This document shows positions 1 to 64,000 of a stretch of DNA of 64,000 nt, piece by piece. The translations under genes and the position numbers were made by a program. Origin of the DNA: Macrostomum lignano (Eukaryota); the NCBI GenBank assembly GCA_002269645.1, contig NIVC01003471.1, positions 32,248 through 96,247 of the forward strand. Direction: 5' to 3'. The notes beneath the pieces are model-generated. The model ran no database searches. It was not told the origin of the DNA and saw only the letters and a program-made list of their open reading frames with translations. How positions within the stretch are numbered: position 1 is the stretch's first letter; each line of letters begins with the position of its first letter.

Positions 1-2571
1 ATTCGTTAAAACAATATTTTGATAGTTTTGTGCTACAAAATTAATTAATTAAATTAACTTTGTTAAAGCTATAAAACTTATAATTATACCAAGACGTTTC
101 TATCGCATTAAATAGCTAAAGCTCTTGAATTTTTTCAAATTTATTGTGTTTCTGCTTTGTTGACAATTTGATGGAAAACATGAAGAATTAATTTGATGAG
201 ATTGTTGAACTTTTTTACTGATGATGTTAAAGATTTAATTCTCTTATGAATCGATGACTAAGCCTACATGTTCTAAAGACAGCTATTTCAGTGCAAGACA
301 AGAGATGATCAGTGCGCATTGGCATTATGCAACGCCTTCAGCGTCTTTCACAGTATAGTTTTAGGTAGGGGCTAATCCCCTAGTCCCCTGAGCCTTGGCT
401 AGGCCTAGCCTAAGAAAAAATGTATTTATAATTCATTGCTGTATTATGCCTATCGCATTTGCAATATTTGCCACTTTGGCGCATTATTATAGCATTTTTT
501 TGCTTAAGCACATTTTGGTATAATATTTCATCCTGCCTTTTTTAGGCCTAGTCCATTCCATTTGACCCTTTCTACTTTAACTAGGCCTAACACAGTAATA
601 TCATTGATTTTTCTCTACTCTACCCTTCCTGCCTTCCAATTTTCCACTAGGTGGCCTAGGCTGATTATTTTATAATATTTAAACAGGACCTTAAAAAACT
701 CAATTAAGCCTTAAGGGGCCTAGTTCAATTTCAAATATATTCAAATTCAATACAATAGGCATAGGCCTATAGAGCAAATTAGGCCTATACAAAATTGAAA
801 AAGAAAAAGTACTTTGAGGCCTAGCCTAGGTCAATACAAAAAGCTATATATAAATAGATATAATTTTTGTGTCATTTAAAAGTATTTAATATGATTTTCT
901 TAAAAAAGAACTTAAACTCCTATAATCAATTTTGATTTAATATTTCAAGAGATATATGTATTTAGAATAAAGAGGATAATCAATCATAGACTTATTGAAC
1001 CCATAGACAAAATGACACATATAAGCTATCTAGTCAAATAATCTAGCTTTATGCCTTTAGTAAGCAATCAAGCAATCAAGGAACCTAACAAAGTTAGTTT
1101 GGTATAATTTATCTAGGCCTATCTTTTGTCAACACTTGTAAACTATAGAATTTAGCTAGGCAATCTAGTCTAGTTTACTAGCAATTTTATTTAAAGATAT
1201 TTGGCAATAAGGCCTAGTCTTCACTCTTTATTCATTAAGTCAAGAATATGATTCATTAGTTAGACTAATATTATAGATCTTTTTATGCTTGACATAGGCC
1301 TATCATTTATAGTTCTTATAGACTTTAACTTTTTTTACTTATATATTAAATATTATTTTACAGATAGAATAGTTACCATATATAGTGTAGAGTTGCTTCT
1401 GACTATTAGGCCTAGCTAGTGCATTGGAGCTTCAAAGTCTAATATATAATTGCTATTTATTATCTTATATTATAATTGCATAGAAGGGTTTAAAAATATG
1501 AAAGGTTATAATAAATTAATATTGCCATTAAAGTTCTACTATAAACAATTTTTACCTATGTCTAATTATATCTACTAGCTATATCTCAATTTGTATATAA
1601 TACACCTATATCTATATCTTTATCTATAGCTTCTATTCTAGTAACTTTCTTGCTATGCTTGCAATATGCCACTAGCTAGCAATACTTGGCAAAAATTTCA
1701 TAGATGGGACACTTGGAATTCTTGATATTGGCTATTATAATTAAAAGAATGTAGCTGTGACTAGTGTTCTATAGACACTATATGCCTATTAATATGGCTA
1801 TTAACTTGATTTTTTTTATTGATTTTCTATTTTTTCCCTCTGTTTCTTCTTTTGCCTATTCTCTCTTTCCCCTCTCCCTTCTTTTTTCCTTTCTTTCCTC
1901 TTCAATAGGATTCATCTAACTTAAGCCTTTACTATCCCAGCCACAATGTGCAAGCTTTAAAACTAGAAACATTTATTGATTTTGGAAAATTTTATATTGC
2001 TTTACTCCTATCTATCAAACCAATGGCTCTAATGATCTTTCAAGTCTTAAGTCTTCTAAGTTTATTGATTGTCCTAGATATGAAAATATATTTCCCATAA
2101 CTATATCCATATCAATATTTCTGTCTAAAACTCTCCATAATTTCCTATAGCTACATCTATAGCTACAGTGGAACTCTAATTGCTATGCATTTGTAGTTTA
2201 TAGGCATGATGTGGACAGTGATAGTTAAAATTTGAGTCCCTAAACATGCCCTTGATTGGTTGATACAGTGATACACACAGTATTTATAAAGCTTGATTGA
2301 CTAGCTACTACTAGTTCATTCGCTATTGGTAATAATATACTAATATAGCATTTATTTTAATGGACACAAAAGACAGAATTAAAATATTGTGTTTCTTTAG
2401 AAAAGGTCTTCTACTTTTATGCAAACAGTGACAGTACAAAATTTATCATTTTGGAACTAAGAGTTATTGCCATAAAAATCATTGCCTATTTAATCAGAAC
2501 CAATGATCAGAACATTTAAAGATGTCTAAAACTTTTATTTATGTAAAGTTTCATGTCCCAAACAGGCTGAA

Positions 2572-25461
<22,890 letters not shown>

Positions 25462-25619
25462 TTTAGTGAAATCGGGAGGAGGCGCAGCTGACTCCGCATT
25501 GACAATTTCTTTAGATTTTGTTTCCGTGTCTGACTGATTGGTTTGGTTCTGTTTGCTTCTTGCTTCTCTGTCAAGCTGGTTGGTTTTTAGTTACTGCTTA
25601 CTGTGTTATTATTACATAC

Positions 25620-26200
25620 TGGTAGCATTTTTGGTTGCTATGGTAGCAAAATTGGTTGCTATGTTAGCATTATTGGTTGCTATGGTAGAAAAATTGTTTG
25701 CTATGTTAGCATTTTTGGTTGCTATGGTAGCAAAATTGGTTGCTATGTTAGCATTATTGGTTGCTATGGTAGCAAAATTGGCTGCTATGTTAGCATTATT
25801 GGTTGCTATGGTAGAAAAATTGGTTGCTATGTTAGCATTATTGGTTGCTATGGTAGCATTATTGGTTGCTATGGTAGCATTATTGGTTGCTATGGTAGCA
25901 AAATTGGTTGCTATGTTAGCATTATTGGTTGCATGGTAGCAAAATTGGTTGCTATGTTAGCATTATTTGTTGCTATGGTAGCATTTAATGGTCGATGGTA
26001 ACATCCTTGGTTGCAATGGTAACATCACTGTCTGGTTGCTATGATAGCATTTAATGGTTGCTATGGTAGTATCACTGCTTAGTTGCTACGGTAGCATTCT
26101 TAGTTACTATCGTAACATCACTGGCTGGTTCCTGTGGTAGTATCACTAGCTGATTTAATGGTTGCTATGGTAGCAGTACTGATTGGTCGATATGGTAGCA
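25620..26200 (+). repeat. 21-bp minisatellite (ttggttgctatggtagcaaaa-type) downstream of the GBF1 stop
   Basis: Tandem units with a degenerate 3' part. Confidence 0.88.
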
Positions 26201-27494
26201 GCACTAAATGGTATATTGAAAATACTAGTTAATTCTTATTGCTTTCAGTGGGGACCAGCTTTAATTCCAATTTAATCGATGATAAAATATTTGATTCCCA
26301 GACTCAATGTGCGCTTGTTTTACTCAAAGACTCAAAGTTTTATTCCATTTGTCTGTTTATATCCAGCTTTTTGAGTCTAGTGATTGAAGAATATTGTCTT
26401 TTATTAAATCATATTTACTGATTCTGATTTTCGAACTTGACCCCCTCATCCTAAAGCTCTCGACCCTGCCTTTCTTCCAGTCAGCTGTGTGGAACCCCCA
26501 CTCAGCTGCATTCGTGCCCCCCTCTGGCCTGACCTTTTCTGTGTGGCTTGCAGCTCTACTTGTGCATGCGTCCAACTGGCATCCTGATATCTGATATCAG
26601 CCTAAATCAGTGTCAGCATGATCGCTAATATCTGACACTAGTATCAGCCTAAATCTGTGTCAGCATGATCGCTAATATCTGACACTAGTATCCGTCTCAA
26701 TCGCTGAGTTAGTGTCAGATAACCACCTAGTGGGTGTCAGAGGACCAAAAGTTAGTGTCAGATTTGGCTCCATTATATTGAGGGCCATCTGACACGGAAT
26801 TCATTGAAGCAACGCCCCTGCTCTGCTCTGTTCTAAGCATGAATGATCATCCGCTTTGCCCGTTTTCATTGGTTTCTGGGAATCGCTTACTCAATGCGGA
26901 AATGCTGACTTCCTGTGCTTCAGCTCTGGCGCAATTCTAATTGTATCCGAATACTATCACTATATTATTTATTAATATCGTTAACAAGTTTATATGTTCG
27001 ATATTCACTACTTATGCGTGCACATTTTTGGTCAGTAGTATATAGCAGCGGGTGTTGTAAACGTGAATAATTTTATTAATCACCCAGTACTGTAGTTGTC
27101 AGGCTGGCAGCAGTGTCACACTATGTTTTCTGTTTGTTCTGGTTATACCGTCTTCTCAGCCTGATTCTGTCTGTCGATTGTGTTGTCCTCTCGTGTCCAA
27201 GCCTTTTTTGTGCCCCCTTCCCCTCTGCTATAATTGTTTTCTTACAGATGACAGACAAATATAAATTCAGAGAAAATCTTTTTTGCTTTTTGAAGCTGTC
27301 CGGATTGGCGTATTTGGCGACTGAAACAGCTGTGATTGCTTTCTTGTCTTCATTGCTAAGTAAATAGTTTAGCCAGCAGATTAGCAATACGACACGAGAA
27401 TCGCTTTATTTTACAATTTTAAGACTGCCAAAATAGGTTGAAAAAAGGCCCTATTATTCTACTTATCAGTAGTGCAGCATTTTCTATCTTGCTG

Positions 27495-29990
27495 ATGCTG
27501 CTGCCGTTGCTCGTGCTCAGCCTGCTTGCCGCACAGACTGCAGCCCAGCCAGACAATGTCACCCTCATCGGCGCCCAGTTCCTGGACTCCTCCGTCAGCC
27601 TGACTGTTGGCAGGTCAGCTCACCTGTCCATCAGACTCAATCAGTCATTCTCAGCCGGTGACTACCTGTACTTCACCTACCAGGCCGACTCTCAGTCACC
27701 GGTGCTGCCCTATCAGGAGCACCAGGTTGTGCTGCCTCTGCCGGCTGTTTACCTGCCCCCCAATGCCACTGCGGCTGAGCTCAACATCACCGGCTGGGAT
27801 GCTGGCCGCCTCAGCATTGGCGTGAACTCCACCAACCCGGACTTCTTCAACAACCACAGCGTCTTTGTCCGGGTCACCGTGGCTAAGAGTGACGTCATTG
27901 ACGACTTCAACTTTGTGGTCGGCATTCTGTACGTGGTGCTCTGGTCCATGTCGTTTTACCCGCAGACTGTGCTCAACTATAGACGGAAGTGAGTTTTCTC
28001 GTTTGAGTCCTCTGTGCTGTGAGGTTCTCTGAGTCCTCTAGGCTGTGAGGTTCCTTGAGTCCTCTGTGCTGTGAGGTTCTGTGAGTCCTCTGTGCTGTGA
28101 GGTTCTGTGAGTCCTCTGGGCTGTGAGGTTCCTTAAGTCCTCTGCTGTGAGGTTCCTTGAGTCCTCTGTGCCCTAACCCTAAGGATTATGGTTAGGGTTA
28201 GGGCTGGCTGTCAACAGTCACAGGCCCCAGTCCAGCTGTGGTGGAGGCTGCAGTCCAGCCATGCCGCACCCGCAGGTCGGTGGTTGGCCTCAACTTCGAC
28301 TTCATCGGGCTGAACCTGCTGGGCTTCTGCGCCTACGCGGCCTTCAATGTGTGCCTGTACTGGGTGGCGCCGGTGCAGGAGCTGTACTTCAAGCGGCATC
28401 CGCGCGGCGTCATCCCCGTGGAAATCGCCGACGTGGTGTTCGCTTTGCACGCAGTTGTCATCACCTCTGTGCAGGTGAGAAAGTCACTCGGACTTGCTGG
28501 TTGCCAGATCAGAGACTGCAGCCGGGAGAGAATGTTGATGCGCACTACTAATAGTGCGCAACTCAGAAACGTCATTGCTTGTCCAACTGGGGCATTGCTC
28601 TAAAAGAAGAAAGAGCATTGTTATAAAATTATTTTGCCTTTAAAACTTTGAGGATTTTTGTGAGGTGTACACGCGTATTCTTGGAAGAGCGGATTAAAGG
28701 TAAAAGCGGTTCAAATATATCAGTTGCAGTCTGCAATGCTTGCTCAGACTCTTGTGCCATTGGATCGTCATCAAATTTATCCGATATTTCAATCGCTGTC
28801 ACCCCCACCGGGATCGCCAGGTGGTTCAGTGCTGCCTGTACGAGCGCGGCGGGCAGCGGGTGTCCCTGACTGCCCGCCTGCTGCTGGCCGCGATGCTGCT
28901 GTTCCTGCTGGCTGCCCTGCTGGTGTCCGCCTTCTGGCAGGCCGGCTTCGACTGGCTCAACTATCTGTACTGCGTGTCCTATGTGAAGCTGACCGTCACC
29001 CTCATCAAGTACTCGCCTCAGGCTTACATGAACTACAAGTAAGTGGCTTAGGTGGCTCTGCTCCCGTTTGCCCAGCCTCTGGCTACAGTTTGGTGGCTCT
29101 GATGCCCTCACATGGCTAACCTTACCGACCATAGCTTATCTTGCGCTCATTTCTTCACATAGCCCTCCATCTTTCCATATTCATTTTCTATCTTCCCACA
29201 CTCCTTTCCACCTTCCCACACTCCTCCCCATCTTCCCACATACATCCCTACCTTCCCACACTCCTTCCCATCTTCCCACATACATCCCTACCTTCCCACA
29301 CTCCTTCCCATCTTCCCACATACATCCCTACCTTCCCACACTCCTTCCCATCTTCCCACATACATCCCTACCTTCCCACACTCCTTCCCATCTTCCCACA
29401 TACATTCCTACCTTCCCACACTCCTTCCCATCTTCCCACATGCATTCCTACCTTCCCACACTCCTTCCCATCTTCCCACACTGCACTCATTCTCCCTATC
29501 TAGATCTTACCGCATCCCTCGTCTTTTCCCGCTGCTTCTTAATTCACATCCTCCTAGGCATGCCTTCCCATCCTTAGACCCAGGCTCCAACCTTTCCTTC
29601 CCAACTGAACTCCACACGCTCCCCAGACGGCAGTCGACAGACGGCTGGTCCATCGGGACGATCTTCACCGACTTCAGCGGCGGCGCGCTCAGCATCCTGC
29701 AGATGATGCTGCTGGCCTACAACTACAACGACTGGCCCTCCATCATGGGCGACCCGACCAAGTTCGGCCTGGGGCTGGTTTCCATCCTGTACGACTGCGT
29801 CTTCTTCGTGCAGCACTACGGGCTCTACGGCGAGCCGGCGAGGCGGCGGCGACAGCGACGGCTGCTGCGCGTGTCTGCGACGGAGGCTGCCGACTCGCCC
29901 GCCGTCAATCAGCCGCCCACTGCCGCCGCAGAGCAGCCCGACGAGGGTCAGCCGGGCGATGCCGATGATAACAAACCGCTGCTGGGTTGA
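27495..29990 (+). CDS. CTNS: Cystinosin, lysosomal PQ-loop cystine/H+ symporter, ~421 aa. Exons 27495-27988, 28276-28474, 28830(or 28821)-29038, 29627-29990
   Basis: Signal peptide and N-glycosylation-rich lumenal domain. PQ-loop 1 [37 protein letters not shown], PQ-loop 2 IKYSPQAYMNYKRQSTDGWSIG, GDPTKFGLG. Junctions are GT-AG and phase-consistent (1266 nt). Confidence 0.94.
28000..28170 (+). repeat. ~24-bp minisatellite (gagtcctctgtgctgtgaggttct), CTNS intron 1
   Basis: About 6-7 degenerate units. Confidence 0.85.
29190..29480 (+). repeat. 40-bp minisatellite (catcttcccacatacatccctaccttcccacactccttcc), CTNS intron 3
   Basis: About 7 tandem units. Confidence 0.9.
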
Positions 29991-30009
29991 GCAGCGTGGG
30001 AATGTCCGC

Positions 30010-30056
30010 TGTCTGTCTGTCTGCTGTCTGTCTGTCTCTGTCTGTCTGTCTGTCTC

Positions 30057-30091
<35 letters not shown>

Positions 30092-30094
30092 TAG

Positions 30095-30147
<53 letters not shown>

Positions 30148-30232
30148 TAGTGTCTGTCTGTCTGTCTGTCCTTCTGTCTGTCTGTCTGTCTGTCCTTCTG
30201 TCTGTCTGTCTTAGTGTCTGTCTGTCTGTCTC

Positions 30233-30279
<47 letters not shown>

Positions 30280-30282
30280 TAG

Positions 30283-30349
<67 letters not shown>

Positions 30350-30458
30350 GTCTGTCTGTCTGTCTGTCTGTCTTAGTGTCTGTCTGTCTGTCTGTCCTTC
30401 TGTCTGTCTGTCTGTCTGTCCTTCTGTCTGTCTGTCTTAGTGTCTGTCTGTCTGTCTC

Positions 30459-30505
<47 letters not shown>

Positions 30506-30508
30506 TAG

Positions 30509-30575
<67 letters not shown>

Positions 30576-30592
30576 GTCTGTCTGTCTGTCTC

Positions 30593-30631
<39 letters not shown>

Positions 30632-30652
30632 TAGTGTCTGTCTGTCTGTCTC

Positions 30653-30699
<47 letters not shown>

Positions 30700-30727
30700 T
30701 AGTGTCTGTCTGTCTGTCTGTCTGTCT

Positions 30728-30768
<41 letters not shown>

Positions 30769-30785
30769 GTCTGTCTGTCTGTCTC

Positions 30786-30824
<39 letters not shown>

Positions 30825-30905
30825 TAGTGTCTGTCTGTCTGTCTTAGTGTCTGTCTGTCTGTCTGTCTTAGTGTCTGTCTTTCTGTCTGTCTGTCTGTCT
30901 GTCCT

Positions 30906-30966
<61 letters not shown>

Positions 30967-31030
30967 GTCTGTCCTGTCTGTCTGTCTGTCTGTCTGTCAT
31001 TCTGTCTGTCTGTCCTTCTGTCTGTCTGCC

Positions 31031-31066
<36 letters not shown>

Positions 31067-31202
31067 CTTCTGCCTGTCTGTCTCTGTCTGTCTGTCTGTC
31101 TCTTTATCTGTCTGTCTGTCTGTCCTGTCTGTCTGTCTGTCTGTCTGTCTGTCTGCTGTCTGTCTGTCTGTCTGTCTCTTTGTCTGTCTGTCTGTCTGTC
31201 TA

Positions 31203-31237
<35 letters not shown>

Positions 31238-31257
31238 GCTGTCTGTCTGTCTGTCTC

Positions 31258-31304
<47 letters not shown>

Positions 31305-31307
31305 TAG

Positions 31308-31370
<63 letters not shown>
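30010..31370 (+). repeat. ~1.36-kb (GTCT)n microsatellite immediately after the CTNS stop
   Basis: Long tetranucleotide run with interruptions. Confidence 0.97.
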
Positions 31371-31372
<2 letters not shown>

Positions 31373-32029
31373 CCTGCTTAGAGATAATTTGTGTTCTATT
31401 ATCCAGCTCTTAGACGCAATAATGTCTCAAATGTACCTGCTTTTTCGTCTGCTGATTTTTTGCGCGCTTATTTATTCATGCAAATATGACAGTCGAAAGT
31501 CCGCACCAAGTGTGCTTATATACTACTTTACCAAGTAGCCTCTGCTTGTCTGATTTGACTTGCTAGGATAAATCAACAGGGTTGAAATTTTGCGCAGACA
31601 AACCTGCTGCTCTTATGGCCTTTCGACTGTGTGCAGCATCTCAACTGTATGCCAATCTGGTCAGCAATCTCATGCTCACTATCTAAATCGAATGCTATTA
31701 CTGATGCTTATGATAAGTTGTATTGCTATCTGTACTTTTCAATCAATTGATGGATGGACTGTACTGCAGAACTAAAATTTATTTTTGAGTCAGTATTTTT
31801 TGCGCGTTACTTGCGTTTCTTTTGATTAAAAATTAAGAAACAGAGCACTGTGCAATGTTTTGTAGCCACTTCGCAAAATTTTGTCTGTCAGAATTCCTGA
31901 TATTTTTAAATATATTTATACTACTGTAAGTAGATCTTATTGCTTTCTATTTTAGACTGCAACATCTGAAATCATTGCTAAATATTATTTGCATAAGATT
32001 TCTGTTATTTTGGGGGATTTGAGACCCTA

Positions 32030-33105
32030 AATTGAATTTGGGATTTGAGATTCCCTCATCCGATTGGGGATTTTGGATTCCTTCATCCAATTGGGAATTT
32101 TGGATTCCCTCATCCAATTGGGGATTTGGGATTCCCTCATCAAATTGGGGATTTGGGATTCCCTCATCCAATTGGGGATTTGGGATTCCCTCATCCAATT
32201 GGGGTTTTTGGGATTCCTTCATCCAATTGGGAATTTTGGATTCCCTCATCCAATTGGGGATTTGGAATTCCCTCATCAAATTGGGGATTTGGGATTCCCT
32301 CATCAAATTGGGGATTTGGGATTCCCTCATCAAATTGGGGATTTGGGATTCCCTCATCCAATTGGGGATTTGGGATTCCTTCATCAAATTGGGGATTTGG
32401 GATTCCCTCATCAAATTGGGGATTTGGGATTCCCTCATCAAATTGGGGATTTGGGATTCCCTCATCCAATTGGGGATTTGGGATTCCCTCATCAAATTGG
32501 GGATTTGGGATTCCCTCATCAAATTGGGGATTTGGGATTCCCTCATCCAATTGGGGATTTGGGATTCCCTCATCAAATTGGGGATTTGGGATTCCCTCAT
32601 CCAATTGGGGATTTGGGATTCCCTCATCAAATTGGGGTTTTTGGGATTCCCTCATCCAATTGGGGATTTGGGATTCCCTCATCCGATTGGGGATTTGGGA
32701 TTCCTTCATCCAATTGGGGATTTGGGATTCCTTCATCCAATTGGGGATTTGGGATTCCTTCATCCGATTGGGGATTTGGGATTCCTTCATCCGATTGGGG
32801 ATTTGGGATTCCTTCATCCAATTGGGGATTTGGGATTCCCTCATCAAATTGGGGATTTGGGATTCCCTCATCAAATTGGGGATTTGGGATTCCCTCATCA
32901 AATTGGGGATTTGGGATTCCCTCATCAAATTGGGGATTTGGGATTCCCTCATCAAATTGGGGATTTGGGATTCCCTCATCAAATTGGGGATTTGGGATTC
33001 CCTCATCCAATTGGGGATTTGGGATTCCCTCATCAAATTGGGGATTTGGGATTCCCTCATCAAATTGGGGATTTGGGATTCCCTCATCAAATTGGGGATT
33101 TGGGA
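32030..33105 (+). repeat. 27-bp minisatellite (ttgggattccctcatcaaattggggat), ~40 copies
   Basis: 9-aa periodicity in the ORF track. Confidence 0.96.
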
Positions 33106-33859
33106 GACCCACCGAATTGAGATAGTCGAGCTCGCGAGACACGCGAGTTAAAGCAAGATCCCGATTTTCTTTTTCCCTACTATTATCCCACTGGTGCCGA
33201 GTGACGCATGCATGCGGAGACATGGGATGTCACTGATTGCCGGTCCACTAGCGGATGTGGCACGCGAGTTGGCCTCAAGCTTTGTCGACTTGAAGATTTC
33301 TGTATGTAGCTCCCTGGAAAGGCACGAGGTAAAATGACTTTCTGGGAAAATAAATGTAAAAGGGTGGTGTTTTAAAATTTTGACGTGATTGGGTAATTTT
33401 ATCAACTTGAAATTTTTCGAACATGGTCAGCGCACCATGTCTCTTGTTAGGCGCCTCTCGGTGGGCGCCCCTGTCTCTTGATTGGTGCCACTGTATCTTC
33501 GTGGGCGCCCCTATTCCTGTCTTTTAGGCCGGTAGATGTCACGTCAAAAAGCTGGCAGAAGTCGAGCTTCTGTCATTCGTTTTTGGGGGAGCGCAATTTG
33601 CTTCGGCCCCCTCTGCGTTGATAGCAGTATTGATGCAAGAATTGATGAGTTCATTCGCGTACTTATCACTCGGTGATCTCGGTTATATTTACGCTTTGTA
33701 AAGTTCTATCGCTACATGACTCGATTTCTACGCTCGCAGCTGTCTATGGTAAATCCCTCGGGCATCTGCAAAGTCCGCAAGCAAGTCGGGTCCCACACTG
33801 GAGGCTGTTTGCATTATCTGGCACGAATAGACTTTGCACTCGATTAGAACGCGCAGCCG

Positions 33860-36546
33860 ATGTCGGACCTCGAGTTCCCCAGGTGGGGCCACATCTCGGT
33901 CGGCTCCGAGGCCGCCGAGTCCGCCGCTGCCTTGAAGCCTGCCGCGGGCGCCGCCGGGCCGCTCGAGCTGAGCTTTCACACGTCGGACATGAGCACCCGC
34001 GGCAGCAGCACCAGCAGCAGCGGCAGGACTGTGGTTCAGCATCTCGTCACCGTCACCGACTCCGCCAGCTCCGGCGCCAGTTGCCCTAGCAACAATCTCC
34101 ATAGCAACGCGGTTCGCCTCCCGGAGCCGGTCACTTCGTCGACGGACGAATCGACGATCGCCTTCCGCCTGCCGGTGACGGACCTGCGCGATGTCGACGA
34201 CTCGACTACGACGTCGACTTCCAATTATCAGGCCGCTGCTTTCGAGCCGCCTGTGCAGCCTTCGAGAGCCGCTCCGGTGGCGCAAGTCGGTCAGCCGTCG
34301 GATCGCACCGCGCCAGCCCTGGCCGTCGCCGGCCCCCTGCCGAGTGGTCGCTGCACGGCGGTTGCCGAGTTTCACAAAAACTGGTCGAGTCGTGAGTTGC
34401 AGAAACAGACTTTGGGGGTATTTTCAGGGTGTCGCATGCGCTCTGTCTGCAGTAAGTGAAGCCTAGTGAGTAAACAACTGACGCCCCAATACTGGCATCA
34501 AACAGAGAAACCGCCCACTCTGCTAAGCCCACTTCCATTTTGTGACTTGATTGACATTCCATTTGGTCTCTAAAAAGTCTAAAAAGGCCCGCTTTGAAGA
34601 CAGCAAAACTGCAGGATAGTCTATAAAGCCATGCGGCTTCCAACGCAAACACCTTCAATGCCTTTTTGCAGCCGAAGACCTCAGCCAGCAGTCGGCTTCG
34701 TCGCCCAGTCACTCGTCGCTGCAGCCGCGCGCCCAGCCCGTGCACTCCGTCCGTTTCGCCTTGGACAACATCGGCAGCCGCGCCGGCGGCGGCAGCAGCG
34801 GCGTCTTCCATCGGCCTCGGGGCGACTGCGGCAGCGCCGAGCTGCGCCGTCTGGCGCCACGATTCCCGATCTGGAGCGAGACCGGCGTCACCGACACAAA
34901 CGTTGCCAACGCGTCGAAAGTTGCAACACCTCCGCCGCCGATGCCGAAAGCGGCCGCGCCCGCAGCCGCCGCTCCAGTCGCCTCCGCCAAGAAGGTTGAC
35001 AAAGACAGGTCAACGGGCTCGCAGTCCTGCTGCAGCGACTGCTCGCCGCTCCGCGTCCTCGGCCTGATGGTCTATTACCTTACCATATGGGCCGTGGGCG
35101 CCGGCTTCACCTGGCTGCTGCTGGAGGCCTCCCTGATGCTCACCAGCCGGGGCAGCTTCCCCTATTACATGTCGCCGCACTCGTTCTGCCTCTCCAGCCC
35201 CAGCATCGGATTTCCGGGTGGCAACCCGGAGCCCGGCAAGGTCACCGAGTTCGAAAACCTGGCCAGTCTCAACCAGACTCTGCGCCAGAAATTGAAAAGC
35301 CATTTTTTACAGCCTGAAGCACCGAAGATGAGGCAGTGCGATGCTGGGAGCGAGGAGACTGTGGACTCAGACCTGCTCATGCAGCCCTGCAATCTGACGC
35401 TGTTTGCTCATGCTGCCATCAGCCAGGTTGAGACCCTGCTCAAGAACAGACCAGCTGTGTTCGTAAAGGTGAGAATCTTGATTAGACTACGGGAGTTTCT
35501 TCCTATGAGCAGCCGCGGTTCTCTCAATAACAGCCTTTCTGCACTGTCTAACAGCCTCTCTCCAATGTCTAACAGCCTCTCTCCACTGTCTAACAGCCTC
35601 TCTCCACTGTCTAACAGCCTCTCTCCAATGTCTAACAGCCTCTCTCCACTGTCTAACAGTCTCTCTCCACTGTCTAACAGCCTCTCTCCACTGTCTAACA
35701 GCCTCTCTCCACTGTCTAACAGCCTCTCTCCACTGTCTAACAGCCTCTCTCCACTGTCTAACAGCCTCTCTCCACTGTCTAACAGCCTCTCTCCACTGTC
35801 TAACAGTCTCTCTCCACTGTCTAACAGCCTCTCTCCACTGTCTAACAGCCTCTCTCCACTGTCTAGCAGCCTCTCTCCACTGTCTAACAGCCTTTCTCCA
35901 CTGTCTAACAGCCTCTCTCCACTGTCTAACAGCCTCTCTCCACTGTCTAACAGCCTCTCCACTCCTTAAGCAACATCTCTTTACTAAGCAGCCTCTTCAC
36001 TCTCTGAGCAGCCTCTTCACTCTCTGAGCAGCCTCTTCACGCCCTGAGCATGCAGCCTCTTCACTCGCTGAGCAGCCTCTTCACTCCCTGAGCAGCCTCT
36101 TCACTCGCTGAGCAGCCTCTTCACTCCCTGAGCAGCCTCTTCACTCCCTGAGCAGCCTCTTCACTCCCTGAGCAGCCTCTTCACTCCCTGAGCAGCCTCT
36201 TTCTCCCCGCTGCAACTGGCAGATCAAGCGCCACCTGGGCTACCTGCCGGCCACCGGTGCTCACGTGACCATCACCTGCAAGGCCAGCACTTCAGCCGGC
36301 AGTGTCTCGCTGCGCTACTACAGCTGGAATGACAGCAAGCTGGTGGAGTCCGAGTCGTTTGGCAGCGTGCCAACTGTGTACTTCCCCATGCTGAGCCGGT
36401 GGCACAACGCGCCCGCTGTGCTGGTGTCGCTGGCCAAGGCCGACAGCTCCGTGTGGAGCGGCAAGGAGCTGAAGATCAGCTGCCAGGCCTCTGACGGCGG
36501 GGACTCGAAGCCGCCTGAACGGGAGGTCATCCTGAAGATCGGGTAG
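33860..36546 (+). CDS. Divergent Na,K-ATPase beta-subunit-like type II membrane protein, ~550 aa. Exons 33860-34391, 34672-35468, 36223-36546
   Basis: One TM segment (LRVLGLMVYYLTIWAVGAGFTWLLL), then PYY..SPSIGFP (cf. P.W...PGLGFRP), RPAVFVK|IKRHLGYLP (cf. KPCVF.KLNRI.GW.P), YFP..PAVLV and ISCQA (cf. YFPY..PLVAV, IEC.A). Junctions are phase-consistent (1653 nt). Confidence 0.72.
35540..36200 (+). repeat. 21-bp (ctgtctaacagcctctctcca) then 20-bp (ctgagcagcctcttcactcc) minisatellites, intron 2 of the beta-subunit-like gene
   Basis: Two adjacent arrays sharing cagcctct. Confidence 0.93.
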
Positions 36547-36889
36547 CTGCCTGCATTAATTTTTTTAAATTGCCTCAAAAAAATCCCGGAGAATTGGTGA
36601 CTGTTACGTCATAACGCAAACTTTTCCGTTTCTAAACAGTAAAGTCAGAAAAAAGTTAAAAAAAATTATTTGCTGTGTTTTACTTTTTTTGGATGAAGAA
36701 CTATTTTGTTAACGTCTAGGGTCGAGTTTCTAAGTTACCAATTCGAATACATTCTTGGAAGTTCGGAGACGTGCATGCAAACAAATAATGGAATATGAGC
36801 ATAACAAATGCCTTTTGCTAAACTAGGTCTGCTACAGGACCAGGGGCCCCAGTCTCACAGCTACAGGACCAGAGGCCCCAGTCTCACAG

Positions 36890-38497
36890 CTACAGGACCA
36901 GAGGCCCCAGCCTCATTCGCACTCGCAGCTGCATATTCGGGTCAATGTAGTTCTCGCTCAGCTGCCTGGACAAGGTGTTGTGCTCGCAGATCCACTCGCC
37001 GTGCCCCTTACGGTAGAGCAGCCGCTTCCTGTACAAGGAGGCCATCCGGTAGAAGGTCAGGCCCTGGAAGCAGCTGACCACCTTCACCGGGGCGCTGACC
37101 CCGCTGTGCAGCACCGCCTCGCTCCGCGCCTGATCGGTGTCAAGCCGCAGGTCGCTGCCTTCCTTGACGTGACCGGTGACGTCGGCCGGCGGCAGATGCA
37201 GCGTGCAGGGGTCGTAGATGGTGCGCCGGCCCCAGTGGTAGTAGAAGCTGCTGGCGCACAGCGAGTCCAGCCGCGGCCTGGCATGGAAGAAGTACAGGCC
37301 CTGCAGGACGGAGGCCAGGTCCCAGTCAGCCCAGTGCAGATCCGGGTCCAAGGCCAGCAGCAGCGAGTGGTTGGCAGCCAGGCGGCTGTACGCGAAGGCC
37401 AGCAGCTGGTTGCGGAGCGCCGACATCAGCTGAACGCGCTCGAGTTCCTCCAGGAGGCTTCGCTTCAGCTTGGGGCCGGGGAGGTGCCGCTTGCCGGTGG
37501 AGTAGGACACGTTCAGGCGGCAAGGCTCCGGCGAGTTGATGCGCCCGCAGCCGAGGAGGGTGGCGGAGACCCGGCTGTTGCCGGAGGAGCCGAGGTCGCT
37601 GGTTAGCTGGTGCAGGCGCTGTCGGGTTTCGTCGCTGGAGTCGTTCTCGAGGAAGACCAGGCTGCACCGGGCGAACTTGCCGCACAGGCGGAGCAAGTTC
37701 GAGATGGTTGTGTCCAGGCCTGCAGGATGGCAAAGGCGGAGTAGCCAGTCAGTGACTTCTGAGAGCCAGAACAATCAAGATGAAGCATCAGCAATGTATT
37801 TGCACAACCTCACCATGCCCAAACATTTCTCAATCCTCACAGCAGGTGCTAAACCCTCCTAAACAGTTGCTCAACCCTACTAAACGGGTGCTCAACCCTC
37901 CTAAACGGGTGCTCAACCCTCTCAATCATGTGCACAACCCTCCTAAACATGTGCACAACCCTCCTGAACATGTGCACAACCCTCCTGAACGTGTGCTCAA
38001 CCCTCTTAAACGGGTGCTCAACCCTCATAGCAGCCGCCTCATTCACCTGGCATGGCGTTGCGAGCCGTAGCCACAACCGCCAGCGACTGGGTGCTCAGCC
38101 AGCGCTCAGCCTGCGCCACCCGATACTCCGCAGACTCCTCAGCCGCAGACAGCCGCATCAGCGGCAGTCTGGTGCCCAGCTGGTCCATCCAGTGCAAGGC
38201 CGAGTCCATATGCCGCTCGGCCAGCCTGTAGAAGTGCTCGAAATTGTTGAAGTTCCGGGCCAGCTGCTCGTCAGAGTCGCCGACGCCGTCCCCAGTTGTC
38301 AGCGGCTGCGCTGGCAGCGAGCGGACCTTGGCGCGCAGGAAGTCGGCGGCTTTTTCGTCGGTCACCTCCGTTTCACCGGCGGACGGCAGAAACCTGCCGC
38401 CGGCTCCGAAGAGCACCGAAACGCAGAGCAGCAACAGAAGGACAGACAGCAGAGGCGCCCGTCGCAGCTTTCGATATAAGCAGCTTGAGCTGACCAT
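36890..38497 (-). CDS. Type II membrane glycosyltransferase, CAP59/CMT1 (GT69, PF11735)-like, ~426 aa. Exons 38497-38047, 37719-36890
   Basis: N-terminal signal anchor (PLLSVLLLLLCVSVLF). Spliced junction ARNAMPG|LDTTI is phase 1 and GT-AG. Motif series FLENDSSDET, RVQLMSALRNQLL, LDPDL (DxD), LCA, IYDP, VVSCFQG, CEH matches my recollection of this family. Confidence 0.62.
37850..38020 (+). repeat. 21-bp minisatellite (cacaaccctcctaaacatgtg-type) in the glycosyltransferase intron
   Basis: About 8 degenerate units. Confidence 0.85.
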
Positions 38498-39336
38498 CTC
38501 CGTGTGCGCAGCTGGCGATAGTTGGAAAATATTCAGGCTGTGGAGCTGAAGGCACAGCAGAAAACCGGAGCACGGAGCTGTGTGAGAATGCGCGGCCCTT
38601 GTACAGTTTGCCTCTTCTCAGTTTTCACCTGCTCCCTTTCCCATCCCAGCCAGATCCCTAACCCAACTCCCCCGCGGTTTCACCTGTACCTGGCGCACCG
38701 TCTGAAGCCTCTCAGGATCTGTACAAGCTTAATAAGCAAAGTGAGGGAAGAGAAGGAGAGAACCGCTCCTGCAAAGAGAAACTGCAGGAGCGATCCTTAT
38801 GCCCAGCGCACGGTGTATTTGCACTGTACGGCTGGCTGGATGGAATGAAGCAATGGTTGGAAAGAAAATGTCCCGGATGAGCCACCTGCTCCTCTCTCAA
38901 CCCTCTCTCAACCCTCTCTCGACCCTCCTGTTGGGGCTAGTAAAGTTGAGTCGTTTTTTATAGCCGCGGAGAGCCAACAGAGTAACGCGTTTCAGAGTGC
39001 ATTGAGCGCCTTAACTGTGCTACTTTTTAGCTACAATCAGAGGCCTTCGCGACTATAAGAGTTAGAAATCTGAAGTTTTAACCCTAAGTTATAAGATAGG
39101 TAGAAATTTACTAGCAATCTACGCCCCCCGTTGGGGAGCCAAATAAATGCAATACACGTTTTTTTAATAAGCTACATGTATCCTTGAAATCTTAAAAAAT
39201 CTCCTGTCAAACCTTGTAAGCCTTGACATGTCAGTAATTCCCCCCCCCCACAAGCTTTGACATATCAACTTCCCCCCTTGACATCTCAGCAATGCCCCCA
39301 ATAAGCCTTGGAAATCTAAAAATATCTGTCAACCTT

Positions 39337-39398
39337 CTAACCCTAGCCTAACCCTAACCCTAACCCTAGCCCTAACCCTAACCCTAACCCTAACCTAA
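39337..39398 (-). repeat. Interstitial (TTAGGG)n telomere-type repeat inside Helitron copy 1
   Basis: About 10 CCCTAA/CCCTAG units on the plus strand. Confidence 0.88.
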
Positions 39399-40259
39399 CA
39401 TTGAAATTTCAGTAATTCTCTCTAAGAGTCACTATAGCACTACTACAGCATTATAGCGATTTCCTGCAAGCCTCGACATCGTAGGGATTCCCAAATGAAT
39501 CTCTTAACTTCGACATGAAGCTTCTTTTATTTTTTACATTACGCTTTTTTTATCAGCGATCCCTCCCCTGAGGAGGCATCAAATAATGTAATAAAAAGTT
39601 TTCAATAAACTACATGTAGCTTCTGACTTTAGCCTTGAAATCTCATTTATACCCCCGTGAACCTTGACATCTCAGATATTCCCCCCGTAAGCCTTAACAT
39701 GTCAGCGATGGCCCCCATAAACCTTGAAATCTAAAAAATCCCCTGTTATTCTGTTAACCTTGAAACCCGATAAAATATAACCCTCAACCCACACCTGACC
39801 TAAACCTAACTTTAACCCAACCTAAAGCCTTGAAATCTCAGCAATTCTTCTCCCCTAAGCCTTGACATTTTAGTGATTCCTTCTTTAAGAATCACAGCAC
39901 TATAACGATTTCCACCAAGCTTTGACATCGTAGCAATTCCCAAATGAATCTTTTAACTTGAACATGACTTTTCTTTTATGTATAGCTCGTACATACGCTC
40001 GTAGTGCTACTTTTATTTTTTACATGACTCTTCTTCTATAAGCGCCTCCCGTGGCGAGCCAACAAAGAATGCAATAAAAAAATTGAGTAAAGTACATGAA
40101 CTTTGAAGTAGCTTCTGACTTTTGCTTTGACATCTCAGAAACCCCCCCCCCCGTAATCTCAGCAGTTATTCTCTGAGAGCCTTTACGTCTCAGTTTTTCT
40201 CCCCAGCACAGCATTATAGCTGCATTTAATTTTTGATTTTTATGATTTTCTATGATTTT

Positions 40260-42220
40260 TAAATGACGCTTCTACGATTTTTACATGACGCTTCTATGAT
40301 TTTTTACATGACGCTTCTATGATTTTTTACATGACGCTTCTATGATTGTTTACATGACGCTTCTATGATTTTTTACATGACGCTTCTATGATTGTTTACA
40401 TGACGCTTCTATGATTGTTTACATGACGCTTCTATGATTGTTTACATGACGCTTCTATGATTCTTTACGTGACGCTTTTATGATTTTCACATGACGCTTC
40501 TATGATTTTTTAAATGACGCATCTATGATTTTTATATGACGCTTCTATGATTTTTTAAATGACGCTTCTATGATTGTTTACATGATGCTTCTATGATTTT
40601 TTAAATGACGCATCTATGATTTTTTTACATGACGCTTCTATGATTCTTTACATGACGCTTCTATGATTGTTTACATGACGCTACTATGATTTTTTTACAT
40701 GATGCTTCTATGATTGTTTACATGACGCTTCTATGATTGTTTACATGACGCTTCTATGATTTTTTCATGACGCTTCTGTGATTGTTTACATGACGCTTCT
40801 ATGATTGTTTACATGATGCTTTTATGATCGCTTACATGACGCTTCTATGATTGTTTACATGACGCTTCTATGATTGTTTACATGACGCTTCTATGATTGC
40901 TTACATGACGCTTCTATGATTGTTTACATGACTCTTCTATGATTTTTTACATGACGCTTCTATGGTTGTTTACATGACGCTTCTATGATTTTTACATGAC
41001 GCTTCTATGATTTTTTATATGACGCTTCTATGATTTTTTTAAATGATGCATCTATGACTTTTATATGACGCTTCTATGATTTTTTACATGACGCTTCTAT
41101 GATTGTTTACATGACGCTTCCATGATTTTTTAAATGACGCATCTATGATTTTTGCATGACGCTTCTATGATTGTTTACATGACGCTTCTATGATTGTTTA
41201 CATGACGCTTCTATGATTGTTTACATGATGCTTTTATGATTGCTTACATGACGCTTCTATGATTGTTTACATGACGCTTCTATGATTGTTTACATGACGC
41301 TTCTATGATTGCTTACATGACGCTTCTATGATTGTTTACATGACTCTTCTATGATTTTTTACATGACGCTTCTATGGTTGTTTACATGACGCTTCTATGA
41401 TTTTTACATGACGCTTCTATGATTTTTTATATGACGCTTCTATGATTTTTTTAAATGATGCATCTATGATTTTTATATGACGCTTCTATGATTTTTTACA
41501 TGACGCTTCTATGATTGTTTACATGACGCTTCCATGATTTTTTAAATGACGCATCTATGATTTTTGCATGACGCTTCTATGATTTTTTAAATGACGCTTC
41601 TACAATTTTTTACATGACGCTTCTATGATTGTTTACATGACGCTTCTATGATTGTTTACATGACGCTTCTATGATTGTTTACATCACGCTTCTATGATTT
41701 TTTTACATGACGCTTCTATAATTGTTTACATGACGCTTCTATGATTTTTTACATGACGCTTCTATGATTGTTTACATGACGCTTCTATGATTGTTTACAT
41801 GACGCTTCTATGATTCTTTACGTGACGCTTCTATGATTTTCACATGACGCTTCTATGATTGTTTACATGACGCTTCCATGATTTTTTAAATGACGCATCT
41901 ATGATTTTTATATGACGCTTCTATGATTTTTTTAAATGACGCTTCTATGATTGTTTACATGATGCTTCTATGATTTTTTAAATGACGCATCTATGATTTT
42001 TATATGATGCTTCTATGATTTTTTAAATGACGCTTCTATGATTGTTTACATGATGCTTCCATGGTTTTTTAAATGACGCATCTATGATTTTTATATGATG
42101 CTTCTATGATTTTTTAAATGACGCATCTATGATTTTTATATGACGCTTCTATAATTTTTTATATGACGCTTCTACGATTTTTTACATGACGCTACTATGA
42201 TTTTTACATGACGCTTCTTT
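40260..42220 (+). repeat. ~22-bp minisatellite (acatgacgcttctatgattgttt) inside Helitron copy 1; shorter homologous array at 44050-44750 in copy 2
   Basis: Tandem units; the array length difference accounts for most of the size difference between the copies. Confidence 0.95.
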
Positions 42221-42804
42221 TTAAAAAGTCTTTTAGTTTTCCTGACGTTGAAAAGCTTTAATTAAAAAAATTATACTCTATGAAAATTCGAACCATCGTC
42301 GCTGCATTTAGCAGTTCAGTCTGTTCACCTCTAGGCTAGTTCTCATCTTTTTGATAACATCAAATTTTGCACTTATATATATATATATAATTCAACAGTT
42401 TAAAATCCAAGCATAGAGTAAATCACACGAAGCAGTTATGACATAATCAGTTTCTCAGTCAGTCAGTATCAGTTAACAATATGGTTACGCAATTTAAATC
42501 AAGTCTGGTGCTACGCTTCCACACTGCATTTTCAATTCAAGTCGGAGTTACAATTCAGTGATGATGCAATCTATTTCAGAACCAGAATTCAACCAGTCAG
42601 TTTTTTCTCTAGCATTCTTACAATGCATTTCAAGTCGAAAAGTTTGCTTGACCTTTGCAAAAAAGCATGTTTTTCGAATATTTAATGCCTTTAGCATCGA
42701 GCAATTTCTTAGCCGCGATGCATGTACAGTCACGGGAAAATTTCTGATCGAACAGTGCAAGTTTGAACAAAATCGGTCCAGCCATTTTTTCTCTAATCGA
42801 TCAC

Positions 42805-42841
<37 letters not shown>

Positions 42842-42870
42842 CACAGACAGACCATTTTTAGTATATAGGA

Positions 42871-45381
42871 CTAGCAATCTACGCCCCCCGTTGGGGAGCC
42901 AAAGAAATGCAATACATATTTTTTTAATAAGCTACATGTATCCTTGAAATCTTAAAAAATCTCCTGTCAAACCTTGTAACCCTTGACATGTCAGTAATTC
43001 CCCCCCCCTACAAGCTTTAACATATCAACTTCCCCCCCTTGACATCTCAGCAATGCCCCCAATAAGCCTTGGAAATCTAAAAATATCTGTCAACCTTCTA
43101 ACCCTAACCCTAGCCTAACCCCTAACCCTAACCCTAACCCTAACCCTAACCCTAACCCTAACCTAACCCTAAAGCATTGAAATTTCAGTAATTCTCTCTA
43201 AGAGTCATTATAGCACTACTACAGCATTATAGCGATTCCCTGCAAGCCTCGACATCGTAGGGATTCCCAAATGAATCTCTTAACTTCGACATGAAGCTTC
43301 TTTTATTTTTTTACATTACGCTTTTTTAATCAGCGATCCCTCCCCTGAGGAGGCATCAAATAATGTAATAAAAAGTTTTCAATAAACTACATGTAGCTTC
43401 TGACTTTAGCCTTGAAATCTCATTTATACCCCGTGAGCCTTGACATCTCAGCTATTCCCCCCGTGAGCCTTGACATGTCAGCGATGGCGCCCATAAACCT
43501 TGAAATCTGAAAAATCCCCTGCTAACCTTGAAACCTGATAAAATGTAACCCTCAACCCACACCTGACCTAAACCTAACTTTAACCCAACATAAAGCCTTG
43601 AAATCTCAGCAATTCTTCTCCCCTAAGCCTTGACATTTTAGTGATTCCTTCTTTAAGAATCACAGCACTATAACGATTTCCACCTAGCTTTGACATCGTA
43701 GCAATTCCCAAATGAATCTTTTAACTTCGACATGACTTTTCTTTTATGTATACATAGTGCTACTTTTATTTTTTACATGACTCTTCTTATATCAGTGCCC
43801 CTCCCCGTGGCGAGCCAACAAAGAATGCAATAAAAAAATTGAGTAAAGTACATGAACTTTGAATTAGCTTCTGACTTTTGCTTTGACATCTCAGAAACCC
43901 CCCCCCCCGTAATCTCAGTTATTCTCTGAGAGCCTTGACGTCTCAGTTTTTCTCCCCAGCACAGCATTATAGCTGGATTTAATTTTTCCATGACACCCTT
44001 CATGTCTGACATGACGCTTCTTTTCTTCTACCATGATGCTTCTTAATTTTTTAAATGACACTTTCATTAGTTTTCAAATGACGCTTCTATGATTTTTTCA
44101 TGACGCTTCTATGATTTTAACATGACGCTTCTATGATTTTTTAAATGACGCTTCTATGATTTTTTAAATGACGCTTCTATGATTTTTTACATGACGCTTC
44201 TATGATTGTTTATATGACGCTTCTATGATTTTTTACATGACGCTTCTATGATTGTTTACATGACGCTTCTATGATTGTTTACATGACGCTTCTATGATTT
44301 TTACATGACGCTTCTATGATTGTTTACATGACGCTTCTATGATTCATTACATGACGCTTCTATCATTTTTTAAAATGACGCTTTTATGATTTTTTACATG
44401 ACGCTTCTATGACTGTTTACATGACGCTTCTATGATTGTTTACATGACGCTTCTATGATTTATTACATGACGCTTCTATGATTGTTTACATGACGCTTCT
44501 ATGATTGTTTACATGACGCTTCTATGATTTTTTAAATGACGCTTCTACGATTTTTATATGACGCTTCTACGATTTTTTACATGACGCTTTTATGATTGTT
44601 TACATGACGCTTCTATGATTTTTTAAATGACGCTTCTACGATTTTTATATGACGCTTCTACGATTTTTTACATGACGCTTTTATGATTGTTTACATGACG
44701 CTTCTATGATTTTTTACATGACGCTTCTATGATTCATTACATGACGCTTCTTTTTAAAAAGTCTTTTAGTTTTCCTGACGTTGAAAAGCTTTAATTAAAA
44801 AAATTATACTCTATGAAAATTCGAACCATCGTCGCTGCATTTGGCAGTTCAGTTTGTTCACCTCTAGGCTAGCTCTCATCGTTTTGATAACATCAAATTT
44901 TGCACTTATATAATTCAACACTCTAAAATCCAAGCATAGAGTAAATCACACGAAGCAGTTATGACATAATCAGTTTCTCAGTCAGTCAGTATCAGTTAAC
45001 AATATGGTTACGCAATTTAAATCAAGTCTGGTGCTACGCTTCCACACTGCATTTTCAATTCAAGTCGGAGCTACAATTCAGATATGATGCAATCTATTTC
45101 AGAATCAGAATTCAACCAGTCAGTTTTTTCTCTAGCATTCTTACAATGCATTTCAAGTCGAAAAGTTTGCTTGACCTTTGCAAAAAAGCATGTTTTTCGA
45201 ATATTTAATGCCTTTAGCATCGAGCAATTTCTTAGCCACGATGCATGTACAGTCACGGGAAAATTTCTGATCGAACAGTGCAAGTTCGAACAAAATCGGT
45301 CCAGCCATTTTTTCTCTAATCGATCACATAGATAGATAGATAGATAGATAGACACAGACAGACCATTTTTAGTATATTGGA
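42871..45381 (-). mobile_element. Non-autonomous Helitron, copy 2 (2511 bp), head-to-tail with copy 1
   Basis: Preceded by A, begins TCCAATATACTAAAAATGG, ends with the same hairpin + CTAG abutting the TC of copy 1. Colinear with copy 1 along its length. Confidence 0.82.
43098..43171 (-). repeat. Interstitial (TTAGGG)n telomere-type repeat inside Helitron copy 2
   Basis: About 12 CCCTAA units on the plus strand. Confidence 0.88.
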
Positions 45382-48129
45382 TGAAAGGCCCAGGCGCAGT
45401 GAAGCGTAAGGCAGAAGAGCACAATGGAACCCCTATATAGCTATTAGAGGGGCAAACAGAAGCAGCTTTAAGATAATTAATCAACTGTCAAGTCAATTTG
45501 AATAGCCGAATCTAATAAAGCCCCTTTCCATTCTAGTTAGCAGCAACACCCCGCCGCAGGCACAATGGCGCTCAAACCGGCTGGGAGAAGCAAACTGAGC
45601 AGCAGCCTGACTTAGAGAACAACGCGGCACGCGGCAGACTCTGGCGCACCCTGAGGGAGAAAACGTGAGGCCCACCTACAGATCCTACCCAACCCGAAGC
45701 TGCCCAAGAAGGCGAGATCGACCCCAAACAGCTTGACAACCGAGAGAGAGAAGACTGTCTAATCATCTATGGACAGAGTCAAGAGACGGAAAACTAAGTA
45801 CTTTTTCTATAATCTTTCTATCCCAAAATTTTATCCAACTCAACACATAGATTTTCGAAAGCCCGAATAATCTCTAACCCTCACACTTAGCAACCTACTA
45901 GAACTAACTAAATTCATGTACAACTAGGGGACTGAGTCCCAGATCAGGGGGCTTCGTTTTTCTCGCGCAGTTTTCGATCTCGAATTGCTCCCTTTGAATT
46001 AGTTTCTGGATTATCCAGTTGGCACAAATCTAAGTCTTCAATACAGTTATGTCTTAAGTGTTACGCAGAGCACATCAGAGAAAGAGTCAAACTCAGCTTA
46101 GATGCTAGGAGATCCCGTCAGTTTATACGGTTTTCTCTGACGGCCTGATTGGAGAGATTAGAGCTGTAAGAACCTTAGACCGCTAGACATCTATCTTTCG
46201 AAATTGAGAACACAAACTCAAAGGCCCCAGAGAAAAACGCATATAGCGACTACATGTGTGACAAGTGACAAATAAATCGTGATTTCTGTTGCTATGAAGT
46301 TTGACGGGTCACAAGCATTGACAAGTTAGCTGTAGAATAGTGACCTTGTACTAAACCTTTGCGAACTTTCACCATATGTAGTAAATCTCATTCGAGAAAA
46401 TTCTGCGGTAAATATATTCCAAATATAGTAATTTGAACTCCCGCGCGAACTATTTCTAGAACATCCTTTCTTCCGGAATGTTCCATATGGAAAAACTGTA
46501 AATATAAAGCATCCGCAATCGCACGGTTGCTGCCTATACCGGCCTCTTGCGAACTACCTTGTTTTCAATTTTATTAAACCAATGATATTAAAGAACCACC
46601 GCCTTTAAGCTTCATTTACTTATTTCCGCAACATAGCAAGTGGCAAGTGCCTAGTAACTGTCTCTAGTGTCGTTTCAAACGGTTTGTTGCCTAAGTCTAG
46701 TTATTTTGACAAGTGCCAAGGCTAGTCGTAAGTGACAAGTTTACAAATTATTATTGTCTCAACTCCGTGGCATGGCATCACTACTGACTTGACTTGGTCC
46801 CCAATAAGTTCTAGAATGAGACGTCCGATGAGGATTCTGACTGAGTAGCTATACCCTATACCAGGTTATTATAAGCTGTTTGGATTCATTAATACATGTA
46901 TCGTGGATTGTACCCTTTTGGCAACAATTCAAGCCGGTTTGCCGGCTGTTTTAGATTGCTGCCGGAAAATTAATGGATGCATTTGGCTATAGAAAAACCA
47001 AAACATGACAACGATGTGACGACAGGAACTCCGTTGCAACGCTTGAATGATTCTCCGTTCATGATGTTCACCTGGCGATTGACGGACGGGAAATCCAGGT
47101 GCCGCTGAATGGCCGCACGAAAACAGATGAGAGACTTCGGCGCGTAGTATGTTCCATCCTGCTTTCGAAGAGGCGAATAAAAAAGCCTCAGATAATCGTT
47201 CAGTAATTTTGATCAATACACGCTCAAACTCGTGGCGGAGCCTCTTGGCATTGAGGAACTGGTGGAACCTTGCCGAGTGAACTTTTCGTTGAGTTTCGGT
47301 CCATTTCGGCAGAGATTCATTCTCAATCCGGTCCAGCATTTGCAGATCTTCGCTAGTTGACGACGCATTCAAATTGTTAATCTCCAGAACAAAGGAAGAA
47401 TTAATTTATGACACTTAAAATAGTCGTCTCCACTGTCCTTTCCAATTGCCACAGATTGACTGGTTGTTTTCTGCTCTTGCTCTCAAAGAGCCATAGACAG
47501 CAACCAATCCCGTTAGTCTCCCACAGCGGCTCTGCTGCCATAGATCTAGAAGTTGAAAACTCCTTCCAGATCAATTATTTCAACCCCTCTCCCTCCCATG
47601 AGTGCTGTCAAAAATCGAAATTGAAACATCAGTAGTAAGTAGTGCGATTGGGGCGAAAATATCCGTGTAAAAATTAAAGTTGCTTGCATTATAACTCTCA
47701 AACACATACACAGCTGTCTATGGTCATATGGTCTCTATGGAGTTGCCAGTCTGCTAAAAATAGCTACCAACCAAGCAAGCAAGGACCAATGACTAATTAG
47801 CAACTCAGGACGTTTACACTCAATCAATTGAGTTGTTAAGTAGTCCTTGGCAAGGACTGGTGTGAGAGCTTTAAATAGACAAACTCTAAAGTTTTAACCA
47901 TAGCTAAAAAAGGACATATATGGTATAAATGGGGAATATAAATGGGGAAAGCTAACTGGCATATACCATATATTCCCCATTTATACCAGTGCTAAGGCAA
48001 TAAATGCTTGAGTGACAAGTTTATTGACCGAGGCGAAGCAAACGAATCAGAATCTTTTTCATTAATATTCCACTAATTTTCCAAACAATATTCTACAATA
48101 CAAACTGGCAATCCAACCCTACAAAACTT

Positions 48130-48900
48130 AGGCTTGGATAGCGACTCAGGTGACGAATCATACGTGACTGCATCTGGTGGAGGCTAAAAAGGTCCAGACT
48201 GTGAATCCGCCAGACAACATCGGAGCTAACTGGCATGATACTGCACTCCGGAAACGGATAATCGGCCCAAAGCACTTCCAGAGTTTCTCGGCTCGCTTGG
48301 TCTGCATTCGGATTTTCTTGTGCCGGACAACATTGAAAATTGCATGGCTGCCATCCTTGGTCAATTTCTTCCCGACAGTCTTCTGCAAAGTTTGTGCGCC
48401 TGGACAACCGCCAGAGCAAACAGGGCTGTTACGCAAAGTCAACAAGAAAACGGAGAGCTGCCATGGAAGCTCCTAAATTGGAAGCCTGCATGCAGCCTGA
48501 ATGAAATGCAGTTTATCGGGATTCTGCTGCACATGGGAGTAGTACAGAAGCCAGATATTAGCATGTATTGGTCAACCGATCTTATGCATCATCAGGACTT
48601 CTTCCGCCATGAGTCATCTCACCATGACCTGGTTTCGCTGCTACGATTGCACGGAGGTTAAAGAAGCTGATCCGCTGTGCAAGATCGACCCATTTTAAAC
48701 AAAGTCCAGTCCATCTGTCAAAATAAGTACATGCAACTTCAAAATATTTCTGTTGACAAGTCATTGCTACTTTACAAAGGTAGGCTCCACTTTCTTCAGT
48801 ACATGCCCAACAAAAAGGCAAAGCTCGTCACCAAGCTGTACTGTCCAGCCGAATCGAACAGCGGCTATCTGTGGAACTTTCTGATCCACTCGACTGCAGC
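48130..48900 (+). pseudogene. piggyBac-like (DDE_Tnp_1_7, PGBD4-type) transposase remnant, frameshifted and 3'-truncated
   Basis: FLPDSLL..L..WT, FIGILLHMGVVQKPDISMYWSTD, ISVDKSLLLYKGRLHFLQYMPNK.AK..KLY...ES.SGYLWNF, in different frames. No TIR found. Confidence 0.78.
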
Positions 48901-49283
48901 CCAAAACAACCTGTTGGAACTTTCTGATCCACTCCACTGCGGCTCAAAACAACCGGTTGGAACTTTCTGATCCACTCCACTGCGGCCCAAAACAACCTGT
49001 TGGAACTTTCTGATCCACTCGACTGCAGCCCAAAACAACCTGTTGGAACTTTCTGATCCACTCCACTGCGGCCCAAAACAACCTGTTGGAACTTTCTGAT
49101 CCACTCGACTGCGGCCCAAAACAACCTGTTGGAACTTTCTGATCCACTCCACTGCGGCCCAAAACAACCTGTTGGAACTTTCTGATCCACTCGACTGCGG
49201 CCCAAAACAACCTGTTGGAACTTTCTGATCCACTCGACTGCAGCCCAAAACAACCTGTTGGAACTTTCTGATCCACTCCACTG
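48873..49283 (+). repeat. 43-bp minisatellite (ggaactttctgatccactcgactgcagcccaaaacaacctgtt), ~9.5 copies, starting within the piggyBac coding sequence
   Basis: The first unit encodes WNFLIHSTAAQNNL in frame with the transposase. Confidence 0.93.
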
Positions 49284-49506
49284 ACCTTGACAAGGCTTCA
49301 AATTTTATGCCCGGAAAAGATACGAGTATAGATAACAACGCAGCAATTAATATTTGCTTTCTGAATTCGATAATAGCATAGTTCGAGCAGTTCAGGGTTG
49401 AAAGTTGATAAGATTATTATATATTTAAAAAAGATTATAGGCAAAAACTACAAATAAGCTTTATCAAAAACATCTCTCAACACGGCATTACAGTGACCCC
49501 CGCAAT

Positions 49507-49610
49507 GCCAGCAGCGATAGAAAGTAAATCGAGCACAAGCCAGTGCCCCAGAAATTCGGAACTGGGGCCAGAATTTTCTGACATGGCCGTCATGCGAATC
49601 AGCTGCTGAC
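49507..49610 (-). promoter_or_regulatory. Candidate SECIS element in the SELENOW 3' UTR (type II-like, long apical stem)
   Basis: Helix I GTCAGCAGC/GCTGCTGGC; core ATGAC..CGAT; 12 nt to an unpaired AAAA; helix II GGCCATGTCAG/CTGGCTTGTGCT; extra stem GCCCCAG/CTGGGGC. Folded by hand. Confidence 0.72.
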
Positions 49611-49704
49611 AAGGCGGAGGCCCAGACTTCAGGTGAGCACTCCTACTGAATCAGGGTTCTTACTTTACCTAACAGTACATTGCCCCTGCCTCTGAGTCCC
49701 CAGC

Positions 49705-50177
49705 TCAGCCTTTGCAGGCCGCCAGCACAGCGTCGGCAATCTTCTGGCAATCGGCGGCGGCCGGGAACCGCCCGGTCTGCAGCTTGGAGTACACCTGGCT
49801 GCCGTTGATGAACACCTCGAACTTGGACGTGGCGGTGGGCGTCGCCTCGTACGTGAAATCCGCATTGTCGCCCGAACCGCCCAGCAGGTCCAGCAGCTCC
49901 TCTTTGAAGCGCCGGAACCTGGGGGCGTAGCCTCAGGCTCCGCTGCGATTAAGGTTGAATGGGAAATTGACAGGAAACTTATTTCATAATTCTCAAAGCT
50001 CTGGGATAAGCGCGAAATTGTTCGCTTTTGATCAACTGAAAAGTCTTAAGGCTCAGGTGGAAAACTGCTCCAGTCACCGCTGGCATGAGAAATTTTATAC
50101 GTTGTTGCTCTGAATTGTGCCTTCACAAGCTCGTAAAAATTGACTCACCAGTAAACGACGTGCACCTTGACTACCAT
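49705..50177 (-). CDS. SELENOW: Selenoprotein W (Rdx family), 88 aa. Exons 50177-50149, 49942-49705; Sec codon UGA at 49935-49933
   Basis: The spliced product MVVKVHVVYCGA(U)GYAPRFRRFKEELL...ATPTATSKFEVFINGSQVYSKL matches the SelW pattern V.VVYCGAUGY....TP.ATG.FEV...G..IHSK. GT-AG intron, phase 2; SECIS downstream. Confidence 0.92.
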
Positions 50178-50354
50178 GACTGGGACTGAGCGAGCTTGGT
50201 TAGAAATGTAGCGCCGAGTGTAATTGTTGACTTATTGTGCAGTCTGGAGTATCGGGAAATGAAAATAAGTTCAATTTAATAGCAGATTTGGCTTGTGATC
50301 GCTTGAGTACCTGGCCTAACACATGGGCTGGGTAGGTGGGACTTCTTAGGAGGG

Positions 50355-50855
50355 GTCGGTCAGAACTGTGTGTACATTGGGGTGGGTGGAGGGGTCGGTT
50401 AGAGCTGTGTGTACAATGGGGTGAGTGGAGGGTCGGTTAGAGCTGTGTGTACATTGGAGTGAGTGGAGGGGTCGGTTAGAGCTGTGTGTACATTGGAGTG
50501 AGTGGAGGGGTCGGTTAGAGCTGTGTGTACATTGGGGTGGGTGGAGGGGGTCGGTTAGAGCTGTGTGTACATTGGAATGAGTGGAGGGGTCGGTCAGAGC
50601 TGCGTGTACATTGGGGTGGGTGGAGGGGGTCGGTTAGAGCTGTGTGTACATTGGAATGAGTGGAGGGGTCGGTCAGAGTTGTGTGTACATTGGGGTGGGT
50701 GGAGGGGGTCGGTTAGAGCTGTGTGTACATTGGGGTGGGTGGAGGGGGTCGGTTAGAGCTGTGTGTACAATGGGGTGGGTGGAGGGGGTCGGTTAGAGCT
50801 GTGTGTACAATGGGGTGGGTGGAGGGTCGGTTAGAGCTGTGTACATTGGGATGGG
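50355..50855 (+). repeat. 39-40-bp G-rich minisatellite (ggaggggtcggttagagctgtgtgtacattggggtgggt)
   Basis: About 12 tandem units. Confidence 0.93.
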
Positions 50856-51604
50856 TTGAGAGAGTGCAATGGGGTAGAGGGTTTCGATCAAGATGGTTGG
50901 TTGAAAAAGTTTACGCGATGCTATCCTGTTGGCATAAAGGTAACAAATCACAAAATGAGACGCAATTCTATACATCGGTAGGTGCAGGGCTGGTCTTCAA
51001 ACAATGTATTTGAGTCGCCGGTTCCTATTACATGTATGTTACCATCGCCAAAGGCTGCTGGTGATCTAACAAAAACAAAAAAACTGAAAGAAATCGCGTA
51101 AATAATCAATTAAAAAAACTGTTTGTGGACATGGCCAGGTAGGATTAGTATCGCTCTACGTTCTAAGTATACTCAGCAACATTGATAAGTCGCCACCCTT
51201 TGCCCCAGTGAGCATTGAAAAAACTTAAATGCTTGAAAAATCGATGAAAACCGGGCGGAAGCTTCAATCCATCCAATCTTCGCCCTCCGCTCTTCCCAAT
51301 CCTCCTCACGCAGCCCAACTCTGCGTCGCGTGGCGCAAGTTGCGTCGCTCAAAAGTCAATCCTGAGCTGGAATTTACTGCGCAATCTCAAAGGTGGCGAA
51401 TTTTTAATGTTGTTGAGTACAAATCTGGAAAAGCAGTCATACATAAGGTAAATAAATTTAAGCGCGTTAAGTTAGTAAAAATCGAAGGCAAATGTGAGAA
51501 GCAAACTGAATGAACAAAAGCGAAATTTTCTTTGAAGTTTGCAAAAAATGAGAAAAAAGGTTTAATTTAGGGATTGGGGAGACTGACGACGTTGAATGGG
51601 CCTG

Positions 51605-52105
51605 AGTGTACATTGGGGACTGGGGAGGGGGCTGAATTGGGCCAGAGTGTACATTGGGGACTGGGGAGGGGGCTGAATTGGGCCAGAGTTTACATTGGGG
51701 ACTGGGGAGGGGGCTGAATTGGGCCAGAGTGTACATTGGGGACTGGGGAGGGGGCTGAATTGGGCCAGAGTGTACATTGGGGACTGGGGAGGGGGCTGAA
51801 TTGGGCCAGAGTGTACATTGGGGACTGGGGAGGGGGCTGAATTGGGCCAGAGTGTACATTGGGGACTGGGGAAGGGGCTGAATTGGGCCAGAGTGTACAT
51901 TGGGGACTGGGGAGGGGGCTGAATTGGGCCAGAGTGTACATTGGGGACTGGGGAAGGGGCTGAATTGGGCCAGAGTGTACATTGGGGACTGGGGAGGGGG
52001 CTGAATTGGGCCAGAGTGTACATTGGGGACTGGGGAAGGGGCTGAATTGGGCCAGAGTGTACATTGGGGACTGGGGAAGGGGCTGAATTGGGCCAGAGTG
52101 TACAT
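51605..52105 (+). repeat. 41-bp G-rich minisatellite (gggggctgaattgggccagagtgtacattggggactgggga)
   Basis: About 12 tandem units at 41-bp spacing. Confidence 0.95.
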
Positions 52106-52564
52106 TTTGTGTGGCTACTGTGTAATTTGCGTACAAGGTAAGTGAGCTTAGCATAGTAAGTTTTTGTGCGTTTCAATTTCAATGCGTTTTGAGCAGTGAT
52201 TTTCTAGCATTTAACACAAATCTGATCAGCTCGTGCCGCTGAAGATTTTACTAGTCCGAAATCTCTGCTCAGCTCATTAATAATAAGCCGCTTGAAACAA
52301 AAAGTCAACTAAAAATCTACAGAGGAATGAAACGCACCAAAGCCCCGGGTAAGGAGAAATGCGAAATTAACGACACGAATACAGAGACGAGCGCAAGCAG
52401 AGATCCGGCCTCAGAGAACTGCATGGACGCAAAAATTAAGAACAGAAATCTTCAAAAGAATGAATTAAAAATTTTAAAGATTGCTTTGACTGCATAGTTC
52501 GTTTGCTGCTTTCTATTAAGACGATTTAAACTGAAAAGTAAAGGCGGAGTGCCGGCACAGCCCG

Positions 52565-53060
52565 AGGATCTGAGAGGCTGGCCCAGCAACTGAGGATCTG
52601 AGAGGCTGGCCCAGCAACTGAGGATCTGAGAGGCTGGCCCAGCAACTGAGGATCTGAGAGGCTGGCCCAGCAACTGAGGATCTGGGAGGCTGGCCCAGCA
52701 ACTGAGGATCTGGGAGGCTGGCCCAGCAACTGAGGATCTGGGAGGCTGGCCCAGCAACTGAGGATTTAAGGGGCTGGCCCAGCAACTGAGGATCTGGGAG
52801 GCTGGCCCAGCAACTGAGGATCTGGGAGGCTGGCCCAGCAACTGGGGATCTGGGAGGCTGGCCCAGCAACTGAGGATCTGGGAGGCTGGCCCAGCAACTG
52901 AGGATCTGGGAGGCTGGCCCAGCAACTGAGGATTCGGGAGGCTGGCCCAGCAACTGAGGATCTGGGAGGCTGGCCCAGCAACTGGGGATCTGGGAGGCTG
53001 GCCCAGCAACTGAGGATCTGGGAGACTGGCCCAGCAACTGAGGATATGGGAGGCTGGCCC
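52565..53060 (-). repeat. 28-bp GCCAGCCTCCCAGATCCTCAGTTGCT-family array on the minus strand, downstream of the BTBD9 stop
   Basis: Reverse complement of the GBF1 intron arrays. Confidence 0.93.
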
Positions 53061-53168
53061 ATTGTTAATGAATTATACCTACTTAGCGGCTGAGCCTCAG
53101 TTAGTTACCGTATAATACGAGTTATTACACGAAATACACGGAAACGGTCAAGCTAGGCCAAATAGCGC

Positions 53169-56100
53169 TCACTCAGTAGAGCCAGGCTTGGCAGTGGCCC
53201 AGCTAGGATGGCCATCGTATTGCTGCTGCTGTTGCTGCTGCGAGCCGCTGGGAGCGGCAGAGGCTGCCATCGCCGTGGCGGCAGCAGCAGCGCCACCGCT
53301 CCGCCCGTGCCCAAAGGACACCAGCGAGCTGGACCGGCTCGCCGGGCCGTCCGCCTGGTCTGCCAGCGCCTCCACCGAGCTGGCGCCGTCGCCTTCGTAA
53401 GTCGCTGCCGCCACCGTCGCTGCTGCTGACGTGCCCGAAGCTGCAGGCAGACCCGCCTGCTGCTGCTGCTGCTGAAGCGGCGGCGGCTGCCTCGCCAGGT
53501 GGTCGCGCAGAGCCTGCGGCTCGCACGGGCACTGGAAGTGCACTACGTGGAACACCTCGTTGGCAGTGTTCATGGTGCCGATGATGCGGACGAAGACCAC
53601 TGGCCTGGGGGAGAATGTGATCACCTGCCAGGAGCGACAGGGCGTGCGGCTGGCGTCCCAGACTCGATCCCAGTGCGTCTGGTCGCAGCTGGTGTCCACC
53701 TGGGGGTTAGAGTGGGAGTCCATGTGATATTTTCCTATGTATGGTACACCTGTGACAGGAATTCTATCATGTACACCTGTGATAGGAATTCTATCATGTA
53801 CACCTGTGATAGGAATTCTATCATGTACACCTGTGACAGGAATTCTATGGTGTACACCGGTGATAGGAATTCTATCATGTACACCTGTGATAGGAATTCT
53901 ATCATGTACACCTGTGATAGGAATTCTATCATGTACACCTGTGATAGGAATTCTATGGTGTACACCGGTGATAGGAATTCTATCATGTACACCTGTGATA
54001 GGAATTCTATGGTGTACACCGGTGATAGGAATTCTATCATGTACACCTGTGATAGGAACTCTATGGTGTACACCTGTGATAGGAATTCTATGGTGTACAC
54101 CTGTGATAGGAATTCTATGGTGTACACCTGTGACAGGAATTCTATGGTGTACACCTGTGATAGGAGTTCTATGGTGTACACCTGTGATAGGAATTCTATG
54201 GTGTACACCTGTGATAGGAATTCTATGGTGTACACCTGTGACAGGAATTCTATGGTGTACACCTGTGATAGGAGTTCTATGGTGTACACCTGTGATAGGA
54301 GTTCTATGGTGTACACCTGTGATAGGAATTCTATGGTGTACACCTGTGATAGTAATTCTATCATGCACACCTGTGATAGGAATTCTATGGTGTACACCTG
54401 TGATAGGAATTCTATGGTGTACACCTGTGATAGGAATTCCATGGTGTACACCTGTGATAGGAATTCTATGGTGTACACCTGTGATAGGAGTTCTATGGTG
54501 TACACCTGTGATAGGAATTCTATGGTGTACACCTGTGATAGGAATTCTATCATGCACACCTGTGATAGGAATTCTATCTTGTACACCTGTAATAGAAGTC
54601 CAACTAACAAATGCGAATTCTAAGGAAACGTCCTGGCAGCAACAATCCCAAAAAAAAGACGGCCCACTAACAGTGTAGGAGTAGGCTCTCTGGTCCAGAT
54701 CCCACAGAAGCAGCTGCATGGAGCCGATGTAGTAGGGCTGGGACAACTGCACAACAATGGCGCCATTGCCCAGCTGGTGGCAGGTGTAGCCGGAGTCCCA
54801 GTCGTAATTCTTTGTGTCGCCGTTAATTAGAGCGTTGCGCAACCTGCTAACGCCTTCGATAACGCAGGCGGACTTTGCTACGGTAGCCACATTCTCCTCC
54901 GGCGTTATGAGCCCGTCAGTGAGCACGAACTGGCGTCTGGTGTAGAAAGCCTCCAGCGCCACACAGTGGAACACCCGGTTGACTGTGTTGTGCGTGCCCA
55001 CTATGCGGATGTACCGCACCACCCGCTCGGGGAAGTACAGCTCCTGCCAGCTGCGGCACAGGTAGGCCCGGTGGTCGATCACCTGGACCCAATCCGTCTC
55101 GTTGATGCTCACCTGATGGTGTTGGGGAGGGGGCTATTTATTGAGCCTCACCTTACTATAGTAGCTATGACTCACTTCAATATAGTAGCTATTTGACTCA
55201 CCTCAATATAGTAGCTATTTGACTCACCTCAATATAGTAGCTATTTGACTCACCTCAATATAGTAGCTATTTGACTCACCTCAATATAGTAGCTATTTGA
55301 CTCACCTCAATATAGTAGCTATTTGACTCACCTCAATATAGTAGCTATTTGACTCACCTCAATATAGTAACTATTTGACTCACCTCAATATAGTAACTAT
55401 TTGACTCACCTCAATATAGTAGCTATTTGACTCACCTCAATATAGTAGCTATTTGACTCACCTCAATATAGTAGCTATTTGACTCACCTCAATATAGTAG
55501 CTATTTGACTCACCTCAATATAGTAGCTATTTGACTCACCTCAATATAGTAGCTATTTGACTCACCTCAATATAGTAACTATTTGACTCACCTCAATATA
55601 GTAGCTATTTGACTCACCTCAATATAGTAACTATAGGACCTGGTGTCCTTGTCCCACAGAAGCAGTCGCAGCAGGTTAATGATGGAAGGTTGGCCGAGCT
55701 TTACTACAATGCAGCCATTCTTATCATCTATTGGGTGCCGAGTGAAGCCGCGGTCCAGATCGTAGTTGACGGTGTCCCCGTCCAGCAGGACGACCCGGCA
55801 CTCGCCTTTGGTCACCTGGGCGCCGTGGCGGATAGTGGCCAGGTTTTCCTCGGGCAGCAGGATGCCTCGATACCGGAGTTCGCAGTCCTTGCGAGCGTTT
55901 TTCTCCTGTGGGCGGTTTAAATCAGGTGATTAGAATCCCCAGGCGATTAGAATCCCCAGGCGATTAGAATCCCCAGGCGATTAGAATCCCCAGGCGATTT
56001 AGAATCCCCAATGCGATTAGAATCCTCAGGTGATTAGAATCCCCAGGCGATTAGAATCCCCAGGCGATCAGAATACTCAGGTGATTAGAATCATCAGGCA

Positions 56101-57544
56101 ATTAGAATTTTAGGTGATTAGAATCCTCAGGTGATGGTTAGAATCCTCAGGTGATGATTAGAATCCTCGTGCAATGGCTAGAATCCACAGGTGATGCTCA
56201 GAGTCATCAGGTGATTAGAATCCTCAGGTGATGGTTAGAATCCTTAGGTAATGATTAGAATCCTCAGGTAATGATTAGAATCCTCAGGTGATGATTAGAA
56301 TCCTCAGGTGATGATTAGAATCCACAGGTGATGCTCAGAGTCATCAGGTGATTAGAATCCTCAGGTGATTAGAATCCTCAGGCAATTAGAATTTTAGGTG
56401 ATTAGAATCCTCAGGTGATGGTTAGAATCCTCAGGTGATGATAAGAATCCTCGTGCAATGGCTAGAATCCACAGGTGATGCTCAGAGTCATCAGGTGATT
56501 AGAATCCTCAGGTGATGGTTAGAATCCTTAGGTAATGATTAGAATCCTCAGGTAATGATTAGAATCCTCAGGTGATGATTAGAATCCTCAGGTGATGATT
56601 AGAATCCACAGGTGATGCTCAGAGTCATCAGGTGATTAGAATCCTCAGGTGATGGTTAGAATCCTTAGGTAATGATTAGAATCCTCAGGTGATGGTTAGA
56701 ATCCTTAGGTAATGATCAGAATCCTCGGGTGATGATTAGAATCCTTAGGTAATGATTAGAATCCTCAGGTGATGATTAGAATCCTCGAGTAATTATTTCG
56801 AGACCAGCAACTGTCTAAGGCAGCGAAGCCTCACCTGAATGGCATCTAGCAAGGCATCCGGGCTGATCTGGCCGCTGGGCCGCACGGTGTGAAGCAAGTC
56901 AGACAGACTGATCAGCTCGAGTCGAAGACAGGCATAGATGCTGCGCGCCTCAACAGGCGTCAGTTCGTTTGGCGGACGGGCGAGGCACCAGGCGCGCACA
57001 GCGTTGAATATCTGGCATTCGTCAGCGAAGAAGCTGTCCCGCGAGATGAGCTGCACCAGGGCCTGGCGGGACAGGCTCAGGAAGCCGGCGCTGGCGCTGC
57101 TGACCAGCGACACCTGCTGCTGATGAGGCTGGAGATGCTGAGGCTCAGGGCTGTTCGCTGCGCTGATTGGCTGCAAGGAAGTGAGCATGGAAGGAAGACT
57201 CGGTAAAATCCATAGAACAAAGATCAATTTATTAATAAAGTTGGTTGCTCGGAAATAATTTTGATTCTTTCAAATCAAGCCCATAGAAGGTATTAAAAAC
57301 ATTTAGCCACCTGCTGCTGCTGAGAAGTGTTGAGCACGGACTCAAGAATTTTGCTGGCATTTCGGTCGAGAAACTCCAAACAGGTGGAGCATAGAGACGA
57401 CAGACTGTAGGCAGTAGCCAAATTGTACACCAGCGCTATGTTGTTGTGGGTCAGACTGGCTTTGAGAAACTCGGACAGAGCTGTCTCCAGTTGGACAAAG
57501 TTGAATTGGTGAGCCAGGCCTAGGAGGTCCAAGATGGCGTCCTC
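53169..57544 (-). CDS. BTBD9: BTBD9 (BTB-BACK-two F5/8 type C-like domains), 3' part. Exons 57544-57311, 57170-56835, 55905-55618, 55112-54672, 53699-53169; upstream BTB exon(s) not found in the window
   Basis: LLGLAHQFNFVQLE, ISRDSFFADECQIFNAV, YRGILLPEENLAT, LLLWDKD.RSYSYYIEVS...DW..VIDH..YLCRSWQELYFP, DWDSGYTCHQLG, NTANEVFHVVHFQCP all match BTBD9. All junctions are GT-AG, phase 0. Confidence 0.92.
53745..54600. repeat. 27-bp quasi-palindromic minisatellite (gtacacctgtgataggaattctatggt), ~31 copies, in the last coding intron of BTBD9
   Basis: Tandem units; most contain GAATTC. Confidence 0.96.
55146..55632 (-). repeat. 26-bp minisatellite made of the BTBD9 exon end plus 5' splice site (TAGCTACTATATTGAG|GTGAGTCAAA)
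   Basis: actcacctc occurs at exact 26-bp spacing from 55196 to 55612 (17 copies), plus 2 degenerate distal copies. Confidence 0.95.
55925..56790. repeat. ~19-22-bp degenerate minisatellite (gattagaatcctcaggtgat), BTBD9 intron
   Basis: Tandem units with internal block duplication. Confidence 0.9.
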
Positions 57545-58058
57545 CTATAGAGTTTGTTTTGTGGTTTAATAGGTTTTTAGAGTTTACTAGCAATCTTTGC
57601 CCCCCCCCCAATGGAAAAAGCAATAGAAAAAGCAAACAAAGTATAAGCAGACATGCCACTTTCTTAACTATGGACTATATGAACAAGATATAGGCAATAT
57701 ATGTTCCTGGCGAAATTCAAAAATTGGGGGCATGTTTTTTGAAAATTTGTTTTTTGGCAATTTAAAAGCAATAAAGCTAAAAAATAAATTTATTTGAGTT
57801 TTAAAAAGTTAGAAACATCTATAAAAGCACAAATTATTCACATATAGCCTTATTTTTAATAAAATGATTTGTAGATTATTTGTAGAAATTACTGTAGAAG
57901 CCAGGTAACACATTGGAAGTCCTATAAGGATCAGAAAAATTGCATTTTACTCAGCTTCTACAGAAGCAATTTGGAAAATTCTTTCTTCTCGCATATATGC
58001 CACGATGATACATATTTTAGTGTAATTTCATTGTTCTTTGTCACTTAATAAGCATATA

Positions 58059-59307
58059 TTCAGTTGGGGAGAAAGTTCCCGCAGTTTCTAGAACTTTCTG
58101 TCTAAGAACTTTCTGGGACATTCCAGAGCCCAGCTGTGTGGGTATATATTGAGGGTGGGTGTGTGTGATTCTAACATGCTATTTAAACCAAAGAGATTAC
58201 TCACTAGTCAGCAGCATTATGGATCTCTCTCGGGCCTATATTTGTGGTCTCCTGCTCTACGACTTCAAATCTGGACTGTCAGCCGCAGAATCCAGCCGCT
58301 GCATCAACGCTGCATTTGGTGCGGGTACTGTGTTTGAAAGCACTGCCCAGGACTGGTTTGCGCGGTTTTGCCAGGGAAATTTTAACCTCGAAGATTTGCC
58401 CCAGTCAGGCCATCCCTCCAAGGTTGATGACGACCGGCTGCGCAGACTCGTAGAGGCTGACCCTCGGCAAACCACGCGTGAGTTAGCGCAAGTCCTTGAT
58501 GTAGACCATAAAATGGTCACCAGTCATTTGCATCAGCTGGGCAAGGTGGTACAAGCTGGCACAATGGGTACCCCACCAATTGTCAGATTGGGACAAGGAG
58601 CGCAGGGCAGAGGTGGCCACTTCTCTCCTCTCCTACAGGCGCACGCACAACTGGCTGAAGTCCATCGTTATAGGCAATGAAAAGTGGTGCCTGTACGTCA
58701 ACATCAAATGTCGACGATTATAGGTTGATGCTGACGCGACACCTGAGCTGCAGCCAAAGTCCGGACTCTACCCATGCAAGGTCATGCTGTGCGTGTGGTG
58801 GGACTGCAAGGGCATCATCTACTACGAACTGCTGCCACCCAACACATTGATTATAGCCGACCTATACTGCCAACAGCTAGACCGATTGGCCGCCGCCATT
58901 GCACAGAAGCATCCAAACCATGGCCTGGTACGATTCCTCTATGATAACGCTCGTCCACACACGAGCTAGGGTGACTCGCCAAAAGCTACTGGACCTTGGC
59001 TGGGAATTTGTGCCCCATCCACCATATTCACCAGACTTGGCACCAAGCGACTATCACCTGTTTTTGTCTCTGGCCAACGCCTTGAACAACAAAACCTTCG
59101 CTGATGATGAAGAGCTTGATAACTGGCTGAACAACTTTTTCACTTCAAAGCCAGAGAAATTTTACAGTGATGGTATTATGAGTCTGCCTGAAAAATGGCA
59201 GAAGGTGATCGATTGTGATGGTGATTATTTTGTTTCTTAATTGGCTTTTTTAAAAAACTGTTTGACAGAAAGTTCTAGAAACCGTGGGAACTTTCTCTCC
59301 AACCAAA
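58059..59307 (+). mobile_element. Full-length mariner (Tc1/mariner, DD34D type) element, 1249 bp, in a BTBD9 intron
   Basis: 44-bp TIRs with 5 mismatches (TTCAGTTGGGGAGAAAGTTCCC... / TTTGGTTGGAGAGAAAGTTCCC...); TA duplication at 58057-58058 and 59308-59309. Confidence 0.93.
58219..59240 (+). pseudogene. Inactivated mariner transposase
   Basis: WVPHQL, GNEKW (first catalytic D replaced by N), MLCVWWDCKGIIYYELL, YDNARPH, HPPYSPDLAPSDYHLF. Two frameshifts and an internal stop. Confidence 0.92.
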
Positions 59308-59699
59308 TAGTAAGCATTTGATTTGGATACTGGGTTCACATTTTGTGGTACCATTTTTACCAAAAAATTTAAGTCTAAATATAAGCATATCACATACACT
59401 AATACTATGCAAGTTGATATTTTAATGAAAGAAAACAACTTGACAATTTTTTTCAACAAGGAATTAGCAGTATATTTACTTTTAGAGAAAGACAAGCTGT
59501 TAAAACCCGCGGATTTTGAACCCGGGGAATTCCAATCCCGGAACTATTTTTGCATATTGAGATTAAACTCAAACAAAAACATTTATTAGTTGGGATAGAG
59601 TTAAACATAAAATAGAGTACATTCGTGTAAAATTAGGATTTGGGGCAAACATTGATATTGTTGGCTGGGGTGCTGCGCAGAATGTCAGGAAAACTCTGG

Positions 59700-61330
<1,631 letters not shown>

Positions 61331-61959
61331 AATAGTCTATTTCTTTTCACTCTCATCTGGCCCGTAGCCATGAGCTGGATTCTTTATCTGGCCTTTGAGA
61401 TAAAAATCTGCCGATCCCTGCTTCGAAAGCCAGTTTGTGGGACGTAGTACTATCATGGTTGTTATCATTTCCCATGCTTTAATCACGTCATCTTTCTGGT
61501 CAATTAGCAGCCCTGAGAGAAATTTGTATATCTCCAGCTCCACCACCACAGTCTGCAGCAGTCTAACAACCATGGAAATACGCATTTCTTAGGAGGCCAT
61601 TTAAATTTTAAAGTACCTTATGCGAATCTTAATGTTAAAATTTTTATGGTGTAACTTATTTAGTAGGATTGCATTGTAATAAGTTATTCATTAATTTTTC
61701 GATATTTTTATAAACCATCCCACATCGCCTTGATTTGCCATCCTTGTTTAACTGCTGCAGACTTGTCCATTCAGAGGAAAGGAAAGTGGTTTAAAATTGA
61801 ATCTCTCGCTAAACTGTCTCTCCTCTCCACGCCTCTCCACTCGCGGGGGTGCAGAGAAGGCTATTAAAAAGTTATTCCAAAACACTGTACATTCGCTATG
61901 TACATTCAGTCCTATCGCCTGACCCTTCGTCTGAGCTGGGGGAATGAGTGAGTGAGCGG

Positions 61960-62597
61960 CACAAACAACAGAAAAAGCAGACAAACTTCACATGCTTACA
62001 GTTTCTGTCCTGATTGAGATACAGAGTTGAGACTTTACATGTAGGCAGAGAATGAGTCAATAAAGAATTGTGTCAAATTTGAAGTCAATCGCTTTATTTG
62101 GAGCAAACTTATGGCAGCTGAAAGTTAGTCAATTTTGAAACCCTTTTACACATCTGGGCCCAGATCGGGATCGAGAAAGAGAGGCAGGCGGGCGGAGGTT
62201 GGGGTGGTTGCTACGCTGAAAAAAGCAGCCTAACTTTAAAAGTGCACCGCGCCGTTCAGGATTAACTTTGAAACTCGAAATTTTACATGATTGTTCCAAA
62301 ATAGTTGAAGATTATCTGTGTCAAATTTGAAGAGAATCGGTAAAAGTGGAACGGCGCTATGGAGGATTTAGTGAAAAAATCGCGCATTTTGAGCAGTTTT
62401 TTGTACTTTTAGGTAGGAAGACTCAAATTTAGGAAATTTAAAGGTAGCCTAAGACATTCTCCGTAGTGAGTTTAGGGTGGGTGTAAAATTTGGTGTCATT
62501 TGGTTGAGCGGTTTGGGAGTCCATAGCGATCAAAATTGTCCACACACAGACAGACACACATACACACACACAGAGTTTTGATTTTTATATGTAGAGA
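61960..62597 (-). mobile_element. Probable 5' portion of a second non-autonomous Helitron family; left boundary uncertain
   Basis: Minus strand reads A|TCTCTACATATAAAAATC followed by (TG)n/(TCTG)n, with internal aaatttgaa..aatcgg motifs like those of the 39-45 kb element. No 3' hairpin/CTRR located. Confidence 0.45.
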
Positions 62598-63529
62598 TGT
62601 TTGTTAACAAACTTTGCACTTTAAATTAGTATGAATTTTTGTGAGTTATGCGATTTTAGAAAAACTTAGAAACCATTTATCTTTTGAGTAAAATAAAAAG
62701 TAAAACACAGAAGACTTTCTGTTTTGTAAGTAGTAAAAAATTAGCCTTCTCTAAGGTCTATGAGTCTTAAAATTGACTGTTTGCATTTTCGCATTTAAGA
62801 ACTTTGTTTTTGCAGGAAAAGTATTAAAAATGACTAAACAAATAACTTTTATACTGTCTTGCACTAATAAAAAAGTAAAACAAAAAATTGCAAATAAGTC
62901 AACTTAGACTTTTAAATTCTTTTTATGGTTTTTTTACTTGTTTATTAAATGATGTAAAGCATAAAAAAGTTTTTTTTCTAGAAATTTTTAAAGACTTATT
63001 TGTCTTTCAAAAAGCTTTTTTAAATATATTGTCATTACCCTCTATTGAATGTCCACAGATTTTACCATTTTATCCCACATTTTTAGATTTTGCCTCTTAT
63101 AACTAGGGTGAAGCATAATCAACTGAACATAAAAGTATCATTTTTCGACCTTCTTTTTTGCATAGCAAAAAAGTTTTATATGTAGTGAAATAAAACTACC
63201 CAGAAGTTGTTTAGAACATTTTTTCTTTTAAATGAATGGTCGCTTTACTTTATTGCACAAGTAGAAAAAAAGCTATTGATGATTTTATTTCAAAACGATC
63301 GATGATTCTAGGGTATCTTCAAACCGAACAGGGTATCTGACATTTGGTTTTTGTGTTTGAACACTAATAACTTTTTATTTCTTGTTTGTTTCTTCTGAAA
63401 TATATACAGTGCTGGGCGTTAACTAGTTAATTGTTTAACTAGTTAATTAACTAGTTAAATTTTAAAAAAAATCGTTAAATTTTCGTTAAATTTTTTATGT
63501 ATTAACTAGTTACACTATTTATGTATTAA

Positions 63530-64000
63530 CCCCCACTATACCACTAGACTAACTAATGCCAGGGCGTGGGGTGGCGAGCCCCCCACTATACCACTAGACT
63601 AACAAATGCCAGGGGCGTGGGGGGCGGCCAGCCCCCCACTATACCACTAGACTAACTAATGCCAGGGCGTGGGGGCGGCCAGCCCCCCACTATACCACTA
63701 GACTAACTAATGCCAGGGCGTGGGGGGCGGCTAGCACTATACCACTATACCACTAGACTAACTAATGCCAGGGGCGTGGGGGGCGGCGAGCCCCCACTAT
63801 ACCCACTAGACTAATAATGCCAGGGGCGTGGGGGGCGGCCAGCCCCCCACTATACCACTAGACTAACTAATGCAGGGGCGTGGGGGGCGCAGCCAGCACT
63901 ATACCACTAGACTAATAAATGCCAGGGGCGTGGGGGGGCAGGCAGCCCCACTATACACTAGACTAACTAATGCCAGGGGCGTGGGGGCGCCAGCCCCTAC
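63530..64000 (+). repeat. ~57-60-bp minisatellite (ccccactataccactagactaactaatgccaggggcgtggggggcggccag), running off the window end
   Basis: About 8 units. Confidence 0.9.

What the first reader, a model, noticed from the sequence alone, without database searches (positions are those of the whole stretch)
36890..38497. Intron-containing CAP59/GT69-like glycosyltransferase in an animal genome: horizontal-transfer candidate
The spliced 426-aa protein has a Golgi-type signal anchor and the motif series ARN / ENDSxDxT / LRN / DxD / YD / VxSCFxG / CEH. I associate this series with the cryptococcal capsule mannosyltransferase family and its bacterial, algal and giant-virus relatives, not with standard metazoan glycosyltransferases. 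The GT-AG intron and host-like GC-rich coding point to a domesticated nuclear gene rather than contamination. It could make an unusual mucus, adhesive or glycocalyx glycan (inference).
Basis: partly seen in the sequence, partly recalled or inferred. Interest (0 to 1): 0.8.

Follow-up and report, generated by a model that had tools for sequence, protein, structure and literature searches.

The report
Giant-virus-type glycosyltransferase gene in a flatworm
This is a real, intron-containing nuclear gene of the flatworm Macrostomum lignano for a Golgi-type sugar-adding enzyme; apart from its own paralogs, every close relative I could place lies on a giant-virus contig, so it was probably acquired by horizontal transfer and then multiplied in the worm.

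Summary
On the minus strand, exon 1 (38497-38047), a 327-nt GT-AG intron and exon 2 (37719-36890) splice to a 426-aa protein.

The window is Macrostomum lignano nuclear DNA. The protein has a confident GT-A fold; the best solved match is yeast Mnn9. It hits Pfam CAP59_mtransfer (PF11735, CAZy GT69) at E 2e-6 but 27.9 bits, just under the 28.8 cut-off.

It fits an uncharacterised PF11735-related subfamily far better. An HMM built only from non-Macrostomum members scores it 171 bits. Five members on informative contigs sit beside giant-virus-type genes, and more distant members occur in bacterial MAGs.

M. lignano has at least eight divergent paralog lineages, monophyletic in 199/200 NJ bootstraps. 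Three of the five paralogs checked are intronless, and the two with introns have them at different sites. Of 30 hit clusters whose source names were looked up, the only animal named was M. lignano.

Ancient horizontal acquisition followed by expansion is the best reading (about 0.6). The donor and direction are unresolved: nesting inside the viral set gets only 113/200. Sugar specificity is unknown. Interest is moderate to high.

The parts
38047..38497 (-). Exon 1 (451 nt). It encodes aa 1-150 and the first base of codon 151: a short cytoplasmic tail (R9, K10, R12, R13), a signal anchor at about aa 14-32, a low-confidence stem at aa 33-120, and the first beta-strand with the ARN motif (145-147).
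   Evidence: ORF and splice-site reading; hydropathy; AF2 secondary structure.
37720..38046 (-). Spliceosomal intron, 327 nt, GTGAAT...CCTGCAG, phase 1. More than half of it is a 21-nt minisatellite (37843-38026, 8.8 copies).
   Evidence: The junction matches the intronless paralog P0002 and database protein P0001.
36890..37719 (-). Exon 2 (830 nt including the stop at 36890-36892). It encodes the rest of the GT-A catalytic domain: ENDSSDET 175-182, LLGCG 205-209, LRN 252-254, the DxD motif DPD 275-277, YD 319-320, VVSCFQG 364-370 and CEH 395-397.
36831..36915 (.). A 29-nt x 2.9 minisatellite that overlaps the last 26 nt of the CDS: the last seven full codons, two bases of the one before, and the stop codon.
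   Evidence: The C-terminus is RMRLGPLVL*, against ...VKDENTP* in the paralog.

Best explanation

What it encodes:
- A 426-aa type II membrane protein: a short basic cytoplasmic tail, one signal anchor, a stem, and a lumenal catalytic domain.
- The catalytic domain has a GT-A fold with a DxD motif (D275-P-D277) and the nucleotide-sugar-binding motifs typical of metal-dependent Golgi glycosyltransferases.

How it most likely works (inferred from the fold and from the nearest characterised relatives): it sits in the Golgi or secretory pathway. It binds a nucleotide sugar through the ARN and ENDSxDxTR loops and a divalent metal through DxD. It then transfers the sugar to a glycan on a secreted or surface glycoconjugate. 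GDP-mannose is the default guess by analogy with GT69 Cmt1 and GT62 Mnn9, but the donor is not established.

Where it belongs: it is not a typical animal glycosyltransferase. It belongs to an uncharacterised subfamily related to Pfam PF11735 (CAP59/Cmt1, CAZy GT69). Every member of that subfamily whose genomic context I could read lies on a giant-virus (Nucleocytoviricota) contig. More distant relatives occur in bacterial MAGs.

History: in M. lignano it is one of at least eight divergent paralog lineages that form one clade. Most are intronless, and the introns that exist lie at different positions. The most likely history is one ancient horizontal acquisition of a giant-virus-type gene in the macrostomid lineage, followed by amelioration to host codon usage, duplication and sporadic intron gain.

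Shown: the gene model, topology, fold, family relationship, paralog family, intron pattern and genomic integration.
Inferred: catalytic activity, donor sugar, biological role, and the source and direction of transfer.
For: Gene model and topology.

Organism: (M. lignano proteins PAA*/A0A267*, and 100% identity to A0A1I8JDJ2).

Fold:
- The AF2 model has mean pLDDT 80 and pTM 0.76. Ten-residue block means are 88-98 over residues 121-320, except 231-240 at 80.
- Foldseek against the PDB: top hit S. cerevisiae Mnn9 with GDP and Mn (3zf8, E 7e-8), followed by GT2, GT25 and GT27 GT-A enzymes.

Family:
- PF11735 is the only Pfam hit (E 2.2e-6, 27.9 bits, residues 150-390 against profile positions 16-224 of 242).
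- 38 of 46 family members hit PF11735.
- The window protein carries all 13 invariant and 15 near-invariant family residues.
- An HMM built from 147 non-Macrostomum members scores the window protein 171 bits and its paralogs 165-195 bits.

Viral context of relatives:
- P0014 lies next to a D5 primase-helicase.
- P0016 lies on a contig with RNA polymerase subunit Rpb5, PIF1 helicase and collagen genes.
- P0025 lies two genes from a DNA polymerase B gene.
- P0024 lies among glycosylation genes, T5orf172, RING and xanthine dehydrogenase genes in compact intronless arrays.
- P0060 lies on a 127-kb contig of ORFans with a faint PARP_regulatory (poxvirus poly(A) polymerase subunit family) hit.
- 13 IMG/VR loci carry relatives, four of them on GVMAG-named contigs.
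- The best predicted-structure match among viral proteins is a Marseillevirus LCMAC102 glycosyltransferase (E 1.5e-22, 24% identity), then Sylvanvirus and ChoanoV1.

Distribution:
- An exhaustive HMMER search of 1.84 billion representative proteins gave 511 hits.
- Seven hits have E below 1e-30. The five with source names are M. lignano. The other two (P0006, P0009) are unnamed Logan fragments 58-59% identical to M. lignano paralogs.
- The next tier is unnamed metagenomic sequence.

Paralog clade: monophyletic in 199/200 NJ bootstraps.

Introns: P0002, P0005 and P0007 are intronless. P0004 has one intron at about aa 227. The window gene has one at aa 151.

Amelioration: GC3 is 0.87, against 0.76-0.77 for host exons and 0.28-0.65 for viral homologues.

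GT69 biology (Golgi-localised GT69-2; GDP-Man alpha-1,3-mannosyltransferase Cmt1): PMC8092235. GT69 predicted to have a GT-A fold: PMC8476585.
Against: - The window protein falls 0.9 bit short of Pfam's gathering score, and two paralogs have no Pfam hit at E <= 0.01.
- The tree is only NJ on saturated distances (about 25% identity). The Macrostomum clade is a long branch. Rooted on a bacterial-type member, it is nested within the viral-context sequences in only 113/200 replicates. Donor and direction are therefore unresolved.
- Its most frequent sister (P0010, 137/200) is a 1.3-kb contig of unknown origin from a marine biofilm metagenome.
- Only 150 of the 511 hits were listed, and source names were looked up for only 30. 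More distant homologues in other animals or protists cannot be excluded.
- No true fungal GT69 sequences were available to include in the tree.
- There is no direct expression or activity evidence.
Confidence: 0.6

Rival explanations
1. Vertical descent. An ancient eukaryotic (opisthokont) GT69-like gene was retained in macrostomid flatworms and lost in nearly all other animals. Giant viruses picked up their copies from protist hosts.
For: GT69 is widespread in fungi, the sister kingdom (PMC8778642, PMC8092235). The Macrostomum clade falls outside the viral-context crown in 87/200 bootstrap replicates. The paralogs are deeply diverged (28-64% identity), so the gene is old in this lineage.
Against: The Macrostomum proteins score 165-195 bits against an HMM of the viral/metagenomic subfamily, but only 17-28 bits or nothing against PF11735, the family named for the fungal CAP59/Cmt1 enzymes. 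None of the 30 looked-up hit clusters was named as fungal or as an animal other than M. lignano. The ancestral state appears intronless. The scenario needs losses in essentially every other sequenced animal lineage.
Confidence: 0.17
2. Transfer in the opposite direction or from a third party. Giant viruses acquired the gene from animals or protists related to the source, or the flatworm took it from a bacterium or protist rather than from a virus.
For: Giant viruses commonly capture host genes (PMC10583209). Bacterial members exist in Caulobacteraceae, Flavobacteriaceae, Leadbetterella and Paludibacter MAGs. Support for nesting is weak. The sister P0010 is of unknown origin.
Against: The viral-context sequences are numerous and far more diverse than the single tight flatworm clade. 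The bacterial-type sequences form the most distant group in the midpoint-rooted tree. The closest neighbours with informative contigs are all giant-virus-like.
Confidence: 0.15
3. Contamination or assembly artefact: the gene is not really in the flatworm genome.
For: Patchy taxonomic distribution is the classic signature of contaminant genes.
Against: The gene has a spliceosomal intron that must be removed. It lies in a 64-kb window with host exons, gypsy and mariner elements. Its GC3 matches host exons. Paralogs lie on M. lignano contigs up to 832 kb, some next to tubulin, cyclophilin and caspase/ankyrin genes. No viral hallmark gene was found nearby.
Confidence: 0.02
4. The window copy is a decaying, non-functional paralog. 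Minisatellites have invaded both its intron and its 3' end.
For: A minisatellite fills most of the intron, and another overlaps the last 26 nt of the CDS including the stop. On the midpoint-rooted NJ tree the window protein has one of the longest terminal branches in the flatworm clade, level with P0007 and the P0005 group.
Against: The reading frame is intact across 426 codons with canonical splice sites. All 28 invariant or near-invariant family residues are retained. The catalytic domain is modelled with high confidence. GC3 is strongly biased at 0.87, as in host coding sequence.
Confidence: 0.05

Closest known systems
CAZy GT69 / Pfam PF11735 CAP59_mtransfer (Cryptococcus Cmt1 and Cap59, Aspergillus ClpA, Neurospora GT69-2)
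   Same: PF11735 is the only Pfam family hit (E 2.2e-6), covering almost the whole domain. 38 of 46 subfamily members match it. Both are type II membrane proteins of the secretory pathway with a GT-A-type catalytic domain (PMC8092235, PMC8476585).
   Different: The score is just below the gathering cut-off, and two paralogs do not hit at E <= 0.01. The protein is much closer to an uncharacterised viral/metagenomic subfamily (171 bits against 28 bits). The characterised GT69 enzymes I found in the literature are fungal alpha-1,3-mannosyltransferases. Activity here is unknown.
Uncharacterised giant-virus glycosyltransferases (for example A0A481YUL9 of Marseillevirus LCMAC102, and proteins of Sylvanvirus, ChoanoV1 and GVMAG contigs)
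   Same: They share the N-terminal anchor (most members), the motif set (VENDSxDxTR, LGCG..C, RxxKMxxLRN, DxD, YD, SCFxG, CEH) and the predicted fold (Foldseek E 1.5e-22, target-normalised TM-score 0.77).
   Different: The viral proteins are about 300-360 aa. The flatworm proteins (full-length models 383-426 aa) have a longer stem and an extra loop of about 10-15 residues (aa 220-240, shared only with P0010). They use DPD rather than DLD/DMD/DFD and are encoded by GC3-rich nuclear genes, two of the five checked carrying an intron.
Yeast Mnn9/Anp1 (GT62) Golgi mannosyltransferases
   Same: Mnn9 is the best solved-structure match (3zf8, E 7e-8, with GDP and Mn bound). Both are type II Golgi GT-A enzymes. 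One relative (P0010) has a weak Anp1 Pfam hit.
   Different: Sequence identity is only 13%. There is no significant sequence-level match to any PDB chain. It is a different CAZy family.
Giant-virus genes found in eukaryotic genomes
   Same: A virus-type gene is embedded in a eukaryotic nuclear genome.
   Different: This is an isolated, ameliorated and expanded gene family with its own introns, not a block of viral genes. No viral hallmark gene was seen in the 64-kb window. That giant-virus insertions are described mainly from protists and algae, and that bilaterian cases are rare, is my own recollection and was not checked here.

Membership tests
Pfam PF11735 CAP59_mtransfer / CAZy GT69 | Whole-protein score at or above Pfam's gathering cut-off (28.8 bits) | tested here: not met
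   27.9 bits, E 2.2e-6, which is 0.9 bit short. Paralogs score 17 bits or have no hit at E <= 0.01. Viral-context relatives score 27-46 bits, several above the cut-off. 38 of 46 members hit at E <= 1e-3.
Pfam PF11735 CAP59_mtransfer / CAZy GT69 | GT-A fold catalytic domain with a DxD metal-binding motif | tested here: met
   AF2 ten-residue block means are 88-98 over residues 121-320, except 231-240 at 80. All top Foldseek PDB hits are GT-A enzymes. In the family alignment D275 is at least 90% conserved and D277 is invariant.
Pfam PF11735 CAP59_mtransfer / CAZy GT69 | Type II membrane topology (N-terminal signal anchor, lumenal catalytic domain) | tested here: met
   A single hydrophobic segment, peak KD mean 2.54 at aa 14-32, preceded by R9, K10, R12 and R13. 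No other hydrophobic window.
Pfam PF11735 CAP59_mtransfer / CAZy GT69 | GDP-mannose-dependent alpha-1,3-mannosyltransferase activity | not testable with these tools
   This needs an enzyme assay. At 13-25% identity to any characterised enzyme, donor specificity cannot be inferred.
Giant-virus-type PF11735-related subfamily (uncharacterised) | Strong match to a profile built only from non-flatworm members | tested here: met
   171 bits, E 4e-50, against an HMM of 147 non-Macrostomum sequences.
Giant-virus-type PF11735-related subfamily (uncharacterised) | Conserved motif set: R146, E175-N-D-S-x-D-x-T-R183, L-G-C 206-208, C217, R245/M249/R253-N254, D275/D277, D320, S366/F368/Y374, C395-E-H397 | tested here: met
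   All 13 invariant and 15 near-invariant columns of the 46-sequence alignment are present in the window protein.
Horizontally acquired gene in an animal | Physically integrated in the host nuclear genome (host flanks, spliceosomal intron, host-like codon usage) | tested here: met
Horizontally acquired gene in an animal | No homologues in other animals closer than the non-animal hits (high alien index) | tested here: inconclusive
   The top tier holds only M. lignano proteins and macrostomid-like fragments. The next tier (E 5.5e-29 and weaker) is mostly unnamed metagenomic sequence (it also holds two more M. lignano or macrostomid-like fragments), and the five with informative contigs are viral-context. 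Only 150 of 511 hits were listed, and source names were looked up for only 30.
Horizontally acquired gene in an animal | Phylogenetic nesting of the animal clade inside the donor group with support | tested here: inconclusive
   The flatworm clade is monophyletic in 199/200 replicates, but nested in the viral-context crown in only 113/200 (NJ).

The most novel reading that the evidence does not exclude
A giant-virus glycosyltransferase was captured by an ancestor of macrostomid flatworms, domesticated, and expanded into at least eight Golgi enzymes that build lineage-specific glycans, for example on mucus, adhesive secretions, egg shells or the glycocalyx. That would be a functional gene-family transfer from Nucleocytoviricota to a bilaterian. 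It would imply that giant viruses infect, or once infected, free-living flatworms.
Probability: 0.35. Interest if true: 0.75.

Novelty: new member of a known kind. Interest (0 to 1): 0.6.

Why it matters
Well-supported, expressed horizontal acquisitions in bilaterian animals are thought to be uncommon, and I know of almost none from giant viruses. That is general knowledge, not something I tested.

Here an enzyme class that shapes cell-surface and secreted glycans has been taken up and multiplied in M. lignano, a laboratory model flatworm. The hypothesis is therefore directly testable by standard expression and knock-down experiments.

It also flags a large, uncharacterised giant-virus glycosyltransferase subfamily related to the fungal capsule enzymes Cap59 and Cmt1. 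The flatworm paralogs could serve as a tractable eukaryotic entry point for working out its biochemistry.

If the vertical-descent rival is right instead, the family would be a striking case of near-universal loss in animals.

Tried and rejected
- **Word-indexed homologue searches.** All three had poor recall and returned mostly unnamed metagenome proteins. They could not name cellular eukaryotic relatives.
- **PDB sequence searches.** Neither the single sequence nor the profile gave anything significant. NCBIfam gave nothing relevant.
- **Bacterial genome scan with the family alignment.** The tool could not derive a search pattern from the alignment. A single bacterial-type member was used instead.
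- **Introner hypothesis.** I tested whether the intron is a copy of a dispersed element. blastn found only local minisatellite self-matches in the window and in four other M. lignano loci. The idea was dropped for lack of evidence.
- **A false neighbour.** The 'DUF3432/EGR-like' neighbour I first noted is an artefact of a tandem SHPSPIIL repeat. Several other Pfam hits on window ORFs (Cornifin, DUF3060, DUF4081 and others) look like low-complexity artefacts too, but I did not check them.
- **Giant-virus insertion block.** Rejected: no viral hallmark domains were found in the large ORFs of the window.
- **Literature.** Searches found nothing on this family in Macrostomum or any other animal.
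Full report
**1. The observation**

The region was read on both strands. On the minus strand, an ATG at 38497 opens a 152-codon ORF that ends one codon after a GTGAAT donor. A second ORF runs from inside the intron down to a stop at 36890-36892.

Joining 38497-38047 to 37719-36890 removes a 327-nt GT...AG intron.

The junction (ARNAMPG|LDTTISN) aligns without a gap to an intronless paralog. It is also present in a 100%-identical database protein.

Hydropathy shows one anchor, peaking at aa 14-32, preceded by four basic residues. All seven quoted motifs are present at the stated order. Their core residues are invariant or at least 90% conserved columns of the family alignment.

**2. Whose DNA it is**

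- The identical and paralogous proteins are all from Macrostomum lignano, a free-living flatworm.
- The window also holds a Ty3/gypsy pol ORF, a mariner HTH, and host-type PQ-loop and BACK exons.
- No viral hallmark domain was seen in the large ORFs tested.
- The gene's GC3 is 0.87, against 0.76-0.77 for the host exons and 0.28-0.65 for viral homologues.
- Contamination is therefore excluded.

**3. What the protein is**

- PF11735 (CAP59_mtransfer, CAZy GT69) is the only Pfam hit. It scores E 2.2e-6 and 27.9 bits against a cut-off of 28.8, covering residues 150-390.
- No PDB chain matches by sequence.
- An AlphaFold2 model built on a 46-sequence alignment is confident in the catalytic domain: mean pLDDT 80, pTM 0.76, and ten-residue block means of 88-98 over residues 121-320 apart from one block at 80.
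- Foldseek against the PDB returns only GT-A enzymes. The top hit is yeast Mnn9 with GDP and Mn (3zf8, E 7e-8), followed by ArnC, COLGALT1, RmlT and the GalNAc-transferases.
- The secondary-structure order fits the canonical GT-A layout: beta1 followed by ARN, beta2 followed by ENDSxDxTR, and a later strand followed by DPD. Matching this to the GT-A layout rests on established knowledge of that fold.

The protein is therefore a type II, DxD-type GT-A glycosyltransferase of the secretory pathway. Its donor and acceptor cannot be read from the sequence. GDP-mannose is only an analogy with Cmt1 (PMC8092235) and Mnn9.

**4. Relatives**

An exhaustive HMMER search of 1.84 billion representative proteins found 511 hits at E <= 1e-3, of which 7 were at E <= 1e-30.

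*The top tier.* The five hits with source names are M. lignano paralog clusters. The other two (P0006, P0009) are short unnamed Logan fragments 58-59% identical to M. lignano paralogs. A lower-ranking JGI fragment (P0013, E 1e-23) is 64% identical. These fragments presumably come from other macrostomids.

*The paralogs.* M. lignano has at least eight divergent paralog lineages at 28-64% identity.

*The next tier.* This tier (E 5.5e-29 and weaker) consists mostly of proteins of about 300-360 aa from metagenomes, most of them with an N-terminal anchor. The five whose contigs were long enough to judge all lie in compact, intron-free, ORFan-rich neighbourhoods with giant-virus-type genes:
- a D5 primase-helicase next to P0014;
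- RNA polymerase subunit Rpb5, PIF1 helicase and collagen genes around P0016;
- a DNA polymerase B gene near P0025;
- a glycosylation, T5orf172 and RING neighbourhood around P0024;
- a faint PARP_regulatory hit near P0060.

P0011's 2.9-kb contig shows only an adjacent GT32-type glycosyltransferase gene.

*Other viral evidence.* Thirteen IMG/VR loci carry relatives, four of them on GVMAG-named contigs. The best predicted-structure match among viral proteins is a Marseillevirus LCMAC102 glycosyltransferase (E 1.5e-22), followed by Sylvanvirus and ChoanoV1.

*Bacteria.* More distant members occur in bacterial MAGs.

*Link to GT69.* 38 of 46 aligned members hit PF11735, so the group is a PF11735-related subfamily. 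An HMM built from 147 non-flatworm members scores the window protein 171 bits, against 27.9 bits for PF11735.

**5. Evolutionary reading**

- In an NJ tree of 163 sequences and 292 columns, the flatworm paralogs are monophyletic in 199/200 bootstraps.
- Their most frequent sister (137/200) is P0010. It lies on a 1.3-kb contig from a marine biofilm metagenome and its organism is unknown.
- In the midpoint-rooted tree, the successive sister groups contain viral-context sequences. The bacterial-type group is the most distant.
- The support is weak. Rooted on a bacterial-type member, the flatworm clade is nested within the 17 viral-context sequences in only 113/200 replicates.
- The intron pattern is informative. 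P0002, P0005 and P0007 are intronless. P0004 has one intron near aa 227. The window gene has one at aa 151. Both introns are largely minisatellite.

This pattern fits an intronless ancestor with later, independent intron gains. Together with the absence of any other named animal among the 30 hit clusters looked up, it favours an old horizontal acquisition followed by amelioration and expansion. I put this at about 0.6. Vertical descent with massive loss, or transfer from a non-viral donor or in the reverse direction, remain open.

**6. Comparison with what is known**

The protein works like a Golgi GT-A glycosyltransferase. It is related to GT69, but strictly fails the Pfam threshold by 0.9 bit. 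It clearly belongs to an uncharacterised giant-virus-type sister subfamily.

The M. lignano proteins are already in databases as 'hypothetical protein' or under automatic names such as 'Glycosyltransferase family 2 protein'. The names 'SLC12 domain-containing' and 'DHC_N2 domain-containing' probably reflect fused or mis-merged gene models; I did not check this. No paper in the held library discusses them.

**7. Verdict**

The finding is a new member of a known kind of enzyme with an unusual, probably horizontal, origin. Interest is 0.6.

Noticed in passing
window 39337-39399: A run of about 10.8 copies of CCCTAA (the complement of TTAGGG). This is an interstitial telomere-type repeat about 0.85 kb upstream of the glycosyltransferase start codon.
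   Followed up: partly
window 37843-38026; L022 6682-7355: The introns of two paralogs lie at different positions, but both consist largely of minisatellites with units of about 20 nt. This may hint at intron origin or growth through tandem-repeat DNA. No dispersed copies were found in the limited M. lignano sequence at hand.
   Followed up: partly
window 36831-36915 and 36000-36201: A 29-nt x 2.9 minisatellite overlaps the last 26 nt of the glycosyltransferase CDS, including its stop. A separate 20-nt x 9.9 array lies about 0.7 kb downstream of the gene.
   Followed up: partly
window 3042-6944 (-): An uninterrupted 1300-aa Ty3/gypsy-type pol ORF with RT, RNase H, integrase zinc-binding and integrase core domains. 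It may be a young retrotransposon copy.
   Followed up: no
window 19869-20942 (+): A 357-aa ORF that hits Pfam DUF3432 is in fact a long tandem peptide repeat (SHPSPIIL)n. The domain hit is a low-complexity artefact. Several other large ORFs with extreme GC skew (for example 22-24 kb and 60-62 kb) look similar.
   Followed up: partly
window 58159-58680 (+); 27438-27992 (+); 56793-57227 (-): A mariner/Mos1 transposase HTH fragment, and host-type exons with a PQ-loop and a BTB-associated BACK domain (GC3 0.76-0.77). These are the flanking animal genes.
   Followed up: partly
L017 (Logan SRR31628434, 1193 nt): A macrostomid-like homologue, 59% identical to M. lignano P0002, with a one-base frameshift after the VENDS motif. 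It is either an assembly error or a pseudogene in another species. It has no intron at the window gene's intron site.
   Followed up: partly
L021 (ENA marine biofilm metagenome, 1342 nt): P0010 is the closest non-Macrostomum sequence. It shares the flatworm-specific loop insertion but lacks an N-terminal anchor, and stop codons lie in frame upstream. Its organism is unknown.
   Followed up: partly
L025 (NCBI GCA_050043615.1 contig JBNHEI010002746.1): A relative (P0024) sits in a compact cluster with GT25, a pyruvyl transferase, PAPS reductase, GT_PLOD and an ABC transporter gene. This looks like a giant-virus glycan-synthesis gene neighbourhood.
   Followed up: no

What the first reader, a model, noticed from the sequence alone, without database searches (positions are those of the whole stretch)
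49705..50177. Hidden selenoprotein W gene with in-frame UGA, invisible to the ORF track
A 29-nt first exon splices to a second exon whose fourth codon is TGA, giving the CxxU motif (YCGA-U-GY) and an 88-aa SelW-like product. The Cys codon is split by the intron. Standard predictors would truncate or miss the gene. It implies working Sec machinery in this organism.
Basis: partly seen in the sequence, partly recalled or inferred. Interest (0 to 1): 0.72.

Follow-up and report, generated by a model that had tools for sequence, protein, structure and literature searches.

The report
Flatworm selenoprotein W gene, ordinary
The window, from the flatworm Macrostomum lignano, does hold a two-exon selenoprotein W gene with an in-frame UGA and a matching 3' signal, but this is an expected animal gene and not a surprise.

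Summary
On the minus strand, a 29-nt coding exon (50177-50149) is followed by a 206-nt GTGAGT...CAG intron. A second exon (49942-49705) completes an 88-codon reading frame. Codon 13 is TGA, inside VVYCGA-U-GY. The product matches Pfam Rdx (E 3e-14), and its best solved relative is mouse selenoprotein W. Six relatives recovered from public data all carry TGA at the aligned codon. One unrelated AT-rich genome has the same 29-nt first exon and the same intron splitting the Cys codon. A canonical SECIS-like stem-loop (AUGA...AAAA...GA, 49610-49507) starts 94 nt after the stop codon. It is the best of four such candidates in 128 kb, although Rfam's SECIS model does not score it. The contig is NIVC01003471.1 of Macrostomum lignano, a free-living flatworm. 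Flatworm SelW genes are already catalogued: six in Schmidtea and two in Schistosoma japonicum. I rate it a real, probably unannotated, ordinary member of a well-known family. Transcript evidence and the Sec machinery could not be checked with these tools.

The parts
50149..50177 (-). Coding exon 1 (29 nt): ATG plus codons 2-9 and the first two bases (TG) of the Cys10 codon. It encodes MVVKVHVVY(C), the first beta strand of the Rdx fold.
   Evidence: The Pfam Rdx match starts at residue 4. Relatives start the same way. L002 has a first exon of the same length.
49943..50148 (-). Phase-2 intron of 206 nt, GTGAGT...pyrimidine-rich tract...CAG, 41% GC against 64% in the exons.
   Evidence: An intron sits at the same position in the L002 gene.
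49705..49942 (-). Coding exon 2 (238 nt): the last base of the Cys10 codon, G11, A12, Sec13, then 75 further codons and the stop TGA at 49707-49705.
   Evidence: tblastn places residues 11-88 at 49941-49708.
49933..49935 (-). In-frame TGA, the predicted selenocysteine codon 13, in the motif C10-G-A-U13.
   Evidence: TGA occupies the aligned codon in all 6 distinct relatives whose DNA was read (L002, L003, L004, L007, L008, L009).
49507..49610 (-). Predicted SECIS element (104 nt, form 2). Helix I is GUCAGCAGC(U)GAU / AUCGCUGCUGGC. The core is AUGA at 49593-49590 paired with GA at 49530-49529, with quartet context AUGAC/CGAU. Helix II has about 10 bp. Unpaired AAAA lies at 49577-49574, 11 nt after the quartet. 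The apical mini-stem is CCCCAG/CUGGGG.
   Evidence: Read by eye. The MFE fold gives -47 kcal/mol, z -2.9. My own consensus scanner ranks it best of 4 candidates in 128 kb. Only 1 candidate this stable appeared in 12 shuffled windows. Rfam SECIS_1 does not detect it.
49507..49704 (-). At least this much 3' UTR, from the stop codon through the SECIS. The true poly(A) site is unknown.
   Evidence: Inferred from the position of the SECIS. No transcript data were available.

Best explanation
This is a functional two-exon selenoprotein W (SELENOW/Rdx family) gene of the flatworm Macrostomum lignano. The pre-mRNA is spliced at 50149|49942, which rebuilds the Cys10 codon. The ribosome reads UGA at codon 13 as selenocysteine because a SECIS stem-loop in the 3' UTR (49610-49507) recruits SBP2, eEFSec and Sec-tRNA. 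The 88-residue product is a small thioredoxin-fold protein with a Cys10-x-x-Sec13 redox centre. Shown here: the gene anatomy, family membership, conservation of the TGA and of the intron position, and a SECIS-like structure in the right place. Inferred: splicing in vivo, actual Sec insertion, and the thiol/selenol oxidoreductase role. The exact biochemical function is still unsettled even for mammalian SelW.
For: Spliced frame of 267 nt with GC3 85% against an intron of 41% GC. Pfam Rdx E 3.2e-14, covering residues 4-77. The best solved-structure match is mouse selenoprotein W, 2npb, E 4e-9 over residues 1-85. An exhaustive HMMER search with the 75 residues after the TGA found small SelW-like proteins 41-57% identical. 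DNA was read for six of them (P0002, P0005, P0006, P0008, P0009, P0012), and all have TGA at the aligned codon. L002 has an identical 29-nt first coding exon, ending TG|GT, followed by AG|T GGC GCA TGA GGT TAT. The SECIS-like element starts 94 nt after the stop codon (its AUGA core 111 nt after). It has the quartet AUGAC/CGAU, the same context as the L007 relative's SECIS, AA at the canonical distance, and total energy -40.7 kcal/mol. It is the best of 4 candidates in 128 kb. Shuffled windows give 7.75 candidates per 128 kb, and only 1 in 12 shuffles reached -40 or below. That puts the chance of any candidate in a 300-nt 3' UTR at about 0.02, and of one this stable at about 2e-4. The source is an animal. 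SelW selenoproteins are documented in free-living and parasitic flatworms (PMC3828610).
Against: Rfam SECIS_1 gives no hit, even at E<=10 on a 131-nt slice. That model also scored only 1 of 6 relatives' loci, and that one below its gathering score. No M. lignano transcript or protein for this gene was found in the protein collections. No published M. lignano selenoprotein analysis was found. The window holds no tRNA-Sec or other Sec machinery, and the rest of the genome could not be searched.
Confidence: 0.9

Rival explanations
1. A real SelW gene whose transcript differs from this model. Possibilities are an extra 5' non-coding exon, a spliced-leader acceptor, or an isoform lacking the first coding exon, as reported for Schistosoma japonicum SelW2.
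For: No transcript data could be reached. A SelW isoform without the first exon is described in S. japonicum, Lottia and Trichoplax (PMC3828610).
Against: Exon 1 encodes the conserved first strand and the Cys of CxxU. It aligns to all relatives and has exactly the L002 exon length. An isoform without it would lack the resolving Cys.
Confidence: 0.07
2. A pseudogene or decaying copy in which the TGA simply terminates translation after 12 residues and the gene is not expressed as a selenoprotein.
For: The gene lies in a repeat-rich stretch between minisatellite arrays. Expression is unverified. Rfam SECIS_1 is silent.
Against: The 75 codons after the TGA are open, strongly codon-biased (GC3 85%) and conserved. 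The TGA sits exactly where all relatives have it. Splice sites are intact and a SECIS-like element is in place. A dead gene would not keep all of this.
Confidence: 0.03
3. A chance resemblance: a random open frame that happens to look like SelW.
For: None beyond the small size of the gene.
Against: Pfam E 3e-14 and PDB E 4e-9. About 50% identity to six independent SelW sequences. Shared intron position.
Confidence: 0.001

Closest known systems
Mammalian selenoprotein W (SELENOW/SEPW1; mouse structure PDB 2npb)
   Same: Same length class (88 against 87-88 aa). Same N-terminal VVYCGAUGY motif, with Sec at position 13 and Cys at position 10. Same Rdx thioredoxin-like domain. 38% identity over 82 aligned positions. 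UGA is recoded through a 3' UTR SECIS.
   Different: The central loop and C-terminal helix have diverged. There are two extra cysteines (C75, C86) near the C-terminus. This gene has only one coding intron. From memory, not checked here, the mammalian gene has more.
Flatworm SelW genes (Schmidtea mediterranea SelW1a-c and SelW2a-c; Schistosoma japonicum SelW1 and SelW2), PMC3828610
   Same: Same phylum, same family, Sec-containing, with a short first coding exon and a family-wide first splice site.
   Different: Macrostomum was not part of that survey. I could not obtain those sequences to assign this gene to the SelW1 or SelW2 subfamily.
SelW-like gene on Logan contig SRR24319163_69265 (locus L002, organism unknown, 26% GC)
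   Same: A 29-nt first coding exon ending in TG, an intron splitting the Cys codon, then GA-TGA-GY. 51% protein identity, including the shared KxQTGRFP motif.
   Different: L002 has a second intron that the Macrostomum gene lacks. Its base composition is very different, and its SECIS is cut off by the contig end.
Other Rdx-family proteins: bacterial SelW-like proteins (2p0g, 2fa8), MIEN1/C17orf37 (2ljk), SelT, SelH, SelV
   Same: Same fold family, with a CxxC/CxxU motif after strand 1.
   Different: The matches are much weaker (E 3e-5 to 0.9 against 4e-9 for SelW). These proteins have different lengths and extensions. MIEN1 and most bacterial members use Cys, not Sec.

Membership tests
Selenoprotein W (Rdx family, Pfam PF10262) | Sequence match to the Rdx thioredoxin-like domain across essentially the whole small protein | tested here: met
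   53.3 bits against a cut-off of 22.6, E 3.2e-14, residues 4-77 on profile positions 1-70 of 74. Mouse SelW 2npb E 4e-9 over residues 1-85.
Selenoprotein W (Rdx family, Pfam PF10262) | CxxU redox motif directly after the first beta strand (VVYCGAUGY in SelW) | tested here: met
   C10-G-A-U13 followed by GY. The same motif, with TGA in the DNA, occurs in L002, L003, L004, L007, L008 and L009.
Selenoprotein W (Rdx family, Pfam PF10262) | Size of about 85-90 residues with no extra domains | tested here: met
   88 residues. Relatives are 86-89 residues once read to their true stops.
Selenoprotein W (Rdx family, Pfam PF10262) | Animal gene structure: a short first coding exon ending within the Cys codon, just before the Sec codon | tested here: met
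   An identical 29-nt exon and phase-2 intron in L002. A common first splice site is drawn for the SelW family in PMC3828610 Fig. 5 (legend only; the figure was not seen).
Eukaryotic selenoprotein gene (any family) | SECIS element in the 3' UTR: helix I, internal loop, AUGA/GA non-Watson-Crick quartet, helix II, and unpaired AA 10-13 nt after the quartet | tested here: met
   49610-49507(-) meets every consensus feature in my own scanner. It is the best of 4 candidates in 128 kb. Shuffles give about 0.02 expected candidates per 300 nt.
Eukaryotic selenoprotein gene (any family) | Match to the curated covariance model Rfam SECIS_1 (RF00031) | tested here: not met
   No hit at E<=10 in 1.6 kb or in 131 nt. 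As a control, the model scored only 1 of 6 relatives' loci, at 26.7 bits, below its gathering score of 35. The test is therefore insensitive for this group.
Eukaryotic selenoprotein gene (any family) | Sec machinery in the same genome (tRNA-Sec, SBP2, eEFSec, PSTK, SepSecS, SPS2) | not testable with these tools
   There is no tRNA in the window, and the rest of the M. lignano assembly is not searchable here. The machinery is expected from established knowledge: SPS2, TR, GPx, SelT and Sel15 selenoproteins occur in all flatworms examined (PMC3828610).
Eukaryotic selenoprotein gene (any family) | Expression, splicing and Sec insertion in vivo | not testable with these tools
   No M. lignano transcript-derived protein was found. 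Held supplements of two M. lignano papers do not list it.

The most novel reading that the evidence does not exclude
The most novel reading still open has two parts. First, the gene may be a Macrostomum-specific SelW variant whose two extra C-terminal cysteines (C75, C86) form an additional redox or regulatory site. Second, its SECIS, with a long apical mini-stem, a 9-nt AA-containing bulge and no Rfam match, may be a divergent flatworm SECIS form that standard models miss.
Probability: 0.1. Interest if true: 0.25.

Novelty: new member of a known kind. Interest (0 to 1): 0.12.

Why it matters
The main value is for annotation. ORF-based and standard gene predictors truncate or skip selenoprotein genes. 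This SelW gene appears to be absent from the protein collections searched, and no M. lignano selenoprotein study was found. Recording it helps complete the selenoproteome of a regeneration model flatworm. It also adds a data point for an old, conserved intron that splits the Cys codon of the CxxU motif. It does not change what is known about selenocysteine biology.

Tried and rejected
- **Word-indexed protein search.** The full spliced product, with Sec written as C and then as W, gave no hits. The M. lignano protein is therefore not in that collection.
- **Rfam scan for SECIS.** It was run on 1.6 kb and on 131 nt and gave nothing relevant. A control on relatives showed the model is insensitive for this group.
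- **First SECIS scanner.** My first version had a constraint bug and was discarded.
- **Covariance model from relatives' SECIS elements.** I considered this and dropped it. Only three training elements were unambiguous, and their apical parts differ too much to align reliably.
- **Fetching transcript contigs through small ORFs overlapping exon 2.** I tried the wrong-frame 66-aa ORF, the antisense 72-aa ORF and the 36-aa true-frame fragment. None is on record.
- **Supplement searches of two M. lignano papers.** I searched for SEPW1/SELENOW and Sec-machinery gene names and found nothing. The only 'selenoprotein V' labels belong to proline-rich low-complexity transcripts, not SelW.
- **My initial guess.** I first thought of a green alga such as Chlamydomonas or Volvox, from the TGTAA motif and the high GC3. 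I dropped this once the contig was identified as M. lignano.
- **Pfam scan of large ORFs elsewhere in the window.** It gave only low-complexity or repeat artefacts.

Full report
**Observation**

On the minus strand an ATG lies at 50177. A 29-nt exon (50177-50149) ends in TG and is followed by GTGAGT. The 206-nt intron ends in AATCGCAG at 49943. Exon 2 (49942-49705) begins with C, which completes a TGC Cys codon, and then reads GGA GCC TGA GGC TAC.

The spliced frame is 267 nt, that is 88 codons plus the stop. It reads MVVKVHVVYCGA-U-GYAPRF...AACKG. The exons have 64% GC and 85% GC3. The intron has 41% GC.

The mechanical ORF list shows only a 36-aa GTG-started tail of this frame.

**What it is**

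With Sec written as Cys, the product matches Pfam Rdx (PF10262) at 53.3 bits (cut-off 22.6, E 3.2e-14). The match covers residues 4-77, so it starts inside exon 1. The best solved structure by sequence is mouse selenoprotein W (2npb, E 4e-9, residues 1-85). Weaker matches follow to bacterial SelW-like proteins and to MIEN1.

The word-indexed protein search found nothing. An exhaustive HMMER search with the 75 residues after the TGA did find small SelW-like proteins 41-57% identical.

In the database those relatives show W at the Sec position, and some run on past their stop codon. Reading the DNA of six of them shows why. Each has TGA at the aligned codon, and the gene caller read TGA as Trp. 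Across the full length the relatives are 47-51% identical to the window's protein, and mouse SelW is 38% identical.

**Support for the splice model**

One relative, L002, is genomic DNA from an unrelated genome with 26% GC. Its gene begins ATGGCAGTTAAAATACACGTTGTTTATTG|GTAAAT...ATAG|TGGCGCATGAGGTTAT. That is again a 29-nt first coding exon, a phase-2 intron inside the Cys codon, and TGA three codons later.

A shared intron position in two genomes of very different composition is strong evidence that the window's junction is real. It also suggests the intron is old. The flatworm selenoproteome paper likewise marks a common first splice site for the SelW family (PMC3828610; I read the figure legend only).

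**SECIS**

A eukaryotic UGA is read as Sec only if the 3' UTR carries a SECIS element. By eye, and then with a scanner I wrote, the segment 49610-49507(-) meets the consensus in every respect:

- The scanner required AUGA, a helix II of at least 8 bp, unpaired AA 9-13 nt into the 5' strand, a GA on the 3' strand, and a helix I of at least 5 bp.
- Helix I is GUCAGCAGC(U)GAU / AUCGCUGCUGGC.
- The quartet context is AUGAC/CGAU.
- Helix II has 10 bp.
- AAAA lies 11 nt after the quartet.
- The apical mini-stem is CCCCAG/CUGGGG.

The scanner also recovered plausible SECIS elements in four of five relatives' 3' UTRs. One of these, in L007, is independently supported by a sub-threshold Rfam hit and has the same AUGAC/CGAU context.

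In the whole window, 128 kb counting both strands, the scanner reports four candidates. The one behind SelW is the most stable, at -40.7 kcal/mol against -31.4 for the next. Twelve dinucleotide shuffles of the window gave a mean of 7.75 candidates, and only one candidate as stable as -40 appeared across all twelve. The chance of any candidate falling in a 300-nt 3' UTR on the right strand is thus about 0.02. For one this stable the chance is about 2e-4.

Against this, Rfam SECIS_1 gives no hit, even on a 131-nt slice. The same model scored only one of six relatives' loci, and that hit was below its gathering score. I therefore weigh this negative lightly.

**Source**

An intact 1300-aa gag-pol ORF elsewhere in the window (3042-6944, minus strand) is on record on NCBI contig NIVC01003471.1 of assembly GCA_002269645.1. 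Several papers identify that assembly as Mlig_3_7 of the flatworm Macrostomum lignano. Window position equals record position minus 32247, and the window runs to the end of the contig.

**Comparison with what is known**

[quoted passage not shown] A dedicated survey found six SelW genes in the free-living planarian Schmidtea mediterranea and two in Schistosoma japonicum. It also found SPS2, TR, GPx, SelT and Sel15 selenoproteins in every flatworm examined (PMC3828610).

A SelW gene, and the Sec machinery it implies, is thus expected in a free-living flatworm. I found no paper on Macrostomum selenoproteins. The gene's product is not in the protein collections searched. It is therefore probably unannotated: a new member of a known kind.

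**Limits**

I could not obtain any M. lignano transcript, nor any mention in the held supplements of two M. lignano papers. I also could not search the rest of the genome for tRNA-Sec or the protein factors, and the window itself has no tRNA. Splicing in vivo, Sec insertion and the presence of the machinery therefore remain inferences. They rest on conservation and on established knowledge of animal selenoproteomes.

**Rivals**

- A pseudogene reading is unlikely. The 75 codons after the TGA are open, biased and conserved, the splice sites are intact, and the SECIS is in place.
- A variant transcript structure remains possible but would not change the identity of the gene. Examples are an extra 5' exon, trans-splicing, or an isoform without exon 1 like the one reported in S. 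japonicum.
- Chance is excluded by the E-values and by the shared intron.

**Verdict**

The finding is real and correctly interpreted, but ordinary. Confidence in the main explanation is 0.9 and interest is 0.12.

Noticed in passing
window 3042-6944 (-), and + strand from about 2551 onward: An intact 1300-aa gag-pol ORF of a gypsy-type LTR retrotransposon (RVT_1, RNase H, integrase domains) lies inside, and antisense to, a large Sec7-domain gene (2023-aa product) called on the + strand. I deliberately did not delimit or assemble the element.
   Followed up: partly
window 48872-49283, 50349-50860, 51593-52106, 52564-53061: Four minisatellite arrays: 43 nt x 9.6, 40 nt x 13, 41 nt x 12.6 and 28 nt x 17.8 copies. 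The SelW gene sits in a unique island of about 1.07 kb between the first two. The upstream arrays are G-rich on the + strand (from the consensus units), in line with the +0.41 GC skew of 50-52 kb. They also create long spurious ORFs.
   Followed up: partly
loci L003-L009 (proteins P0002, P0005, P0006, P0008, P0012): The SelW relatives in the public protein collection are mistranslated. Sec appears as W, and two of them run 70+ residues past their true TGA stop, because the gene caller read TGA as Trp. Word-indexed searches with C or W at that position still missed them.
   Followed up: yes
L003:694-1113: This intronless SelW gene has no ATGA in the first 400 nt after its stop codon, and another gene on the opposite strand starts about 130 nt downstream. 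Its SECIS may be non-canonical.
   Followed up: no
L002:2740-3331: The SelW gene in this 26%-GC genome has an extra intron after codon 36. A SECIS-like start (ATGACAGAG...AAAA) sits at the very end of the contig, so the element is cut off. The organism behind SRR24319163 was not identified.
   Followed up: partly
window 49705-49785 (-), residues 75 and 86: The Macrostomum protein has two cysteines (C75, C86) in the C-terminal helix that none of the seven aligned relatives has.
   Followed up: no
window 14605-14705 (+), 15557 (-), 44067 (-): These are the three other SECIS-like candidates from my scanner. The one at 14605 (+) lies within the span of the + strand Sec7-domain gene, and the one at 15557 is made of a tandem repeat. 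I treat all three as false positives.
   Followed up: partly
L007:631-676 (-): A histone 3' stem-loop-like match (Rfam RF00032, 26.7 bits, below the gathering score of 34, E 4e-4) lies on the strand opposite the SelW mRNA-like contig.
   Followed up: no

What the first reader, a model, noticed from the sequence alone, without database searches (positions are those of the whole stretch)
55113..55632. BTBD9 intron built from 17 perfect tandem copies of its own exon/5' splice-site junction
The 26-bp unit is the last ~16 nt of the exon plus the donor (ATTGAG|GTGAGTCAAA). The spliceosome therefore faces 17 identical consensus donors and 2 degenerate ones in a row. Only the first gives intact BTBD9, because reading on hits an in-frame TGA in the second unit (GTG AGT CAA ATA GCT ACT ATA TTG AGG TGA). 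The most distal donor-like site leaves a residual intron of only 39 nt, suggesting that a tiny ancestral intron grew by amplification of its boundary. The downstream exon itself starts CAG|GTGAGC, another donor-like site. This could be a natural U1 snRNP decoy array, a copy-number-tuned NMD rheostat, or a snapshot of intron expansion (all inference).
Basis: partly seen in the sequence, partly recalled or inferred. Interest (0 to 1): 0.85.

Follow-up and report, generated by a model that had tools for sequence, protein, structure and literature searches.

The report
Splice-junction minisatellite in flatworm BTBD9 intron
One intron of the BTBD9 gene of the flatworm Macrostomum lignano is almost entirely a 26-base tandem repeat copied from its own exon/intron junction, so the true splice donor is followed by 16 identical decoys; this kind of junction-spanning minisatellite is already known from human F7 and IFI6 and from amphioxus 'mirages'.

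Summary
The window is Macrostomum lignano (assembly Mlig_3_7). BTBD9 lies on the minus strand, and its intron at 55617..55113 (505 nt) consists of three parts:
- 17 full 26-nt units (13 identical, 4 with one substitution);
- one 24-nt degenerate unit;
- a 39-nt unique tail.

Each unit is the last 17 nt of the exon plus the first 9 nt of the intron. This gives 17 identical GAG|GTGAGT sites, one real and 16 pseudo. Every downstream site would produce the same premature TGA.

The array is real. A second contig carries the same array, and two further gene copies carry diverged arrays of 590 and 443 nt on the same 3' tail.

The intron position is lineage-specific. Amphioxus, Owenia and Capitella instead have a phase-2 intron 22 nt upstream.

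This is a new member of a known kind, the boundary-spanning intronic minisatellite (human F7 IVS7, IFI6 and CBS; amphioxus 'mirages'). It sits in a genome where roughly a quarter to a third of the sampled sequence is minisatellite.

The annotated proteins use the first donor. I found no evidence for a U1-decoy or NMD-rheostat role, and no RNA data were available to test one. A 200-kb random sample contained one more such array, in a nuclear-receptor gene, so this is not a one-off.

The parts
55618..55905 (-). BTBD9 exon 3 (aa 306-401 of the 724-aa protein), ending ...AGT TAC TAT ATT GAG
   Evidence: tblastn with P0001. Exact junction strings and an in-frame 1830-nt CDS.
55618..55634 (-). Exonic part of the first repeat unit (ATAGTTACTATATTGAG), in phase with the array. 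It codes for (Y)SYYIE.
   Evidence: TRF extends the array to 55634. Identical to the 3' 17 nt of units 2, 9 and 10.
55612..55620 (-). Authentic 5' splice site GAG|GTGAGT (phase 0, after Glu401)
   Evidence: Only this donor joined to 55112 gives the conserved ...YYIE|VSINE.... Used in the annotated proteins PAA89012.1, PAA90979.1 and A0A1I8JCY3.
55176..55617 (-). 17 head-to-tail 26-nt units, GTGAGTCAAATAG[C/T]TACTATATTGA[G/A]. They carry 16 pseudo-donors identical to the real one over at least 9 nt, and over 26 nt for the AGT units.
55588..55590 (-). In-frame TGA, reached if any downstream donor is used or if the intron is retained
   Evidence: ORF 55588..55929. Simulation of all donors.
55152..55175 (-). 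Degenerate 24-nt unit, GTGAGTCATAGCTACTATAGTAAG, shared by all four gene copies
55113..55151 (-). 39-nt unique tail with a C-rich polypyrimidine tract and the acceptor (…GCCCCCTCCCCAACACCATCAG|). Its first 11 nt, GTGAGGCTCAA, resemble both the unit start and the start of exon 4.
   Evidence: Identical in C2147, C168 and C99.
54672..55112 (-). BTBD9 exon 4 (aa 402-548), starting GTGAGCATCAA. Together with the exon 3 end it forms a 7-nt direct repeat, AGGTGAG, flanking the intron.
53700..54671 (-). BTBD9 intron 4 with an internal 27-bp x 31.6 array (53744-54595). The array does not span a boundary.
55906..56834 (-). BTBD9 intron 2 with an internal 20-bp array (55927-56786). The array does not span a boundary.

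Best explanation
This is a boundary-spanning intronic minisatellite, of the type called a 'mirage' in amphioxus.

**Origin (inferred).** A 26-nt segment covering the last 17 nt of BTBD9 exon 3 and the first 9 nt of a short, lineage-specific intron was duplicated in tandem. Replication slippage or unequal exchange is the likely cause, possibly primed by the ATAG found in both the exon and the intron. The array then grew and was homogenised, as ordinary minisatellites are.

**Why the array resembles the exon (inferred).** The exonic half-unit is held constant by selection on the protein. It can therefore re-seed the array, which would explain why the window's copy matches the exon almost perfectly.

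**Splicing (indirect evidence only).** The duplicates lie downstream of the real donor, so they are intronic. They are removed provided the spliceosome pairs the first donor with the single acceptor at 55113|55112. The annotated proteins imply this pairing. The human F7 IVS7 minisatellite behaves the same way, with 5'-to-3' choice of the most upstream of identical sites.

**Consequence of mis-splicing.** Use of any pseudo-donor gives one and the same premature stop, so such products would be non-functional and probably degraded.

**Function.** The array itself most likely has none. It is one instance of the general expansion of M. lignano introns by minisatellites.
For: - **Anatomy.** Units, phase into the exon, tail and stop codon are as described.
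- **Organism and gene.** Macrostomum lignano BTBD9.
- **Four genomic copies with identical flanking exon sequence but different arrays.** The window and C2147 have 17 units of CAAATAGCTACTATATTGAG type. C168 (590 nt) and C99 (443 nt) have a core unit GTGAGTCATATAGCTGCTATACTGAG, 31-nt variants and four degenerate 5' units. All four end in the same two degenerate units and the 39-nt tail. This is the pattern of concerted evolution with edge units left out.
- **Splicing.** Three distinct annotated 724-aa proteins, one per copy type, all use the first donor.
- **Genome context.** Minisatellites make up 35% of the window and 23% of a 264-kb sample. Most introns are a 7-60-nt stub, then an array, then a 3' stub. 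Published figure: 15% simple and tandem repeats (PMC5730564).
- **Not unique.** A nuclear-receptor exon in a random sample is followed by a 33-bp x 24 array whose unit includes the last 7 exon nt plus the donor. A PQ-loop gene intron in the window starts with an array at its first base.
- **Precedents.** F7, IFI6, CBS, LMNB2 and PDGF (PMC1557585); amphioxus mirages (PMC3087553).
Against: - No RNA-level data were available, so exclusive use of the first donor is inferred from annotation only.
- In mammalian in-vitro work with duplicated strong donors, the site nearest the acceptor is often preferred (my recollection of Reed and Maniatis 1986 and Eperon et al. 1993, not checked here). If that applied in this flatworm, the allele would be harmful.
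- The window copy has lost the degenerate 5' units seen in C168 and C99 and is unusually homogeneous. This could equally mean a very recent expansion or some selection.
- The tail start (GTGAGGCTCAA) resembles the exon 4 start (GTGAGCATCAA). Simple boundary slippage in a pre-existing intron does not explain this.
Confidence: 0.75

Rival explanations
1. The intron was born here by tandem duplication of a purely exonic segment of about 28 nt containing AG|GT (the Rogers model). The segment would be ATAGTTACTATATTGAG|GTGAGCATCAA. The upstream copy supplies the donor and the downstream copy the acceptor. The array is what remains of that event after amplification, and the C-rich 3' tract was acquired later.
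For: - The intron position is absent from amphioxus, Owenia and Capitella. These share a phase-2 intron 22 nt upstream that M. lignano lacks.
- The intron is flanked by a 7-nt direct repeat, AGGTGAG.
- The 26-nt unit equals the circularly permuted 28-nt exonic junction sequence with a single 2-nt deletion and no mismatch (GTGAG[CA]TCAA + ATAGTTACTATATTGAG).
- The tail start keeps the 11-nt spacing, GTGAGGCTCAA against GTGAGCATCAA, 9 of 11 identical.
- Duplication-born introns are documented elsewhere (PMC3265369, PMC4974935).
Against: - The last 20 nt of the intron (CCCCTCCCCAACACCATCAG) have no counterpart in the exon.
- Val-Ser is conserved in BTBD9, so GTGAGC at the exon start is only a codon choice, with a chance of roughly 0.1.
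- By my estimate, the extra TCAA match has a chance probability of a few per cent.
- A 26-28-nt intron would probably have been too short to splice at birth.
Confidence: 0.15
2. The array is a regulatory device. It could be a U1 snRNP sink, or a copy-number-dependent leak into nonsense-mediated decay. It could also be a chain of recursive splice sites, since every unit boundary reads AG|GTGAGT. In that case any donor-to-boundary splice would remove whole units and regenerate the same junction.
For: - There are 16 pseudo-donors in an identical context, and all of them give one PTC more than 50 nt upstream of the last exon junction.
- Unit boundaries match the recursive-site motif at the sequence level.
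- In IFI6 and CBS the first two pseudo-sites are used constitutively (PMC1557585).
Against: - There is no conservation of unit sequence or number between the four gene copies.
- Comparable arrays without splice motifs fill most neighbouring introns and intergenic DNA.
- Only 11 of 208 array orientations carry GTRAG in most units.
- No transcript evidence was found.
- The units lack a convincing polypyrimidine tract for acceptor use.
Confidence: 0.07
3. The intron is a copy of a mobile 'introner'-type element, or an assembly artefact.
For: There is a short direct repeat at both ends. A second intron (nuclear-receptor gene) ends in a very similar GCCCCCTCCCCCAAC..CAG.
Against: - A 78-nt probe of the array finds only the four BTBD9 copies in 764 Mb.
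- The 3' motif pattern finds only these copies plus the one nuclear-receptor intron.
- The 5'+3' pattern finds the BTBD9 copies plus one other locus.
- Two contigs assembled the same 17-unit array, and two more carry homologous arrays.
Confidence: 0.03

Closest known systems
Human F7 intron 7 37-bp VNTR (Borensztajn et al. 2006, PMC1557585)
   Same: A minisatellite whose first monomer spans the exon/intron boundary, so the authentic donor is followed by strictly identical pseudo-donors. Copy number is polymorphic. Only the most upstream site is used.
   Different: In F7 the unit holds 4 exon nt and 33 intron nt, with 5-9 copies and a weak donor (UGG|gugggu). Here the unit holds 17 exon nt and 9 intron nt, there are 17 copies, and the donor is near-consensus (GAG|GTGAGT). 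Splicing behaviour was tested in F7 and has not been tested here.
Human IFI6 (6-16) intron 2 and CBS intron 13 minisatellites (cited in PMC1557585)
   Same: The authentic donor is followed by many reiterated pseudo-sites: 25 in IFI6, and 15-20 repeats in CBS.
   Different: [quoted passage not shown] Whether that happens here is unknown. If it did, the product here would be truncated.
Amphioxus 'mirages' (Adh3, globins BflGb6 and BflGb9; PMC3087553)
   Same: [quoted passage not shown] Length differs between haplotypes. Evolution is concerted, with edge units excluded. They have been proposed as a source of novel intron positions.
   Different: The amphioxus units are 10-160 bp and are found at either boundary. 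The organism here is a flatworm and the array spans the 5' boundary. This intron is itself at a non-ancestral position.
Intron gain by tandem duplication of an AGGT-containing exon segment (Rogers model; PMC3265369, PMC4974935)
   Same: A lineage-specific intron flanked by a direct repeat that includes AG|GT. Most of the intron is derived from junction sequence.
   Different: The 3' 20 nt of this intron are not exon-derived. The duplication here may have happened inside an already existing short intron.
Recursive (ratchet) splice sites of long Drosophila introns (from my own knowledge, not checked here)
   Same: A juxtaposed AG|GTRAGT motif at every unit boundary.
   Different: The resemblance is in sequence only. 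The units are 26 nt long and lack a clear polypyrimidine tract. No RNA evidence exists.

Membership tests
Boundary-spanning intronic minisatellite ('mirage' / F7-IVS7 type) | Head-to-tail array of units of about 10-160 bp inside an intron | tested here: met
   Period 26, 18.8 copies, 97% matches. 17 matches against 0 expected.
Boundary-spanning intronic minisatellite ('mirage' / F7-IVS7 type) | The first monomer spans the exon-intron boundary, so the splice site is reiterated | tested here: met
   17 exon nt plus 9 intron nt per unit. 17 identical GAG|GTGAGT sites.
Boundary-spanning intronic minisatellite ('mirage' / F7-IVS7 type) | Length and sequence differ between alleles or copies, with homogenised core units and divergent edge units | tested here: met
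   Introns of 505, 498, 590 and 443 nt in C3471, C2147, C168 and C99. Core units are copy-specific and the last two units plus tail are shared.
Boundary-spanning intronic minisatellite ('mirage' / F7-IVS7 type) | Normal mRNA is made from the authentic (most upstream) site | tested here: inconclusive
   Three annotated 724-aa proteins use it. No transcript reads or fragments could be examined.
Intron created by tandem duplication (Rogers model) | The intron is absent at that position in outgroups | tested here: met
   Amphioxus, Owenia and Capitella have a phase-2 intron in the Arg codon 22 nt upstream and none at E|VS. No other flatworm could be examined.
Intron created by tandem duplication (Rogers model) | The whole intron is derivable from the duplicated exon sequence around an AG|GT | tested here: inconclusive
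   The units are derivable with one 2-nt deletion. The 3' 20 nt are not.
Introner / transposon-derived intron | Many near-identical copies in unrelated genes | tested here: not met
   The array probe hits only the four BTBD9 copies. Terminal-motif patterns give 5 hits each genome-wide.
Recursive splice site array | AG|GTRAGT at internal points, used as both acceptor and donor | not testable with these tools
   The motif is present at 16 boundaries. Its use would need lariat or intermediate RNA data.
U1 decoy / NMD rheostat | Pseudo-site occupancy or use changes the output of the gene | not testable with these tools
   Only the predicted common PTC is shown.

The most novel reading that the evidence does not exclude
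The BTBD9 intron may be a caught-in-the-act example of intron birth, or relocation, by tandem duplication of an exon segment around a proto-splice site. More generally, junction and stub amplification may be a recurrent route by which Macrostomum introns arise and grow. This would help to explain three things: four of the five BTBD9 introns seen in the window are at non-ancestral positions; almost every intron carries a minisatellite; and roughly 1-3% of arrays in a 264-kb sample reiterate a real 5' splice site.
Probability: 0.18. Interest if true: 0.7.

Novelty: new member of a known kind. Interest (0 to 1): 0.35.

Why it matters
This is an extreme natural test case for 5' splice-site choice. 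There are 17 donors in a row, and the AGT-type units are identical to the true junction over a full 26 nt. The animal can be studied with transgenes and RNAi. It also carries three to four versions of the same gene, with 9, 15 and 17 donors.

The finding also shows that the 'mirage' phenomenon, so far described in amphioxus and in a few human genes, occurs in a flatworm whose introns are generally inflated by minisatellites. It links that phenomenon to an intron at a lineage-specific position, which bears on how introns grow and perhaps how they arise.

It does not reveal a new kind of element.

Tried and rejected
- **Transcript evidence.** I searched the 5.8-billion-protein collection with exon 3 plus exon 4 for partial or mis-spliced Macrostomum products. 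The best hits were 67-72% identical proteins of other animals, and none was from Macrostomum.
- **Dispersed-family (introner) idea.** The array probe and two terminal-motif patterns found only the BTBD9 copies plus one locus each, so I rejected it.
- **Genome-wide excess of tandem donors.** AGGTRAGT three times at 10-30-nt spacing gave 10,365 matches against 5,009 for the reversed control. These are matches, not arrays. Of about 9 arrays inspected, most were not at exon junctions and one was antisense to a gene. The two-fold excess cannot be interpreted.
- **Other introns in the window.** I asked whether the other BTBD9 introns or the GBF1-like gene's introns span boundaries. They do not; their arrays start 7-90 nt inside the intron.
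- **Proximity to ancestral introns.** I considered whether it is meaningful that each non-ancestral intron lies close to an ancestral one. I rejected this, because ancestral introns are only about 40 codons apart.
- **RNA families.** An Rfam scan of the window found nothing.
- **Failed look-ups.** Lingula and Priapulus gene look-ups failed. The 2015 genome paper is not held.
- A first donor simulation was off by one base. It was redone correctly.

Full report
**What is there.** On the minus strand, 55617..55113 is a 505-nt intron between two coding exons.
- TRF reports one array at 55147-55634: period 26, 18.8 copies, 97% matches.
- The unit GTGAGTCAAATAGCTACTATATTGAG occurs 17 times head to tail with at most one mismatch. 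None is expected by chance.
- Unit by unit, 13 units are identical. Units 2, 9 and 10 read AGT instead of AGC. Unit 17 ends GAA.
- A 24-nt degenerate unit and a 39-nt unique tail ending CCCCCTCCCCAACACCATCAG follow.
- The last 17 nt of the upstream exon (ATAGTTACTATATTGAG) are in phase with the array and identical to the AGT units. The first repeat unit is therefore half exon, half intron.
- The result is 17 identical GAG|GTGAGT sites, followed by GAA|GTGAGT and AAG|GTGAGG. The last of these leaves a 39-nt residual intron.
- The downstream exon starts GTGAGC.

The one exception is that four of the '17 perfect' units carry a single substitution.

**Gene and organism.**
- The best protein match is BOX15_Mlig010289g1 of Macrostomum lignano. 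BTBD9 of many animals follows at 56-60% identity, and the protein has BACK and two F5/8-type-C regions.
- The genome behind the window has 764 Mb in 5,269 contigs. This fits the published Mlig_3_7 assembly of 764,424,962 bp in 5,270 scaffolds (PMC5730564).
- The exons in the window give an uninterrupted 609-aa C-terminal part: 57544..57311, 57170..56835, 55905..55618, 55112..54672 and 53699..53169. It is identical to UniRef A0A1I8JCY3 over residues 116-724.
- Joining the first donor to 55112 gives ...SYSYYIE|VSINETDW..., which aligns without gaps to amphioxus, Owenia and Xenopus BTBD9.
- Using any of the 19 downstream GT sites, or retaining the intron, gives the same ending...SYYIEVSQIATILR*. 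The TGA is at 55590..55588.

**Is it real?**
- A 78-nt probe of the array finds four places in the genome and no others. All four are BTBD9 copies.
- Contig C2147 is 99.3% identical to the window over 5.7 kb. It has the same 17-unit array with the same variant positions, apart from a 7-nt deletion in unit 2.
- C168 and C99 have identical flanking exon sequence but introns of 590 and 443 nt. Their core unit is GTGAGTCATATAGCTGCTATACTGAG, with 31-nt variants and four degenerate units next to the exon.
- All four copies end in the same two degenerate units and the same 39-nt tail.
- Several copies are expected, because the sequenced DV1 line carries duplicated chromosomes and the assembly holds 180-312 Mb of duplicated blocks (PMC5730564).

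The pattern is copy-specific homogenised cores with shared, unhomogenised edges. That is the signature of minisatellite turnover by slippage and unequal exchange. It also shows that the array predates the divergence of the copies.

**Context.**
- Minisatellites of 20-50 bp cover 35% of the window and 23% of a 264-kb sample made of the window plus 200 kb taken at arbitrary positions.
- In the neighbouring Sec7-domain (GBF1-like) gene, almost every intron holds an array. The same is true of BTBD9 introns 2 and 4. These arrays begin 7-90 nt after the donor and stop 20-60 nt before the acceptor.
- The typical intron here looks like a short intron inflated from within.
- Only 11 of 208 array orientations carry GTRAG in most units. 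Three of these sit on a real 5' splice site:
  - BTBD9;
  - a PQ-loop gene intron at 27989, whose array starts at the first intron base without any exon part;
  - in the random sample, a nuclear-receptor zinc-finger exon followed by a 33-bp x 24 array whose unit contains the last 7 exon nt plus GTGAGA.
- The BTBD9 array is therefore a rare but recurrent outcome, in which the duplicated seed happened to include the donor.

**Age and origin of the intron.**
- Amphioxus, Owenia and Capitella BTBD9 share a phase-2 intron in the Arg codon of DTR|SYSYY. None has an intron at E|VS.
- M. lignano lacks that ancestral intron and has its own 22 nt downstream, in phase 0.
- Of the five introns in the window, only the one before Glu116 coincides with an outgroup intron (Capitella 110/111). 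The intron is therefore lineage-specific at the depth I could test.
- It is flanked by the direct repeat AGGTGAG.
- The 26-nt unit equals the junction sequence ATAGTTACTATATTGAG|GTGAGCATCAA, circularly permuted, with one 2-nt deletion.
- The tail begins GTGAGGCTCAA, which matches 9 of 11 positions of the exon 4 start.

These features keep alive the idea that the intron was created by tandem duplication of an exon segment (Rogers model). However, the last 20 nt of the intron have no exonic counterpart, and the extra similarity has a chance probability of a few per cent. I rank this idea second. The simpler reading is slippage at the 5' boundary of an already existing intron of about 40 nt.

**How it most likely works.**
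- Shown: the structure, its variation between copies, the common PTC, and the annotated use of the first donor.
- Inferred: the array is a passenger, and the spliceosome picks the most upstream of the identical sites, as demonstrated experimentally for human F7 IVS7 (PMC1557585).
- In IFI6 and CBS the first two pseudo-sites are also used (same paper). Some leak into a PTC-containing isoform is therefore possible here.
- Every unit boundary reads AG|GTGAGT. A splice between two boundaries would remove whole units and regenerate the junction. This is a curiosity that RNA data could test.
- Nothing in the sequence data supports a decoy or rheostat function. Unit sequence and number are not conserved between gene copies.

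**Comparison with what is known.**
- Minisatellites whose first monomer spans an exon-intron boundary are documented in human F7, IFI6, CBS, LMNB2 and PDGF (PMC1557585).
- In amphioxus Adh3 and globin genes they are called 'mirages' and have been proposed as a source of new intron positions (PMC3087553).
- The present case meets the structural criteria of that class.
- It is not a member of a dispersed introner family.
- I found no paper in the held library describing such arrays in Macrostomum.

**Verdict.** The functional speculation is unsupported. This is a new member of a known kind. Its interest is moderate: it is a clean natural substrate for studying 5' splice-site choice and intron growth in a tractable flatworm.

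Noticed in passing
window 27989-28205 (+): The intron of a PQ-loop (cystinosin-like) gene starts with a 26-bp array at its very first base. GTGAGT is followed by six or seven GTGAGG pseudo-donors, with no exon sequence in the unit. Directly after the array lies a palindrome of telomere repeats, CCCTAACCCTAAGG…GGTTAGGGTTAGGG.
   Followed up: partly
L048 2092-2917 (-), = G000:C13:302092-302917: A nuclear-receptor zf-C4 exon (Pfam E = 3e-23) ends ...GACACAG|GTGAGAGC. It is followed by about 24 copies of a 33-bp unit that ends in the same GACACAG and starts GTGAGAG. This is a second boundary-spanning array, found in a random 200-kb sample.
   Followed up: partly
window 55113-55135 and L048 about 2038-2060: The BTBD9 intron and the nuclear-receptor intron end in nearly the same motif, GCCCCCTCCCC(C)AAC..CAG|G. 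A pattern built from the two finds only these loci in the whole genome. This may be chance, shared branch-site and polypyrimidine preference, or common origin. It is unexplained.
   Followed up: partly
window 7900-21400 (+): In a Sec7-domain (GBF1-like) gene, almost every intron contains its own 21-64-bp minisatellite of 0.2-0.9 kb. The arrays start 20-90 nt after the donor. Overall 35% of the window is tandem repeat.
   Followed up: partly
window 53169-57544 (-): Four of the five BTBD9 introns in the window are at positions not shared with amphioxus, Owenia or Capitella, and at least six ancestral introns are missing. Only the intron before Glu116 matches (Capitella 110/111).
   Followed up: partly
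window 9862-10130, 13203-14005, 23265-24140, 52564-53061: The same 28-bp minisatellite family (CCAGCCTCCCAGATCCTCAGTTGCTGGG and variants) occurs in at least four separate places, in both orientations. It lies in introns of one gene and downstream of another, so it is a dispersed array family.
   Followed up: no
window 10214-10356 (+): A 48-bp repeat in three copies (96% matches) lies inside an open reading frame of the GBF1-like gene. It encodes a 16-aa repeat (…[16 protein letters not shown]…), so it is a coding minisatellite.
   Followed up: no
window 40248-45487: Two 23-bp arrays of the same family (86 and 33 copies) flank near-identical 0.5-kb segments (42422-42931 and 44945-45487). This suggests a tandem segmental duplication of about 2.5 kb. 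An interstitial telomere-type repeat, (CTAACC)x12.7, lies at 43098-43172.
   Followed up: no
window 3045-6977 (-), 58153-59240 (+), 48239-48661 (+): Three transposable-element remains. The first is an uninterrupted 1311-aa retrotransposon polyprotein ORF (RT, RNase H, integrase). The second is a frameshifted mariner/Mos1-like transposase inside the BTBD9 intron upstream of Glu116. The third is a piggyBac-like transposase fragment.
   Followed up: partly
window 57545-64000: The exons for BTBD9 residues 1-115 (the BTB domain) are not in the window. They must lie more than 6.4 kb upstream, beyond a mariner remnant and a 1.4-kb TC-rich low-complexity tract (59745-61176).
   Followed up: no
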